Shown one piece after another: positions 1 through 64,000 of a DNA stretch of 64,000 nt. The translations under genes and the position numbers were made by a program. The notes under the pieces were generated by a model. It saw nothing but the letters and a program-made list of their open reading frames with translations. It was not told the DNA's origin and made no database searches. This DNA comes from a virus: IMG/VR virus record IMGVR_UViG_3300035670_000035, positions 32,001 to 96,000 of that record, one strand, 5' to 3'. Within the stretch, counting starts at the first letter, position 1, and each line of letters starts with the position of its first letter.

Positions 1-807
1 AACTCCAGAAATTTTAATTGCGTCAATTAATTTATTTAAGTTTAACCAGTTCGCAATCCTTTTCCTGCCAGTAGTTGAACCGAATTCCTGACCAGCTTCA
101 ATCAGCATACTTAATTCTGAATCTTCCCAAAGACTTTCTGGGAATAAAGGATCTACTCCACTTTTAGTATCATATATCTTTGCTACTCCAATAATGTCTC
201 TAATCTTTTTAGGGGAAAAACCTAAAGAGCAAGCAGAATAAGGTAAAGTCTCACTACTTGTAACGTATGGATAATCGCCATAATTTATATCAAGCCAAAA
301 ACTTTGCGCTCCTTCACATAAAATGTTACCATAAAGCTCACCATCCCAAAGATATTGTTTATCAATATAATCTCTAGCGAGTTTGCCTACTCTTAGCATC
401 TTATCTCCATAAGCAGGAGCAATACCTTGACCAGTTGTTCCTAATTTCTTTTTAAGAACTTGAAGATCATATTGAATGTGTTTCTCTGTAATGATATGAG
501 CTTTTGGACTAATTTTAATTAGAGATGTGTCAAAACCTTCTTTTTTAAGATAGTCTATTTCATCAAAAAATTTATCAACATTAACAACGCAATTAGGACC
601 AATTAGACTAAGTTTATTTTTAAATACTCCGCATGGTATAATATGAGTTTTATATTTTTTATCATTTATATAAACTGTGTGTCCAGCATTAGGTCCACCA
701 TTCCAACGACAAACAATATCATAGTTTTTAGCTATAGCATTACTAATCTTGCCTTTTCCTTCATCTCCCCAAGCTAAACCGAAAATAATATCTATGTAAT
801 TAACCAT
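1..807 (-). CDS. purA: Adenylosuccinate synthetase (runs off the window start; not in the ORF track)
   Basis: Manual translation from ATG at 807: MVNYIDIIFGLAWGDEGKGK (P-loop), RWNGGPNAGHT, LGTTGQGIAPAYGDK, FWLEGAQSF, EFGSTTGRKR; open frame to position 1. Confidence 0.95.
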   Translation of the reverse strand, partial: MVNYIDIIFGLAWGDEGKGKISNAIAKNYDIVCRWNGGPNAGHTVYINDKKYKTHIIPCGVFKNKLSLIGPNCVVNVDKFFDEIDYLKKEGFDTSLIKISPKAHIITEKHIQYDLQVLKKKLGTTGQGIAPAYGDKMLRVGKLARDYIDKQYLWDGELYGNILCEGAQSFWLDINYGDYPYVTSSETLPYSACSLGFSPKKIRDIIGVAKIYDTKSGVDPLFPESLWEDSELSMLIEAGQEFGSTTGRKRIANWLNLNKLIDAIKISGV

Positions 808-1051
808 TTTTAGTTTTATAGGCTTCTTCTAAATAATTAACTAATAATTTTTTACAAAAATTATAACCATCTTTACCGCAACAATGTTTAAATTTTTTTC
901 CTTCTATTGAACAAATATCATTTCTACCAATTTTTGGTGCCATTCTATGGATTGGCGCTCCAACATAAGCTCTTACATATGGATTTTCTATTTGATTAAA
1001 ATCAAATTTAACTTCTGGTGCTTGTCCAGATACTTGTTCATTATTTTCCAT
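800..1051 (-). CDS. Small SEC-C motif protein
   Basis: KIGRNDICSIEGKKFKHCCG resembles the SecA C-terminal motif (GRNDPCPCGSGKKYKxC). Confidence 0.7.
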   Translation of the reverse strand: MENNEQVSGQAPEVKFDFNQIENPYVRAYVGAPIHRMAPKIGRNDICSIEGKKFKHCCGKDGYNFCKKLLVNYLEEAYKTKNG

Positions 1052-1052
1052 A

Positions 1053-1265
1053 TTATGGATACTCTATTGATGGAGACCTAAGATCGAAAATTGAAACATC
1101 TTTGGTTTCTCCATTAACTGATTTAATTTTTACATTACTATCATCAATTACAGACTCAACAAGTCCATAATAATATTCATTTTTAATATAATCCGTTATT
1201 ACAACCATTTTTCTACCTATAATTCTCTTAAGAATATTTAATTTAAGTGGATTTTGTTTCTTCAT
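1053..1265 (-). CDS. Hypothetical small beta-rich protein
   Basis: 70-aa ORF tightly packed in the operon; no recognised motif. Confidence 0.55.
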   Translation of the reverse strand: MKKQNPLKLNILKRIIGRKMVVITDYIKNEYYYGLVESVIDDSNVKIKSVNGETKDVSIFDLRSPSIEYP

Positions 1266-1297
1266 TATTAATATGATATCTGATATTTAGATTATCG

Positions 1298-1972
1298 TCA
1301 ATCTATTTTATGTAATTTAATATTATTTTTTAGGTCTATGGTGATAAAGGTGGCCTCTTTCTCACAGAAGCTTCCAGTATTTATGTATTTATCACTAAAA
1401 TCTGATATGTGAGTATGTCCACATATAATCTTATCATATCCATTTAAGTCTATATATTTAATGGCATTTATCTTTATATCAGAGCTTTTTTCTATAAAAT
1501 CATTTGTCCTGTGTTTAAAGAACTTAAAGAATTCATTACTATATGGAGTATAATGTCTTAAAATGTAATAACATTTAATGATAAGATTAGTTATCCATTT
1601 GAATTTTGTAAAATAGATATCAAAAATATCTCCATGAACAACTAATATCTTATCATCGTTTATATTGATAACAAATTCGTCTTTACAATCAAATCCTAAA
1701 AGGATACTCATAAATTCCGCCTTAAGAAAACAATGATTGCCAATCAGATATATTACTTTATGTTTTTTTGAGAGCTTTCTGAATTTAGATAAAACTTTCC
1801 AATGAACCTTATTTAGGCGATTTAAATTGTGGTGATCAAAAAGATCACCAGCAATAATTAATGTTTTTGCTTTATATTTTTTTAAAACTTTTAATAAGGT
1901 ATCAGCCTTGCAATCTTTATCGCCAAGATGAATATCAGAAACTATTAAATATTTGTAAACATCTTTAGCCAT
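1298..1972 (-). CDS. Calcineurin-like metallophosphoesterase, LpxH/UDP-2,3-diacylglucosamine hydrolase-like
   Basis: Motifs SDIHLG, AGDLFD, GNH, HGD, CGHTH, NTGS. Confidence 0.8.
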   Translation of the reverse strand: MAKDVYKYLIVSDIHLGDKDCKADTLLKVLKKYKAKTLIIAGDLFDHHNLNRLNKVHWKVLSKFRKLSKKHKVIYLIGNHCFLKAEFMSILLGFDCKDEFVININDDKILVVHGDIFDIYFTKFKWITNLIIKCYYILRHYTPYSNEFFKFFKHRTNDFIEKSSDIKINAIKYIDLNGYDKIICGHTHISDFSDKYINTGSFCEKEATFITIDLKNNIKLHKID

Positions 1973-3078
1973 TATTTTCCATGAGCAAAACTCTCATACA
2001 TGTTATTTGCGGTTGTTCTGACAGCGATTATTTTACCAGTCCATAAACCGCCACGCATTTCTTCAATAGATCTAAAACCAAGATAACTCATAGCGCTTCT
2101 TAAACCATTGGTAAAATCGTAAACAACATCTTCTATTGATTTGTCTTGAATTAAAGGTATCATAGTCTTATCTCCCTCTACGAAAAGATTCTTTTTGCTT
2201 CCATCGTAGAGTTCATAATCTTCAACTACATCTTTACTAGCCATACCTCTATATACAGCAAATAGTTTTCCATCTTTTTCTACTATGTTTTCTTCATCAA
2301 CTACATCGCTTAGTCCAGCGAATATTCTGCCACAAATAACTCCGTCTGCTCCACTAGCGATAGCTTTAGCCAAATCTCTTGGATTTCTAATTCCACCATC
2401 GGCTAGTATACTTGGCCTATTTTCTTCTCTTGGATTTTCTTGTCTGAAATGATCTAAATTTCCTAGTTGATAGTTCCTGACCGCATTCCAAGCATAAGAT
2501 AAACCAGTGACACTTGGGCATCCAATTCCAGTTTTAATTTGTGTCAAACACATACTGCCTGGACCTATAAGGTGTCTAAAACCATCTGCTCTTAGATTAG
2601 CTAATCTATGAACGCTCGCTTTTGTTAGTGTATTGCCAACTATGATATCTTGTTTATATTTTGATTGTTTATACCAAATCAAAAAATCTTCAACACTCTT
2701 GGCTAATCCATTTGCTGTATCTAAGAAAAATATATCAGTATACTTTGAAAGACCTTCGATTCTTTCTGAAGCATCCTTTAGTCCTATTGCAGATATTGAT
2801 CTTCCACTTTCATCCTTAATCTTTTTTGCTTTTAAAGCTTGTTCTTCTATTGACATAAATCTATGAAGAACACCAGCGCAACCAATTTTATTTACTTTTA
2901 TGCATGACTTTACAGAAGAGACAGTATCCATAGGAGATAGCACTATGGGTATATCAATATAGTTATTTTTAGAAATCTTTGCTCTAGTGCTTACTTCTTT
3001 TCTTGAATTTATATTTGAAAAATTAGGAAGTAAGGATATATCATCGTAACCGATAGCTTCTTTAAGAATAATCTGCAT
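1972..3078 (-). CDS. IMPDH/GMP reductase family oxidoreductase without CBS domains; more GMP-reductase-like
   Basis: YDDISLLP, SPMDTV, IGPGSMCLTQ (catalytic Cys), ADGGIRNPRDLAKAIASGAD, YRGMAS..VEG; the flap lacks the Arg-Tyr dyad typical of IMPDH. Confidence 0.85.
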   Translation of the reverse strand: MQIILKEAIGYDDISLLPNFSNINSRKEVSTRAKISKNNYIDIPIVLSPMDTVSSVKSCIKVNKIGCAGVLHRFMSIEEQALKAKKIKDESGRSISAIGLKDASERIEGLSKYTDIFFLDTANGLAKSVEDFLIWYKQSKYKQDIIVGNTLTKASVHRLANLRADGFRHLIGPGSMCLTQIKTGIGCPSVTGLSYAWNAVRNYQLGNLDHFRQENPREENRPSILADGGIRNPRDLAKAIASGADGVICGRIFAGLSDVVDEENIVEKDGKLFAVYRGMASKDVVEDYELYDGSKKNLFVEGDKTMIPLIQDKSIEDVVYDFTNGLRSAMSYLGFRSIEEMRGGLWTGKIIAVRTTANNMYESFAHGK

Positions 3079-3101
3079 TCTAATATACTAAAACAAATCT
3101 A

Positions 3102-3893
3102 TTAATTAGTCAAGATATTTTTACCATTTTGTATTAGAGCATTTTTACTTCTCATAGCGTGAACTATTGCTGGGTTTATCATAATCTTTTCGAGTGTCAT
3201 GTATGAGACCCATTCCCAATATCTATCTTGAGGAATTATTTCATTAAAATTATTAGTCCAATCAGATGCCCAATAATTAAAATATTTTTCTGCAAATCTA
3301 TTTGATATATTTTTACTAACTAGATGAGATATATATCCTATTGATATTTCGTCTGGAGCAATATGATTTTTTGATTTTAAAAAATTATGAGATTCAAAAG
3401 CTAATTCAAAAGCCTTTGTAGCAAAATCTTTTTTGCAAATCCAAAATCCACCGTTAGTATTTCTTATTTCTTCAGATTTAACTCCTAATTCTCTAAAATA
3501 TTTTATTAGATCTTGATTCTTTATACCCCACCAATCTTGTCGTAGAGTTTTAAAAGAATTAATTGGACTTTCTAAAAATGAATGCCAATCATCTCCATTT
3601 AAAATTTCTTCTATACTTAAATCTGGCTTTCTTATAAAGAAATGATCTGCGTCAATAAAAACAAACGTATCGTAATCTAATTTAGATATCTCTTTCAAAT
3701 AGTAAAATTTAAAAAACCAGAGCCTATCTAATTCTATAGAATTAATAAGATCATGATTTTGCGCGTACTTAAGTTTTATATCTGAAAATACATGAAAATC
3801 ATCTGTCATTCCAACATCATTAAAAGATTTTAATAAAGATTGAAGTATATAGCTATATCTGCCCCAAGCTACAGACCAATAACAAACTTTCAT
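3102..3893 (-). CDS. GT-A fold nucleotide-diphospho-sugar transferase
   Basis: FVFIDADHFF (DxD), NGGFWI, PDEISI, late VHAM. Confidence 0.7.
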   Translation of the reverse strand: MKVCYWSVAWGRYSYILQSLLKSFNDVGMTDDFHVFSDIKLKYAQNHDLINSIELDRLWFFKFYYLKEISKLDYDTFVFIDADHFFIRKPDLSIEEILNGDDWHSFLESPINSFKTLRQDWWGIKNQDLIKYFRELGVKSEEIRNTNGGFWICKKDFATKAFELAFESHNFLKSKNHIAPDEISIGYISHLVSKNISNRFAEKYFNYWASDWTNNFNEIIPQDRYWEWVSYMTLEKIMINPAIVHAMRSKNALIQNGKNILTN

Positions 3894-3896
3894 GAA

Positions 3897-4925
3897 TTAG
3901 ATCACTTTATCAAAAATATTTTCTAAGATTGATAATTGTTTACTTGCATCACACCATTTTTCTTTAGTTATCTCGCTCGCTTTTTTTCCCATCTCTTTTC
4001 TTAACAAGAAATTTTGTTCTAATTCTCTTGCATAATATTCAAGTTCTTCTTTAGTATTCCATAAAAACCCTGTTTCTTTATCTAAGATTTGGTTTGGAAA
4101 ATTATATTTATTTGGGGCAATAACTGGAAGGCCACTTAATAGAGCTTCTATGATAGCTCTGCTTTGATTTTCTACGAATGATTCATGGCTATTATAGACA
4201 TAGGCATCTAAAGAGTTTAAAAAATTAGAAGTTGGTTCTTCGTTAGGTTCTAATAATTCCCATTTTTCATTAAAATCAAACCATTTAAATCTACTTTTAA
4301 ATAGTCTATCTATTCCCATTACTTTATAATTTGGATTTTTTAAATTTAAATTAGTATAAAATAACGGAAAATCATCAGAAAATTTTAATGGATCAGGTCT
4401 ACTATGTTTACCAATGGTAAAAGTTTCTTTTTTTTGCCTTTCAAAGAAATTATAAGAATCTGGATCAAAGTAATTTGGAATTATAAATTCTTTTGTGTTT
4501 TTACGTATACTTTTTGATGATAATTTAGATTTATGAAATTCACTTGTATATAGATATGCATCAACCATTTTTTCTTCAACATTCTTAATTTCTGCTTCAG
4601 AGTTCCAAGTCATATCATTTGACCAAACAAATTTTAATCCCATGTCTTTTATCTTTTTTATTCTCCAATCTTCTGAGAATAGTCTAAAATTACAGAACGC
4701 TAATGCTATACCTTCGGCTTTTTTAGGCAAGCATTTCCAACTAGTATAATCTATATTATTTTCATGTAAAAATTCTATATTTTTTTTCTCTAAAAATCTT
4801 ATGTCGTCATTAGGTATACAGCGTACATTATATTTTTTATTTTTACCTAATAATTTAAGTAAATCTTTTAATCTTGTGTCTGCGCCTCCAAGATCAGAAA
4901 TCCATTGAAATACGTATATATTCAT
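3897..4925 (-). CDS. GT4-like (GT-B) glycosyltransferase
   Basis: N-terminal GGADT, C-terminal ENQSRAIIEALLSGLPVIA and ETGFL. Confidence 0.85.
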   Translation of the reverse strand: MNIYVFQWISDLGGADTRLKDLLKLLGKNKKYNVRCIPNDDIRFLEKKNIEFLHENNIDYTSWKCLPKKAEGIALAFCNFRLFSEDWRIKKIKDMGLKFVWSNDMTWNSEAEIKNVEEKMVDAYLYTSEFHKSKLSSKSIRKNTKEFIIPNYFDPDSYNFFERQKKETFTIGKHSRPDPLKFSDDFPLFYTNLNLKNPNYKVMGIDRLFKSRFKWFDFNEKWELLEPNEEPTSNFLNSLDAYVYNSHESFVENQSRAIIEALLSGLPVIAPNKYNFPNQILDKETGFLWNTKEELEYYARELEQNFLLRKEMGKKASEITKEKWCDASKQLSILENIFDKVI

Positions 4926-5215
4926 TAAATTGTAAACAAATGTTTATTATCTTGAAAAAACAATAGATATTTAGCTCCTAAAACTGCTTTTAATTCATTT
5001 ATAACATTTATATTAACTTTTTGATTCAATATTTTATATACTTCAAAAGCCTTATCTTCATTTTGTCTTCTTCTGCAAGAACATCCAGTATATGCTGCGT
5101 CAAGATAATCTTTAATAATTGCCATAGCTGAATCTTTGTATATTATATCTTGATTTGCACTAAGTATATCATAAAAGTGATTCATGTGTGGAATTAATAC
5201 AGTTTTTTCATTCAT
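4925..5215 (-). CDS. Hypothetical protein (GCSCRRR motif)
   Basis: 96-aa ORF, translationally coupled on both sides. Confidence 0.55.
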   Translation of the reverse strand: MNEKTVLIPHMNHFYDILSANQDIIYKDSAMAIIKDYLDAAYTGCSCRRRQNEDKAFEVYKILNQKVNINVINELKAVLGAKYLLFFQDNKHLFTI

Positions 5216-5567
5216 AAATGTACCTCTTTAATACAATATATATTACAATCGAAAACATATAAATTAAAGGAAATATTAGAAAATTTTTAAAAATAAAACA
5301 AGAAAAAAGAGTTAACCAAAAATTTAAGCAATAAGGACAAGAGAAAAGTTTAGTTAAAAAATTAGGATTTTTTATAGTTATAAAATCTATATAAGATATA
5401 TCTGGATTAATTTTTTTGTATTCGTAATATTTATCTATTCTAAATAAAAACCCTAGTCTAAAAAGTTTAAAATATTCTAAAAAAGCATCAGTATGGAACC
5501 ACACTAAAAGTATAAAATTTATCAAAGATATTTGATTTGTAAAATTAATAAAGGTATTGACATCCAT
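5208..5567 (-). CDS. Small membrane protein, DUF1360-like
   Basis: Hydrophobic segments with LFSCPYCLNFWLT (CxxC-x3-W). Confidence 0.6.
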   Translation of the reverse strand: MDVNTFINFTNQISLINFILLVWFHTDAFLEYFKLFRLGFLFRIDKYYEYKKINPDISYIDFITIKNPNFLTKLFSCPYCLNFWLTLFSCFIFKNFLIFPLIYMFSIVIYIVLKRYIYE

Positions 5568-5585
5568 ACATATATATTATATAAT
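5557..5585 (+). promoter_or_regulatory. Sigma70-type promoter for the dCMP deaminase operon
   Basis: TTGACA (5557-5562), 17 nt spacer, TATAAT (5580-5585): perfect consensus. Confidence 0.85.
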
Positions 5586-5608
5586 CTACAAATAGAATAT
5601 TCTATTTA

Positions 5609-6016
5609 ATGAAAGATAAATTTATATTAATGGCTAAAAATATAGCCAATCAAGTATATAAAACATCAGAAGATCCGTATACGAAGGTAAGTGCTGTAGT
5701 ATTAAATAATGAAGGAAGAATATTATCAATAGGATACAATGGCTTGGCTCCTAAGAAAACTGTGAATAGTAAATTTTGGTTAGATCGAGACTATAGAAGA
5801 AAATTCATGATTCATGCAGAAATGAATGCTTTATCCTGTATAAATAGATACGATAATCCTCATGCGATATATATAAATGTATCTCCTTGTAGTTATTGTT
5901 CTAATTTAATTGTCGCCCATAATATTAAAGAAGTATATTATAGTAAAGAATATCCATTAGATACAAACGCTAAAGAGATATTTAAGTTTTATAATATTAA
6001 ATTTATTAAAATATGA
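5609..6016 (+). CDS. dCMP deaminase
   Basis: DPYTKV, IGYNG, HAEMNA and PCSYC zinc motifs. Confidence 0.9.
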   Translation: MKDKFILMAKNIANQVYKTSEDPYTKVSAVVLNNEGRILSIGYNGLAPKKTVNSKFWLDRDYRRKFMIHAEMNALSCINRYDNPHAIYINVSPCSYCSNLIVAHNIKEVYYSKEYPLDTNAKEIFKFYNIKFIKI

Positions 6017-6594
6017 AAATTATAGGCATTTCTGGCGTGGCGACATCTGGCAAAGATACTCTATGTAGTCTTATATCTAGATATTTATCAGAAAAAAATA
6101 TAATAACTAAAAGAGTCGCCTTAGCCGATAAATTAAAAGAAGATCTTAGACCTTTCTTAATAGAAAAGTTTCATGTTGATATAATGAAACCAACAGTAGA
6201 AGAAAAAACTTTAGTAAGGCCAATTTTAGTTTCATATGGAAAAGTAAAAAGAAGTCTAACAAAAGGTAGATATTGGACATCTAAAGTAGATGAGACTATA
6301 CAAAATATGTTAAATAACAAAATTTTACCAATAATTACTGATATAAGATACCACGAATATCCAGAAGATGAATTTTACTGGTTAAAAAATAAAGGTGGAA
6401 TTTTAATACATATATCTAGAGTTGGAATTGATGATAAAATTATACCTCCAGCAAATACCGAAGAAAAAGAAAACGATAAAAGAATAAAAGAAAATGCAGA
6501 CTTTACTTATACTTGGAAAACTCAAGATGATCTAGATTCACTATACTATGAACATATAAAATTTTTGGAGGAAATATATGAAAGAATTAATTGA
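6013..6594 (+). CDS. Deoxynucleoside monophosphate kinase (T4 gp1-like)
   Basis: IIGISGVATSGKDT P-loop, ALADKLK, YW, IITDIRY..E. Confidence 0.8.
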   Translation: MKIIGISGVATSGKDTLCSLISRYLSEKNIITKRVALADKLKEDLRPFLIEKFHVDIMKPTVEEKTLVRPILVSYGKVKRSLTKGRYWTSKVDETIQNMLNNKILPIITDIRYHEYPEDEFYWLKNKGGILIHISRVGIDDKIIPPANTEEKENDKRIKENADFTYTWKTQDDLDSLYYEHIKFLEEIYERIN

Positions 6595-7195
6595 TTATCA
6601 ATATCTAAGTGACACAGATTTAATAAAAAATATTAAATGTAAAAATTGTAATGATTCTATGAAAGAACTTGAAGATAGGCATAGTGGCATTTGTTATAGT
6701 ATGATTAAGAAATATTATAATACTATGAGTTCTATTGGTATTGATCCAAACGAGATAGCCAAAGAAAAAGATTATATAATATATAAATCCGCTTTAAATT
6801 TTAATCCAAGTAAAAATATTAAATTTTCTACTTGGGTTGGTAATCAAATGAGATTCCATTGTTTAAATTCTATGAATAAAAATAATAATTTAATATCTAT
6901 GGAAACCGATGTTATTAAAAATGTTATAGAAAAAAAACAATTCGAAGTAAGCGATCATTTATTTTCTAATAAAGAGAAAATGGAATTTATTTTTAATCTT
7001 TTAAAACAATTAAAAGATTCTAGAGTAGAGAAAATATTTAGATTAAGATACTTTTCTGAAAGAAAAAATATGTCTTGGAGTAAAATAGGTAAAAAGTTGA
7101 ATATAAGTACCCAGACGGTAATTAATATTCATAATAAAACTATTAACTTTTTAAAAAATAAATTAGAAAGTGATAGTCTTCAAGATACTATATAA
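6578..7195 (+). CDS. Phage sigma70-family RNA polymerase sigma factor (regions 2 and 4)
   Basis: SALNFNPSKNIKFSTWV (region 2.3) and C-terminal HTH IFRLRY...SWSKIGKKLNISTQTVINIHNKTINFLK. Confidence 0.8.
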   Translation: MKELIDYQYLSDTDLIKNIKCKNCNDSMKELEDRHSGICYSMIKKYYNTMSSIGIDPNEIAKEKDYIIYKSALNFNPSKNIKFSTWVGNQMRFHCLNSMNKNNNLISMETDVIKNVIEKKQFEVSDHLFSNKEKMEFIFNLLKQLKDSRVEKIFRLRYFSERKNMSWSKIGKKLNISTQTVINIHNKTINFLKNKLESDSLQDTI

Positions 7196-7211
7196 TAAGG
7201 AGAAATAAATA

Positions 7212-7517
7212 ATGAGTGAAAAACAAAATAATGAATGGGCTAAAAGAGATATTGGAGCCCTATGGAAAAAAGAAGGAAAAAGTCAAAAATTTCTTTCTGG
7301 ATATATTAAAGATGAAACTGGTATGCAAACAGAGGTAGTTATTTTTGCTAATAAGTATAAGCAAGATAATCCTAAAGCTCCAGACTATAGAATATATCTT
7401 TCTACAAAAACAGAACCCGCAACAAAATCTGAAGTAAAAGCTGTAGCAAAAAATACAGTTAAACCTTCTGTAAAGAAAGTAGTTGAAGTAGCACAAGAAG
7501 AAGAAGATCTATTGTGA
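7212..7517 (+). CDS. Small phage protein, DUF736-like
   Basis: IGALWKK..FLSGYI..VVIFANKYK..NPKAPDYRIY pattern with acidic tail; AGGAG RBS upstream. Confidence 0.55.
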   Translation: MSEKQNNEWAKRDIGALWKKEGKSQKFLSGYIKDETGMQTEVVIFANKYKQDNPKAPDYRIYLSTKTEPATKSEVKAVAKNTVKPSVKKVVEVAQEEEDLL

Positions 7518-8608
7518 AGTTAGCTCTTCAGCTACCAGTAAATTCTGTAAGTTTTGGTCAAATTTCGACCATTCTTCTTAGAGAGTTTTTCTCTCAAAAG
7601 AAAATAAATACATCGTTATTTTTAATAGGTAATAATATTGATTTATCTTCTCAGAAGAACATAACTCAGGAATTTGTTGATTGGTTGAATAGTCAATTAA
7701 AAGATACTCTAGCTACTCATAAAAGAACAGATAATGTATTTAAATTGTGGCATTTAAATGGATCATTTGAAAGTATTTCAAATAATCAAACGTTACTTTC
7801 TTTCTATGAATTAGATTCTCCAACAAGAGAAGAAATTAATATTGCAAGGAATCAAAAAAACTTAATTTTTACATCAACATATACCGCGGATGTATTTAAA
7901 CAAAGTGGTTGTGATAATGTAAAATTTGTGCCACTTCCTTTTGATAAATATAATTTTAATGTTACTAATAAAAACTATCACACTGATGATAGGATTGTTT
8001 TTAATCTTTGTGGTAAACTAGAAAAAAGAAAACATCATAAAAAAGTAATAAGAGCATGGGCTAAAAAATATGGAAATAATTCTAAATATTTCTTACAATG
8101 TGCAATATATAATCCATTTATAAAACCAGAAGATCAGCAAAAACTTATTTTTGATATGTTAGAGGGAAATAATTATTTTAATATATCATTTTTAGGTCAA
8201 ATGCAGAAAAATGAATTGTATAATGATTATCTAAATAGTTCAAATATCATAATCGGAATGAGTGGTGGTGAAGGTTGGGGTTTACCAGAATTTCAATCCG
8301 TTGCTTTAGGAAAATATGGAGTTATTTTAAATGCTCATGCGTACAAAGACTGGGCAAATAAAGATAATTCTATATTAGTAAATCCATCTGGTAAGATAGA
8401 AGCATATGATAATATGTTCTTTCAAAAAGGATCAATTTTTAATCAAGGTAATATTTTTGATTTTAATGAAGATGATTTTATTTCTGCTTGTGAAATTGCT
8501 TGTGAAAAGGTGAGATTAAATAAGATTAATCAAAGTGGGTTGAAATTGCAAGAAAAATTTACAACAGAAAAGTTCATTAGTGATGTACTAAATATAGTAA
8601 ACGAATAA
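7514..8608 (+). CDS. GT4-like glycosyltransferase
   Basis: CGKLEKRKHH, SGGEGWGLPEFQSVALGK. Confidence 0.85.
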   Translation: MKLALQLPVNSVSFGQISTILLREFFSQKKINTSLFLIGNNIDLSSQKNITQEFVDWLNSQLKDTLATHKRTDNVFKLWHLNGSFESISNNQTLLSFYELDSPTREEINIARNQKNLIFTSTYTADVFKQSGCDNVKFVPLPFDKYNFNVTNKNYHTDDRIVFNLCGKLEKRKHHKKVIRAWAKKYGNNSKYFLQCAIYNPFIKPEDQQKLIFDMLEGNNYFNISFLGQMQKNELYNDYLNSSNIIIGMSGGEGWGLPEFQSVALGKYGVILNAHAYKDWANKDNSILVNPSGKIEAYDNMFFQKGSIFNQGNIFDFNEDDFISACEIACEKVRLNKINQSGLKLQEKFTTEKFISDVLNIVNE

Positions 8609-8609
8609 A

Positions 8610-8957
8610 ATGCCAGAATATCTCTACGAACATCCTAAAAATGGTAAAGTTATAAGTATAATCCAAAGTATTCACGACAAACATGAATATGTAGATGAGT
8701 CTGGTTTAAAATGGAATAGGGTATTTACTGCTCCAGAATTGAATACTGAAGGAACATTAAAAGCTGATTGTACTTCTCAACAATTTAGTGAGTATACTGG
8801 AAAAAAGAAAGGTACAATTGGAGATTTATTTGACAGAAGCGCAGAGCTTTCAGAAAAAAGAAAAAAAATTCTTGGTAAAGATCCTCTAAAAGAAAAATAT
8901 TTTAAAAGTTGGAGCAAGAAAAGAAAAGGCAAAAGACATCCTTTAGATAGAGATTAA
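8610..8957 (+). CDS. FmdB-like protein lacking the zinc-ribbon cysteines
   Basis: MPEYLYEHPKNG..ISIIQSI..WNRVFTAP mirrors MPxYxYxCxxCG...RxxSxP. Confidence 0.5.
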   Translation: MPEYLYEHPKNGKVISIIQSIHDKHEYVDESGLKWNRVFTAPELNTEGTLKADCTSQQFSEYTGKKKGTIGDLFDRSAELSEKRKKILGKDPLKEKYFKSWSKKRKGKRHPLDRD

Positions 8958-9469
8958 TACCAAACTTCATTGTGTATTCTTCTTAATACTTTTATCCAAT
9001 CTTTTAAATGATACGAAACTTCATCTTTCTGAGCAACTTCAAAACCATTCTTGGCTATATTATAATAAACAGTTTCGGATGGATACGATCTTCTTATTTT
9101 TTCTAAACTTTTATAAAAAAATCCTAAAAATACAAGAACAGATTTAGCTGTATCTTCGTTATGTTCTAAAGTAAAAAAATATTTATTTTGTAAAGGCGTT
9201 TCTATTAAATCGTAAAATTTTGATCCTACTGCTTCTGATATATATTCTTTTTCTTCAAATGAACATTTTATATCTTTACTATATTTAATTATGGTAAGTT
9301 CTGCAAATACTGGAAAGCTAATATCTACAATTCCATTAATATCTTCTTCTGATATTTTATTTAAAATTTCTGGTAAACAATCTGGATCTTGTATAAGTAA
9401 GAAGGTTTTCTCTGGCGATAAACCTAATTTTTTTGCGAAAAAATCTATATCTCTTTCCGAAACCCTCAC
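8954..9469 (-). CDS. Hypothetical protein
   Basis: 171-aa ORF downstream of nrdAB on the same strand. Confidence 0.6.
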   Translation of the reverse strand: MRVSERDIDFFAKKLGLSPEKTFLLIQDPDCLPEILNKISEEDINGIVDISFPVFAELTIIKYSKDIKCSFEEKEYISEAVGSKFYDLIETPLQNKYFFTLEHNEDTAKSVLVFLGFFYKSLEKIRRSYPSETVYYNIAKNGFEVAQKDEVSYHLKDWIKVLRRIHNEVWY

Positions 9470-9483
9470 ATTAGTTATTACAA

Positions 9484-9822
9484 CTAATTTTTATTTTTAT
9501 TCATTAAATATTGTTGAATTGTTTCAAAGTTACGATCGAGTTTAGCTTCTAATCTATCAAAATAAGCTTCAAAAGATTCTTTTGTGACATAAGTAGTGCT
9601 TACTTTTAGTGCTAAATCCGCTATCTCTTGCTGATGTTTACGGCTTTCTAATTCTACTTCTTTTCTTAAAGCTATAAAATCACTAAAGGTTTTATCATTT
9701 AAATCTTTAATAAGTCTCTCTTGACGATCAGATATGGAGAATACTCTAGTAAAAAGCCATCCACCAAGAAATGATAGAGCCCCTAGAACAAGGTTAAATA
9801 CTGTTACTATATCTAAATTCAC
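9484..9822 (-). CDS. Membrane-anchored coiled-coil protein
   Basis: N-terminal TM helix (VFNLVLGALSFLGGWLF) followed by heptad-like helix; GTG start. Confidence 0.6.
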   Translation of the reverse strand: MNLDIVTVFNLVLGALSFLGGWLFTRVFSISDRQERLIKDLNDKTFSDFIALRKEVELESRKHQQEIADLALKVSTTYVTKESFEAYFDRLEAKLDRNFETIQQYLMNKNKN

Positions 9823-9830
9823 ACATATAT

Positions 9831-9836
9831 TTACAC
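9831..9836 (-). promoter_or_regulatory. GTGTAA motif (candidate phage late promoter)
   Basis: GTGTAAATATA on the minus strand, 8 nt upstream of the start at 9822. Confidence 0.55.
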
Positions 9837-9851
9837 TTTAAATATTAGATA

Positions 9852-17776: not shown

Positions 17777-18274
17777 ATGCCAATGCCTCAACCAAAAAAG
17801 AACGAAAAACAAAATGATTATATGGGTCGTTGCATGGAATTCATGAAAGACGAGAAATATCCACAAAAACAAAAAGTCGCAATTTGTTTAAATACTTTTC
17901 GTGGTCCTCAAAAGAAAGCTAAAGCAGAGATTGAGCTAGATATCAAAAACCCAGATTTAAACATACAAAATAATTCCAATAAACAAGAAATTCTTGAGGT
18001 TGATATTTCAGAGACCGAAGCCTATCAAAAAACATACAAGGGTAAAAAAAGAAGCGAACTAAAAGATAGCGATTTTCTTTTTCCAGAAACTAGAACTTTT
18101 CCTATAACAACACCACAAGACATACGTGATGCTATTAGTAATTTTGGCCGTATGAAGGGCGACATGACTTATGATGCTTTTATTAAAAAACTTTACAAAA
18201 AAGCCAAAAGCAAAGGCACTGATTTTGTAGCTGCTATTCCAGAAAAAACTAAAAAAGAACATAATCTTTCTTGA
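17777..18274 (+). CDS. Two-module phage protein, probably head/morphogenesis associated
   Basis: MPMPQPKKNEKQNDYMGRCM..YPQKQKVAIC and RSELKDSDFLFPETRTFPI..DAIS (DUF6582-like) modules. Confidence 0.6.
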   Translation: MPMPQPKKNEKQNDYMGRCMEFMKDEKYPQKQKVAICLNTFRGPQKKAKAEIELDIKNPDLNIQNNSNKQEILEVDISETEAYQKTYKGKKRSELKDSDFLFPETRTFPITTPQDIRDAISNFGRMKGDMTYDAFIKKLYKKAKSKGTDFVAAIPEKTKKEHNLS

Positions 18275-18299
18275 CTATAATACTTATTTAAGATAAAAT
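18271..18299 (+). promoter_or_regulatory. Sigma70-type promoter at the start of the glycosylation island
   Basis: TTGACT (18271), 17 nt, TAAAAT (18294). Confidence 0.7.
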
Positions 18300-18306
18300 A
18301 TTTATC

Positions 18307-19224
18307 TTGAATAATGTAAAAGATTATATTGTCTCCTATTACTCTAATAAGGTTTCTAATAAAAAACCTATAGAAGATATATTAAGTAATTCTACTCAAA
18401 AGAATATAGTAAATTATAACCAAGGCATTGGTGATGCTGTAGTTTTAAATAATCTATTATTTAAAGACGAAAATACAAGAAGCGATCTAAATATATTTAG
18501 TCTGTCCAAGCATTTCTCTGATGTGTTATACTTTAATAAGTTTAAAGATTCGAATCATATCAATAGTAATTCATTTTTTAGAGTAGAGATGCTTGAATTT
18601 CATAACGCTGGTAGCGGACATCTTATACAAAAGATGCGTAGATTTTTAAATCTTCCTGTTCATCAAAAACCTAAATCATATCTAGTCACAAATAAACAAA
18701 AAATTAGAAACAAAGTAGGAATCCATCTTACTACTGGATCAAGTGCATTTTTATTAAATATTCACAAGAACCCAAGGCAGATTTATAAAGAAAATATTAA
18801 AGTTATTAACGATTTTATTATTAGCAATCCACAATATTCATTCGTAGAGTTTGGAGGTCAATCAGTTGGACTAGAAAACTGTCATAACTTTTGCGGTAAA
18901 TCTATTATAGAATCTATAGAAGAATTATCTACATGTGAATATTTCATAGGATTAAATAGCAGCTTTATGAACCTAGCAGCTTGTTTTGATATTAAGTCTG
19001 TAATCATTATAAATATTCCAATAAAAGCCTCAGACGTTGTTCTTCCAGTACTAAAGGATATCGCAGTATCCGATATGAACTGGTTATATCCACAGAATAT
19101 TCATCTACATCAAGACTATGAATCTGAACTAGTCCCAAGATTCTCGATTGATAATCTTAAAAAGGCTTTTAATGGTGAAATTTATCCATTCTGGAAAGAA
19201 GATTATTTGGATTTAATATTTTAA
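18307..19224 (+). CDS. GT9-like (heptosyltransferase-like) glycosyltransferase
   Basis: GIGDAVV, VGIHL, YFIGLNSSFMNLAACFDIKSVII; TTG start uncertain. Confidence 0.7.
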   Translation: MNNVKDYIVSYYSNKVSNKKPIEDILSNSTQKNIVNYNQGIGDAVVLNNLLFKDENTRSDLNIFSLSKHFSDVLYFNKFKDSNHINSNSFFRVEMLEFHNAGSGHLIQKMRRFLNLPVHQKPKSYLVTNKQKIRNKVGIHLTTGSSAFLLNIHKNPRQIYKENIKVINDFIISNPQYSFVEFGGQSVGLENCHNFCGKSIIESIEELSTCEYFIGLNSSFMNLAACFDIKSVIIINIPIKASDVVLPVLKDIAVSDMNWLYPQNIHLHQDYESELVPRFSIDNLKKAFNGEIYPFWKEDYLDLIF

Positions 19225-19241
19225 ATTTATTATCATTAATA

Positions 19242-19580
19242 ATGATAGACCTATTAGTTGACGAAGCTTATGCTTTTGATTATTTAAGTATATTGCATGT
19301 CAAGAAAACAATTAATGAAAATATAGAGCCTATATGGAAAGAATGCTTCTTTTACATACAGAGACAAATAGGCGATAAATCAATGCAAGAAATAATACAT
19401 TCCACAGAATACAAGAACATGATTGAAGCTAATCAAATCACTTTTGATGCAGTTGAAAAAGCTAGATATGGATCAATTACCGCCAAAGAGGTAGACGAAG
19501 CTAATATGTTAAGATATAAAAGAAAATGCGAATTGCAAAATAAATTCTTTTCAGAAAAAATCAAAGAGATAAAAACATGA
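19242..19580 (+). CDS. Small helical protein, DUF6165-like
   Basis: VDEAYAFDYLSILHVK resembles the GELxDKITILEIK pattern seen near glycosylation genes. Confidence 0.45.
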   Translation: MIDLLVDEAYAFDYLSILHVKKTINENIEPIWKECFFYIQRQIGDKSMQEIIHSTEYKNMIEANQITFDAVEKARYGSITAKEVDEANMLRYKRKCELQNKFFSEKIKEIKT

Positions 19581-20296
19581 GAGTTATAGTTTTTACATTA
19601 TGGACTGGAAATTATGGCCCACTAGCACAAATAACTTCTAAAAATAAACAAGAATACTGTGATATTCAAAAATACCGCTTCGTAGAAAAAACTTCAGATT
19701 TTAAATTTCAACATACTGGTTTTGAAAAAATATATCAGACTCTACAACTATTAAAAAATAATGAATGCGATTTATTGTTTTGGTGTGGAACGGACACGTT
19801 AATTACAAACTATACCCTAAGACTACAAGACATGACAGATGAAAAACATGATTTTTTTATCACCACAGACGCCAATGATATTAATTCTGACGTATTTTTA
19901 ATTAAAAATAATTCAAGATCTATTGAGTTTTTTAGTGAAATTATAGATCTTTATGGAAAATACATAAGACATCCTTGGGCTGAACAACAAGCCATTATAG
20001 AAATGGTAAGATTGTGTCATGACGAAAACTTCGCTCCATGTAAAGATAATTGTCCAAAACCTAAATATTCAGATATAACTAAAATTGTACCACAAAAAAC
20101 TTTTAATTCTTATAATTATTTAATGTATCCAGATCATAACTTTGGTAGCGCAATAGAAAGATTTAGAAAGCAGCAAGATTTCTATGGAAATTATGGACAA
20201 TGGGAGCAAGGAGATTTTATGATCCATTGGCCAGGAAAATCTCTAGGCGAAAGAATATATTTAGCCAATCATTATAGTCAATATATAGTTAAATAA
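19577..20296 (+). CDS. GT34-like (galactosyl/xylosyl) transferase
   Basis: NKQEYC..Y, LLFWCGTDTLITN, INSDVFLIKN, WAEQQAI, GDFMIHWPG. Confidence 0.8.
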   Translation: MRVIVFTLWTGNYGPLAQITSKNKQEYCDIQKYRFVEKTSDFKFQHTGFEKIYQTLQLLKNNECDLLFWCGTDTLITNYTLRLQDMTDEKHDFFITTDANDINSDVFLIKNNSRSIEFFSEIIDLYGKYIRHPWAEQQAIIEMVRLCHDENFAPCKDNCPKPKYSDITKIVPQKTFNSYNYLMYPDHNFGSAIERFRKQQDFYGNYGQWEQGDFMIHWPGKSLGERIYLANHYSQYIVK

Positions 20297-20299
20297 AAC

Positions 20300-20328
20300 T
20301 TGATTATCTTATAAATCTATAATAGAAT
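20300..20328 (+). promoter_or_regulatory. Sigma70-type promoter for the rfbH operon
   Basis: TTGATT, 17 nt, TAGAAT. Confidence 0.6.
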
Positions 20329-20335
20329 CATACTA

Positions 20336-21658
20336 ATGGACTCTAAACTAATAAAGATTTTATCTGATATTTCAGAATATCTATCAGAGAAAAAGCTAAA
20401 TAAAGTTTGGGAAGCTGGAAAAGATTGGGTACAATATGCTGGACCACACTTCTCAAATGAAGAATATCTTTCTGCGATAGAAAGTCTTTTAAACGGCTGG
20501 CTAGTTCTTGGTGAGAAAGGTATATCTTTCGAAAATCAATTTCCAAAACTCTTAAATAAAGAATATGGAATATTGACAAATAGCGGAAGTAGTTCTAATT
20601 TAATTATGATGTCAGCTATGACATCTAAAAGATTATATAATTTTCCTAAGAACACAAAAGTAATTACTCCAATAGCAGGATTTCCAACAACTATAAATCC
20701 TATATTTCAAGTTGGTTTTATTCCAGCTTTTGTAGACATTGATTTAGATACTCTTAATCTTAATTTAGATCAAGTAGAAGAAGAGGCCAAAAAAGGTGCA
20801 AAAATCATAACCTTTGCTCATGTTCTTGGTAATCCTCCAAATATGCGAAGACTACAAGAAATTATCAAACAATATAACTTAATTCTTTTAGAAGATTGTT
20901 GTGACGCTTTAGGATCAACATTTGATAATAAACCTCTTGGAAGTTTTGGTGAATTTGCAAGTTGCTCTTTTTATCCTGCCCATCATATGACAATGGGAGA
21001 AGGTGGATTTGTCGCTTGTAATACACATCAACAAGAAATAGTCGCAAGAAGTTTTAGAGAATGGGGACGAGGATGTTATTGCGTAGGTAAAAAAGCTAAT
21101 CTATTAAAGAATGGAACTTGTAAAAGTAGATTTTCTAATTGGCTTCCTTCTTTACCAAATGAAGTTTTTGATCATAAATATGTTTATGATGAAATAGGTT
21201 ATAACTTGAAGCCTATTGAGTTACAAGCCGCTATAGGATTGATTCAAATGAATAAATTGCCAGAGATCCATACAAGAAGAAAATTAAATCATTCTAGACT
21301 TACTAATATTTTTTATAAATTCAAAGAACACTTCATATTACCACGAGCAACTGATTGGGCAGACCCAAGTTGGTTTGCATTTGCTTTAACTATTAAAGAC
21401 AACGCTCCTTTTAAAAGAAAAGATATAGTAAATTTTATTGAAGATAGAAAAATACAAACAAGACCTTATTTTGCTGGTAATATAATGTTACAACCAGCAT
21501 ACTCTGGAATGATTAATCATGAAGAAGTCATAAATAAATATCCAATAGCAAGAAAAGTAACAACAGATACATTTTTTCTTGGTACAAGTCCAGTAATAAC
21601 AAACGAGCAACTAGATTATGTAGAGGAAGTCGTAAATGACTTTTTTAAAACAATATGA
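20336..21658 (+). CDS. rfbH: NDP-4-keto-6-deoxyglucose 3-dehydrase (RfbH/DdhC E1, DegT family)
   Basis: TNSGSSSNL, EDCCDALG, SFYPAHHMTMGEGG (His in place of the PLP Lys), WGRGCYC..C [2Fe-2S] motif, GYNLK, FFLG. Confidence 0.92.
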   Translation: MDSKLIKILSDISEYLSEKKLNKVWEAGKDWVQYAGPHFSNEEYLSAIESLLNGWLVLGEKGISFENQFPKLLNKEYGILTNSGSSSNLIMMSAMTSKRLYNFPKNTKVITPIAGFPTTINPIFQVGFIPAFVDIDLDTLNLNLDQVEEEAKKGAKIITFAHVLGNPPNMRRLQEIIKQYNLILLEDCCDALGSTFDNKPLGSFGEFASCSFYPAHHMTMGEGGFVACNTHQQEIVARSFREWGRGCYCVGKKANLLKNGTCKSRFSNWLPSLPNEVFDHKYVYDEIGYNLKPIELQAAIGLIQMNKLPEIHTRRKLNHSRLTNIFYKFKEHFILPRATDWADPSWFAFALTIKDNAPFKRKDIVNFIEDRKIQTRPYFAGNIMLQPAYSGMINHEEVINKYPIARKVTTDTFFLGTSPVITNEQLDYVEEVVNDFFKTI

Positions 21659-22608
21659 AAATCGTCTACATAACTGGATGTCTTGGATTTATAGGTTCAT
21701 ATGTCACTAGACTTTGCCTTGATAAAGGTTGGTATGTAAAAGGTGTTGATAAAATTACTTATGCAGCAAATAAAAATCTCTTAGATGAATTTCAAAAATA
21801 TAAAAACTTTTCTTTTGTACATTGTGATATAAATGATTTAAAATTTTTATATGATTGTGATTATGTTATTAATACCGCAGCTGAAACTCATGTAGGTAAT
21901 TCTATTAGCAATAGTGATGATTTTATTTCATCAAATATTGACGGAGTTCATAATATATTAAATTTAATAAAAAACTATAGACAAGAATCAAATAAAAAAC
22001 CAATACTTTTACATTTTAGCACAGATGAAGTATATGGCGATATAAATAATGGAATTCATCTAGAAACAGATATTTTAAAACCTTCTAATCCATATTCAGC
22101 AACAAAAGCGGCAGCGGACATGTTAATATTAGCGTGGGCAAGAACCTATGGCATAAATTATGTAATAGTTAGACCAACAAATAATTATGGTATAGGACAA
22201 TATGTTGAAAAATTAATACCCAAAACATGCAAATATTTAAATTTAGGAAGAAAAGTTCCACTTCATAATAATGGAACTCCAATAAGAAATTGGCTACATG
22301 CAGAAGATACTGCAAAAGCGATAATTAAAATTATAGAAAAAGGAGTAAAAAACGATATTTATAATATCTCAGGAGGATTTGAGCAATCAAATTTAGAAAC
22401 AGTAAATAAGATAATATCCATTTTTTTAAATAATAAACCATATGATATTAATGATTATGTAGATTTTTCATTTTCTAGAATTGGCCAAGATATAAGATAT
22501 GCTTTAAATGATAATAAATTAAAACAATTAGATTGGAAAGCAGAAGCAGTTTTTGATAACGAGATAAAAAACATTGTTGAATATTATAAAAATATTTTTA
22601 TTTGGTAA
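21655..22608 (+). CDS. rfbB: dTDP-glucose 4,6-dehydratase (extended SDR)
   Basis: ITGCLGFIG, AAETHV, STDEVYG, NPYSATKAAAD, NNYG..Q..EKLIP, RNWLH. Confidence 0.9.
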   Translation: MKIVYITGCLGFIGSYVTRLCLDKGWYVKGVDKITYAANKNLLDEFQKYKNFSFVHCDINDLKFLYDCDYVINTAAETHVGNSISNSDDFISSNIDGVHNILNLIKNYRQESNKKPILLHFSTDEVYGDINNGIHLETDILKPSNPYSATKAAADMLILAWARTYGINYVIVRPTNNYGIGQYVEKLIPKTCKYLNLGRKVPLHNNGTPIRNWLHAEDTAKAIIKIIEKGVKNDIYNISGGFEQSNLETVNKIISIFLNNKPYDINDYVDFSFSRIGQDIRYALNDNKLKQLDWKAEAVFDNEIKNIVEYYKNIFIW

Positions 22609-22612
22609 ATAT

Positions 22613-23692
22613 ATGACGCATAAAATATTTGAAAATCTTTTTGTTCTAGAATTAGCAAACAACCATTGGGGATCTGTAGACAGAGGAAAGCAAATTATTA
22701 AACAATTTGCAAAAATTGTAAAAAATAATAAAATAAAAGCGGCTATTAAATTACAATTTAGAGATGTAGATAATTTTATCCATAAGGATTTTATTGAAAA
22801 TAAAAATAATATAAATTTATCAAAACTTACAAAAAGAGATAGATATATTCAAAAAACTTCAAAAACAAAACTATCTTATAAACAATTTAAACAATTAATT
22901 GAATATATAAGAAAACATGATTGTATACCAATGTCAACACCTTTTGATGAAAAGTCCGTAGACTGGTGTGTAGATTTAAAATTACCAATAATAAAAATTG
23001 CAAGTTCAGATATTAATGACTGGATTCTGATTAAGAAGATTGCCAACACAAAAATACCAGTTATATTATCAACAGGAGGAGCAAATGATAAACAAATAGA
23101 TGATGTTGTTAAATTTTTTATAAATAGAAATATACCTTTGGCTTTAAATCATTGCGTATCAAAATATCCAAGTGAAAATTCAGAATTAGAGTTAGATCAA
23201 ATTGATTATTTAAAAAGAAAATATCCAGAATTAATCATAGGATTATCTACTCATGAATATAAGGATTGGCATTCCTCTATGTTGATATCTTATGCAAAAG
23301 GAGCAAGAACATGGGAACGTCATATAGATATACCATATCCGCCAAACCACGAACAAAAAGAAGTATCATCATATTGTACACTTCCTGCTCAAGCAGATGA
23401 ATGGTTTAAGGCTTTTAATAAAGCAGTAGAAATGTGCGGCACTTCATCAAGAGCTAGAAGAATTATAGATCATAAAGAAAAAAAATATTTAGAATCTTTA
23501 TATCGAGGATTGTATCTTAAACAAAATTTAAAAAAAGGAACAAAGATTAAATTAAGTCATTTGTATTCAGCAATACCATATCAAAAAGAAATACGTCAAA
23601 TAACGTCTAGAGATTATTTTGAAAATGATTTTATATTAAATAAAGATATGAAAAAAGATTCCCCCTTAACAACGGATGATATTTTATCATGA
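22613..23692 (+). CDS. NeuB/SpsE-family PEP-dependent ulosonate synthase with SAF/AFP-like C-terminus
   Basis: LELANNHWG, KLQFR, STPFDEKSV, KIASSD, LSTGG, HCVSKYP, GLSTHE, ERH; start placed at ATG 22613. Confidence 0.9.
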   Translation: MTHKIFENLFVLELANNHWGSVDRGKQIIKQFAKIVKNNKIKAAIKLQFRDVDNFIHKDFIENKNNINLSKLTKRDRYIQKTSKTKLSYKQFKQLIEYIRKHDCIPMSTPFDEKSVDWCVDLKLPIIKIASSDINDWILIKKIANTKIPVILSTGGANDKQIDDVVKFFINRNIPLALNHCVSKYPSENSELELDQIDYLKRKYPELIIGLSTHEYKDWHSSMLISYAKGARTWERHIDIPYPPNHEQKEVSSYCTLPAQADEWFKAFNKAVEMCGTSSRARRIIDHKEKKYLESLYRGLYLKQNLKKGTKIKLSHLYSAIPYQKEIRQITSRDYFENDFILNKDMKKDSPLTTDDILS

Positions 23693-25425
23693 AAAAAATT
23701 TCTGATATAATAATAGATTTTTTAGAAAAAAAAGGGATAAATACTACATTTACTGTTTCTGGTGGGGGATGTATACATCTTATTGATTCATTAAGACGAT
23801 CTAAGATGAAAGTAATATGTACTCATCATGAGCAATCAGCACTTATGGCTAGTGAAGGGTATTATAGAATGTGTAATAATATATCATTAAATTTAGTAAC
23901 AACTGGCCCAGGAGGGACAAACACCCTAACTGGATTATTGGGATTATGGTTAGATAGCATACCATCAATTATAATATCTGGACAAGTACAAACAAGTCAA
24001 TTATCAAAAGGAACAGGATGTCGTCAGATTGGAGATCAAGAATTTGATATTATTAAGATAGTTAAGCCTATGACAAAATACGCCAAAATGATAACAGATG
24101 CTAATTGTATTATAGAAGAATTAGAAAAAGCATATAATTTAGCACTAGATGGAAGACCTGGCCCAGTATGGCTTGATATTCCATTAGATATTCAAGCTAC
24201 TATGATTTCGGAAAAGTTAAGTGAAGAAGAGAATAAAAAAATAAATAAAAAAATAAATTTTAAAAAAATAGAATTATTTAGAAAATTACTAGAAACATCA
24301 AAAAGACCATTATTTATAGTTGGAAATGGAATTAGATTATCAAATACATATAATGATCTAAATAATATTTTATCAAATTTAAAAATACCAGTAGTTACTG
24401 GTCCTCATTCAGGAGTAGATGCAGTTGATAATACTTACGAATACTATGCTGGAAGAATTGGTATATTAGGACAACTTACATCAAATAAGATTGTTCAAGA
24501 GGCAGATTTATTGATAATGCTAGGGACTCGACTATCAATGAAAATGACGGGATATAATATAAAAGACTTTTCCCCCAATTCTAAGAAAATTATGATAGAT
24601 ATAGATAGAAATGAAATAAAAAAACATAAATTTAATATTGATTTAAAACTAGCCTGTGATTTGCGCGATTTTTTTAATAATATAAAAAATATTAAATTTA
24701 ATTTGAATACAAATGAATGGAGAAGTAAAGTAAAAGATTATAGAAATAAGCAAATCTATGTTTATCCCAAACATGCAAATTTAAAAGACTACGCTAGTCT
24801 TTATTATTTAATTAATCAAGCTCCTAATATATTTAAAAATACTCCAATAATAACAAGCAATGGCAGCGCTCATGTTGTGACACTTCAAACTTATCAATTA
24901 AAAAAAGATCAAAGATTATTTACAAACGTTGGTTGTGCTAGTATGGGTTATGGATTACCAGCCGCAATAGGCGCCTGTATTGCGAACAATAATAAACCAG
25001 TAATCTGTATAGAAGGAGATGGAAGTTTAATGATGAATTTACAAGAGATAGAAACAATTATAGGTTATAAATTACCATTAAAATTATTAGTGATTAATAA
25101 TAATGGTTATCTTTCTATTAAGCTAACTCAACAATCATTTTTTGAGGGCAAAGAGTTTGCAAGCGGGCCATCTAATGGAGTGACTATTCCAAATTATGAA
25201 AAAATTGCGAATGCTTTTGGAATTAAATATTTTTCCATAAAAAATAATCAAGAAATAAAAAAGAATTTAATTGAAATGATGGAATTTGATGGGGCGTGTT
25301 TTGTAGAAATATTTACTCACCCAAAAGAAAAACACGAACCAAAAGTAACACATAAGGGAATTGGAATAGATGGAAAAATTATTCCTGGATCTCTAATAGA
25401 CATGCATATTTCGGAAAATTTTTAA
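23689..25425 (+). CDS. TPP-dependent acetolactate synthase-like enzyme (YerE-like)
   Basis: HHEQSALMASEGY, TTGPGGTN, SGQV, GRPGPVWLDIPLD, SMGYGLPAAIGA, GDGSLMMN..NN. Confidence 0.92.
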   Translation: MKKISDIIIDFLEKKGINTTFTVSGGGCIHLIDSLRRSKMKVICTHHEQSALMASEGYYRMCNNISLNLVTTGPGGTNTLTGLLGLWLDSIPSIIISGQVQTSQLSKGTGCRQIGDQEFDIIKIVKPMTKYAKMITDANCIIEELEKAYNLALDGRPGPVWLDIPLDIQATMISEKLSEEENKKINKKINFKKIELFRKLLETSKRPLFIVGNGIRLSNTYNDLNNILSNLKIPVVTGPHSGVDAVDNTYEYYAGRIGILGQLTSNKIVQEADLLIMLGTRLSMKMTGYNIKDFSPNSKKIMIDIDRNEIKKHKFNIDLKLACDLRDFFNNIKNIKFNLNTNEWRSKVKDYRNKQIYVYPKHANLKDYASLYYLINQAPNIFKNTPIITSNGSAHVVTLQTYQLKKDQRLFTNVGCASMGYGLPAAIGACIANNNKPVICIEGDGSLMMNLQEIETIIGYKLPLKLLVINNNGYLSIKLTQQSFFEGKEFASGPSNGVTIPNYEKIANAFGIKYFSIKNNQEIKKNLIEMMEFDGACFVEIFTHPKEKHEPKVTHKGIGIDGKIIPGSLIDMHISENF

Positions 25426-25426
25426 T

Positions 25427-26059
25427 ATGGTAGTATTTTTAACAGGAGGCAGTGGAGGAATTGGCTCAATTATAAGTTCCGTGCTAAAAACCGAAGGGAT
25501 GGAAGTTATTGAGCCAACCTCTAAAGAGCTAGATTTAACAAGTAATATTAATGTATCAAATATAAAAAAAATAGATGCATTTATACATTGCGCAGGAATA
25601 AATAATCTTGCACATCATAAAGATATAAATAGAAACGAATTATTAAATATATTTAATATAAATACTTTCAGTTTTATTGAATTATGCAATAAATTAAATA
25701 TTAATTATGGCGGAAATATTATTGCCATAGGCTCTATATACGCAACTAAAGCTAAAGAAGAAAGAATGCAATATACAATGTCAAAACACGCTCTGTATGG
25801 ATGTATAAAAACTTTAGCTTTAGAAAAAGCAAAAGATTTAATAAAAGTTAATATGATTTCTCCAGGATTTGTTAATACCCTACTAACAAGGAAAAATAAT
25901 ACTAAAGAAAGAATAGATTTTCTAAATTATAATATTCCATTAGGTATGACAAATCCATATGATATAGCTAATCTTTGTGTTTTTTTAATAAAATATAATA
26001 ATTCAATAACTGGCCAAAATATTGAAGTAGATGGAGGCTATTCATTAAAAGGAATATAA
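25427..26059 (+). CDS. Short-chain dehydrogenase/reductase
   Basis: TGGSGGIG, HCAG, IGS, YTMSK, VNMISPG, TGQNIEVDGG. Confidence 0.92.
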   Translation: MVVFLTGGSGGIGSIISSVLKTEGMEVIEPTSKELDLTSNINVSNIKKIDAFIHCAGINNLAHHKDINRNELLNIFNINTFSFIELCNKLNINYGGNIIAIGSIYATKAKEERMQYTMSKHALYGCIKTLALEKAKDLIKVNMISPGFVNTLLTRKNNTKERIDFLNYNIPLGMTNPYDIANLCVFLIKYNNSITGQNIEVDGGYSLKGI

Positions 26060-27093
26060 TGAATACATTCTTAATAAATAATAAAAAATTTATAATAAAT
26101 AATCAAAAAATAAAAGATAGATTATTAATTAAATCTCATCCTAAAGACTATGAAGTAATTTTTGATTCTTTCTTTTCATTATTCTTTTCTTTTAAAGAAG
26201 ACGAAATAGTTCTAATTGATAAAAATATAAGAAAAATATATGATATTAATCATAGTAAATTAATTGAAATAGAAGCCATGGAAGAAAATAAAACTATTGA
26301 AACAGTTCTAAATGTTTGTGAAAAATTATCATCTTTTAATTTTAATAAAGGTAATACATTGATCGTGATTGGTGGAGGAATTCTGCAAGACATTGGGGCT
26401 TTTACAGCAAAAATATATAAAAGAGGAATAAGATGGATATATGTTCCAACTACGCTTCTTTCACAATGCGATAGCTGTATAGGAGGCAAAACGGCATTAA
26501 ATTTTAATAAATATAAAAATCAATTAGCTTTATTTTCTGCCCCAGATAAAGTTATTATTGATACTAATTTTTTGAATACTTTAAGCAATGAAGAGATAAA
26601 ATCTGGATATGGAGAAATTATTAAATTCTTTTTGATCGGTGGAGATTATTATATAAATAATTTTGAAAAATTTGATATTAAAACAAATATTATTCATTCA
26701 TTGAATATCAAAAAAGCAATTATAGAATATGATGAATTTGAAAATGATGAAAGAAAATCGCTAAATTATGGACACTCATTTGGACATGCGATAGAGTCTA
26801 TAACTAATTATAAAATTTGCCATGGCGAAGCAGTAATGCTAGGAATTGAAATTATAAATAAACTTTTTTTAAAATCTTCTCGCATAAGTAAAATTATAAA
26901 TAAATTTACAAATCTAGATAGAATAAAAGATATAAATCTAATAGATTTAATTGAAAGAATAAAAACTGATAAAAAAGTAAATGGAGATATAATAAGCTTA
27001 GTTAGTATTAAAAAATTTGGTGAAACAATTTTCATTAAACAAAAATTAGATAATAGTTTATTAAATAAATTAAATGAAATATTTACTAGTTGA
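26059..27093 (+). CDS. 3-dehydroquinate synthase-like sugar-phosphate cyclase
   Basis: GGGILQD, PTTLLSQCDSCIGGK, KN, GEIIK, LNYGHSFGHAIE, HGEAV (all three Zn ligands present). Confidence 0.9.
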   Translation: MNTFLINNKKFIINNQKIKDRLLIKSHPKDYEVIFDSFFSLFFSFKEDEIVLIDKNIRKIYDINHSKLIEIEAMEENKTIETVLNVCEKLSSFNFNKGNTLIVIGGGILQDIGAFTAKIYKRGIRWIYVPTTLLSQCDSCIGGKTALNFNKYKNQLALFSAPDKVIIDTNFLNTLSNEEIKSGYGEIIKFFLIGGDYYINNFEKFDIKTNIIHSLNIKKAIIEYDEFENDERKSLNYGHSFGHAIESITNYKICHGEAVMLGIEIINKLFLKSSRISKIINKFTNLDRIKDINLIDLIERIKTDKKVNGDIISLVSIKKFGETIFIKQKLDNSLLNKLNEIFTS

Positions 27094-28051
27094 TTTTGGC
27101 GCATCGTACATAAAAAATATCGTTTACGATACAGATTCAAAAAATATATTATATTCTAATACAATAGATTCTCCATTTAAAACAAGTAAAAGAATATCTA
27201 GATCAAAATTAAAAAATATTTTAATAAATATTATAGAAAAAACATCTAATATAGATGGAATAATAATATGTACAATCATCGGAGGAGGGTGGATTGATGA
27301 CATTTACTATTCTTGGCAATCAGATAATAAAAATGTAAAAGAACATTGTCTAATAAGTGGGCTTTTTATAAATTCAAGAAACTATCATGTACATGCACAT
27401 CATAAATATAATAGCCTAAGTGAAACCCAAGATAATTTAGAAATTTTAGGCAAAATAAAAAATATTCCGATATATAGTTCTCTAGGAGATACAAATTGTG
27501 TTATTAAATCTCTAGATTTAAAAAATAATGAATATATAATTAATATTGGAACAGGTTCTCAAGTCATATATAAAGATAGAGATAATAAGATTAATATAAA
27601 TAAATATATTCCCGCAGGAAGAGCATTACTTGTTTATGATAATTTTTTTAAAACTTTAGGTTTAAATTTTTTTAAAATGTTAAAAACTATAAAACCAGAA
27701 GATGTATACGCCAGCAATCTTAATATTAATTTAAATCTATTCGAACAAGCATTTGATTATGTTAATGGGGGCAGCATTAGTAATATAAATGAAGATAATC
27801 TCACTATTAATAATTTATTAGGATCAATATTACGTTGCTTAGTTTTACAATACAAACAATTTATAAAAGATAAATCAAAAAATACATTAATATTAACAGG
27901 TGGAATACCCAAGAAATTACCAATATTAAAAAAACTTTTTAAATTTTATTATTCAAATTATAAAATTAAAATTATTTTAAATAATATAGAAGATACTCAT
28001 TTAGGTATGATTAGATATTTGGAAGATAAATTAGAAAATGAACAAAGATAG
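27074..28051 (+). CDS. FGGY-family / sedoheptulokinase-like sugar kinase
   Basis: LLVDFGASYIK, LGDTNC, INIGTGSQV, LTGG (actin-like ATPase motifs). Confidence 0.7.
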   Translation: MKYLLVDFGASYIKNIVYDTDSKNILYSNTIDSPFKTSKRISRSKLKNILINIIEKTSNIDGIIICTIIGGGWIDDIYYSWQSDNKNVKEHCLISGLFINSRNYHVHAHHKYNSLSETQDNLEILGKIKNIPIYSSLGDTNCVIKSLDLKNNEYIINIGTGSQVIYKDRDNKININKYIPAGRALLVYDNFFKTLGLNFFKMLKTIKPEDVYASNLNINLNLFEQAFDYVNGGSISNINEDNLTINNLLGSILRCLVLQYKQFIKDKSKNTLILTGGIPKKLPILKKLFKFYYSNYKIKIILNNIEDTHLGMIRYLEDKLENEQR

Positions 28052-28283
28052 AGAAAACGTAATAAAATTATTTGAGATAGGTATATGCGATCAAAGATTC
28101 CCATATGCTTCAACCAAATTATGGCTATCTTATTTTAAAAATATAGATTTATATTGTGCTGATAATTTTTGGGGACATTATCTTGAAGATAAAATTAAAG
28201 ATATTAATAATAATTTTGAATTAATAGAAATGGTATTAGATAAACATAAAATAAATTATTTGGCAGTTTTTAGAAAAAAATGA
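28038..28283 (+). pseudogene. Internally deleted remnant of a class I SAM methyltransferase
   Basis: KLFEIGI...STKLWLSYFKNIDLYCAD matches the N-terminus of LEIGI..GxSLxxW..YF..A.IYGxD methyltransferases, but the ORF is only 81 aa. Confidence 0.5.
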
Positions 28284-29074
28284 ATATATTAATTACTGGA
28301 GGAAATGGATATATAGCTAAATCATTATCAACACATCTCTCACAATTTTTATTTCTACATAAAATTCATAGTATTACTAGATTAGATTTTGATTTAACTG
28401 ATACAGATGCAACTAATTTTTGGTTTAAAGATAAAAAATTTGACATTGTAATTCATACTGCAATTAAAGGTGGCTCAAGATTAAATATTGAAGATGATTC
28501 AGTATTGGATAATAATTTAAAAATGTTTAATAATCTATTGATTAATAAAAATAAATTTAAAAAATTAATATCTTTTGGTTCTGGCGCAGAGATTTGGAAT
28601 CCAGAAACACCATATGGTAAAAGTAAAAAAATAATAAATGAAATTATAGAAAAAGAAACTAATTTTTATAATATAAGAATTTTCGCTGTTTTTGATGAGA
28701 ATGAATTAGATACTAGATTTATAAAAGCTAATATTTTAAGATATACACAAAAAGAACCAATGTTAATACATGCAAATAAAATAATGGATTTCTTTTATAT
28801 GAAAGATCTTTTAAATTTAGTAGATTATTATATTAATAATGAAAATCCACCTAAACAAATAGATTGTTCTTATAAAAATAAAAAAACTCTTTTAAATATA
28901 GCTAATTTTATTAATACTCTTGCTAATTATAAAGTAGATATTAATATAGAAAAAGACGTTATATTACAAGATTATTGTGGAATAAGTAATTTACCTATAG
29001 AGGTTATAGGTTTAGAAAATGGGATTAAAGAAGTATATAATAAATTATTAGAAATATATGATTCTAAAATTTAA
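28280..29074 (+). CDS. NAD-dependent epimerase/dehydratase/reductase (extended SDR)
   Basis: ILITGGNGYIA, FGSGAE, PYGKSK, IRIFAVF. Confidence 0.88.
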   Translation: MNILITGGNGYIAKSLSTHLSQFLFLHKIHSITRLDFDLTDTDATNFWFKDKKFDIVIHTAIKGGSRLNIEDDSVLDNNLKMFNNLLINKNKFKKLISFGSGAEIWNPETPYGKSKKIINEIIEKETNFYNIRIFAVFDENELDTRFIKANILRYTQKEPMLIHANKIMDFFYMKDLLNLVDYYINNENPPKQIDCSYKNKKTLLNIANFINTLANYKVDINIEKDVILQDYCGISNLPIEVIGLENGIKEVYNKLLEIYDSKI

Positions 29075-29083
29075 AATCTCTAA

Positions 29084-30259
29084 ATGAGTAACTCTTTAAA
29101 AGAAACATATTATGGTAAAAAGATAGATACTGCAAATATTCTAAATATAGAAGATGCAGTAAAATTAATAAAAGATAAAAAAGTTGTTATTGTTACTGGA
29201 GTTACTGGTCAAGATGGAAGTCATATGGTTGATTTCTTATTAAAGAATACAGACTATACTATTTTTGGTGGAGTCCGAAGATTAAGTGTTTATAACCATA
29301 AAAATATTAATCATATTAATTCTGATAGATTTCATTTAATTAATTTTGATTTAACAGATTCTCATGCAATTGCAAGAATTGTAGAAAAATTACAACCAGA
29401 TTATTTTATTAATTTTGCAGCTCAAAGTTTTGTAGCAAGCAGTTGGGATTTTGCTAGACAAACTTGGGCAGCAAATTCAACTGCTATTTTAGATATTTTA
29501 GAAGCTATTAGATTATATAAACCCAAGTGTAGACTTTATCAAGCAGGATCTAGTGAAGAATTTGGAAATGTTATTTATGCACCTCAAGATGAAAAACATC
29601 CATTAAGACCAAGAAGCCCATATGGAGCTAGTAAGGCCGCTTCAAGGCAACTAATTAAAGTATATAGAGATTCATACAATCTTTATGCGATACAGGGTTG
29701 GTTGTTTAATCACGAGGGAATAAGAAGAGGAGAAGAATTTGTCACAAGAAAAATTACTAAAAATGTTGCTAGAATATATCATGCATTAAAAAATAATGAA
29801 GAATTTAAACCATTAGAATTAGGAAATTTAGATGCAAAAAGAGATTGGAGTGATTCTGAAGATTTTATTGAGGGAGTTTGGATGATGTTGAATCAGGATA
29901 AATATAATCCTAATTATGATGGAAATCCAAAAGAATATGTTTTCTCTTCAAATGAAACACATACTATTAGAGAGTTTGTAGAAAAAGCATTTAAAATTGC
30001 TGGGATAGAGGGTCATTGGATTTATACAAATGATGGCAGACCAGAAGACGAAGGTTTTTATTTAAAAGATGATAAAGGACAATACAAACTTTTAGTTAAA
30101 ATTAATCCAAAATTTTATCGTCCAGCCGAAGTAGAATTATTATTGGGTAACTCTAATAAAGCAAGAGAAGAGCTTGGATGGAAACCAAAAATTTCATTTG
30201 ACAATCTAGTAGAAAAAATGGTAAAATGGGATGTAGAAAAAAATGATATTATTTTTTAA
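29084..30259 (+). CDS. gmd: GDP-mannose 4,6-dehydratase
   Basis: TGVTGQDG, AAQSFV, QAGSSEEFG, PRSPYGASK, FNHE..RRG..FVTRKI, GNLDAKRDW, RPAEVELLLG. Confidence 0.95.
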   Translation: MSNSLKETYYGKKIDTANILNIEDAVKLIKDKKVVIVTGVTGQDGSHMVDFLLKNTDYTIFGGVRRLSVYNHKNINHINSDRFHLINFDLTDSHAIARIVEKLQPDYFINFAAQSFVASSWDFARQTWAANSTAILDILEAIRLYKPKCRLYQAGSSEEFGNVIYAPQDEKHPLRPRSPYGASKAASRQLIKVYRDSYNLYAIQGWLFNHEGIRRGEEFVTRKITKNVARIYHALKNNEEFKPLELGNLDAKRDWSDSEDFIEGVWMMLNQDKYNPNYDGNPKEYVFSSNETHTIREFVEKAFKIAGIEGHWIYTNDGRPEDEGFYLKDDKGQYKLLVKINPKFYRPAEVELLLGNSNKAREELGWKPKISFDNLVEKMVKWDVEKNDIIF

Positions 30260-31346
30260 TGTATTCATAACAAATAAAAGAATAAGTGGCCCAAATTCCT
30301 GTGATAGATTAGATTTATTTAAATACTGTTTATCAAGTTATTCATGCATAGATGATATAAAAGATGTTGTTATATATTGCGAATTAGATTCAAATTATAA
30401 AAGCAGGGAAATTGAATTAAAAGATTACATATATACCATTTTTAATGGTAAAAATATACAATATTATAATTATAGTCCATGCAATCAAAAACAATGGCAA
30501 ATAGCTTTACAAGATTCAAATATATTAAATTCATCGGAACCAATATTGTATTCTGGTAACGATGATCATATATTTATTGATTATGATTTAATATCAATTC
30601 GTGAAGGAATAAAACTATTAAAAAATGAATCAAATGAACAAATTAATAGTTTTGCAATAAGTCATTGGCCAGAATCTATTTCTTATGCATACCATTATCC
30701 TTTTGTAGATAGAGGAATATTTTGGGAAAGTGAAATTTTAGCGACCACATCGATAGTCATGGTAAATAATACATTTTTTAAACATTTATTTTTTAATTTA
30801 GAAATGGGAGAAATATTTATAAGAAGAACAGATCCAATTTTAACAAATGTTTATCCATATACTGGAAATTTTGCTTTTCCTTCTAAAAAAACACATCCAA
30901 AAGTAAAAACATTTATTCCATTAAAAGGAGAGATAATTAGACATTTTGATTCATATCCTTACTTTGTTCAAATGCCACTTTCAATTTGTCCTCAATTAAA
31001 AATACCAAATGGATTTTTTGAAAATAATATAAAAATAAATTATTGTGGAAAAGTAAAAAGAGACTTTTACAATGTCAATCCATTGGCTGAAAAATATCTT
31101 TTTGAAGATTATACAAATGGAGTAGATGATAAAAAATTATTAGAAGATTTACCGCTATTTTGGAGAAATAAAATTTCAGAGATAGAAGATCATAGCAATG
31201 AATATTCTCGTCAAGATTTAATTGACGCTAGAAATATCAATCATAAAAATTTAATGACAGTGCCGCATAATAGAATTCACGAAGGAGTTCATTATCATGG
31301 ACCCCTTAATTTAGAAGAAAAATATATTAAATTAGGTTATAGATAA
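30243..31346 (+). CDS. Hypothetical protein, possibly GT-A-like
   Basis: Located inside the sugar operon; YSGNDDHIFID resembles a DxD-region motif. Confidence 0.5.
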   Translation: MILFFNVFITNKRISGPNSCDRLDLFKYCLSSYSCIDDIKDVVIYCELDSNYKSREIELKDYIYTIFNGKNIQYYNYSPCNQKQWQIALQDSNILNSSEPILYSGNDDHIFIDYDLISIREGIKLLKNESNEQINSFAISHWPESISYAYHYPFVDRGIFWESEILATTSIVMVNNTFFKHLFFNLEMGEIFIRRTDPILTNVYPYTGNFAFPSKKTHPKVKTFIPLKGEIIRHFDSYPYFVQMPLSICPQLKIPNGFFENNIKINYCGKVKRDFYNVNPLAEKYLFEDYTNGVDDKKLLEDLPLFWRNKISEIEDHSNEYSRQDLIDARNINHKNLMTVPHNRIHEGVHYHGPLNLEEKYIKLGYR

Positions 31347-31360
31347 TTTTAAATTATTAT

Positions 31361-32086
31361 ATGAATATATTAATCCCTATGGCAGGATTAGGAGAAAGAT
31401 TTTCTAAATCTCATCCAAATAAAATTAAACCACTAATAAATGTTTATAATGAACCAATGATACAAAAAGTTCTAAAAAATCTAAATCAACAAGAAGATAT
31501 TAATTTTATTATAATAACATTAAAGATAATATCTGAAAATCAAGAATTTATAAAAATTTTAAAAAATTTAAATATTAAATATACGTTAATAAGTATTGAT
31601 GAAAAAACCGATGGGCCAGCTTGCACATGCTTATTAGCAAAAGAATATATTAAAAACGAACCACTAATTATAATTAATTGCGATCAAATAATTTTAGATT
31701 TTAATTTAAAAAACTTACTTGATTTTAGCAAGTTAAATAATGCGGATGGGGTTATTGGAGTTTTCCATTCAAATTCTAGAAAAAATAGTTATATAAAACT
31801 AGGTGAAGATTTGACCATACAAGAAGTAAAAGAAAAAATCGTTATTAGCAATATAGCTACAAATGGATTACATTTTTGGAAGAACGGAAATGACTTTATA
31901 AGATCAGTAGAAGAGATGATTTCTAAAGATGATAGATATTCAAATGAATTTTATGTTGCGCCAAGTTACAATTATATGATAAAGAATGGCAAAAAGATAC
32001 TACCATATTATTATAATTTACATTATCCTATTGGTATACCAGAGGATCTAATGTATTTTGAAAAATATATATATGAAAATATATAA
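31361..32086 (+). CDS. Sugar-phosphate nucleotidyltransferase
   Basis: ILIPMAGLGERF..KPLI, TDGPACT, IINCD, ATNG, EFYVAP.YN. Confidence 0.88.
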   Translation: MNILIPMAGLGERFSKSHPNKIKPLINVYNEPMIQKVLKNLNQQEDINFIIITLKIISENQEFIKILKNLNIKYTLISIDEKTDGPACTCLLAKEYIKNEPLIIINCDQIILDFNLKNLLDFSKLNNADGVIGVFHSNSRKNSYIKLGEDLTIQEVKEKIVISNIATNGLHFWKNGNDFIRSVEEMISKDDRYSNEFYVAPSYNYMIKNGKKILPYYYNLHYPIGIPEDLMYFEKYIYENI

Positions 32087-32399
32087 AATCAAAAACTTTA
32101 AAGACGGTTGGTTTATAGGAAATTTTAAACCAACAATATTTAAAACTAAAGATTTTGAAATATGTTATAAAAAGCATAAGAAAAATGAAAAATGGCCTAT
32201 CCATTATCACAAAATTGCGACAGAGTATAATTATTTAATCAGCGGAAAAATGAAAATACAAAATAAAACTTTAAAAAAAGGTGATATATTCGTATTATAT
32301 CCTAGTGAGGTTGCGAATCCAATATTCCTAGAAGATTGTGAATTAATCGTAGTGAAAACACCTTCGATAAAAGGAGATAAATACCATGTTAAATTATAA
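32073..32399 (+). CDS. Cupin-fold protein
   Basis: GWFIGNF, HYHK..E..YLISG, GDIFVLYP.E; start placed at ATG 32073. Confidence 0.8.
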   Translation: MKIYKIKNFKDGWFIGNFKPTIFKTKDFEICYKKHKKNEKWPIHYHKIATEYNYLISGKMKIQNKTLKKGDIFVLYPSEVANPIFLEDCELIVVKTPSIKGDKYHVKL

Positions 32400-33600
32400 C
32401 ATATTTAAAACTGAAGATCAGTTAGATAAAAATTTTTACGAAAGATATTTTATTGTCTCTTATGATTTAGAATCAAAAACTAATCTTAGAGATGCTGCAT
32501 GGAATCTTGCAATAGGCCAATCTATAGGTAATCCAAGCGCAAGATCCGAATTTGAAACTCAAGATATGATAGACAATCATTGCGTATTAATATTGGCCGA
32601 TGAGAAAGAGCTTTTGCAAAAGAATAAAGGAAATGTAAAATTCGCCTTCCCAGAAACAAATATAAATTTTGAAACAGATGGAATAAGTCAGCTTTTAGTT
32701 CAGATCATGGGCGGACAATGCGACATAGACATTATATATCGCTGTTTTGTAACAGACCTACAATTAACAGAAAACATGAAAAAAATTCTAAAAGGTCCAA
32801 AAATAGGTTTAAAAGAAATAAAACAATATTGTAATATAAGTAATGACAAACCAATATTTGGCGGTATTGTTAAACCAAAAATAGGATTATCTCCAGAAAA
32901 AAATCTTGATCTTGTAAAACAGATGATTGACGGAGGATGTAATTTTATTAAAGAAGACGAAATTCTTTCTGATCCGCAACATTGCCCAATTCATAAAAGA
33001 GTTCCATTAGTTATGAACTATTTAAGGAATAGTGGTTTAAAAGTTTTTTATGCTGTATCTATACATGCAGATCCTTCACAAATTCTAAAAAGAGTTAAGC
33101 AAGTTTATGAATTAGGTGGAAATGGCGTTCATATTAATTTTCACTGTGGATTAGGAGCATATAAAAGCGTAAGAGAATTAAATCTTCCTATCCTAGTTCA
33201 TTTTCAAAAAAGTGGAGATAAGATTTTAAATTGTATAGATCATAGATATGGTATAGATCAAAATGTTATATTTAAGCTGGTCGCTCAAAGTGGTTGCTCC
33301 ACTCTGCATGCAGGAATGATTGGTGGATATATGGATAATGAGACAATAGAAGTTAAAAAGACAATAAAAATCTTAAATGATGAAAATGCTGTTCCTGCAC
33401 TTAGTTGTGGCATGCATCCAGGATTAATTGATTACATTATGAATGAAGTAGGTCATGGAAATTGGATGGCCAATGTAGGAGGAGCGCTTTCTTCTCATCC
33501 AATGGGTACTCTAGCTGGTACAAAAGCTATGCGTCAATCTATAGATAAAAATTATGGTATAGAATATCAAAAAGCTATAGATAAATGGGGTAAAAAATAA
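32386..33600 (+). CDS. RuBisCO-like protein (form IV RLP)
   Basis: GGIVKPKIGLS (K175/K177), GGCNFIKEDE (K201, D203, E204), LVHFQ (H294), LHAG (H327), PALSCG, VGG..HP.G..AG..A; lacks R295 and loop-6 K334 equivalents. Confidence 0.92.
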   Translation: MLNYNIFKTEDQLDKNFYERYFIVSYDLESKTNLRDAAWNLAIGQSIGNPSARSEFETQDMIDNHCVLILADEKELLQKNKGNVKFAFPETNINFETDGISQLLVQIMGGQCDIDIIYRCFVTDLQLTENMKKILKGPKIGLKEIKQYCNISNDKPIFGGIVKPKIGLSPEKNLDLVKQMIDGGCNFIKEDEILSDPQHCPIHKRVPLVMNYLRNSGLKVFYAVSIHADPSQILKRVKQVYELGGNGVHINFHCGLGAYKSVRELNLPILVHFQKSGDKILNCIDHRYGIDQNVIFKLVAQSGCSTLHAGMIGGYMDNETIEVKKTIKILNDENAVPALSCGMHPGLIDYIMNEVGHGNWMANVGGALSSHPMGTLAGTKAMRQSIDKNYGIEYQKAIDKWGKK

Positions 33601-33664
33601 TGAGTATAGAAATAAATAAATGCAACAATAATGATTATGGCATAGATTTTACATATAAAATTAT

Positions 33665-34099
33665 ATGAGAGTCATCTCTCATAGAGGCAACCTTTTAGGA
33701 ATACAAAAGAAAACAGAAAATAATCCAGATCAAGTAGACAAAGTATTGTCAATGGGTTTTGATTGCGAGATAGATGTGTGGTATAAAAATAATAATTGGT
33801 ATTTAGGTCATGACAAGCCAATTTATAAAATAAATGAAATTTTTTTAGAAAATAAAAAATTATGGTGTCATGCAAAAAACTTAAATGCTTTAAGTCTTAT
33901 GTTAAAGAATAGAAATATTCATTGCTTCTGGCATCAAAAAGATGATTTTACAATAACCTCTAAAGGTTATATTTGGACATATCCAAACAAAAATACAACA
34001 GACAATTCTGTAATAGTTTTAAAAAATAAAAAAAGTAAATTGCCTAAAAATCTTTTTGGAATATGTACAGATTTTGTACTTTTATACAAAAATACTTGA
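33665..34099 (+). CDS. Short GDPD/PLC-like phosphodiesterase
   Basis: ISHRGN, EN, CEIDVW, LGHD, WCHAKN, GICTD. Confidence 0.75.
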   Translation: MRVISHRGNLLGIQKKTENNPDQVDKVLSMGFDCEIDVWYKNNNWYLGHDKPIYKINEIFLENKKLWCHAKNLNALSLMLKNRNIHCFWHQKDDFTITSKGYIWTYPNKNTTDNSVIVLKNKKSKLPKNLFGICTDFVLLYKNT

Positions 34100-34124
34100 C
34101 CAAATTATATTATTAATATAATAT
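34096..34124 (+). promoter_or_regulatory. Sigma70-type promoter for the recombination operon
   Basis: TTGACC, 17 nt, TAATAT (a TATAAT also lies 2 nt upstream). Confidence 0.6.
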
Positions 34125-34130
34125 AAATTA

Positions 34131-34475
34131 TTGAAAAATATAAATCATAAACTTTGTCAATTAATAATTATAAAATATATTAAAAAAAATATAAATTGGC
34201 CACGAGAAATAAAAATAGCTAAAAGATTAGTTAAAAAATTTAATTCATTTGAATTTTGGAATAAATTAAAAGAATTAAAAAGTTCACCACCTTCATTAGC
34301 TTGGTTTTTAAAGCCTGAAGGAAAAGCTTTTCTTTTGAAAGAATATGAAATATTTAATTTAAAATTAAATAAAAATCATATTCAATTAGAAAAAAATAAA
34401 TTAGGAGAAGATAAAAAAGTTTGCCAAAAACCTAAAACCTTGCTAGAATTTATAAGATATGGGAAGAAAACCTAA
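34131..34475 (+). CDS. Hypothetical protein
   Basis: TTG start; precedes and overlaps the RecA-like gene. Confidence 0.55.
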   Translation: MKNINHKLCQLIIIKYIKKNINWPREIKIAKRLVKKFNSFEFWNKLKELKSSPPSLAWFLKPEGKAFLLKEYEIFNLKLNKNHIQLEKNKLGEDKKVCQKPKTLLEFIRYGKKT

Positions 34476-35601
34476 AGAAGAAGTAGCTGAATCTACTGGT
34501 CCATCCGCATCAGATAGATTATTATCATTTTTAAAAGACAACAAAGAAGACCATTATAACTTTGAAGAAGAAATCTATTACAAGGTTTCAACTGGTAGTC
34601 TTAATTTAGATATCGCCACAAGCGGTGGTTTGTGTCCAGGATTGCATAGATTTATTGGTATGAATGAAGGAGGAAAAACCTCAGAAGCACTAGAAGTAGC
34701 CAAGAACTTTCTTAAAACAGTACAGAATTCTAGAGCTTTACTTTTTAAAGCTGAAGGTCGCCTAAGCAAAGAAATTAAAGAAAGATCAGGAATCAAATTT
34801 GTTGCTGATCCAAAAGAATGGGTTGATGGAACGTGTTTTGTATTTGAATGTAATATTTTTGAAACAGTATCTGAATTGATGAAAGATTTAATTCAATCCA
34901 ATGACGAAGATAAAAGATACATGTTTATTCTTGATTCAGTAGACGGTCTAATTACTAAAGGTGATAAAGAAAAAACTTTAAGTGAAGCTACAAAAGTTGC
35001 TGGAGGAGCTGTAATATCTTCAATGCTTATGAAGAAGATTTCTTTGGCTTTATCAAAGCGAGGCCATATGGCAATCTTCATTAGCCAAGTTCGATCAGAT
35101 ATTAAGCTCGATCCATATGCAGCAAACAAAGAAATAAGACAAACTACTGCAACTGGCGGTAATGCGTTGTTGCATTTTGCTAATTGGATTCTTGAATTTG
35201 AACCTCGTTACAATAAAGATCTTATCCTAGAAAAACCAAATGAAAAATATGATCCAGTTAAAAATAAGATCATTGGACATAATGTAAAAATTGGTATTAA
35301 AAAATCTACAAATGAATCAACAAATTCTAAAGTGCAATATCCAATCAAATATGGACGAAAAGAAGGATCTTCTGTTTGGAAAGAATACGAAGTAATTGAC
35401 CAAATATTGTCTTGGGAATTTGCTACTGCTAAAGGAGCATGGGTTACTTTTTCTGATGAGATTATAGAGGAACTTAAAAAATCTAATATTGAGCTTAAAA
35501 AGCAACATCAAGGCATTGATAACCTAAGACTTTATCTAGAAGAGAATAAGCCAATTACTGAATACTTTTATAATAAATTTATTAGCACACTAGCATCATG
35601 A
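34459..35601 (+). CDS. RecA/UvsX-like recombinase
   Basis: STGSLNLDIA..GG, Walker A GMNEGGKT, Walker B FILDSV, FISQVR, TGGNALLHFA. Confidence 0.9.
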   Translation: MGRKPKEEVAESTGPSASDRLLSFLKDNKEDHYNFEEEIYYKVSTGSLNLDIATSGGLCPGLHRFIGMNEGGKTSEALEVAKNFLKTVQNSRALLFKAEGRLSKEIKERSGIKFVADPKEWVDGTCFVFECNIFETVSELMKDLIQSNDEDKRYMFILDSVDGLITKGDKEKTLSEATKVAGGAVISSMLMKKISLALSKRGHMAIFISQVRSDIKLDPYAANKEIRQTTATGGNALLHFANWILEFEPRYNKDLILEKPNEKYDPVKNKIIGHNVKIGIKKSTNESTNSKVQYPIKYGRKEGSSVWKEYEVIDQILSWEFATAKGAWVTFSDEIIEELKKSNIELKKQHQGIDNLRLYLEENKPITEYFYNKFISTLAS

Positions 35602-36017
35602 GATTATTAAATATTAACGGCAAGCTCGTTAATAAAAATGTAAGAAGAAATCTAATAAATTGGGAAGGTAAAAGTCGTAGTAAATTACAATTTAAATTTA
35701 AGCAATTTTTCTATCCCTACTGGAAAAATCATATTGTTTATGAAGAGTTTCCAGTCTATGGCTCTATGCTTAAAGTTGATATATTAAATGCAACAAAAAA
35801 GATAGCGGTTGAGATACAAGGCAACCAACATGAGTCCTTTAATAAATTCTTTCACGATGATTCTAGATTAAAATATCTTCAAAGTATAAAAAGAGATGTA
35901 AAAAAAGAAAAATGGTTAGAAATGAATGAATTTAAATTCTTAGAATTATATGAATCTGATTTAAAGGTTTTATCACCACAATATATAGAAAAAAAATTTG
36001 ACATTTTAATTATATAA
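35598..36017 (+). CDS. Vsr/DUF559-like PD-(D/E)XK endonuclease
   Basis: SKLQ, YEEFPV, VDIL..IAVEIQGNQH, RDVKKEKW. Confidence 0.8.
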   Translation: MRLLNINGKLVNKNVRRNLINWEGKSRSKLQFKFKQFFYPYWKNHIVYEEFPVYGSMLKVDILNATKKIAVEIQGNQHESFNKFFHDDSRLKYLQSIKRDVKKEKWLEMNEFKFLELYESDLKVLSPQYIEKKFDILII

Positions 36018-36047
36018 GATTATAATATTTTAAATAAAGAAAAATAC

Positions 36048-36695
36048 ATGATATTAAATATAAATTCTGCAGAAGTTCGTATTCAAGAAAATGAATCTAA
36101 TATAAAAGGTCTTAAATTTATACCTCAAATAACAAATTTTGGTCCAAAAGGAAATGATGAAGATCAATTACCATTTAGCACAGGTTTTGCAATAGAAGTA
36201 TCTCCATCAAATTTTTTTCTTACTGAGGAACTTACTAAAAAATATGCAAAACATCATATAGTTGAAATTGGAGTTCATAGAAATGGACAAAATTCTTTTA
36301 CTCGCGCAATGCTTAATCATAAACCAAAAAATTCAAAATATTTAGGTATAGATTTAGAGAGTAAAACCTTCTTAAATAATCAAGAAAATAATATTTACAC
36401 AATACAAGCCAACTCTTTTGAGCAAGAAAGAGTAAGGGCTTACATGCATGAAATAGGTATAGACAAAATATCAATATTTTTTATTGATGGCTGGCATTCT
36501 GTAAATACAATTATAAATGATTGGAAATATACAGATTTACTAGCTGATGATGGAATAGTGATTTTTCACGATACGAATTATCATCCAGGGCCACCTATTT
36601 TATTGGAAGCCATTGATAAAAATTTATATGACATTAAAAAATATTTTGAAAATGATAGAGCAGATTGTGGGATGGCGGTTGCTTTCAAAAAATAA
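36048..36695 (+). CDS. Class I SAM-dependent methyltransferase (Methyltransf_24-like, probably glycan-modifying)
   Basis: IVEIGVHRNG, LGIDL, FFIDGWHS..ND, GIVIFHD. Confidence 0.8.
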   Translation: MILNINSAEVRIQENESNIKGLKFIPQITNFGPKGNDEDQLPFSTGFAIEVSPSNFFLTEELTKKYAKHHIVEIGVHRNGQNSFTRAMLNHKPKNSKYLGIDLESKTFLNNQENNIYTIQANSFEQERVRAYMHEIGIDKISIFFIDGWHSVNTIINDWKYTDLLADDGIVIFHDTNYHPGPPILLEAIDKNLYDIKKYFENDRADCGMAVAFKK

Positions 36696-36723
36696 AATAA
36701 ATAAAATAAAATTTCAATTTTTA

Positions 36724-36729
36724 GTGTAA
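36724..36729 (+). promoter_or_regulatory. GTGTAA motif
   Basis: GTGTAAAATAT, 8 nt upstream of GTG 36738. Confidence 0.5.
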
Positions 36730-36737
36730 AATATTCG

Positions 36738-37046
36738 GTGACGAATAAAAAGAAATTTAATTTTCCTAATAATTTGCTAAAGCAACTCGATGAATGTAGT
36801 TTTGGTGGATATATTCTATTTAATTTTAATTCTAAAGGCGATCCACAAGTATTTACAAAATTTGATAATCAAATGAACGCAATGGCTCTTTTATATTATT
36901 TGGGTTCTTGGAGCAGTACTGTAGATCAAATGAATATGGATGCAACAGCAGACGCTATTTTAGAACAAGGTAATAAAAATAATAAAAACCAAGACGATTT
37001 TGATGATGATTTTGACGATGATGGTTTCGATGATAAAAAAGACTAA
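36738..37046 (+). CDS. Hypothetical protein with acidic DDF-repeat tail
   Basis: 102-aa ORF ending DDFDDDFDDDGFDD. Confidence 0.6.
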   Translation: MTNKKKFNFPNNLLKQLDECSFGGYILFNFNSKGDPQVFTKFDNQMNAMALLYYLGSWSSTVDQMNMDATADAILEQGNKNNKNQDDFDDDFDDDGFDDKKD

Positions 37047-37061
37047 TAATTAATACTTTAC

Positions 37062-37090
37062 TTGACTTTTAATTCTTATTGTAGTATCAT
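37062..37090 (+). promoter_or_regulatory. Sigma70-type promoter for dnaB
   Basis: TTGACT, 17 nt, TATCAT. Confidence 0.7.
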
Positions 37091-37097
37091 ATAAAGG

Positions 37098-38582
37098 ATG
37101 ATTTATTCGGTCCAAATTGAGCGCCACGTTTTAAGTGGTCTTATTAAATATCAGAACTTATTTGCGGATGTAGATGTTTTTATATCTGAAAATGACTTTT
37201 ACAATGATGTACATTCTACTATTTATGCCGTATATAAGAATATGCGACACAAAGGCGAGAATATAGATAAAGTATTACTTGCAGAAAAGATTAAAAATCT
37301 TGGAATATCTTTTAAAGATGATATTAATATTTACGATTATATAGATAATTTAAGCTTCTCTCAAATAACAGAGAAAGCCACGATGGAGGCTTGTCAAGAG
37401 CTTCTTAAATTAAGAATAAGAAGAGAGATAGTAGAAACAGCAGACAAGATTAAGACTTTTGTTTCTAAAAATAGTGAACTAACAGTAGATCAACTTTTAG
37501 CTGATGCAGATGCTATGTATAATGGAAAAATTTCAGCATATTCAACAAATGATATACCAATTAATCTTTTTAAAGACGCAGAAGATATTATTGAAGAAAT
37601 AGGTAATAGCCCTAGAGAAGAAATAGGTTTGGTAACCCCATATCCAGAATTTAATAGAATGTATGGCGGTTTAAAAAATGGAAATATTTACGCAATCGTA
37701 AGTAGGCCAGGTCAAGGAAAATCAACATGGATTAATGATATGTGTTTTAAGACATCAATAAATCCAAAGAATAAAACAAAAGCTTTGATCTTGGATACAG
37801 AAATGCAAGCTTTAGATATTAGATTTAGAATGATATCTTCACTTACTGGAGTTCCAGTATGGTATTTAGAAACTGGAAATTGGAGAAAAAATCAAGAAAT
37901 GGTAGTGAAGGTTAGAAATGCTTGGTCAACAATCAAGAACTATGAATATGACCACTATCATGTAGGATCAAAAAATATTGATCAGATTTGTTCGATCATT
38001 CGTAGATGGCATCTTTCTCAAGTAGGAAGAGGTAATCAAGCAATTATCGCTTATGATTATATAAAATTAACTGGCGAAAAAGTTGGTCAAAATTGGGCAG
38101 AGCATCAAGCTATTGGAGATAAGATTGACAAATTAAAAAGAATTTCAGAAGAGCTACAAACCCCAATAGTAACAGCGATGCAATTAAATAGAAGCGGCGA
38201 ATCTTTTAATAAAAAAGGTTCTGATATTGTTGATGATGCTTCAGCGATATCATTGTCAGATAGACTTCAATGGTTCGCTTCTTTCGTAGCTATCTTTCGT
38301 AGAAAAACAGTAGATGAATTAGCTTTAGATGGACAACAATTTGGCACTCACAAACTTATACCAACTAAAACTAGATTCCAAGGTAAAGATTCTGCTGGAC
38401 ACCAAGATATTGTCAGAAGGCTTGACGCTTCTGGAAAAGAAACATGGGCACAAAATTATCTAAACTATAGAGTAGAAAACTTCAATATAACAGAACACGG
38501 ATCATTGGTTGATGTTGCTCAAAGACAAAGAGAGCAATATGAATTAAATGATCGAAACCAAAACGATGGAGAACTATTATGA
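37098..38582 (+). CDS. dnaB: Replicative DnaB-like helicase
   Basis: ERHVLSGL N-domain, GLVTPY..FN..YGG, RPGQGKS, DTEM, YDYIKL, AMQLNR; no intein. Confidence 0.92.
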   Translation: MIYSVQIERHVLSGLIKYQNLFADVDVFISENDFYNDVHSTIYAVYKNMRHKGENIDKVLLAEKIKNLGISFKDDINIYDYIDNLSFSQITEKATMEACQELLKLRIRREIVETADKIKTFVSKNSELTVDQLLADADAMYNGKISAYSTNDIPINLFKDAEDIIEEIGNSPREEIGLVTPYPEFNRMYGGLKNGNIYAIVSRPGQGKSTWINDMCFKTSINPKNKTKALILDTEMQALDIRFRMISSLTGVPVWYLETGNWRKNQEMVVKVRNAWSTIKNYEYDHYHVGSKNIDQICSIIRRWHLSQVGRGNQAIIAYDYIKLTGEKVGQNWAEHQAIGDKIDKLKRISEELQTPIVTAMQLNRSGESFNKKGSDIVDDASAISLSDRLQWFASFVAIFRRKTVDELALDGQQFGTHKLIPTKTRFQGKDSAGHQDIVRRLDASGKETWAQNYLNYRVENFNITEHGSLVDVAQRQREQYELNDRNQNDGELL

Positions 38583-39238
38583 ACGTAGAATTAGTATCAA
38601 TTACAAAACCAGAAATTAAAGGAATTAAAAACGCAGAAGACCTTGTTGCGTTTTGTGCAAGAGTCAGTAATCCATCTAATCAGATGAATACAGAAACTGC
38701 TCCAAAACTTTTGAAATTCTTGATAAAATACAAACATTGGAGTCCGTTTGAATTAGTTGATATGTGTGTTGAAATTAAAACTAGTCGTGGTATTGCAGCG
38801 CAAATCCTTAGACATAGATCATTTAGCTTTCAAGAATTTAGTCAAAGATATAGTATCGCAAATGAGTTTGAGGATATTGAACTCCGTTTGCAAGGAGATA
38901 AAAATAGGCAAGTTGGCGAAAAGTTAATGCCAATAGACACAGATGCTTATGATAAAGTTAGCGAACTATTAGTAGAATCACTTTCAATCTCACAACATTG
39001 TTACGAGACAATGATTGAGAATGGGGTAGCTAAAGAAGTAGCTAGGATGATACTTCCTTTAACCACTCAAACAACGATGTATATGAAGGGATCTCTTCGT
39101 AGTTGGATTCATTATATAGAACTAAGAACAGAACAGAATACTCAGAAAGAACATAGATTAATAGCTGAACGTTGTAAGAAAATTTTTATTAAAGAATTCC
39201 CAGTAATTAGCGAGGCATTAGAATGGAAAGCGGAGTAA
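38579..39238 (+). CDS. thyX: Flavin-dependent thymidylate synthase
   Basis: HWSPFE, RHRSFSFQEFSQRY, EVARMILP, LR....QKEH. Confidence 0.97.
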   Translation: MNVELVSITKPEIKGIKNAEDLVAFCARVSNPSNQMNTETAPKLLKFLIKYKHWSPFELVDMCVEIKTSRGIAAQILRHRSFSFQEFSQRYSIANEFEDIELRLQGDKNRQVGEKLMPIDTDAYDKVSELLVESLSISQHCYETMIENGVAKEVARMILPLTTQTTMYMKGSLRSWIHYIELRTEQNTQKEHRLIAERCKKIFIKEFPVISEALEWKAE

Positions 39239-40134
39239 ATATTCACGAAATCTTAACTAGCATAGGCTATACTCTAAAAGATTTTGGCAAAGAGTATAGA
39301 GCTAAACCTATTTATCGTGATAGCGATAATGATACTGTCTTAAGGATTTATAAAGACACTGGTTTTTGGGTTGATTTTAAAGAGAATATAAGTGGAGATT
39401 TTAATTCTTTAGTTAAGCTTAGTCTAAAGTTACAAACCGAAGATGAAGCCAAAACTTGGCTTAAAAATAAAAACTTTCAATACTTTGTTGCTCCTACTGA
39501 AAAACCTAAAGTAAAAGACAAAAAGATCTTTGACAAAGATTTATTATTAAAATTATCTAAAGATCACACCTATTGGATAAATCGAGGAATTGAAGAGAAT
39601 ACAGTTCAGTTATTTAATGGTGGAATAGCATCTGCTGGCAAAATGAAAGATAGATATGTATTTCCAATTTTTAATAGTAAAAATGAAATAGTAGGATTCT
39701 CTGGTAGAGACATAACTAATAAAAGTAAAATTAAATGGAAGCATTTAGGAGATAAAAGCTCTTGGTGTTATCCAACATTCTTAAATCTAGAATCAATACA
39801 GAAAACAAGAGAAGTATTTCTTATTGAAAGTATAGGTGATTGTCTATCTTTATATCAAGCTGATATTAAAAATACTATCGTAACTTTTGGTTTAGAAATA
39901 AGCGTCTCAATTTTAAATTTCTTATTAAAAATCGATCCAATTAAAATCTATATATCATTTAATAATGATGAAGCTAAAAATAGCGCAGGTAATGAAGCAT
40001 CAAAAAAAGCATATAATAAACTACTAAGATATTTTGACCCAAAACAATTAGTAGTAAAGCTTCCAACTAAAAAAGATTTTGGCGAGATGACTATAGAAGA
40101 AATACAATTATGGCAAAAGAATCTAAACAATTAA
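39223..40134 (+). CDS. DnaG-type (Toprim) primase with degenerate zinc-binding domain
   Basis: YWINRGI, RYVFPI..VGFSGR, KWK, VFLIESIGD, FNND..AG, KDFGE. Confidence 0.8.
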   Translation: MESGVNIHEILTSIGYTLKDFGKEYRAKPIYRDSDNDTVLRIYKDTGFWVDFKENISGDFNSLVKLSLKLQTEDEAKTWLKNKNFQYFVAPTEKPKVKDKKIFDKDLLLKLSKDHTYWINRGIEENTVQLFNGGIASAGKMKDRYVFPIFNSKNEIVGFSGRDITNKSKIKWKHLGDKSSWCYPTFLNLESIQKTREVFLIESIGDCLSLYQADIKNTIVTFGLEISVSILNFLLKIDPIKIYISFNNDEAKNSAGNEASKKAYNKLLRYFDPKQLVVKLPTKKDFGEMTIEEIQLWQKNLNN

Positions 40135-41069
40135 AAGTTTTATCCGCTTCAAGAATTAAAACTCTAGAAACTTGTTCTTGGGTTTACTGGAATAACTATC
40201 ACGCTAAAGTACCACAAACTCAAAACGATGGAGCGCTTAGAGGAACGATTTGTCACACTATTTTTGAACTTCTTTTAAATCCAAAACACAAGAATCATTA
40301 TAGCAAAATCATAAAAAAGAATTCTATCAAAGGTAGTAAAGCTATAACTAGACTCGTCAAGAAATTAAAAGCGAAAGTTGGATTAAATGAATCTAATTTT
40401 GAAATTCTTGACCAGATGATTATGGTTGGACTAAAACATGATTTCTTTGGTGAAAAAGATGGAAAGATTGTATCTCCAGAATATGCCTTTGAAATTAAGA
40501 ATGATGAACCAAAATACCATATCAAGGGCTTTATTGATAAGCCTATTAAATCGAAGAATAAAATGGTTATAATTGACTATAAAAGCTCTAAGGCTAAATT
40601 CAGAGGAGATGACTTAGAGGCTAATATTCAAGCTATGATGTATAGTCTTGCTAGTAAAAAACTCTGGCCTAAGTTAAAGCCTATTGTGAGATTTCTATTT
40701 CTTAGGTTTCCAAAACAACCAATACAAGAACTAGAGTTTACAGATGAACAAATTAAAGGATTTGAATACTATCTAGAACACATTAATGATTATATTAATA
40801 AATTTGACGAAAATGCTGCCAAAGCTAATTTTGCAGTAGATAATGATAAGAGTAAATGGATGTGTGGAATTGGAAACTGGAGATGCCCATATAGAGATTC
40901 CTATGAATATTATGTAAAATTAAATGATAAAGGTGATGTTATTGAGACTAGTCTAGATGGTAAATTTAAAGATATGAAAGGATTTAATATAGAGAAAAGA
41001 AAATATGATGGATGTCCAAAATTTAATAATAAAATTGAAATAAATAATACAGACGATTTTCTAGATTGA
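40110..41069 (+). CDS. PD-(D/E)XK nuclease, RecB/Cas4-like
   Basis: LSASRIKTLETC, GTICH, KGFID, IIDYKSSK, QAMMY, C-terminal MC..CPY and GCP. Confidence 0.85.
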   Translation: MAKESKQLKVLSASRIKTLETCSWVYWNNYHAKVPQTQNDGALRGTICHTIFELLLNPKHKNHYSKIIKKNSIKGSKAITRLVKKLKAKVGLNESNFEILDQMIMVGLKHDFFGEKDGKIVSPEYAFEIKNDEPKYHIKGFIDKPIKSKNKMVIIDYKSSKAKFRGDDLEANIQAMMYSLASKKLWPKLKPIVRFLFLRFPKQPIQELEFTDEQIKGFEYYLEHINDYINKFDENAAKANFAVDNDKSKWMCGIGNWRCPYRDSYEYYVKLNDKGDVIETSLDGKFKDMKGFNIEKRKYDGCPKFNNKIEINNTDDFLD

Positions 41070-41094
41070 CAATTAAAAATATATATTTTATAAT
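41066..41094 (+). promoter_or_regulatory. Sigma70-type promoter for the DNA polymerase cluster
   Basis: TTGACA (41066), 17 nt, TATAAT (41089): perfect consensus. Confidence 0.85.
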
Positions 41095-41102
41095 AATCAA
41101 AA

Positions 41103-41852
41103 ATGCAAGCTATACCTTTATTCAAATCTCATTTTAGTATAGGTAGATCAATTCTTACTCTTGAAGACGAAGAAATCGGTGAGAATGACCCAGATTCTAT
41201 TATAGATATAGCAAGAAAAAATGATATTAAAAATCTTTATTTAGTAGAAGATAATATGTCCTCTTTTCTTCAAGCATATACAAATACTAAAAAGTATAAC
41301 ATAAATTTAAGATATGGCTTGAGATTATCAATTAATGATAATATTGAAGACAAGACAGAAGAATCAAGATCAAAAACCTCAAAAGTTGTTATATTTTTCA
41401 AGACAAATAAAGGTTATAAAAATCTAATAAATATTTTTTCATTAGCCGCAAAAGAGGGATTTTATTATGAACCAAGAATAGATTATAAAAGTCTTAAAAA
41501 GCATTGGTCAGAAGAGGATTTGATTTTATGCGTACCATTTTATGATTCTTTTATATTTAATAACACATTAAAGAATTTTATATGTGTGCCAGATTTTAAT
41601 TTTACAAAACCAGTAGTGTTCTTGGAAAAAAATCATTTACCATTTGATGGTATCATAACTAATAGAATACAAAAATACGCAGACGTAAACAAATTAGAAG
41701 TTTTTAACACGAAAAGCATTTACTATAAAACAAAGAAAGATTTTAAATCTTATTTGACTTTTAGATGCATTAACAATAGAACTACATTAAACAAACCAGA
41801 ATTAATACATATGAGTAGTAGCGAATTCTGCTTTGAATCTTTAAAAGGATAA
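41103..41852 (+). CDS. Stand-alone PHP domain of DNA polymerase III alpha (N-terminal part of split DnaE)
   Basis: KSHFSIGRSIL, GYKNL, RIDYKSL, VFLE, VFNTKSIYY follow the DnaE PHP order; metal ligands largely lost. Confidence 0.8.
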   Translation: MQAIPLFKSHFSIGRSILTLEDEEIGENDPDSIIDIARKNDIKNLYLVEDNMSSFLQAYTNTKKYNINLRYGLRLSINDNIEDKTEESRSKTSKVVIFFKTNKGYKNLINIFSLAAKEGFYYEPRIDYKSLKKHWSEEDLILCVPFYDSFIFNNTLKNFICVPDFNFTKPVVFLEKNHLPFDGIITNRIQKYADVNKLEVFNTKSIYYKTKKDFKSYLTFRCINNRTTLNKPELIHMSSSEFCFESLKG

Positions 41853-41857
41853 AAATT

Positions 41858-42331
41858 ATGATAATAAAAAAACTAACAATTAATGGAACAAAAGCCATTC
41901 AAAGAGATGATAGAGAAGACAGGTTAAGAGATTATAAAAAATGGATTTATGATCAGCCTAAATTATACGCTTCCGATATTGACCAAGTTGAATGGGGGTA
42001 CAAAAATGGAGAAGAAGATCCAGTAGCAGTATTAGAATTAACGAGAATTGATAAACAATATAGACCCCCAGTTGGTTATTTTGATGCGATTATACATAGA
42101 TTTGAGATAAGAGATACTCAAGCTAGAAGAATAAGAAAGATTGCTAAGAGACTAGGAGTTGACGCGCATATAGTCGCATTTCTTCAAGATCTTTCTGAGT
42201 TTTCAATGTATAATCTATCAAATCCAAATGGATGGAACCATTTATCTCCTCAAGAATATATAAATTGGCACTATAAAATAAGAGGTCTAGATCATATGAT
42301 GAAACCTATCGAAGATCCATTCTTGGGATAA
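41858..42331 (+). CDS. Hypothetical protein, possible restriction-endonuclease-like fold
   Basis: YASDIDQVE..VAVLELT resembles a PD-(D/E)XK core. Confidence 0.4.
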   Translation: MIIKKLTINGTKAIQRDDREDRLRDYKKWIYDQPKLYASDIDQVEWGYKNGEEDPVAVLELTRIDKQYRPPVGYFDAIIHRFEIRDTQARRIRKIAKRLGVDAHIVAFLQDLSEFSMYNLSNPNGWNHLSPQEYINWHYKIRGLDHMMKPIEDPFLG

Positions 42332-42334
42332 TTT

Positions 42335-42973
42335 ATGGACGAACATTTATTAAGATATAATAAAGATAAAACATTTGTTTTCATAGATCTGGAAACATTT
42401 AATCTTTGTCTTAATTTTTGTCATAATTTACCTTGGCAAGTAGGAATGATAAAAGCTAAAGGAGATTTTAAAACTGATAGCAAGAATTTTTATATTCATT
42501 GGGATACCGATTTAAAAATCAGTCAAGATGCAGCAAGAATAACAAGATATGATCATAAAAAAGTAGAACGAGAAGGTTTAAAAATTAAAGACGCTTTTCC
42601 AACCATTAAAGACTGGTTAGACCATGCAGATTATATTGTTGGGCATAATATTTTAGGATTTGATCTTTATCTTATAAAAGAATTATACGAACATATGGGA
42701 TGTCATTGGGATCATCTTTTAAATAAAATTATTGATACAAATTGTATTGCAAGAGGAGCAAAGTACGGCACACCATACAAATGTGATGAAAACTTATTAG
42801 AATATCAATATAAGATTTATCATACTAAAAGAAAAGATGTGAAAAGTAGTTTAACTGCTTTAGGTAAAGAAAATGGGATAGAACATGATTACGATAAATT
42901 GCATGACGCAATTAATGATCTTGACTTAAATTTAAAAGTATGGAATAAATTAAAATGGCAAGTGGAGATTTAA
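42335..42973 (+). CDS. DEDDh 3'-5' exonuclease (DnaQ/epsilon-like)
   Basis: FIDLETF, GHNILGFD, IDT, LHDAINDL. Confidence 0.88.
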   Translation: MDEHLLRYNKDKTFVFIDLETFNLCLNFCHNLPWQVGMIKAKGDFKTDSKNFYIHWDTDLKISQDAARITRYDHKKVEREGLKIKDAFPTIKDWLDHADYIVGHNILGFDLYLIKELYEHMGCHWDHLLNKIIDTNCIARGAKYGTPYKCDENLLEYQYKIYHTKRKDVKSSLTALGKENGIEHDYDKLHDAINDLDLNLKVWNKLKWQVEI

Positions 42974-42974
42974 T

Positions 42975-43190
42975 ATGGCATCATTAGACGATATTTATGA
43001 TATGATTCAAAAATTAGAGGATTCTGATATAGAATATCTTTTGATAACTATACAGAAGGGCAAAAAGACTGGTAAGGCTGATGTTTTTTATTCGTTAAAA
43101 GATAAAAATTCATTTAGAATTTTAGCCCAAGGCTTAGATTCTTTTAATAGAGAAATTGATAAATTAGATGGAGAAATTGGAAATGATTAA
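42975..43190 (+). CDS. Small hypothetical protein
   Basis: 71-aa ORF between the exonuclease and dnaE. Confidence 0.55.
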   Translation: MASLDDIYDMIQKLEDSDIEYLLITIQKGKKTGKADVFYSLKDKNSFRILAQGLDSFNREIDKLDGEIGND

Positions 43191-45747
43191 AGAATTTGAA
43201 TCTAGATTTAAAGACTTAGACTTACCTCTTCATGGAGTTAGACTTCCAGAATTTAAAATCGAAAATAAGTATAAACATGAAGTAGGCATTAGTGAAGATT
43301 CTAGTAATTATGACTTCCTAAGAGCTTTATCTTTAAAAGGTTTTAAAGACTTAAATATTAACAAAGATTCACAAGAATATAAAAAATACATCGAAAGAGC
43401 AAAATACGAACTTGAAACATTAAAAGAACTAGGATTTATTGACTACATTCTTCTTGTATGGGATGTTATTAATTTTTGCAAAGAGAATAATATACCAGTT
43501 GGTCTAGGTAGAGGTTCTGCTGCTGGTTCACTTATATTATATTTAATTGGAGTCACAAGGATTGATCCTGTTAAATATGACCTTTATTTTGAAAGATTTA
43601 TATCCAAGATTCGAGCTAAAAAGCAGGTTGTTGATGGAGTAACCTATTTGGATGGTTCTTTAATGTGTGACGTTGATCTTGATATTTGTTATTATAATAG
43701 AAGCAAAGTATTAAATTATCTAGAAACCAAATTCTTGGGCAAAACAAGTAAAATATTAACTTTAAATACTTTAAGTGGAAAACTTTTAATGAAAGAGTGT
43801 GGCAAAATTATTGGAGAAAAAACAGATCAAGAAATGACTGAAGTTTCAACATTAATTCCTAAAATATTCGGTCAAGTAAAAGATATTTCTACAGCATATG
43901 AAGAAGTTAATAAATTTAAAGAATGGTGCGAAGAAAATAAACAAATTTATCAGATTGCATTGAAATTAAGGAATCTTATTAAGAATAAAGGAGTTCATCC
44001 ATCTGGAGTTCTTTTGTCTCATGATAATTTAAATAATTCTTGCCCAACAGAGTTATCAAGCGATAAAGAATCTGTTTCTAGTTTTGACATGAGTTGGGTG
44101 AGCTTATTTAATATTAAACTTGATATTTTAGGTTTAAGAAGCGTTTCTGTAGTAGATGACGTATGCAAAAGTATTGGTATAAAAATTACAGATATTGATT
44201 TGGACCATGAATCTATTTATAGAAATCTTCAAGATTTAAGATGTCCTCATGGATTATTTCAAATCGAAGCAGATACCAACTTTAAAGTATGCCAAAAAGT
44301 AAAACCCAAGAATCTAGAAGAACTTAGTGGAGTATTGGCTCTTGCTAGACCTGGAGCCTTACAATTCGTAGATAAATACGCAGCTCATACAAATTATCAA
44401 CAATCAGAAAGTATCCATCCATTCTTTGATGATATTCTAAAAGAAACTGGTGGAGTAGCTTTATATCAAGAACAACTAATGAAAATGGCTCACAAGATTG
44501 GCTTTACATTAGACGAAGCAGAAATCTTAAGAAGAATTGTAGGTAAGAAGAAAGTAGAAGAGATTAAAGATTGGCAAAAGAAAATTGAAAAGAAATGTAA
44601 AGAAAATAAAATACCAAAACAAGTAGGCGAAATTCTCTGGAAAATTTTAGAGGATTCTGCAAATTATTCATTTAATAAATCTCATTCTCTAGCCTATGCA
44701 GCTTTGGCTGCTTGTACAATTTACTTAAAGTTTAATTATCCACAACAATTTTTCTTGTCCTTATTAAAGATGACAAGACATGAGCCAGATCCTATTGGTG
44801 AAATTTCAAAAATACAAAAAGAGATGGCACATTTTAATATTAAATTATTAAAGCCTCACATTATCAAATCTGATATGGACTTTTCAATTGAGGATAATGA
44901 TATTAGATTTGGTCTACTTTCTGTAAAAGGCATCTCAGATAAATCTATTGAGAAGCTCAATAGTTTTAGAAATAAATATTCTAATAAATTTGAAATTTTT
45001 CAAGCAGCAGAAGAAGCCGATTTAAATATCGGAGTATTATGCTCCTTAATTCAAGCGGGTGCTTTAAGTGGTTTTAAACAAAGCAGAAGTAAAATTGTTT
45101 TAGAAGCTCAACTCTGGAATATTTTAACAACCAAAGAAAAGAGATACGTTATTTCTTTTGCTGATAAATTTGATCATGATTTAATCAGAATTATTAAACA
45201 TTTAAATAAATTTACCGATGAGAAGAATAAGGTTATTATTAAAGATGGTCGAATGGAGACTATTAAATCGAAATATGAACCATATTTAAAAATATATAAT
45301 CAAAATAGTAAAAGTGAAAGTTTCGCTAATTGGTATTATGAAAAAAGATTATTAGGCTATACATACGAAAAAACGCTTAAAGATATCTTTTTAGATAAGA
45401 AAGACGACTTAATATCATTAATTGATATTAATGATATGCCAATAAATGCTAAAGTTTCATTTGTTGCACAAGTTGAGGAAGTTTATTCTGGAGTTTCAAA
45501 AAGCGAAAAGAAAACCAAATATGTAAGATTAAAAGTCTCAGACGAAACAAGTAATTCAACGGTATTATTCTTTAATGATAAAATAGATACAAATAAAATA
45601 TTAAACAAAAGCAAGAACTTTGAAGAAGGTAATATTGTCATATTTAAAGGCATAAAAAGAGATGATTGTGTTTTTGGAGATTTAGGTGCAATCCAAGATC
45701 ATGATATTTATATGAAACTTAGTGAAGTTAAGAATATAAAAACTTGA
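43168..45747 (+). CDS. dnaE: DNA polymerase III alpha catalytic subunit lacking PHP (start may be 43183)
   Basis: GRGSAAGSL, DLYFERF, DVDLD, HPSG, KLDILGL, GLFQ, YQEQLM, YSFNKSH, IRFGL..VKG, C-terminal OB fold. Confidence 0.95.
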   Translation: MEKLEMIKEFESRFKDLDLPLHGVRLPEFKIENKYKHEVGISEDSSNYDFLRALSLKGFKDLNINKDSQEYKKYIERAKYELETLKELGFIDYILLVWDVINFCKENNIPVGLGRGSAAGSLILYLIGVTRIDPVKYDLYFERFISKIRAKKQVVDGVTYLDGSLMCDVDLDICYYNRSKVLNYLETKFLGKTSKILTLNTLSGKLLMKECGKIIGEKTDQEMTEVSTLIPKIFGQVKDISTAYEEVNKFKEWCEENKQIYQIALKLRNLIKNKGVHPSGVLLSHDNLNNSCPTELSSDKESVSSFDMSWVSLFNIKLDILGLRSVSVVDDVCKSIGIKITDIDLDHESIYRNLQDLRCPHGLFQIEADTNFKVCQKVKPKNLEELSGVLALARPGALQFVDKYAAHTNYQQSESIHPFFDDILKETGGVALYQEQLMKMAHKIGFTLDEAEILRRIVGKKKVEEIKDWQKKIEKKCKENKIPKQVGEILWKILEDSANYSFNKSHSLAYAALAACTIYLKFNYPQQFFLSLLKMTRHEPDPIGEISKIQKEMAHFNIKLLKPHIIKSDMDFSIEDNDIRFGLLSVKGISDKSIEKLNSFRNKYSNKFEIFQAAEEADLNIGVLCSLIQAGALSGFKQSRSKIVLEAQLWNILTTKEKRYVISFADKFDHDLIRIIKHLNKFTDEKNKVIIKDGRMETIKSKYEPYLKIYNQNSKSESFANWYYEKRLLGYTYEKTLKDIFLDKKDDLISLIDINDMPINAKVSFVAQVEEVYSGVSKSEKKTKYVRLKVSDETSNSTVLFFNDKIDTNKILNKSKNFEEGNIVIFKGIKRDDCVFGDLGAIQDHDIYMKLSEVKNIKT

Positions 45748-45772
45748 CATTCTAATAAAAGTACATTATTAT
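45744..45772 (+). promoter_or_regulatory. Sigma70-type promoter
   Basis: TTGACA, 17 nt, TATTAT. Confidence 0.75.
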
Positions 45773-45779
45773 TCTTAAT

Positions 45780-46325
45780 ATGATATCATTCTATAAACCA
45801 AATAGTAAGAACACAGGAACTGCCTGTAGTTTCAGCGTAAACGAAAAAGACTCCTCAATTTGGAGCTCTCTAATTAAACAAGCGTCTTGGAACGATGCTA
45901 AAAAGGTAGGATCTTTTTCTCAAAATCAAAATAACCCAGCAAAAAGCGTAAAGATTAAATTCTCTTTAACTGAAGCAGCTGGTATTCTAGACGCTATTGA
46001 GAGAGGAACAGAATTCTCTGCATATCATACTTCAGAGAAGCAAACTACACAAATTAAGTTTAGCCCATATATTAAAGACGAAAAACATGTAGGTTTTTCT
46101 TATATGGTATCTAAAACAGATAAACAAAATAGTGAAAATAAACAATCCTATGTAATAGGATTTTATTTTAATGAAGCTAGACTTTTAAAACAATTTTTAG
46201 GTTACGCTTTAGATTCAGTTTTTGATTCATTAAAAATTGAAATGATTAAAAAACTAAAAAATGCTAAAAAAGAAAATCAAGATAAAGTAGTTACTGATAA
46301 TCAAGAAGATAGCGAACTTTGGTAG
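45780..46325 (+). CDS. Putative Whirly/PC4-like single-stranded DNA-binding protein
   Basis: KFSLTEAAGIL..FSAYH..IKFSP..GFSYMV..SYVIGFYFNEARLL parallels the plant Whirly pattern; acidic-aromatic tail QEDSELW; adjacent to dnaE. Confidence 0.5.
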   Translation: MISFYKPNSKNTGTACSFSVNEKDSSIWSSLIKQASWNDAKKVGSFSQNQNNPAKSVKIKFSLTEAAGILDAIERGTEFSAYHTSEKQTTQIKFSPYIKDEKHVGFSYMVSKTDKQNSENKQSYVIGFYFNEARLLKQFLGYALDSVFDSLKIEMIKKLKNAKKENQDKVVTDNQEDSELW

Positions 46326-46329
46326 TTTA

Positions 46330-48246
46330 ATGAGGAAAAAGAAACTAGTATATCAATCTGATTTTAGTTTAGCAAAAACTGGCTTTGGAAGAGCTGCCAA
46401 AGCCTTATTGTCTTATTTGTATAAAACTGGGAAATATGATATAACACATTATTCTTGTGGATTAACTTATAATCATCCAGAATTTGAAAGAACCCCTTGG
46501 AAAACAGTTGGTTCCTTACCAAATAACCCTCAAGAGATACAAGAGTTAAATAAAGATCCTAATGTTGCTAGATTAGCGAGCTACGGAGCTCATTATCTAG
46601 ATAAGGTAATACAAGAAGAAAAACCAGACGTATATATTGCAGTTCAAGATATATGGGGCATTGATTTCGCAATCGATAAAAAATGGTTTGATAAAATTAC
46701 ATCTGTACTATGGACCACATTAGATTCTTTACCGATTTTACCAACCGCAGTAGAAAAAGCTCCAAAGATTAAAAATTATTGGATATGGAGTGATTTCGCT
46801 ACAAAAGCACTGCATGATCTTGGACATAAACATGTTGAAACTGTACACGGACCTATTGAAGTTAAAAATTTCTATAGATTAGAAAACTCTAAAAGAGAAG
46901 AGCTTAGAAAAAGAAATAATATTCCATTAGATGCTTTTATTGTTGGATTTGTTTTTAGAAATCAACTTAGAAAAAGCGTTCCTAACTTATTAGAAGGATA
47001 TGCTTTATGGAAAAGATCTAATCCACAAATCAAAAATACATATCTATTATTCCATACACATTGGTCAGAGGGATGGAATATACATAGACTTGCAAAAGAA
47101 TATGGAATTGATTTGAAGGAAATATTAACAACTTATGTTTGTAAAACATGTGGAAATTATGAAGTAAAACCTTTTTATGGTCAAGATATTGATTGTAGAT
47201 TCTGTGGCACTAAAAAATCTCAAACCACAACAAATGTTGGATTAGGGGTTACAGAAGAACAACTAAATGAAGTATACAATATCATGGATGTTTATTGTCA
47301 TCCATTTACTAGTGGTGGACAAGAAATACCAATACAAGAAGCGAAACTAACAGAATTAATTACTCTAGTTACTAACTATAGTTGTGGTGAAGAAATGTGC
47401 CAAGATGAGGCGGCTACATTACCATTAGAATGGTCAGAATATCGCGAGCATGGTACGGAATTTATTAAAGCTTCAACAAAACCAAATTCAATTGCTAAAC
47501 AATTAAATAAAGTATATAATCTGCCAGTTCAAAAAAGAAGAGAAATGGGTAAGAAAGCCAGAGAATGGACTATCAATAATTTTTCTGTTGAAGTTGTAGG
47601 TAAATATATAGAGAATTTTATAGATAATGCACCATTTACAGATTTTGATTTCTCTACAAAGGAAGAGGAAAGAGAGCCTTTTCATAAAATTCCAGAAATA
47701 AAAGATGACGCAGAATGGATAACGTATATGTATCATAATATACTTAAAATGCGTCATGTGGATAATAATGATGATGGTCATAAATATTGGATGAACGAAA
47801 TATCAAAAGGAGTAAAACGACAAGATATTGAAAAATATTTTAGACAAGTTGCTACTCAAGAAAATCAAAAAAATAAAAAAATTACTTTTGAGGAATTGTT
47901 AGGCGAAGGTAATCCAAAAGATAGAATTCTATATGTAATGCCAGAATCTATAGGTGATATTTATATGTCCACAAGTTTATTTGCTTCTATAAAGAAGCAA
48001 TATCCAGATAAAAAATTATACGTCGCAACGAATCCTCAATATTTTACAATATTGGAGGGTAACCCTTTTGTAGATAAAGTCATACAATATACCCCTCAAA
48101 TGGATCAACTATTATGGTTGGAAGGAGTTGGAGATCATAAAGGTTTTTTTGAAATTGCATTTTTACCGCACATAGGCACGCAAAGGATGTTTAATTATCA
48201 ACATAATGGGAAAACTAAAATAGCCTTTGATTTAAAAGATGAATGA
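46330..48246 (+). CDS. Large GT4-like glycosyltransferase with CxxC-CxxC insert and C-terminal GT9-like segment
   Basis: TGFGR, FRNQLRKS, CKTC..CRFC, SGGQEIPIQEAKL; C-terminal ESIGDIYMSTSL..IKKQYP. Confidence 0.8.
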   Translation: MRKKKLVYQSDFSLAKTGFGRAAKALLSYLYKTGKYDITHYSCGLTYNHPEFERTPWKTVGSLPNNPQEIQELNKDPNVARLASYGAHYLDKVIQEEKPDVYIAVQDIWGIDFAIDKKWFDKITSVLWTTLDSLPILPTAVEKAPKIKNYWIWSDFATKALHDLGHKHVETVHGPIEVKNFYRLENSKREELRKRNNIPLDAFIVGFVFRNQLRKSVPNLLEGYALWKRSNPQIKNTYLLFHTHWSEGWNIHRLAKEYGIDLKEILTTYVCKTCGNYEVKPFYGQDIDCRFCGTKKSQTTTNVGLGVTEEQLNEVYNIMDVYCHPFTSGGQEIPIQEAKLTELITLVTNYSCGEEMCQDEAATLPLEWSEYREHGTEFIKASTKPNSIAKQLNKVYNLPVQKRREMGKKAREWTINNFSVEVVGKYIENFIDNAPFTDFDFSTKEEEREPFHKIPEIKDDAEWITYMYHNILKMRHVDNNDDGHKYWMNEISKGVKRQDIEKYFRQVATQENQKNKKITFEELLGEGNPKDRILYVMPESIGDIYMSTSLFASIKKQYPDKKLYVATNPQYFTILEGNPFVDKVIQYTPQMDQLLWLEGVGDHKGFFEIAFLPHIGTQRMFNYQHNGKTKIAFDLKDE

Positions 48247-48880
48247 AGTTAAAGTACTTGTTCCACAATTAATATCTCCAAAAGGAGCTTGGTTTTTTTG
48301 GAAACAAAATGCGGATAATATATTTAATAATTTAACATTTAAAAATAAATATAGAGCCATATACGATGGTTATATCGAAGGTAATGAACATAGATATGCT
48401 AAATTAGTAAAGTTAAGAAATAAAATTATAGAAGATAACTTAAAAGACGAATATACTCATATTTTTTGGATGGATGTAGATATAGTAGAATACCCTTTTG
48501 ATATTATAGAAAAATTACTATCAATTTCCACAACAGAAGTAGTCGCACCATATGTTTATATAGAAGATAATGATTGGTGGCCTTGGAAAAGATTCTATGA
48601 TATTGATGGTTTTATTGATTGTCAAGGAGTCAAATTTGATTTTAAACCACCATATAATAGATCTAATGGAGATATTAAAACAGAAGTTAATTCTGTAGGA
48701 ACTTGTTTTATTATTCCAGCTCATTTACATAAAAAGATAAAATATGATATTAATGATAAAAGATTAGATCATGTAGCTTTTTTTGAGAAAGTTCGCGGTC
48801 TTGGACGTAGAATAATAGTAGAACCAAGTATAGAAATAAGACATGCATTTTTACCTAAATATGGAGAAAATTTTCATTAA
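48239..48880 (+). CDS. GT-A glycosyltransferase, Anp1/Mnn9 (GT62)-like
   Basis: YAKLVKLRN, HIFWMDVDIVEYP, RFYD, VNSVGTCFII. Confidence 0.7.
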   Translation: MNEVKVLVPQLISPKGAWFFWKQNADNIFNNLTFKNKYRAIYDGYIEGNEHRYAKLVKLRNKIIEDNLKDEYTHIFWMDVDIVEYPFDIIEKLLSISTTEVVAPYVYIEDNDWWPWKRFYDIDGFIDCQGVKFDFKPPYNRSNGDIKTEVNSVGTCFIIPAHLHKKIKYDINDKRLDHVAFFEKVRGLGRRIIVEPSIEIRHAFLPKYGENFH

Positions 48881-48883
48881 TTT

Positions 48884-50068
48884 ATGCACCTAATAGAATC
48901 ATATGCAACATCTTCTGGTCTAAAAATAGGAAAACCATTTATTCTAGAATCCTATTTTCCTTTGCCTTTTGAAAAGTATATATCTTTTCAGCCTTTTAGC
49001 AAATATCCAGCTAAGGATTATGATTATTGGCAGGAAGTGATTAATTTAATATTACCACATTTAAAAGCATACAATATCGAAATTGTTCAAATTGGTGGCG
49101 AAAAAGAAAAAATTTTAGAAAATACATATAATACAGTTGGTCAAACTAATATAAGGCAAGCTGCATATATTATTAAAAATAGTATCATTCATGTTGGTAC
49201 AGATAGTTTTGGAGCGCATATTGCTTCTGGTTTTGGTAAAAAAATAGTAGCTTTATATAGTAATAATAATATTAATAATGTTAAACCATATTGGACAAAA
49301 GAAGAAGATATGGTTTTACTTTCACCAGAACTTGAATGTAAACCTAGTTATGCTGCCCAAGAAAACCCTAAAAGTATTAATAATATAAAACCAGAAAAAA
49401 TTGCACAAGCCATTTTAAAACTTCTAAAAATTAAAAATAATTTAAATACATTAGAAACGATTTATGTTGGTAAAGTTTTTAATAATAAACTTTTTCATAT
49501 TGTTCCAGATCATATAGTTCAGAGATCTAGTCTAATAGACCATTGCGTTTCTAGAATGGATATATTATTCAATGAAAATAATTTAAGAAATCAATTAAAA
49601 ATAATGCCATGTATTATCGCCACGAATAGACCAATAGATATAAATATATTACTAGAAAATAGGACTCATGTAATAGGCATAAATTGTTTTATAGAAGATG
49701 AAACTAATCTTGAATTCATTAAACAATTAAAAAATGCTAATATTAAATATCAATTATACTCTTATCTTTCAGAAGAAGACTTAAATAAATATAAATTAGA
49801 TTATTTAGATTATGGTATAATTGCTAAGATTAATCTTCAACATCCAAAAGTAGAGGAAATTATTAACAAATATAAATCTAATAATTTATATTATAAATCA
49901 AATAACCTAATTCTTAGTAAAGGTAATGTATTTCTAAGCGAAAAAGCTTTTTTTGATAATAAACCAGTTAATTCAATTAATGAAAATATGCAGGAATTTT
50001 ATGATATTAAAATAATAAATGAGAATCCTGAAAAGTTTTATATCTTTAATATGAACTTGACACAATAA
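48884..50068 (+). CDS. GT9-like glycosyltransferase
   Basis: KDYDYWQEVI, IVQIGG, IHVGTDSFGAHIASGFGKKIVALY. Confidence 0.75.
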   Translation: MHLIESYATSSGLKIGKPFILESYFPLPFEKYISFQPFSKYPAKDYDYWQEVINLILPHLKAYNIEIVQIGGEKEKILENTYNTVGQTNIRQAAYIIKNSIIHVGTDSFGAHIASGFGKKIVALYSNNNINNVKPYWTKEEDMVLLSPELECKPSYAAQENPKSINNIKPEKIAQAILKLLKIKNNLNTLETIYVGKVFNNKLFHIVPDHIVQRSSLIDHCVSRMDILFNENNLRNQLKIMPCIIATNRPIDINILLENRTHVIGINCFIEDETNLEFIKQLKNANIKYQLYSYLSEEDLNKYKLDYLDYGIIAKINLQHPKVEEIINKYKSNNLYYKSNNLILSKGNVFLSEKAFFDNKPVNSINENMQEFYDIKIINENPEKFYIFNMNLTQ

Positions 50069-50085
50069 ATAAAGTATATTATACT
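50057..50085 (+). promoter_or_regulatory. Sigma70-type promoter
   Basis: TTGACA, 17 nt, TATACT. Confidence 0.75.
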
Positions 50086-50094
50086 ATACTTAAT

Positions 50095-50874
50095 ATGGAA
50101 AATACAGAATCTACCATCATCCAACCAAATATTAAATTTATTGAAGAAGTTCTAGAGCCAGAACCGCTAAATAAGCCACCAAAAGTATCTACAAGAAATA
50201 AATATGGTCTTATTGAAGATGAAGGCGTAAAGTACATCTACAATGATGATGGAACCATAAATTGGCGTAAAATGGTCAAAACAGAATACCTTGTTCCAAA
50301 TAGACAAAAAACTCAAGAGACGGATGTTTCAAAACTCGAAGATAAAGACCTGTTGATTCTTCTTGGTGGTATTAAAGAGCTTGCTCAAATTCGTGGTTAT
50401 ACTAGTGTCGAATATAAAGTCGTGGCCGCTTCGGAAGGATATTTTGCTACATCATGTAAGATAAAATGGATTCCCAACTATGAAACTAATGGTAGAGTTA
50501 TTGAATTTGAAGCTCTTGCTGATGCTACAGTAAATAATACAAAATCATTTGCTAGATTTTTCTTAGCAGCAATTGCAGAAAATAGAGCTTTTGTAAGATG
50601 TGTTCGTAACTTTTTAAAAATAAATATTGTATCTCAAGAAGAATTAGGCGATGCAAAACTTTTAGACGAAGGTACTGTTATTCAAGATAACCCAACTTCT
50701 CCACATGTTCTTTTAGAAAAAGTTATGAAAGATAAAAATATATCTTTTGATATATTAAAAAATAAACTAATAAAAGAAAAATTTGATAATGCAGAAAATT
50801 TAAATAATATTAATGATATTCCCAAGGCAAAAATTTTTGAGCTTATTGATAGGCTTAAAAAATTTAACAAGTAG
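50095..50874 (+). CDS. Putative Rad52/Sak-like single-strand annealing protein
   Basis: LLGGIKELA, FEALADA..N..AAIAENRAFVRCVRNFLKI..EE resembles the AxAETRAxxRAxR motif. Confidence 0.55.
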   Translation: MENTESTIIQPNIKFIEEVLEPEPLNKPPKVSTRNKYGLIEDEGVKYIYNDDGTINWRKMVKTEYLVPNRQKTQETDVSKLEDKDLLILLGGIKELAQIRGYTSVEYKVVAASEGYFATSCKIKWIPNYETNGRVIEFEALADATVNNTKSFARFFLAAIAENRAFVRCVRNFLKINIVSQEELGDAKLLDEGTVIQDNPTSPHVLLEKVMKDKNISFDILKNKLIKEKFDNAENLNNINDIPKAKIFELIDRLKKFNK

Positions 50875-52237
50875 AAGCAGCTTGTGTGGAATTAGCCTTG
50901 GATTTCGTAGAGCCAATATCTCCAGCACCTAAATTAAAAGCCGAATCTTTACCTAAAAGTTTACATCCGCCAAATAGCTGTGGTAATATATTATACGAAG
51001 CCATTCTTAATATTAACTCCATTGAAGATAAGTCATTAGGAAGAGCTATATTATAAGCTGTTGTTGGTACGCCAAAAAGATCTAAAGCTCCTGTATATGG
51101 AACTCCATTAGATTTAATACCTAGGGTACTCATAACCGTATCTTGAATTATAATTTTAGGATAATATAAAAAAGCTTTTTTTGATCTACAAATATAAGGT
51201 CCAAATATTGATTTTTCTTTCTGTGGATTTGGATATCCCTTTTGACGCGTACCAGATACAATTGTTTTATAATCAGAAAAGTCAATATGTACAGAAATTG
51301 GTCTAAGAATACTATTTATTTGAACTTTTAATTTATCTAATATCGCTTTTTCTCTCTCTTGGGATCTTAAAATAAAAGCTTTATCAGAATATTTTGATGA
51401 AAGTTTATTTAATTGATCATATTTTATAGTACTATTTGCTTTTAAAGTTTCTATAAACATTTCTATATTTTCTTTTTCAATATTCTTAAATATGCTTGAT
51501 GTAAATCCACCTCCACCATTAAACTGATATTTACTTAAAATTGTATCATAACTGGAAGTACCTGTAACTTTTTTAAAACCAGATTCACTAGAAAGATTTA
51601 TTAATTGATCTTTTTGTATTTTTGCTTCGATCTTATCTTCTTTTTGTTCAGTAGGAACGAAAGGATGTTTTCTTTTTACTATTTCTGATAAAATTGTCCT
51701 TTCTTTATTTGCTAAATCTTTCTTTTCATATGTATAATAATCTGTATAACCCATTTTAGGTATTTGAGCTTTGATAACAGAACTAAAAAGCTGATCTACA
51801 ACAACTTGTAATGTAAGCGATATAGATATTGCCGCTAAAAGGGCAAGCAACCCAGTATATCCACCAGTTATTAACATAATCATAAAAGGATCAACTGTAT
51901 ATGGTCTAGAAACAATATCTATATCTAAGCCAAAAGAATTATAATACAAATCACTCATCTGAGTTTCTGTAAAAGCAGCTGGCCTAGCAGTGCCTTCGCC
52001 ATGATCATTTTTATTTCTATCTATTCTTTCTTTTTCTAATGCAGCTTTAACTTCTGGCAGAATATTTTTATCATTTTGCATCATTGAAGTTGCTCCATTT
52101 TTAAAAAATAAATAATGTTGATTTATAGGTAAGGAGCCAAAATTAGTAACCTTATTTAAGACATTTTTTGGATTGTCCATGCCATATTGAAAATTCCAAT
52201 TTGCTGAAGCTAATTCACTCATGTTATTAAGCAGCAC
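50864..52237 (-). CDS. Hypothetical, probable virion/tail protein
   Basis: Last gene of the minus-strand structural block; contains one hydrophobic stretch. Confidence 0.55.
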   Translation of the reverse strand: MLLNNMSELASANWNFQYGMDNPKNVLNKVTNFGSLPINQHYLFFKNGATSMMQNDKNILPEVKAALEKERIDRNKNDHGEGTARPAAFTETQMSDLYYNSFGLDIDIVSRPYTVDPFMIMLITGGYTGLLALLAAISISLTLQVVVDQLFSSVIKAQIPKMGYTDYYTYEKKDLANKERTILSEIVKRKHPFVPTEQKEDKIEAKIQKDQLINLSSESGFKKVTGTSSYDTILSKYQFNGGGGFTSSIFKNIEKENIEMFIETLKANSTIKYDQLNKLSSKYSDKAFILRSQEREKAILDKLKVQINSILRPISVHIDFSDYKTIVSGTRQKGYPNPQKEKSIFGPYICRSKKAFLYYPKIIIQDTVMSTLGIKSNGVPYTGALDLFGVPTTAYNIALPNDLSSMELILRMASYNILPQLFGGCKLLGKDSAFNLGAGDIGSTKSKANSTQAASTC

Positions 52238-52907
52238 CGCTAGGATTATACCAAAAGAATGGATTCATAAAAGGAATTCCGTAAGCAACTGGATTTCCAT
52301 CATAATTAAAAGTAGTCATCATTATATTATAGTCTATAGTTTGAACTAATTGATAAAGTTTAGCTTGTTTATTATCTGCACCACCACCAATTAAAACCGT
52401 AGTACCAACCTGTGAATCATCTTTTGTTAGATATGCAAGGGGAAATATAGCTGCCGTTTGTCTTCTATAAACTATATTACTTTTTAAGTTTCCTTGTTCA
52501 TCAAATTCTATTGGTGGATTGTATTCGAATGGCTCTGGATATCCACTCCAAGGATTAGATATATCTGATACTATAATGTCCGCACTATTAGCATATAAAT
52601 TTGGTCCGATTCCAACTTTTAAATAAATAATATGACTATCTTTATCTTCTGAAAGTTCTAGTTCTGTACCTAAATTATTAATAATATGCCCACTAATATT
52701 TCCTCCTTCAAAACTTTCTATTGTAGATTTTGTATTATCATCTAAAAAGCCACTCCATATCATCATATCTTTTAAATTAAAAGATCTATATATTACAGAT
52801 CTTGGCTCTACAATTGCATAAGTTTTATTATCTTTTTTTACTATTGTTACTTCAAATGGCCTAAAATTATTAGAAGTTGTAGTTGTTATAGATTTAAATA
52901 TTTGCAT
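52227..52907 (-). CDS. Hypothetical, probable virion/tail protein
   Basis: Beta-rich ORF coupled within the structural block. Confidence 0.55.
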   Translation of the reverse strand: MQIFKSITTTTSNNFRPFEVTIVKKDNKTYAIVEPRSVIYRSFNLKDMMIWSGFLDDNTKSTIESFEGGNISGHIINNLGTELELSEDKDSHIIYLKVGIGPNLYANSADIIVSDISNPWSGYPEPFEYNPPIEFDEQGNLKSNIVYRRQTAAIFPLAYLTKDDSQVGTTVLIGGGADNKQAKLYQLVQTIDYNIMMTTFNYDGNPVAYGIPFMNPFFWYNPSGAA

Positions 52908-54547
52908 TAGGCTACTCCAGTAAATCTTATGTTTATATTTTCTGCATCATTTAATGATATTTTTAATTCAGCTATATCATCAAAAATTCTATTATTAGGA
53001 TTAGAATATTCGACTTGAATATTATATAGATTAATAATAGGATCATCTATAAAATTACTTATATATTTAATTCCAGTTGTAGAAGTATATTCGGGAAATG
53101 CATTTGCTATAATGTAAGATATATTATTATCCGAAACATAAAGCCTCCAGACATCTTCGAATTTCTTCAATCCTAAAACGCCAGTTAAATTTCCTGTAAC
53201 AAAATTTGAATATCCAGTTGTCATTAATCCAGTAGCTAATACAATTGAATAAACATTACCACTAAATATACCAGTTGGCGTTAATGGTGCATAATAAGTT
53301 ATTCCGCTTTGTAAAAAGTCTGGGGCATCAAAAAATGGTCTTGTTGGACTTCCAAATGATTCTACAGATATTAAATTACCACTTTCTCCAGAAGTTGCAG
53401 AAACAATTTTTAATTTTCCACCAGCAATTTCTGAAGTTATTCCATATGATGTGGTTCCAGAATTAATAATATTATTTAAAGTATTTAAAGAATCAAAATA
53501 TAGAGGAGGCCTAAATAATGGACCCGTACTAAAAGTAAACGTACTTAAAACATCTAAATTTGGATTTGTTATATTTATAAAATCAAATTCTTCTGGATCA
53601 TTTAGATTTAAGAAGTTAAATGAATTAGTAAATCCAGTACCAAATCCTTGATTTGCAGATAGTACGTTTCCAGTGACTATTTGATTAAAGATATAAATTC
53701 CACTATTAATCTCTAAAACTTGCCCAGTTAATCTTCCTGTTAATTGTGAATAACCAATTAGATTTCTTCTTGATAATTCTGCTCCAATTATATTACCGCT
53801 TACAATTACATTTTGAGTAGATGAAGCGAATCCACTACCTTCACTCATAACTTTATTTAATATAAATATGCCTGGGGGCTCATTAATATTATTTACATTA
53901 TTTTGAATATTTGTAGCAGAGACAACATTAAAACCAGTAAACCAAAAACTTTTTGAATTTTCACCCGTAGTTGTATCTCCGCTCACAGTATAATTAAAAT
54001 TTTTATAGAATGTTACTATGGACGTATCTGGATCATAGAAGTTATCTTTTAGAAGTATTGAGCCAGTATAAACTCCAGTATATCTATTGTCTCTATAAGT
54101 AATTGGAGAGTTTACATAACCAGTAGTCGCTCCATCACTAGACACGATTTCTAAATTTTCATTTATTGGATAAACTTGTCTATTTTTTTGATCATAAAAA
54201 ATTTGTCCACCAGAGAAAAATCCTGTATGATAACCTTGTGCAACATATATTCCAGAAGAATTAGTTGGACCTTCATCAACAAATTCTGCTATTCCTGTAA
54301 TTTTTGGATATAAATCTCCAGAATAAAATGAATCATACATAGTATCTACGCCACTTAAAATAATATTATTCGGATCATATTTACCATAAACGTCATAATC
54401 AGAAAAAAGAGTAATATTATAAATCTTTATAGTATTTAAAGGAACAGATTTAAAACTAATTTTTTTATTACTTAATTCTTTTAAAACTTCTGGCTCCATT
54501 GGAGCTGTCCTAAATCCAGTCATAAATATTCTTGCGTATTTAGCCAT
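52907..54547 (-). CDS. S/T-G-rich probable virion fibre/tail protein
   Basis: About 33 S-G/T-G dipeptides in 546 aa (manual count); beta-strand-like composition. Confidence 0.6.
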   Translation of the reverse strand: MAKYARIFMTGFRTAPMEPEVLKELSNKKISFKSVPLNTIKIYNITLFSDYDVYGKYDPNNIILSGVDTMYDSFYSGDLYPKITGIAEFVDEGPTNSSGIYVAQGYHTGFFSGGQIFYDQKNRQVYPINENLEIVSSDGATTGYVNSPITYRDNRYTGVYTGSILLKDNFYDPDTSIVTFYKNFNYTVSGDTTTGENSKSFWFTGFNVVSATNIQNNVNNINEPPGIFILNKVMSEGSGFASSTQNVIVSGNIIGAELSRRNLIGYSQLTGRLTGQVLEINSGIYIFNQIVTGNVLSANQGFGTGFTNSFNFLNLNDPEEFDFINITNPNLDVLSTFTFSTGPLFRPPLYFDSLNTLNNIINSGTTSYGITSEIAGGKLKIVSATSGESGNLISVESFGSPTRPFFDAPDFLQSGITYYAPLTPTGIFSGNVYSIVLATGLMTTGYSNFVTGNLTGVLGLKKFEDVWRLYVSDNNISYIIANAFPEYTSTTGIKYISNFIDDPIINLYNIQVEYSNPNNRIFDDIAELKISLNDAENINIRFTGVA

Positions 54548-54569
54548 TTTCCTTATACCTTTAAATATA

Positions 54570-54575
54570 TTACAC
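54570..54575 (-). promoter_or_regulatory. GTGTAA motif overlapping the upstream stop codon
   Basis: GTGTAATATA, 22 nt upstream of ATG 54547, with an AAGGA RBS in between. Confidence 0.55.
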
Positions 54576-55430
54576 TGTTAATTTAATTAAATTTTTATAT
54601 ATATTAGGATATTTAATATTTATAACATTTAGAATTTTATCTAAATATTTATCTCTGTGTTCTTTAGAGCTTAAATGAGCAAAAGTCATTATTTTACTAT
54701 CTTTTTCTTTTTCGGTTTCATATATACTATAAGTTTTTAAATTATGATATTTTGCATAAAATGATAAGAATAATTGCTCTGGTATCGTGGGTAAATAAAT
54801 ACTATTATACAAATAAGAAATATTTTTATAAAATTTATTAAAAAATTCAAATAATAATAAAGACTTTTCGGCGTAATCTTTTGCGTACTTTGAGTTTTTA
54901 AAACCTATAATAGAACAATTATATGCTTTAAAAGAATATGCTTCATTCTCATTTTTAAGATTTAAATTTTTATCATAAAAACTATCAACTAAATAATCCC
55001 ATTCTAAAATTAAGTTCTTGGGAACACTTTGAGCAAAAATTTTTAAAAGCTCACCACAATACCATTTTCTTTCTTCTATAATTTCGTCATGCGTATAGAT
55101 TAAATCATTTTGATCTAAAAGATTCGATAAATCTTTAAAGAGAAAAACATCATGATCAATAATTATTTCATCATTCATTTTCTCAAATGTTTTCATTTTA
55201 GAAGAGCTCCAATAATTTCTGTACTTATCGTCGTGATTAATTTCTATAAAATTATCATAATTTAAACCTAAATTTTTACATTTATTAATATGTTCTAAAT
55301 TTGAATATAGATTTATTTTTAATTTTTTTTCTTTTATCAAAAGAAAAGAAAATATCTGGTAAACAAAAAAAATAATATCTGCTCTATTATATTTTAAATT
55401 ATTTGGCAAAAAAGAATGAGCATAAATCAT
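54570..55430 (-). CDS. GT-A-like protein (DUF6734-like) inside the virion gene block
   Basis: YWSSSKMKTF..IIIDHDVFL (DxD), YNCSIIG, IPEQ, late FAHL. Confidence 0.6.
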   Translation of the reverse strand: MIYAHSFLPNNLKYNRADIIFFVYQIFSFLLIKEKKLKINLYSNLEHINKCKNLGLNYDNFIEINHDDKYRNYWSSSKMKTFEKMNDEIIIDHDVFLFKDLSNLLDQNDLIYTHDEIIEERKWYCGELLKIFAQSVPKNLILEWDYLVDSFYDKNLNLKNENEAYSFKAYNCSIIGFKNSKYAKDYAEKSLLLFEFFNKFYKNISYLYNSIYLPTIPEQLFLSFYAKYHNLKTYSIYETEKEKDSKIMTFAHLSSKEHRDKYLDKILNVINIKYPNIYKNLIKLTV

Positions 55431-55432
55431 AT

Positions 55433-58381
55433 TTATTTTTTAGATTTTAATATATCCAAAAAGTTCTGTATTTCTTCTTCATTTATATTTTCATCACTAA
55501 AAAAGTCTACGTTAATATCAGGATTTTCAATTTGAAAATCTAATAATTTTTCTAAATTTTGTAAGGTTTGAGGTTTATAATTACAATCACTAGAGCAGTA
55601 CTCAATTAAACAATTAATTCGCAGTTCTATGCAATTTGAATTTGAAAATGACAGAATTTCTCTTTTACAATAGTCACAAGGTGCAAAACAAGGGCATGGT
55701 CGTAAATAATCGTATAGGGATTGAGGAATGAAATCACGACAACTGCATGATCTTAGTTCTTTACATCTTTCACATGTATATGTTTCATTTGGACAAGCGC
55801 TTCCTGGGCCATCGCCTGGAACAGCATAACTTTCACAACGATATCGCTTTGGAGGTGGACCACATAGATTTGGCCAACACCCAAATTGTTTAAAAGTACC
55901 AGAACCACTACATTTTTGACATGGGCCTGGACCACTTGTAGGGCCTGGACCACTTGAGGCTGGTGAACCGGATCCTGGAAGTACTCCACCAGGTTTCCAA
56001 GGTGGAGGTGGTGGTGGTTGTGGAGGAGGTGGAGGAGCTGGTGGTGGAGGTGGTGGTGGAGGTGGTGGTGGAGGTGGTGGTGGAGGTGGTGGTGGAGGTG
56101 GTGGTGGAGGTGGTGGTATAGGTGGTGGAGGTGGTGGTGGTATAGGTGGTGGAGGTGGTGGAGGAGCAGGTGGTGGTGGAGGAGATGATGGGCCAGTTGG
56201 ATTTGTAAAAACAGGTGCGTCACCAACAACAATAACATCACTTTGAGCAGAGCCATTATTATTTATTATTGTTATTGGACCAGATGTTGCTCCAATTGGA
56301 ACAGTAAAAGTGATTCCTGTATTTGAACAACTTATAATTTCTGTAGCCAGAATACCATTAAAATAAACTTGAGATCCACACCCAAGATTTTCGCCAATTA
56401 CAGTAATTCTATCACCAATATTTACTCTATCAGGCCAAACATCATATATTATTGGTTCAGTACTAACAATTGTGACTCTAAAACTAAGAGCACTTTCTAC
56501 TGGAGAATATCCAGCAACTGTTACAGAGATTTTTCCAGTAGTAGTTCCAGCCGCAACTGTAGCTGTAATTAAAGTTCTAGCGCTATTTACAGAAACGCTT
56601 GTGGCATTTACTCCATTAAATTTAACAGTAGGATTAGATCCAAAATTTCTACCAATTATTGTTACAATTGTTCCGATTGGTCCCCATTTTGGAGTAAAAT
56701 TATTTATAACGGGAAATGGACTGATACTATCGCAAGTAGAGCAAAGAGATCCATTTGTATACAATTCTCTTGCTAAGTTATTATTTGGGCAAACAATTTG
56801 ATTACTAGAAAATAGACCAAAATCTTCACAAGTTGATGATTCATCCCAACGAAAAGATGGAGACTTTCCACTACATGCATAACAATATAAATCATATACC
56901 CTAATTGGAGTTACAACACTAGTATTAAAATCGCAAGGTAAATCATAATCAGAAGAATATTTATAATTTTCGCAAGTTAAAACTCTGTCATTGCCATATA
57001 AATATATGCCAACATTTGCCACAGAAGTTCTACCCTCTTTATCAGAAAAATAAATATTTTGATAATACCATTTTCCTGTTTCATCATTTATATACCCAGT
57101 AATATAATTTAATTTATTTAAACCCAAAGTAGAATGACTAAAAATACATGATGGATTATTTTCATAATAACCAAAATGTTCTACAGGATAATTAATATAA
57201 GTATTTAAATCTGCAGTAAAACGATGTTCTCTTGTAAATAAAACGTCATCTAAACTTTTTATTGAAGGTATTTGGGAAAAATCTATTTTAAAATCTTCAT
57301 TTGTAAATATAAAAAATTTTCCACTATTTTCAAAAGAACTAATAATTAAAATCTTATCATCGTTACTAATAAAAATATTTTGTCCAAAAAAATTAGAATC
57401 TGTAGGATTTAAAACTTGATCTGTTATTTGTTGATTAAAATTCCAGTCATTATTATCATTTTCATATATTACAATTTTTCCAATATTATATGGACCACCA
57501 ATAAAAATTCTATTTCCAGAAGAATTAAATGTTAAACTTGCTCCAAGTGTTCTTTCTGAATCTCCAGTAAATGTTTTTTCTAAAGTCCAGTTTGAAGTAT
57601 TATTTTTATAAATAAACGTTTTGCCATTATTATTTTCTGAAAATGGAGCGGAAATACTAATATAATCGCCTTTTTTATCTATAGCTGTACTAAATCCAAA
57701 AAAATTGTTACTTGCTTCACTACCCGTTATTCTTTCATTTAATTGCCAATCTATTCCATCTCCAGTAAATACATAAAATGCCCCACTGTTCTCATTCTCA
57801 CCAATGGCACTAACAACTAATTTATTACCACTTTCATCTATACTTATAGACGAACCAAAAGCTCCACTAGTAGTTAAATCTCCAGTAATTATTTTATGAT
57901 AATTAAAATCATATCCTGTGCCAGTAAAAATATAAACTGCCCCTGCGTTAATAACATCATGTGAAGAATCGTATGGTGCAGAAACAAAACCTATATTTCC
58001 ACTACTATTGAGCAAAGTTTTAACACCAAATAAATCTGAAGCATTTGGATAGCCCGTAATTCTTTTTATTAAGTTCCAATTATTATTATATTTATTAAAT
58101 AAATATGCCCCATTTGCACCAGGAGCACCTATTAAAGCAGTATCTCCAGTTTTATTTAAACTTATGTAAAATCCAAAAGAATCATAATTACCACTTATTT
58201 TTTCTTTAAATTTAAATTTATTATCAATATTCTCATAAATATGAACATACCCTCTTAAATCATCTCCAGGATGTCCTATAAATAGATATTTATTATCATT
58301 ATCCATCGATAATCCTTCACCAAAAATTGGATAATTATTATTTGGATTATCTATTTGTTGGATTAATGAATAATATTTCAT
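55433..58381 (-). CDS. Large adhesin-like protein: FG-GAP beta-propeller, two IPT/TIG domains, polyproline stalk, Cys-rich C-terminus
   Basis: Repeats FG.S..L...G...I.AP....G.VY.F; P.I..F.P..G..G..VTI.G.NF and G..ITV.G.NL; 56 Pro in 61 codons; 18 Cys in about 113 aa. Confidence 0.8.
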   Translation of the reverse strand: MKYYSLIQQIDNPNNNYPIFGEGLSMDNDNKYLFIGHPGDDLRGYVHIYENIDNKFKFKEKISGNYDSFGFYISLNKTGDTALIGAPGANGAYLFNKYNNNWNLIKRITGYPNASDLFGVKTLLNSSGNIGFVSAPYDSSHDVINAGAVYIFTGTGYDFNYHKIITGDLTTSGAFGSSISIDESGNKLVVSAIGENENSGAFYVFTGDGIDWQLNERITGSEASNNFFGFSTAIDKKGDYISISAPFSENNNGKTFIYKNNTSNWTLEKTFTGDSERTLGASLTFNSSGNRIFIGGPYNIGKIVIYENDNNDWNFNQQITDQVLNPTDSNFFGQNIFISNDDKILIISSFENSGKFFIFTNEDFKIDFSQIPSIKSLDDVLFTREHRFTADLNTYINYPVEHFGYYENNPSCIFSHSTLGLNKLNYITGYINDETGKWYYQNIYFSDKEGRTSVANVGIYLYGNDRVLTCENYKYSSDYDLPCDFNTSVVTPIRVYDLYCYACSGKSPSFRWDESSTCEDFGLFSSNQIVCPNNNLARELYTNGSLCSTCDSISPFPVINNFTPKWGPIGTIVTIIGRNFGSNPTVKFNGVNATSVSVNSARTLITATVAAGTTTGKISVTVAGYSPVESALSFRVTIVSTEPIIYDVWPDRVNIGDRITVIGENLGCGSQVYFNGILATEIISCSNTGITFTVPIGATSGPITIINNNGSAQSDVIVVGDAPVFTNPTGPSSPPPPPAPPPPPPPIPPPPPPPIPPPPPPPPPPPPPPPPPPPPPPPPPPAPPPPPQPPPPPPWKPGGVLPGSGSPASSGPGPTSGPGPCQKCSGSGTFKQFGCWPNLCGPPPKRYRCESYAVPGDGPGSACPNETYTCERCKELRSCSCRDFIPQSLYDYLRPCPCFAPCDYCKREILSFSNSNCIELRINCLIEYCSSDCNYKPQTLQNLEKLLDFQIENPDINVDFFSDENINEEEIQNFLDILKSKK
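56000..56182. repeat. Coding tandem repeat (CCW)n with 12-nt period, encoding polyproline
   Basis: + strand GGTGGTGGAGGT reiterated; 26 uninterrupted Pro codons at 56039-56116. Confidence 0.95.
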
Positions 58382-58390
58382 TATTGTAAA

Positions 58391-58396
58391 TTACAC
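58391..58396 (-). promoter_or_regulatory. GTGTAA motif
   Basis: GTGTAATTTA, 9 nt upstream of ATG 58381. Confidence 0.55.
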
Positions 58397-58399
58397 CTT

Positions 58400-61045
58400 T
58401 TAATTTTCCGAAAGATAGTCATAATAGCTTATTCTAAACCTATTTATTTCCTGTGTTATAGTCTTACTATCCTCTCCTTTTGAAGAATCTAATTGTTGAG
58501 GCTCTTTCTCTATTAATCCATCTTTTCCAGAGCCCAATGCTTCTAAATCTTCTTCACTAAATTCTTTTGTTTTACATTGAAAAGAGAATAAACTTCCTAA
58601 TTCAAAATCTTTATATCCACTTCCGCAAATTTTTCCACTACTTCCTGGGCTAAAAATACATATTGTTTCTCCAGAAACAATATTACCAGATTCAAATTGA
58701 CTCGCTAAAGCTTCTAAATCCTCCTCTTCCTCCTCTTTATTATTAATTAATTCTGTTTCAGATGAGATTGGTACAGTTACTGTAAGTGGATATTTTGTAT
58801 TCTCGATCTCTTCATATGGAATTTCATTTGTAACTAATGCGTTAGGATTTTTAATATATAAATTTACTGGTAATCTATTTTCTGAAGTAGCAACTCCAGT
58901 CCAATTGATATAATCATCTGAAATTTCTAATCTCATGATTTTTGGTACAAGGTAATTATATATTTCTAATCTTGGTTGAAGATCTAATTCAATTTTATGA
59001 CTTCCAAATTTACCACTTCTTAATGAGACTATATTAATAATTGAATTACCACTTGCGTCTACACCTCCATCAATTCCAGTAAGTAATGGACCATATTCAT
59101 ATTGAGGGGTTGGATAGTATTTTAAAGGTTTCCAACTAAATAGACCAGAAGAAGCTAATTTATAATTAATCTTATTTATTAAATCTTGTTTTCCAGAAAA
59201 ATAATTATTTCCAATTGAAGAATTAGAGAAGATAAATTCTGTTGTGTATTCTTTTATTATAGGTTTATATCCATATAGATCTTGAAATGTTTCATCATAT
59301 TTAAATGGATATTGCTTGAATTTTATCTTATCTCCCTCATAAAAATTATTAAATGCAATTTGACCAGAATGATAATTCAAATTATATTTAATATTAATTA
59401 GAGCAGCATTTAAATCATCTATAAAAAATATTCCAGAATCTATTGTTGTACCACTCGTTGATATACCGCTTGCAGCCAAATTTTGATTTCTAGTTTTAGT
59501 AACAACTTTTTGTTTTACATCGGAACAACCAACTTCTCTACAGGCGCAACATTCAGCTAATAATGATTGATCAATTGCTATTCTATAGGTTGATGGACTT
59601 GGATCAGGATCATAATATGTTAATAGATTTCCATATGTGCGTATTGGTATATATTGTTTAGGAACATCGATAAATCTTTCTCCTTGATTATACAATTTTG
59701 TTGCTTGGTCACAGATTAAGCAAAATGAAGTCGAACATCCTTTGCCAAGTCCAACAGAGACAATAATTGGAGTACATAAATCTCTGTATACTCCAGAATA
59801 TTCTCTATAGAATAAAAATGGACTTTCAAGTTGTCCACTTATATTTCTTTCAAAGTCAATAGTGAACGCTACGGGATCTTGAGCGTTTAACGCATTAAAT
59901 CCAGAACCAGGCATTAGTTCTGTGGAACCCAAAAAGTATGTAGCCCAAATTTTATCTTGATTTTCAATATAAATATCTTGTAATTTCTCATCAGACACGA
60001 AATTAACATCCATAGAAATTAAATGAGTATTTTGATTTTTGCCACTCAAACTATTTTCGTTATATAAAAAGTCTATCTCATTACCAGAAATTATCGTGGT
60101 ATAAGTTCCAGGGCTTAAGAAATATAAAAATCCAGTATTAGTTCCTGTTATATAATATCCACTTTGTAAACTTTCTGAAGAATCATAAATAAAGAATCCG
60201 TATTCTCCAACATCATAATTTAAATTATTCGTGGAAGATTTATGTCTAAATAAACATGGTAATGCTATATTTTTATTATATGATGCTGCGGGCGGACTAA
60301 TTACAATTTCATTTTTAATAAATCTATACTTTTCATTAGGCGAAGTAAGATTCGATAAATAAGAATTATCATAACTAATTTGACTATTAGTTTCAAAATT
60401 TTGTAATATTCTTTTTTGATTAATGTAATCTTGAACATTATCTGTTATGCCAATTGGCTCTTTTAAGTCTATAATTTCTAAATTAAGTATAGAAGGATTT
60501 TTAGGTATATTATGAAAAAAACCCGTTTTGATAATTGTGGCATTTAATTCTATATCACAATCTTCTATTTTATCTTCTTCAAAACCATAAAGATTTAAAT
60601 CTAATATTAGAACATGTGATTCCCCACTTTCTGGTAAAAATGCTTGATAATAAGGATCTACTGGATTATATCTATAACTTTTGGCTTTGTAATCTATGTA
60701 ACTATTTTCTCCTAGTATAACGTCTCCAGTAATTTTAGGTAATCCATGCATTCCAACTTCGTATTCAATTGGTTCTTTGCCAGAATATAATCCAGTATAA
60801 ATATGACCCAAATAACTTTGTAAAGGTATAAATGAAATATCATTTAGTATATTGTAGCCATTTAATTTTGAATATGTTGCGCCAGATGCTGCGTTTAATA
60901 TATATTTTCTTAAATCTGATGAATTTAAATTAATTTGACCAGATTTGTAATCATAAATGCCTTCATCAAAAAATGGACGAATTCTCTTGTTTGTTATTTG
61001 GTTTTTTAATAAGTATAATCCAGATCCACTTGTAAAAATGTTCAT
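58400..61045 (-). CDS. Large S/T-G-rich probable virion protein with internal Cys cluster
   Basis: 881 aa, frequent SG/TG; C..C..CxxC...CCxC..C segment. Confidence 0.6.
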   Translation of the reverse strand: MNIFTSGSGLYLLKNQITNKRIRPFFDEGIYDYKSGQINLNSSDLRKYILNAASGATYSKLNGYNILNDISFIPLQSYLGHIYTGLYSGKEPIEYEVGMHGLPKITGDVILGENSYIDYKAKSYRYNPVDPYYQAFLPESGESHVLILDLNLYGFEEDKIEDCDIELNATIIKTGFFHNIPKNPSILNLEIIDLKEPIGITDNVQDYINQKRILQNFETNSQISYDNSYLSNLTSPNEKYRFIKNEIVISPPAASYNKNIALPCLFRHKSSTNNLNYDVGEYGFFIYDSSESLQSGYYITGTNTGFLYFLSPGTYTTIISGNEIDFLYNENSLSGKNQNTHLISMDVNFVSDEKLQDIYIENQDKIWATYFLGSTELMPGSGFNALNAQDPVAFTIDFERNISGQLESPFLFYREYSGVYRDLCTPIIVSVGLGKGCSTSFCLICDQATKLYNQGERFIDVPKQYIPIRTYGNLLTYYDPDPSPSTYRIAIDQSLLAECCACREVGCSDVKQKVVTKTRNQNLAASGISTSGTTIDSGIFFIDDLNAALINIKYNLNYHSGQIAFNNFYEGDKIKFKQYPFKYDETFQDLYGYKPIIKEYTTEFIFSNSSIGNNYFSGKQDLINKINYKLASSGLFSWKPLKYYPTPQYEYGPLLTGIDGGVDASGNSIINIVSLRSGKFGSHKIELDLQPRLEIYNYLVPKIMRLEISDDYINWTGVATSENRLPVNLYIKNPNALVTNEIPYEEIENTKYPLTVTVPISSETELINNKEEEEEDLEALASQFESGNIVSGETICIFSPGSSGKICGSGYKDFELGSLFSFQCKTKEFSEEDLEALGSGKDGLIEKEPQQLDSSKGEDSKTITQEINRFRISYYDYLSEN

Positions 61046-62103
61046 TATATTTTCCTTGGTATACTGTAACTAGTATCATTATAAAAACTTTTACTGTATT
61101 TAATTAATCCAATATCATCAAAAGTTATAAAATCTTGTGTATTTATATTACCGCTATTTGTATTTAGAAATAAATTTGCACTATAATCTTTAGTCAATTG
61201 TATTGGATTATAATATATTTCAAAAGTTCCGCTATATGCATTATTTTTACCAGTAGTTAATATTATTTTATTAATACAACCTTCGCAACTAGAGAGTTGA
61301 TATCCATACTGTTTATATTCTTTTTTATTAAGACTAAAAATATCTATATTTCCAGAATCAGCAAAGCTTTTATCATTTAATAACCAATATAGATCCGAAA
61401 GATTTGACCATTCATTTTCACCAGTTGCGTTACTCTTTTTATAATATAAAGTGTTACCGAAATAATTTATATTAAAATTTTTATTAAATATTCCACCATA
61501 TTGCGTTGATAAAGAAACACTTAAAGTATCTTTTCTAGTGAATAAAGTAGACGAAGACATATTATCATTTTCTGGAGTAGAAATAAAACCTAAAATTCCA
61601 GAAGTTAAAGCAAAATAATTATCTTCTCCATTATAATTTATAAATTTTTGATCAAGAAGTCTATCTGGTATAATATATTTTGTTCCGTCATGTTTTACAT
61701 CAAGACAGATCAATTTGATATTGTGTTTTAAATAATAATCTGTTGAAATTAATTTAATTGGCGCACCGAAAAATTTTCCACTTTCATTACCATAGTAAAG
61801 CGTATTTGTCTCTTTATAAGATTTTGGTATAGAAACAGTAACATATCTATCCAACCCAGCTGCGCCACTAATTGATACATATTTTTCTAATTTTTTATTA
61901 CCATATTCGTCAAGGTAAATATTTAGTGGATTACCGCTATTTGAGGCTCCTGTTTGAACGAATTGATAAGTTTTACCTTTTTCAAAAAATAAGCCAGAAG
62001 CTTCTACATTATTTAGATAATAACATTCTGGAGATCCTATACCAGAATATATATTATATGTATTTTTAATTCCTGTGCTTACATTATAACTTTTGTCTGC
62101 CAT
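61045..62103 (-). CDS. Probable virion protein
   Basis: F.KGKTYQFVQ..SNSGNPL.I N-terminal module of the type seen in phage structural proteins; SG/TG-rich. Confidence 0.55.
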   Translation of the reverse strand: MADKSYNVSTGIKNTYNIYSGIGSPECYYLNNVEASGLFFEKGKTYQFVQTGASNSGNPLNIYLDEYGNKKLEKYVSISGAAGLDRYVTVSIPKSYKETNTLYYGNESGKFFGAPIKLISTDYYLKHNIKLICLDVKHDGTKYIIPDRLLDQKFINYNGEDNYFALTSGILGFISTPENDNMSSSTLFTRKDTLSVSLSTQYGGIFNKNFNINYFGNTLYYKKSNATGENEWSNLSDLYWLLNDKSFADSGNIDIFSLNKKEYKQYGYQLSSCEGCINKIILTTGKNNAYSGTFEIYYNPIQLTKDYSANLFLNTNSGNINTQDFITFDDIGLIKYSKSFYNDTSYSIPRKI

Positions 62104-62127
62104 TTTTTCCTTTTGCCTTTAATTAAA

Positions 62128-62133
62128 TTACAC
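62128..62133 (-). promoter_or_regulatory. GTGTAA motif
   Basis: GTGTAATTTA, 24 nt upstream of ATG 62103, with an AAAGG RBS in between. Confidence 0.55.
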
Positions 62134-62552
62134 TATTCTAAACCTAATCTTTGTGGCGCATTATATTTTATAAAACCTATATTAATAGGATAATTTACTT
62201 TATATAAGTATTTTACGCCAGTATTTATAACATTTAATACTATTGTTTTTTCGCATAATATACCTGATTCTAGAATATGAGCTTTAATATGATAGGTTCC
62301 ATAGTCTTGCAAATATCCTTGAATATATTTTGAGCCAGTATTATAATAAACATTATTTGGTAAATTTGATAAATTTAGAAGATTAGGATTCCTAGTAATG
62401 TCTTGATTTTTATAAAACCCACTAACAATAGAATTTAAATTAACAAAAATACTATTTGCCACACCAGTTGGCAATTGATATGTTAGTCCAGTAATAAAAG
62501 AGGGTAAATCATGACAAGATTGATCATTAAACTCAAAATATTGATTTGCCAT
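62133..62552 (-). CDS. Small protein with putative Ig-like (He_PIG-type) domain
   Basis: LPNNVYYNTGSKYIQGYL..GTYHI resembles LP.GL.F...TG.ISGTP...GTY. Confidence 0.5.
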   Translation of the reverse strand: MANQYFEFNDQSCHDLPSFITGLTYQLPTGVANSIFVNLNSIVSGFYKNQDITRNPNLLNLSNLPNNVYYNTGSKYIQGYLQDYGTYHIKAHILESGILCEKTIVLNVINTGVKYLYKVNYPINIGFIKYNAPQRLGLE

Positions 62553-62594
62553 ATTTCATCCTTTGTCCTTTATAAAGCCATAGCCTTATAAAAA

Positions 62595-62600
62595 TTACAC
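62595..62600 (-). promoter_or_regulatory. GTGTAA motif
   Basis: GTGTAATTTTTA, 42 nt upstream of ATG 62552, with an AAAGGA RBS in between. Confidence 0.5.
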
Positions 62601-62613
62601 TATAATATAGCAA

Positions 62614-63033
62614 TTATAGGAAGAAAATAAGCCAAGAATTCTGGTCTTCAATAACTGAAAATTGTCTAAATTCAAATTTATTCTCTTCAGTATGTTTAAA
62701 AAATTGATAAAAAGAATCATCATTTTTATGTATTCTAAAAATACGCCCTTGGACATTTGTTCTTTTATTCTTTTCGCGCATTTCATCTAAATTTATTTTA
62801 ATTTGAGGATTTTCTTCTAAAAAATATGTTACAAAATTTGTAACAATAGTTACGTTTTCAAGTACATAATCTGCTACAGTTCTTCTACAAGAACAATCTG
62901 CGTTTTTAGATAAGCTTTCTATTTTATCTTGAATTGATGGAGCAAAATCTTTGAATCTTTTAACAAATACTACATCTTGAGATATAAGTTCAAATACTAC
63001 ATTAATTAAAATATCTTCTGTGATTTTTTGCAT
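62614..63033 (-). CDS. Hypothetical protein (CSCRR motif)
   Basis: 139-aa ORF. Confidence 0.55.
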   Translation of the reverse strand: MQKITEDILINVVFELISQDVVFVKRFKDFAPSIQDKIESLSKNADCSCRRTVADYVLENVTIVTNFVTYFLEENPQIKINLDEMREKNKRTNVQGRIFRIHKNDDSFYQFFKHTEENKFEFRQFSVIEDQNSWLIFFL

Positions 63034-63074
63034 ATTTATTATTATTATATTATATTATTATTATATATATTATT

Positions 63075-64000
63075 CTAATAATTATTTATATTTAAACCTG
63101 TATAGAATTTATACTCTTTTCCAAGGTTATATATCTTCCATTCAAGATTTATTAAATTATTTATAGGTTTAATATTTTTTATTGAAATGTTTTTAGTATA
63201 TCTTGATGAGTAGCCATCTAATTTATAGATATCTGTATATAGTGGCGAGGAATAATTATAAAATTTATATATATCATATGTAGGAGAACAATTAAGATTT
63301 TTTATTGACAAAGAAAGTTCTAAATTTAAATTATTTAAATTATTAATATATCCAGTAGTTATAGATAAAGATTGCTGTATTCCGCAACAATCTCTACAAT
63401 TTAGTCCAGTATCACAAATACAATAATTAGTAATATTTGATGTAGATATTCCAAAATAATCTATATAATTATCCCATGGAGCTGATAATAAATATGCAGA
63501 ACCTTTTGTAGGATTACCAACTATCATGGTATTTCCATCTCTATTTAAAGCTATACTTTCACCAAAAAAATCTCCAGAAATTTGATTTTCATCATTTATT
63601 TTTAAATATTTTTGCCATCCTGGATAAATAGATGGGCATGTAGGAGGATTTATTGGCCAATATCCATAAAAAATACCTCCACTATATCCAAAGCCTGTTA
63701 CTGTTCCATCTTTAAGAACTACCATAGAATAACCGCATCCAGCAGATATTCCCGTAATTTTTCCAGAAATGCCAGTTGGGAAATTTAATTGTCCATAAGT
63801 ATTATCTCCATAACCAGTTACAGATCCATCATTTAAAAGAAAAAGAGTATTAACACAACCCAAACTCATTTTAACTATTTTACCAGAAATACCAGTTGAT
63901 ATATTAAATTGGTTAGAAGAATCGTATCCTATTCCAGTAGCCCATCCACCGCTAATAAGAAAAAGAGAGCTCCTCTCTGTCGCATCAATCCCAGTAACAT
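63075..64000 (-). CDS. RCC1/BLIP-II-like repeat protein with an FG-GAP-like segment (5' end beyond the window)
   Basis: Frame stays open upstream of 63869 to the window end; repeats such as ISAGCGYSMVVLKDGTVTGFG, DGSVTGYGDNTYGQL; FFGESIALNRDGNTMIVG. Confidence 0.75.
   Translation of the reverse strand, partial: VTGIDATERSSLFLISGGWATGIGYDSSNQFNISTGISGKIVKMSLGCVNTLFLLNDGSVTGYGDNTYGQLNFPTGISGKITGISAGCGYSMVVLKDGTVTGFGYSGGIFYGYWPINPPTCPSIYPGWQKYLKINDENQISGDFFGESIALNRDGNTMIVGNPTKGSAYLLSAPWDNYIDYFGISTSNITNYCICDTGLNCRDCCGIQQSLSITTGYINNLNNLNLELSLSIKNLNCSPTYDIYKFYNYSSPLYTDIYKLDGYSSRYTKNISIKNIKPINNLINLEWKIYNLGKEYKFYTGLNINNY

Follow-up and report, generated by a model that had tools for sequence, protein, structure and literature searches.

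Positions 22613-28051 of the window, the 64,000-nt stretch of an uncultured 136-kb phage contig that was analyzed here, carry a cassette of five genes, all on the + strand. The initial annotation had described these genes as coupled, with intact catalytic motifs, and both descriptions hold: neighbors overlap by 1-20 nt or stand 1 nt apart, which makes them tightly packed and translationally coupled, and the NeuB-like active-site residues, the SDR N-S-Y-K tetrad, the ThDP GDG...N motif, and 13/13 DHQS active-site positions are all present. The cassette is surrounded by a nucleotide-sugar and glycosyltransferase island, and the genes relevant to its function are as follows:

20336-21658, + strand: E1/RfbH-type PMP-dependent NDP-4-keto-6-deoxyhexose 3-dehydrase (NCBIfam RfbH, PDB 3bcx/3bb8, motif)
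21655-22608, + strand: NDP-hexose 4,6-dehydratase, RmlB type (TIGR01181 below cut-off; Pfam GDP_Man_Dehyd and Epimerase)
22613-23692, + strand: NeuB-like PEP-dependent condensing enzyme of the 3g8r subfamily, proposed 2-keto-3-deoxy-acid synthase (Pfam NeuB)
23689-25425, + strand: YerE/JanthE-type ThDP carboligase, proposed coupling enzyme (three TPP_enzyme domains; PDB 8rph)
25427-26059, + strand: short classical SDR, 210 aa (adh_short_C2)
26059-27093, + strand: DHQS-like AroB paralogue, putative NAD/metal-dependent sugar-phosphate phospholyase (DHQ_synthase and DHQS_C)
27074-28051, + strand: putative minimal FGGY-fold sugar kinase, 325 aa (FGGY_N in orthologues, motifs, model)
28038-28283, + strand: relic of a TylF/MycF-type sugar O-methyltransferase, 81 aa (partial alignment to a homologue)
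28280-29074, + strand: extended SDR, 264 aa, candidate YerF-like reductase (Pfam Epimerase and RmlD_sub_bind)

Two absences recorded in the initial annotation are also borne out. Besides the DHQS-like gene, no shikimate gene occurs among the ORFs scanned between 13.7 and 40.1 kb, and no match to CMP-ulosonate synthetase (PF02348, CTP_transf_3), that is, to a NeuA-type cytidylyltransferase, rises above threshold anywhere on the 136-kb contig.

Enzymes of the cassette and its flanks

The NeuB-like gene starts at an ATG at 22613, with an alternative TTG at 22574, and its product matches Pfam NeuB with E=1e-41. Like the NeuB/PseI/LegI synthases, it has the NeuB TIM-barrel domain and keeps the PEP- and metal-binding motifs, and residues E26/N30/H31, K59/Q61, K141/S144, N192/H193, H227, and E248/H250 are invariant across 55 family members. 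It differs from these synthases in belonging to the 3g8r subfamily (top PDB match 3g8r at 1e-47; true NeuB/PseI entries reach 1e-17), in having no SAF domain detectable by Pfam, and in having no NeuA-type partner. Identity as a NeuB/PseI nonulosonic acid synthase was rejected, as the equivalog scores fall far short (PseI 133 bits for a cut-off of 340; NeuB 118 bits for a cut-off of 400) and CTP_transf_3 is below threshold on the contig.

For the DHQS-like protein, the best NCBIfam model is TIGR04425, an AroB-related family named "putative sugar phosphate phospholyase (cyclizing)," at 291 bits, under a cut-off of 400 that ten bacterial cassette genomes likewise do not reach. Its score to aroB (TIGR01357) is 237 bits for a cut-off of 305. 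Across 140 cassette proteins, 11 of the 13 DHQS positions are invariant, with K197 and H275 varying in a minority. We take the 13 positions, in Aspergillus nidulans DHQS numbering, to be R130, D146, K152, N162, E194, K197, K250, R264, N268, H271, H275, H287, and K356, with the roles they have in the A. nidulans DHQS structure; their retention fits a DAHP-like substrate with both a carboxylate and a phosphate. EEVS, DDGS, and DOIS (ValA, BtrC) share the superfamily and a nonshikimate role in a specialized pathway, but the window protein is far less similar to them (ValA 90, DOIS 90, and DDGS 80 bits in PDB comparisons) than to DHQS (144 bits). Some of the residues with which DHQS binds its substrate are replaced in these cyclases but all kept in the window protein, and membership in their groups was rejected on both counts.

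Comparison with bacterial genomes indicates that the DHQS-like protein is a paralogue distinct from housekeeping AroB, as the initial annotation had supposed. Of five cassette-bearing bacteria tested, four have a further AroB that passes the TIGR01357 cut-off; the housekeeping enzymes score 362-394 bits and the cassette copies, below the cut-off, score 254-272 bits. In a tree of DHQS-like proteins and housekeeping AroB, the latter stands apart on a long branch, and the window protein groups with viral sequences in a clade (19 rows, 99% support). AroB of the shikimate pathway was rejected as an identity on this separate paralogy, the subthreshold score, and the glycan-island setting.

The short SDR (adh_short_C2, E=2e-33), whose conserved tetrad is N79-S103-Y116-K120, is a constant partner of the DHQS-like gene, lying within 10 kb of it in 135/157 loci. 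The last cassette protein, of 325 aa, has no Pfam, NCBIfam, or PDB sequence match of its own. Its full-length bacterial orthologues match FGGY_N (E=1e-11 and 2e-14), and the DxGA, GD, GTGSQ, and GG motifs, which supply the phosphate-1, catalytic Asp, phosphate-2, and adenosine elements of the fold, are invariant in the family. An AlphaFold model (pLDDT 91, pTM 0.87) retrieves glycerol and xylulose kinases as best Foldseek matches (probability 1.00, TMq 0.65-0.72). The label of FGGY kinase given initially thus holds, for a putative two-domain ASKHA-fold kinase in minimal form, about 100 residues shorter than the bacterial form of about 430 aa.

All three TPP_enzyme Pfam domains are found in the ThDP enzyme. 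Its PDB matches are led by 8rph, at 349 bits over the full length, followed by 5ahk at 262 bits; no entry deposited as an acetolactate synthase scores above 238 bits, and every acetolactate synthase equivalog is below cut-off. Entry 8rph is JanthE (PMC12188165). This Janthinobacterium enzyme (also 8rpi and 8rpj) is a ketone-accepting carboligase and the nearest solved relative of the window enzyme, from which it differs by a CDG motif in place of the canonical GDG. Members of the YerE-like class, as described in PMC9306805 and PMC12247030, join 2-keto acids to CDP-4-keto-3,6-dideoxyglucose or analogues. YerE-like enzymes can also use cyclic ketones as acceptors. Judged by sequence, the window enzyme is of the YerE/JanthE type, a predicted ketone-accepting, sugar-branching carboligase.

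The flanking genes extend this picture to the sugar acceptor. The E1 3-dehydrase exceeds the NCBIfam RfbH equivalog cut-off (454 bits over 423), and its top PDB matches are the E1 dehydrase entries 3bcx/3bb8, at 345 bits. In its motif SFYPAHHMTMGEGG, His replaces the Schiff-base Lys, and the CYC...C cysteine motif is present. This gene lies just upstream of the span first annotated and belongs to the cassette pathway. The 4,6-dehydratase scores 293 bits to TIGR01181, under the cut-off of 365, and has homologues of 60-79% identity in related phage loci. Downstream, the 81-aa relic aligns to residues 59-114 and 219-250 of a 250-aa homologue in locus L100, whose family matches the O-methyltransferases 8ia9/3ssm in the PDB. 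The extended SDR carries a YGKSK motif; as a YerF-like candidate, it may reduce either the branch carbonyl or the sugar. The NDP-sugar branch would be incomplete without the host, because no glucose-1-phosphate cytidylyltransferase (RfbF) was found on the phage contig and no E3 reductase was recognized.

Co-occurrence across loci and the mycobacterial LOS locus

Beyond this phage, the cassette was followed in 93 distinct loci, bacterial and viral, whose flanks are complete; all counts are raw and ignore shared ancestry. The cassette genes are co-conserved in many phyla and phages, in keeping with the co-conservation anticipated initially. Neither of the outcomes named at the start as refuting that annotation was observed. 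Next to the DHQS-like gene stand the short SDR, the ThDP enzyme, and a pyruvate/PEP-condensing enzyme of one of three types that replace one another as near-exclusive alternatives: NeuB-like enzymes (33 of 93 loci), which come with the FGGY-like kinase; HpcH aldolases (23); and DmpG-like aldolases (10). NeuB-like and FGGY-like genes cross-tabulate as 37/2/2/52 over the 93 loci, far above chance if kinship is ignored. Fusion proteins of a DmpG-like aldolase with a DHQS-like domain are also found. Together with the 13/13 residues, the fusions and the interchangeable condensing types support the functional link first drawn from the condensing enzyme to the DHQS-like enzyme, and the proposed order, with kinase and NeuB acting before the DHQS-like enzyme, is supported as well. 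The published erwiniose and caryophyllose clusters obtain the donor keto acid from BphI-like and HpcH-like aldolases; neither aldolase type, HpcH or BphI, occurs in the window, where the NeuB-like enzyme fills that slot.

A second association involves E1, which is present in 45/73 loci with the ThDP enzyme and in 0/20 loci without it. The initial annotation had cast the ThDP enzyme as a tailoring enzyme, a role that is not borne out given this co-travel and the YerE/JanthE relationship. The extended SDR shows a similar distribution (48/73 versus 2/20). In loci without the ThDP enzyme, the DHQS-like/SDR pair adjoins a cytidylyltransferase of the KdsB/NeuA family (CMP-ulosonate-synthetase type) in 11/20 cases.

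A parallel comes from a Mycobacterium genome with FGGY-like, DHQS-like, SDR, HpcH, ThDP, GT2, and RfbF genes, and with RfbH and the 4,6-dehydratase on the opposite strand. The cassette there adjoins Pks5-like, FadD, MmpL, PapA-like, and PKS genes, and window proteins share 31-37% identity with proteins of this locus. In Mycobacterium marinum, MMAR_2333 (glycosyltransferase), MMAR_2332 (ThDP enzyme), and MMAR_2331 (aldolase) are needed for caryophyllose (Steitz et al. 2022, PMC9306805), and the GT-ThDP-aldolase order published for them is also that of the Mycobacterium locus. Judged by gene content, the Mycobacterium cassette is situated in an apparent LOS locus organized like the published caryophyllose locus.

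The caryophyllose-type sub-cluster of mycobacterial LOS loci, part of the "unifying scheme for acyl-branched sugars" (PMC9306805), shares with the window a YerE-like ThDP enzyme, E1/RfbH, a 4,6-dehydratase, the short SDR, a DHQS-like paralogue with 13/13 residues, and the FGGY-like kinase; DHQS-like, SDR, and kinase genes are not discussed in the portion of PMC9306805 consulted. The window differs from a caryophyllose-type locus in having a PEP-dependent, NeuB-like donor enzyme rather than an HpcH aldolase and in being phage borne, with a 4,6-dehydratase of RmlB rather than CDP type, no RfbF, a shortened kinase, and a methyltransferase reduced to a relic. The caryophyllose side chain is an acyclic 1,3,4,5-tetrahydroxyhexyl group with a CH3 end, and this is the carbon skeleton that decarboxylation of a 3,7-dideoxyheptulosonate should give.

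A proposed pathway and its alternatives

The ThDP enzyme is of the YerE/JanthE type and travels with E1, and the product is therefore more likely to be an acyl-branched 3,6-dideoxyhexose. We build on what was observed: the families of the genes, their coupling and co-conservation, the paralogy, the conserved residues, the fusion proteins, and the occurrence of the cassette in the mycobacterial LOS locus. We think it probable that the cassette, E1, the 4,6-dehydratase, and the extended SDR make up one pathway to such a product, a rare surface sugar of the caryophyllose type with a long carbon side chain. The NeuB-like enzyme would condense PEP with a small aldose, and the FGGY-like kinase would phosphorylate the terminal carbon, either ahead of the condensation or following it, giving a DAHP-like 3-deoxy-2-ulosonate omega-phosphate. 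The DHQS-like enzyme may then catalyze the opening half of the DHQS reaction, with NAD-dependent oxidation, beta-elimination of phosphate, and re-reduction, to leave a terminal methyl ketone, which the short SDR would reduce to an omega-deoxy 2-keto acid. With the 4,6-dehydratase and E1 providing an NDP-4-keto-3,6-dideoxyhexose, the ThDP enzyme would decarboxylate this acid and attach it at C4 of that hexose. The extended SDR might reduce the branch carbonyl, and phage glycosyltransferases could transfer the sugar to a glycan of the host or the virion. The substrates, the order of the kinase and condensation steps, the noncyclizing outcome, and the biological target are those we infer.

Two known pathways resemble parts of this scheme. 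DAHP synthase and 3-dehydroquinate synthase, the first two shikimate steps, likewise lead from PEP and an aldose to a 3-deoxy-2-ulosonate phosphate and on to a DHQS-fold enzyme with the full residue set; the window differs in its NeuB-fold condensing enzyme, sub-cut-off DHQS paralogue, lack of shikimate context, and probably open-chain product. Yersiniose A synthesis in Yersinia pseudotuberculosis (YerE/YerF with DdhA-D) also proceeds by E1-type 3-deoxygenation followed by ThDP-dependent C4 branching and reduction, but YerE takes pyruvate to form a C2 branch, without a keto-acid-forming module, DHQS-like enzyme, or kinase.

The Pfam and automatic names (NeuB, DHQ synthase, TPP enzyme), together with the name "3-dehydroquinate synthase" that homologues bear in their sources, would suggest auxiliary metabolic genes for sialic, pseudaminic, or legionaminic acid, for shikimate and aromatic compounds, and for branched-chain amino acids through acetolactate synthase. 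We regard this as highly improbable, as the relevant equivalog models are all below cut-off, cassette-bearing bacteria keep a housekeeping AroB separately, neither a CMP-ulosonate synthetase on the contig nor another shikimate gene among the scanned ORFs was found, and the surrounding island is one of nucleotide-sugar and glycosyltransferase genes. Somewhat less remote, though quite unlikely, is the presence of two neighboring but unrelated pathways, in which the 4,6-dehydratase, E1, and extended SDR make an ordinary 3,6-dideoxyhexose of the abequose/paratose type and the other five genes a separate product. The bacterial run RfbF-RfbG-RfbH-SDR295 does resemble a complete dideoxyhexose set, and E1 is absent within 10 kb in 28/73 ThDP loci, a point against the acyl-branched sugar as well. 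Against separate pathways, the ThDP enzyme groups with YerE/JanthE and not with acetolactate synthases, E1 never occurs in loci without it, the dideoxyhexose and keto-acid gene sets are interleaved in several loci (such as L004, L009, and L123), and both halves are joined in the published caryophyllose and erwiniose clusters.

A closer competitor keeps the same assembly line and differs in its DHQS-like step. Should this enzyme close the ring, a dehydroquinate- or quinate-like carbocyclic unit would either offer its ketone to the ThDP enzyme as acceptor or form part of a carbocycle-bearing branched sugar. Such an outcome accords with conservation of the DHQS active-site positions, including those for late steps, with true DHQS enzymes as closest solved relatives, with the word "cyclizing" in the nearest NCBIfam model, and with the acceptance of cyclic ketones by YerE-like enzymes. 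Carbocyclic sugars, for example caryose, occur in bacterial O-antigens. The DHQS enol-pyranose intermediate cyclizes spontaneously in solution, so that a noncyclizing outcome would require the SDR to intercept it or the substrate to have another geometry. Yet the donor site of the ThDP carboligase and the KdsB/NeuA-type cytidylyltransferase each need an intact 2-keto acid, which would be lost on ring closure of the DHQ type, and this makes a carbocycle less favored. E1, co-occurring with the ThDP enzyme, already supplies a sugar ketone as acceptor, the mycobacterial cassette lies in a caryophyllose-type LOS locus whose characteristic side chain is acyclic, and no cyclitol-activating gene is seen in the cassette. 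We consider ring closure unlikely on this balance.

The initial annotation had proposed a carbocyclic or higher-carbon sugar. Its higher-carbon part stands, most plausibly as an acyl-branched 3,6-dideoxyhexose; the carbocycle is disfavored by the downstream need for the 2-keto acid and by the open caryophyllose chain. If ring closure nevertheless proves true, the branched sugar with which phages and many bacteria decorate glycans would be carbocyclic, either quinate-like or bearing a cyclitol, and of a class for which we know of no biosynthetic genes.

Gene content and coupling of the phage cassette

From their families and arrangement, the five genes and their neighbors most likely encode an acyl-branched sugar pathway carried by a phage. 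The kind of pathway is known; what is new, if the genes are read correctly, is the NeuB-type donor synthase, the repurposed dehydroquinate synthase (DHQS) paralogue, and the phage setting. The source contig is an IMG/VR virus of 136,131 bases with an estimated completeness of 87%; the window spans its bases 32001-96000, with a G+C content of ~28%. All five genes of the initial annotation are present as described, in reading frame, family, and coupling, within a same-strand gene run at ~18.3-34.1 kb; adjacent cassette genes overlap by 1-20 nt or lie 1 nt apart. Two sugar nucleotide genes 5' of them were not in that original set. The genes of the region are as follows.

20336-21658, + strand, RfbH/E1-type 3-dehydrase, 454 bits (cut-off, 423)
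21655-22608, + strand, RmlB-type 4,6-dehydratase, directly 5' of the cassette
22613-23692, + strand, NeuB-like enzyme
23689-25425, + strand, ThDP enzyme
25427-26059, + strand, short SDR, 210 aa
26059-27093, + strand, DHQS-like enzyme
27074-28051, + strand, FGGY-like kinase, 325 aa
28038-28283, + strand, relic of a TylF/MycF-type sugar O-methyltransferase, 81 aa, between kinase and extended SDR
28280-29074, + strand, extended SDR
29084-30259, + strand, GMD-like 4,6-dehydratase, 322 bits, under the gmd cut-off of 415
30243-31346, + strand, 367-aa protein with no Pfam or NCBIfam match

Comparison with the family favors the ATG at 22613 as the start of the NeuB-like gene over a TTG further upstream. 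The top PDB matches of the E1-type dehydrase are 3bcx and 3bb8, structures of the Yersinia E1 dehydrase, and its Schiff-base Lys is replaced by His (motif SFYPAHHMTMGEGG). The closest solved structure to the ThDP enzyme is 8rph (349 bits), which is JanthE (PMC12188165), followed by 5ahk (262 bits), with acetolactate synthases at 238 bits or less. Phosphonate chemistry involving a PEP mutase was considered and dropped, as the ThDP enzyme is full-length and YerE-type and no PEP mutase was seen. The O-methyltransferase relic matches residues 59-114 and 219-250 of its intact 250-aa counterpart, which occupies the equivalent position in a related phage locus, L100; by comparison, the relic has lost its N terminus and middle. 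The GMD-like dehydratase and the 367-aa protein separate the cassette from a nucleotidyltransferase/RuBisCO-like cassette, and the genes 3' of the cassette include those for RecA-like, DnaB-like, ThyX, primase, and RuBisCO-like proteins. In DNA this AT-rich, scanning for promoters and terminators yielded little information, with 151 sites observed versus 146 expected.

For the kinase itself, Pfam, NCBIfam, and PDB sequence searches gave no match, and its assignment comes from its orthologues and its fold. Bacterial orthologues of ~430 aa match FGGY_N, the ASKHA/FGGY motifs are kept across the family, and the predicted structure of the 325-aa protein (pLDDT 91) has glycerol and xylulose kinases as its best matches. 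Phage members (27074-28051 of the window; loci L082-L101, L103, and L158) span 305-335 aa and have lost one block of ~100 residues, while every nucleotide and catalytic motif is retained in a confidently predicted fold. The phage protein is a minimal FGGY kinase. Related phage cassettes also carry a mini HAD-type phosphatase of ~100 aa with a DIDDT or DIDET start motif (L096-L098 and L158 at ~5.4-6.6 kb; L100 at 6908-7216), and an ordinary 210-aa HAD_2 phosphatase is sometimes found in bacterial cassettes; the window cassette has neither.

Co-conservation and distribution

To survey synteny, homologues of the DHQS-like gene were searched with an alignment query, yielding 80 bacterial or archaeal and 77 viral loci, and open reading frames within 10 kb of the gene were clustered; the alignment was needed, as a single-protein search of the viral contigs returned nothing. 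The short SDR is present in 135 of the 157 loci, the 4,6-dehydratase-type SDR in 128, the ThDP enzyme in 120, RfbH/DegT in 94, the extended SDR in 76, the FGGY-like kinase in 64, and the NeuB-like enzyme in 59. Counted locus by locus, irrespective of kinship, the cassette is co-conserved in this survey of 157 loci from many phyla. A subset was then formed of 93 loci, each with its own DHQS-like sequence and flanked by 7 kb or more on both sides. Of these, again irrespective of kinship, 33 combine the NeuB-like, FGGY-like, ThDP, and SDR genes, 23 contain an HpcH/HpaI aldolase (by Pfam) instead, and in 10 a DmpG/BphI-like (HMGL) aldolase is the alternative. The NeuB-like and FGGY-like genes are closely linked in these same 93 loci, kinship again ignored (both, 37; either one alone, 2 and 2; neither, 52).

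The usual bacterial order is exemplified by Elusimicrobium simillimum: RfbF, RfbG, RfbH, SDR295, SDR224, DHQS-like, FGGY-like, NeuB-like, and ThDP, with a GT2 gene a few genes on, and all three Rfb genes there exceed their equivalog cut-offs. Carriers include Elusimicrobiota, Spirochaetota, Pseudomonadota, Bacillota, Melainabacteria, candidate phyla, one archaeon, mycobacteria, and dozens of uncultured phage contigs; E. simillimum and Brachyspira intermedia are carriers in culture. The cassette is infrequent among sampled genomes (Afipia family, 2 of 151; Actinomycetota, 1 of 401). No cultured phage with the cassette was found in the GenBank phage collection, where megablast with the island gave no match and tblastn with the DHQS-like protein recovered only housekeeping-type aroB (15 records, 27-36% identity); the plasmid collection searched gave just one aroB match.

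A dehydroquinate synthase paralogue and the fate of its product

By profile score, the DHQS-like protein is distinct from housekeeping AroB. Of five genomes bearing the cassette, four have a further gene that reaches 362-394 bits on TIGR01357 (cut-off, 305), whereas the cassette copies stay below it at 254-272 bits. In a midpoint-rooted FastTree phylogeny of cassette and housekeeping proteins, housekeeping AroB sequences occupy a separate long branch, one housekeeping row, L160, being a wrongly chosen open reading frame with a very long branch of its own. The window protein groups with viral contigs in a clade of 19 rows, supported at 99%. Inside this clade also sit L002 and L003, two loci from Bacteroidota metagenome-assembled genomes; they alone among the "bacterial" loci exceed 50% identity to the window protein, and L002 hardly differs from viral contig L088. 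The two loci probably represent prophages, or phage contigs that were binned with the bacterial assemblies.

Similarity of the DHQS-like protein to ValA, DOIS, and DDGS is far weaker than to DHQS. The 13 positions that we take to be the DHQS active site are all kept in the window protein, with a spacing that matches the Aspergillus nidulans enzyme exactly; across 140 cassette proteins, 11 are invariant and 2 vary in a minority, and the mycobacterial copy retains the same 13. In addition, four metagenomic clusters (696-708 aa, among proteins P0125-P0129) fuse a DmpG-like (HMGL) aldolase to the DHQS-like domain, as in P0126, with the aldolase at residues 1-340 and the DHQS-like domain at 369-684, and one 639-aa metagenomic protein joins the DHQS-like domain to an inositol-monophosphatase-family domain. 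The proposal that a condensing enzyme passes its product to the DHQS-like enzyme gains support from the paralogy, the kept residues, and the aldolase fusions, which together suggest a DAHP-like substrate.

Whether that substrate is then closed into a ring is a separate matter, and here the genomic partners are informative. Of the 73 loci with the ThDP enzyme, 45 have an E1-type dehydrase within 10 kb and 48 have an extended SDR; of the 20 loci without it, 0 and 2 do, respectively. Among the 20 loci lacking the ThDP enzyme, 11 have a KdsB/NeuA-family cytidylyltransferase (PF02348), at times cupin fused, and 10 a GmhA-like SIS isomerase. Viral contigs L113-L122, L126, L137-L140, and L147 (at ~8500-12000 in each) represent this context, free of both ThDP enzyme and aldolase; the DHQS-like gene mostly adjoins the short SDR, and the partners are SIS isomerase, cytidylyltransferase, and DegT or class III aminotransferases. 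Such a gene set appears suited to making a modified ulosonic acid activated with CMP.

The donor of a ThDP carboligase must be a 2-keto acid, and a CMP-ulosonate synthetase requires the anomeric center of a 2-ulosonic acid; DHQ-type ring closure converts C2 into a tertiary carbinol. A cyclized product would therefore be usable by neither partner, and we infer that the product of the DHQS-like/SDR pair stays open-chain. Ring closure to a carbocycle, as the initial annotation envisaged in proposing a carbasugar or quinate-like product, is kept as a live alternative because the DHQS intermediate cyclizes readily, the main chemical objection to an open chain; given what the partner enzymes need, we regard it as quite improbable. 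That interpretation is partly supported: the feeding of the DHQS-like enzyme by a condensing enzyme has support, and the carbocycle is disfavored.

With the chain left open, the kinase and NeuB-like enzyme would generate a DAHP-like ulosonate phosphate, on which the DHQS-like enzyme would perform oxidation, phosphate elimination, and re-reduction, with the short SDR reducing the newly formed ketone. The 4,6-dehydratase and E1 would supply an NDP-4-keto-3,6-dideoxyhexose, onto which the ThDP enzyme would graft the decarboxylated chain, and the extended SDR would reduce the branch carbonyl. RfbF is absent from the phage contig and no E3 was recognized in the phage; the phage must therefore use the host's functions or its own nucleotidyltransferase, a weak match at 31361-32086.

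Caryophyllose and the mycobacterial loci

Steitz et al. (2022, PMC9306805) report that the YerE relatives ErwE, MMAR_2332, and MyGE accept gamma-hydroxy 2-keto acids of C4-C8 and that MMAR_2331, 2332, and 2333 mutants lack caryophyllose. They propose that BphI-like ErwI and the aldolase/citrate-lyase-family protein MMAR_2331 supply these donors, which are coupled to CDP-4-keto-3,6-dideoxyglucose before a YerF-like reduction. Caryophyllose is 3,6-dideoxy-4-C-(D-altro-1,3,4,5-tetrahydroxyhexyl)-D-xylo-hexose (PMC5706390). In its carbon skeleton, its three hydroxyls, and its methyl end, decarboxylated 3,7-dideoxyheptulosonate agrees exactly with this branch; the heptulosonate itself corresponds to DAHP that has lost the 7-phosphate oxygen and been reduced at C6. 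More than 200 YerE-like clusters have been surveyed in silico, according to a review (PMC12247030). In the accessible, searchable literature, we found no mention of the DHQS-like, SDR, kinase, and NeuB-like genes of such clusters, and nothing relevant linking dehydroquinate with caryophyllose or LOS.

In a search that started from one PPE-rich genome, the cassette DHQS-like paralogue was found in 6 of 400 genomes of the genus Mycobacterium. Three of the six have contiguous FGGY-like, DHQS-like, SDR, HpcH aldolase, ThDP, GT2, and RfbF genes, with E1 and the 4,6-dehydratase on the opposite strand. In one genome, G847, the next genes encode a Pks5-like PKS, FadD, MmpL, a PapA-like acyltransferase, and a second PKS, the same order as in the M. 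marinum LOS locus (pks5, fadD25, mmpL12, papA4, and pks5_1; MMAR_2340-2344), and the glycosyltransferase-ThDP-aldolase order equals that of MMAR_2333-2331. Window proteins share 37% (E1), 31% (ThDP), 31% (SDR), and 34% (DHQS-like) identity with those of this LOS-type locus.

In another of the three genomes, G607, an NRPS and two MmpL genes adjoin, and the setting looks GPL-like and not like a LOS locus; the neighbors of its cassette (L181/L183) also include an ABC-2 transporter and an AT3-SGNH acyltransferase. Such a setting suggests that branched sugars may also be present on GPL-type lipids.

If our reading is correct, two textbook enzymes serve in roles not reported before: a sialic acid synthase fold would produce a keto acid resembling DAHP, and a dehydroquinate synthase fold would halt halfway, so that a phosphate ester at the chain end becomes a methyl group. 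This would explain the source of the terminal-deoxy polyol side chains in caryophyllose-type sugars, and the wide distribution of the cassette means that many surface glycans may bear such sugars unnoticed. For the phages, it would indicate costly remodeling of host or virion glycans with a very unusual sugar.

Follow-up and report, generated by a model that had tools for sequence, protein, structure and literature searches.

Four contiguous genes on the plus strand of the genome of a large uncultured phage, at positions 31361-34099 of the window (the whole 64,000-nucleotide stretch that was analysed), encode a nucleotidyltransferase, a cupin, a RuBisCO-like protein (RLP) and a miniature GDPD-type phosphodiesterase. 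We propose that they form a conserved biosynthetic cassette, with the RLP and the nucleotidyltransferase as its core, which would turn a keto-sugar phosphate into a nucleotide-activated donor; we give this reading a probability of roughly 55% and infer the substrate, the chemistry and the order of steps from sequence. The cassette closes a sugar-gene island on its 3' side, and a gene for a UvsX-like recombinase follows. Gene content and coordinates agree with the earlier note on this DNA, which had described the four genes as contiguous at the end of a sugar operon. Adjoining genes overlap by 14 nt at the transferase/cupin junction and again at the cupin/RLP junction; the mechanically called cupin reading frame begins at TTG 32058, and the ATG at 32073 gives a product of 108 amino acids. 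The genes considered here are as follows.

29084..30259, plus strand: GDP-mannose 4,6-dehydratase, Gmd (PF16363, E 2e-101)
30243..31346, plus strand: 367-aa gene between Gmd and the transferase, possible GT-A-like glycosyltransferase (a weak lead)
31361..32086, plus strand: nucleotidyltransferase of the sugar-1-phosphate NTP-transferase type, 241 aa (PF00483)
32073..32399, plus strand: small metal cupin, 108 aa from ATG 32073 (HxH...E motif, AF2 fold)
32386..33600, plus strand: RLP, 404 aa, P0001 (PF00016)
33665..34099, plus strand: miniature GDPD/PLC-like phosphodiesterase, 144 aa (family profile, fold, catalytic motifs)
36048..36695, plus strand: SAM methyltransferase-like protein, 215 aa (Methyltransf_24 E 4e-5 and CmcI-type E 1.2e-3, both sub-threshold)

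An 11/12 match to a sigma-70-like promoter occurs at 30198-30227, just upstream of the 367-aa gene, but promoter-like counts in the promoter/terminator scan equalled chance expectation.

Active site and relatives of the RuBisCO-like protein

The RLP belongs to the RuBisCO large-subunit superfamily (PF00016, 115.8 bits against a cut-off of 30.1, E 2.9e-33), with 8dht as its best PDB match (E 8e-31) and 98 RuBisCO/RLP chains matched at E<1e-5. It scores far below every NCBIfam equivalog cut-off, including TIGR03326 (144.7 versus 497 bits), PRK04208 (134.8 versus 438) and PRK13475 (87.6 versus 489). An active-site signature computed over 49 family sequences, with identity down to 32%, has K175, K177, K201, D203, E204, S379, G381 and G403 kept and N123G, H294Q, K334Y and G380C substituted in all 49, while H327 is kept in 47 and R295K, H298D and G404A are found in 46, 43 and 40, respectively. 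In the alignment, K163/K165 of the phage protein correspond to K175/K177, K189/D191/E192 to K201/D203/E204 and H308 to H327, as the earlier note had read them, and its list of lost residues holds for E60 (Gly44), N123 (Gly110) and loop-6 K334 (Tyr315). It had also counted H294 as kept, but that column holds Gln274, a glutamine in 49/49 family members; it is His272, conserved close by, that aligns with H292. The arginine at R295 is indeed absent, yet to call it lost overstates a conservative replacement by Lys275. With Gly44, Gly110, Gln274 and Tyr315 at E60, N123, H294 and K334, the protein lacks residues of bona fide RuBisCO (forms I-III). Judged from its sequence, the RLP is not a carboxylase: the enolisation core is retained and the carboxylation residues are missing.

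Among characterised RLPs, OiaX (3-oxo-isoapionate-4-phosphate decarboxylase) and its relatives in the breakdown of apiose and four-carbon acid sugars act on small keto-sugar phosphates and share with our protein Gly at N123 and Tyr at K334. However, identity is only 25%, the phage RLP scores 114.1 bits against a cut-off of 700, and OiaX-type RLPs keep H294 and R295 but lack K177. OiaX operons are moreover catabolic and carry a DUF1537-type (four-carbon acid-sugar) kinase, of which there is none near the RLP, so that score and operon both speak against membership in this family.

Phylogenetic placement of the protein, which the earlier note had recommended, separated the family as a clade of its own (SH-aLRT 99), distinct from the references used, which were limited to MtnW, OiaX and forms I-III; its position beside MtnW is provisional because IV-Photo, NonPhoto, DeepYkr, AMC and GOS references are absent from the tree. 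The family was found on 372 IMG/VR contigs as well as on SAR11 chromosomes, and cellular carriers of the clade comprise SAR11, CPR bacteria, DPANN archaea, Legionellaceae, Turneriella and Azospirillum, the cellular members branching basally. A tblastn search with the RLP found no match among 50,697 records of cultured phages.

Phage RLPs have already been published as "Form IV-like" (Jaffe, Castelle, Dupont and Banfield, 2018, Mol Biol Evol; PMC6389311), a divergent clade that occurs in Beckwithbacteria and, across many environments, on contigs of large and Myoviridae-like phages. These proteins keep the canonical residues only in part, their function was left open, and no gene neighbourhood, fusion or pathway was reported for them (PMC6389311). 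Our clade includes 23 viral entries and one from Beckwithbacteria, the Beckwithbacteria locus of the family (L102) showing 46-47% identity; the published sequences themselves are not in the tree. Compared by description rather than by sequence, both sets contain phage and Beckwithbacteria RLPs, whereas the clade described here extends to SAR11, DPANN, Legionellaceae, Turneriella and Azospirillum. We found no description of the four-gene cassette in the literature on RLPs with cupins, nucleotidyltransferases, cytidylyltransferases or polysaccharide biosynthesis. It is the cassette, and not phage RLPs as such, that appears to be undescribed.

Conserved linkage, fusions and partner genes

Open reading frames of 128 independent loci were clustered for neighbourhood analysis, and linkage was counted in 66 viral loci with full flanks and 29 cellular loci, a neighbour being a gene within 4 kb of the RLP. 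By this measure the transferase accompanies the RLP in all but one of the viral loci (65/66) and all but one of the cellular loci (28/29), and the cupin does so in 61/66 and 11/29, respectively, with 58 of 81 cupin genes lying directly upstream of the RLP. The mini-GDPD accompanies the RLP in 58/66 viral loci and is missing from many cellular ones; when full-length enzymes are included, as in several DPANN archaeal loci where one takes the place of the mini-GDPD, the loci that have a GDPD-type enzyme alongside the RLP number 58/66 (viral) and 18/29 (cellular). Two proteins (P0122 and P0123) are triple fusions of the form RLP(1-395)-NTP(398-~700)-cupin(712-814), and there are also NTP-cupin fusions (L087, L070, L038) and HAD_2-NTP fusions (L015, L020, L069). 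The adjacency, recurring in 128 independent loci and as gene fusions, is far beyond chance. A functional tie of the RLP to the nucleotidyltransferase and cupin is supported at the sequence level, because synteny is near-universal, the genes overlap by 14 nt and RLP-NTP-cupin fusions occur naturally. The DUF7796 family (A4) also accompanies the cassette in relatives; it gave no PDB profile match and has no homologue within this window.

The linkage recurs in glycan contexts of both phages and cells, which agrees with the biosynthetic setting proposed in the earlier note. Neighbours of the cassette include Gmd, FkbM- and CmcI-type methyltransferases, WavE, GT2 and GT9, and further UDP-GlcNAc 2-epimerase, a CMP-sugar synthetase-like protein and LicD. 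In 30/80 viral loci a homologue of the methyltransferase-like gene is found within the cassette or next to it; here the methyltransferase-like gene is 2.4 kb downstream, past the UvsX-like gene. The Gmd gene of this phage (TIGR01472, 322 bits, below the cut-off of 415) is located two genes upstream of the cassette. The intervening 367-aa gene has neither a Pfam match nor a homologue in any of the other 128 loci, and may encode a GT-A-like glycosyltransferase, GT2 clusters being among its structural neighbours in the ESM Atlas (TM 0.46-0.52).

The nucleotidyltransferase is a member of the sugar-phosphate nucleotidyltransferases (PF00483, 45.7 bits against a cut-off of 21.2, E 7.8e-12) and the sole PF00483 gene within the 136-kb phage record. 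Its family profile (A5) best matches 4evw (E 3.6e-38), an uncharacterised protein listed as an NDP-sugar pyrophosphorylase of Vibrio cholerae, followed by GMPP, RmlA and GlmU at about 1e-10.

The cupin falls below threshold at the Pfam level (Cupin_7 E 1.5e-3, 18.7 against a cut-off of 27), with 20/29 of its relatives matching Cupin_7 (best 4e-7) and Cupin_2 also seen among them. Its conserved metal motif (H49-x-H51...E56) and AF2 model, a beta-barrel with pLDDT 95.9 and 224 PDB cupin matches at E<=1e-3, place it in the cupin superfamily as defined by the double-stranded beta-helix fold and HxH...E motif. The closest folds are 7zvm/7zvy, minimal phosphomannose isomerases from Thermococcus that superpose with an rmsd of 2.0 A at 25-26% identity (E 2e-6); KdgF comes next. 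Fold similarity among small cupins is promiscuous, which is a point against the proposed biosynthetic reading.

The mini-GDPD itself has no Pfam match, and only 2 of 43 relatives have one, at E about 0.03. The family profile nevertheless matches the GDPD 7e0v across the N-terminal motifs that carry the catalytic residues (E 5e-5), and H6, R7, E35, D37 and H49, invariant in all 43 sequences together with H69 and K71, align to the HR...E.D...HD catalytic motifs characteristic of GDPD (PF03009). The AF2 model (pLDDT 97) has only GDPDs among its top Foldseek matches (prob 0.96-0.99, TMq up to 0.61). Unlike full-length GDPDs the protein is not a full (beta/alpha)8 barrel, with 144 versus about 240 amino acids and a TMt of only 0.26-0.41.

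Candidate routes to an activated donor

If the proposed biosynthetic reading is correct, the RLP would bind Mg2+ on Asp191/Glu192 next to a carbamylated Lys189 and use Lys163/Lys165 to enolise a keto-sugar phosphate, then reprotonate the enol to act as an epimerase, or as an isomerase that shifts the carbonyl. RuBisCO misprotonates its own enediol to give the C3 epimer xylulose-1,5-bisphosphate, and epimerisation should therefore be within reach of an RLP-type active site. The cupin, resembling a minimal phosphomannose isomerase, could convert the ketose phosphate to an aldose phosphate, and a mutase would move the phosphate to C1. No mutase gene was recognised in this phage, in which the activity would have to be host-supplied; in some relatives it may reside in the HAD domain fused to a second transferase. 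The transferase would then make the NDP-sugar, to be tailored or transferred by the neighbouring Gmd, short-chain reductases, methyltransferases and glycosyltransferases, with the mini-GDPD performing some phosphodiester step to which we assign no place in the route. The order of four steps cannot be universal, because the cupin occurs in 11/29 cellular loci and the mini-GDPD is missing from many. The phosphodiesterase has no evident part in a plain NDP-sugar route, which counts against this best explanation. That this whole branch of the RuBisCO superfamily is more specifically a dedicated keto-sugar-phosphate epimerase/isomerase, opening a hitherto unrecognised way to make a rare sugar activated by a nucleotide, or a sugar-phosphate donor, for glycans on surfaces or virions, we regard as a tentative proposal with clearly less than an even chance of being right. 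Nothing in the data speaks for the branched sugar that the earlier note had envisaged as a product.

The order of transferase and cupin genes resembles that of ManC/AlgA-type enzymes (bifunctional type II phosphomannose isomerase/GDP-mannose pyrophosphorylases), an arrangement that is mirrored by the NTP-cupin fusions. A split ManC supplying plain GDP-mannose to Gmd was rejected as the main explanation, because the NCBIfam search gave no match to ManC (4evw being nearest to the transferase), the linkage of these separate genes is to the RLP and not to Gmd, and triple fusions exist.

The product of the cassette might instead be a phospho-alcohol activated by a nucleotide, for instance a ketose or alditol phosphate linked to CDP and comparable to CDP-ribitol or CDP-6-fructose. 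From it a LicD-type or other transferase would install a phosphodiester decoration on a glycan, and the GDPD-type enzyme would provide, edit or recycle the diester. Known cytidylyltransferases do act directly on ketose phosphates (the CDP-6-fructose and CDP-xylulose routes), the transferase gives weak IspD and NTP_transf_3 matches, and the frequent company of GDPD-type enzymes would find a use. In four Legionellaceae loci a LicD gene (PF04991, E 3e-43) divergently adjoins RLP-NTP, which suggests a phospho-alcohol rather than a glycosyl donor there. LicD was, however, seen only in Legionellaceae, no reductase is consistently linked, and the transferase profile is nearest to GMPP, RmlA and GlmU and only weakly related to IspD/inositol-phosphate cytidylyltransferases. 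We consider this alternative unlikely.

Activation could also come first, with the transferase or the host making an NDP-hexose, Gmd converting it to an NDP-4-keto-6-deoxy sugar, and the RLP and cupin acting as epimerase or ketoisomerase on the nucleotide-bound keto-sugar. The cupins RmlC and FdtA work on such substrates and HxH-motif cupins include NDP-sugar 3,4-ketoisomerases; Gmd is upstream here, 29/66 viral loci have a Gmd/SDR cluster no more than 4 kb from the RLP, in many cases just behind the cassette, and the kept P1 phosphate site (S379, G381, G403) could conceivably hold a diphosphate. But Gmd is outside the core, with just 5/29 cellular loci having it close to the RLP, the best folds for the cupin are phosphomannose isomerases and KdgF rather than RmlC or FdtA, and we know of no RuBisCO-family enzyme that acts on a cyclic nucleotide-sugar, making this scenario quite improbable.

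A role in methionine or 5'-deoxyadenosine salvage, of the MtnW or Rhodospirillum rubrum type, or in form III-like nucleotide breakdown, with the neighbouring genes unrelated, is very unlikely. MtnW/YkrW (form IV-YkrW) shares the RuBisCO fold and K175, K201, D203 and E204 with the RLP, enolises a keto-sugar phosphate without carboxylation and is the nearest reference in our small tree (SH-aLRT 92, long branch), and the best NCBIfam match of the RLP is form III. In the R. rubrum MTA-isoprenoid shunt an RLP isomerase and a small cupin together act on a ketopentose phosphate; set beside the cassette by description only, the shunt is a salvage route that ends in DXP and has neither nucleotidyltransferase nor GDPD. 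The RLP is, however, only 24.5% identical to MtnW, scores far below the MtnW (125.2 versus 409 and 100.2 versus 513.6) and form III cut-offs, and belongs to a family whose active site departs from that of MtnW at K177, H294, R295, H327 and K334. The reference mtnW adjoins mtnX, whereas no methionine-salvage genes stand beside any RLP homologue and mtn, deoA and e2b2 are absent from the conserved neighbour families of the 128 loci; the family instead occupies a biosynthetic context and is in places fused to the nucleotidyltransferase. Scores and neighbourhood are thus both contrary to a DK-MTP-1-P enolase, and the methionine-salvage reading was rejected on residues, scores and context. The outcome that the earlier note had set against its own proposal, homologues beside mtn genes and no conserved linkage to the nucleotidyltransferase or cupin, is not what the 128 loci show, in view of the linkage, the fusions, the glycan context and the absence of mtn neighbours. 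Finally, a working RuBisCO carried as an auxiliary metabolic gene was rejected and has practically no chance of being correct despite the intact metal and carbamate centre and K175/K177, since E60, N123, H294 and K334 are replaced throughout the family, the NCBIfam scores (TIGR03326 among them) are contrary and the gene context lacks a linked small subunit, PRK or R15P isomerase gene.

Possible implications for phage and microbial surfaces

To our knowledge, all characterised RLPs act in salvage or catabolism. If true, the tentative proposal of a dedicated epimerase/isomerase branch would represent the first biosynthetic, glycan-directed role of the RuBisCO fold. With a clade that is linked and in places fused to a nucleotidyltransferase within glycan loci, the RuBisCO active site would gain a use in biosynthesis, and the large phage "Form IV-like" group, open since 2018, would acquire a function. 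The core pair of RLP and transferase is present in culturable Legionella species, among them L. drozanskii, L. nautarum and L. maceachernii. Given the abundance of the cassette (372 IMG/VR contigs plus SAR11), its product may be a common, unrecognised part of aquatic microbial or virion surfaces, and such a surface component would bear on phage-host recognition.

Cassette genes and their phage surroundings

The RuBisCO-like protein (RLP) of the window belongs to a 136 kb IMG/VR record (estimated 87% complete, ~28% G+C) encoding a UvsX-like recombinase, a DnaB-like helicase, a ribonucleotide reductase and a DnaE-type polymerase. The polymerase shares no more than 31% identity with that of any cultured phage, so by this gene the phage is not T4-like. 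Upstream of the RLP cassette runs a series of sugar genes (DegT/RfbH-like enzyme, two 4,6-dehydratases of which one is Gmd, NeuB, TPP enzyme, DHQS-like enzyme and SDRs), and the recombinase gene is the downstream neighbour.

Features of the window
20336-28051: sugar island with DegT/RfbH-like enzyme, second 4,6-dehydratase, NeuB, acetolactate-synthase-like TPP enzyme, short SDR, DHQ-synthase-like gene and a 325-aa gene without assignment
30243-31346, + strand: 367-aa gene between Gmd and the nucleotidyltransferase, no Pfam match
31361-32086, + strand: nucleotidyltransferase, 241 aa, PF00483 above cut-off
32073-32399, + strand: small cupin, most likely ATG start, read from the DNA
32386-33600, + strand: RLP, RuBisCO large-chain homologue, 404 aa, PF00016 (E 2.9e-33)
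33665-34099, + strand: miniature GDPD, 144 aa, no Pfam match
43168-45747: DnaE-like Pol III alpha replicative polymerase

On the DNA, the cupin start overlaps the transferase stop, and the cupin stop the RLP start, by 14 nt each. The transferase is the single PF00483 gene in the entire phage record; its family profile best matches the uncharacterised structure 4evw (E 3.6e-38), with GMPP, RmlA and GlmU at ~1e-10. The cupin retains the HxH...E metal motif and its relatives match Cupin_7 or Cupin_2; its model (pLDDT 96) is nearest to the minimal Thermococcus phosphomannose isomerases 7zvm/7zvy (E 2e-6, 25-26% identity, rmsd 2.0 A), with KdgF next. The last of the four genes encodes a miniature GDPD of 144 aa, ~100 residues shorter than normal and below the Pfam threshold. 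Across 43 aligned relatives, H6, R7, E35, D37, H49, H69 and K71 do not vary; the family profile matches these residues to the catalytic motifs in GDPD 7e0v of Pyrococcus (E 5e-5), and a PDB fold search with the protein's model (pLDDT 97) returned only GDPDs at the top. The gene calls of the earlier note, including a "short GDPD-like" protein, are thus borne out. None of the other 128 loci has a homologue of the 367-aa gene, whose structure neighbours in the ESM Atlas hint weakly at a GT-A/GT2-like fold.

Recurrence across viruses and cells

Relatives of the RLP form a large family in the protein database (53-97% identity) and are encoded on 372 IMG/VR contigs and at 48 cellular loci. Cellular carriers include a complete Pelagibacter chromosome, many SAR11 single-cell genomes, Woesearchaeota, Nanoarchaeia, Patescibacteria (including Beckwithbacteria), Verrucomicrobia, Turneriella, Azospirillum, Elusimicrobia, three Legionella species, Tatlockia and one Francisellaceae genome. 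ORFs were called and clustered in 128 loci, and neighbours were counted within 4 kb of the RLP in 66 viral loci with at least 4 kb on each side and in 29 cellular loci.

Genes within 4 kb of the RLP (viral; cellular loci)
Nucleotidyltransferase: 65/66; 28/29
Cupin: 61/66; 11/29
Miniature GDPD: 58/66; 13/29
Full-length GDPD: 0/66; 5/29
Methyltransferase: 39/66; 2/29
DUF7796 protein: 35/66; 5/29
Gmd/SDR: 29/66; 5/29

The core of the cassette is therefore the RLP plus the transferase, with cupin and phosphodiesterase as very frequent additions; in 58 of 81 cases the cupin gene directly precedes that of the RLP. FkbM- and CmcI-type methyltransferases, WavE, GT2 and UDP-GlcNAc 2-epimerase are further conserved neighbours. 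The Pelagibacter RLP neighbours a GT9 heptosyltransferase, a 2-hydroxyacid dehydrogenase and a CMP-sugar synthetase-like gene. At 117-132 kb on the complete Candidatus Pelagibacter sp. Uisw_094 chromosome, miniature GDPD, transferase and RLP, without a cupin, adjoin the GT9 and CMP-sugar synthetase-like genes; the ~4 kb downstream is nearly free of ORFs of at least 90 aa. Two IMG/VR contigs labelled GVMAG and binned as giant-virus MAGs (L075, L087) carry the cassette, one with a transferase-cupin fusion.

No sequence-level sign of a shared pathway is stronger than the joining of consecutive or cooperating enzymes in one protein. Among longer proteins, a search turned up two triple fusions of 813-817 aa, arranged as RLP (1-395), transferase (398-~700) and cupin (712-814), and transferase-cupin fusions occur in loci L087, L070 and L038. 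HAD_2 domains of beta-phosphoglucomutase/phosphatase type are fused to a second nucleotidyltransferase paralogue adjoining the cassette (L015:4907-6262, L020:10563-11957, L069:5499-6905), which suggests a mutase or phosphatase step without counterpart in the window. P0124, a 724-aa protein from a 59-kb contig, is a family RLP fused to ~330 C-terminal residues that match no Pfam model and resemble none of the cassette proteins.

Active site and phylogeny of the RLP

The family was aligned with form I, II and III enzymes, the methionine-salvage enolase MtnW and the apionate-pathway RLP OiaX, and active-site residues were tallied in 49 dereplicated members, down to 32% identity. The window RLP keeps K175 and K177 (K163, K165), K201, D203 and E204 (K189, D191, E192), H327 (H308), S379, G381 and G403. 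Replaced are E60 (Gly44), N123 (Gly110), H294 (Gln274), R295 (Lys275), H298 (Asp278), K334 (Tyr315), G380 (Cys341) and G404 (Ala367). H294, previously listed as kept, is thus lost; the conserved His272 pairs with H292. Most positions are invariant in 49/49 members, with R295K in 46, H298D in 43, G404A in 40 and H327 kept in 47, so that the pattern is that of a selected active site and not of decay. Residues for enolisation of a keto-sugar phosphate are kept and those for carboxylation, hydration and cleavage replaced. The RLP falls far under every NCBIfam equivalog cut-off (form III, form II, MtnW, OiaX).

All 49 members group in one clade (SH-aLRT 99) in a tree built rapidly by maximum likelihood from 61 sequences. 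The clade lies on the RLP side (97), separate from both forms I-III and OiaX-type RLPs, and its sister is MtnW, on a long branch (92); this deep placement is provisional because the reference set lacks the IV-Photo, NonPhoto, DeepYkr, AMC and GOS clades. Within the family, the earliest branches are those of Proteobacteria, spirochaetes and Elusimicrobia, then DPANN/SAR11, then Planctomycetes and Patescibacteria (Beckwithbacteria), then a phage-dominated crown including the window RLP. This position fits the phage/Beckwithbacteria clade published as "Form IV-like", its function left open and its neighbours not discussed (Jaffe et al., 2018; PMC6389311), of which the window RLP is probably a new member. 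Our literature search found no paper on the cassette, its fusions, its extension to glycan loci of cells or the active-site signature shared across the family.

A predicted sugar-activation route

Characterised RLPs are enolases or isomerases, and RuBisCO itself forms xylulose-1,5-bisphosphate via enediol reprotonation. With its carbamate-Mg2+ centre, K175 and K177 retained, the RLP would abstract a proton beside the carbonyl of a phosphorylated keto-sugar; since residues for CO2 or O2 addition are absent, the enediolate could only be reprotonated, giving an epimer or a shifted carbonyl. The phosphomannose-isomerase-like cupin would then yield an aldose phosphate, which a mutase (in some relatives, the HAD domain) would convert to the 1-phosphate for NDP-sugar synthesis by the transferase. 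Such a scheme would parallel the route from fructose-6-P to GDP-mannose, plus one extra reshaping step. We put a biosynthetic sugar-activation cassette, as the general reading, slightly above even odds (about 0.55), and each specific chemistry lower.

The phosphodiesterase does not fit neatly into an NDP-sugar scheme. A variant that we keep alive is a nucleotide-activated sugar or polyol phosphate installed as a phosphodiester, favoured by the phosphodiesterase together with LicD in Legionella; in Legionellaceae a divergent LicD phosphotransferase gene adjoins RLP-transferase. In a third variant, likewise less probable than the general reading, Gmd would make an NDP-4-keto sugar on which RLP and cupin then act. 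The gene context that, by the earlier note, would have refuted its proposal was not seen: no methionine-salvage, AMP-pathway or Calvin-cycle gene recurs near the RLP in the 128 loci, and linkage to the transferase is conserved. The DUF7796 family that often accompanies the cassette (alignment A4, with L054:5886-6644 plus 61 further ORFs from related loci) is ~250 aa long, with motifs CLSGxxR ... YDxVIRxRxD, no PDB profile match and no member in the window; it may supply the transferase that the pathway still lacks.
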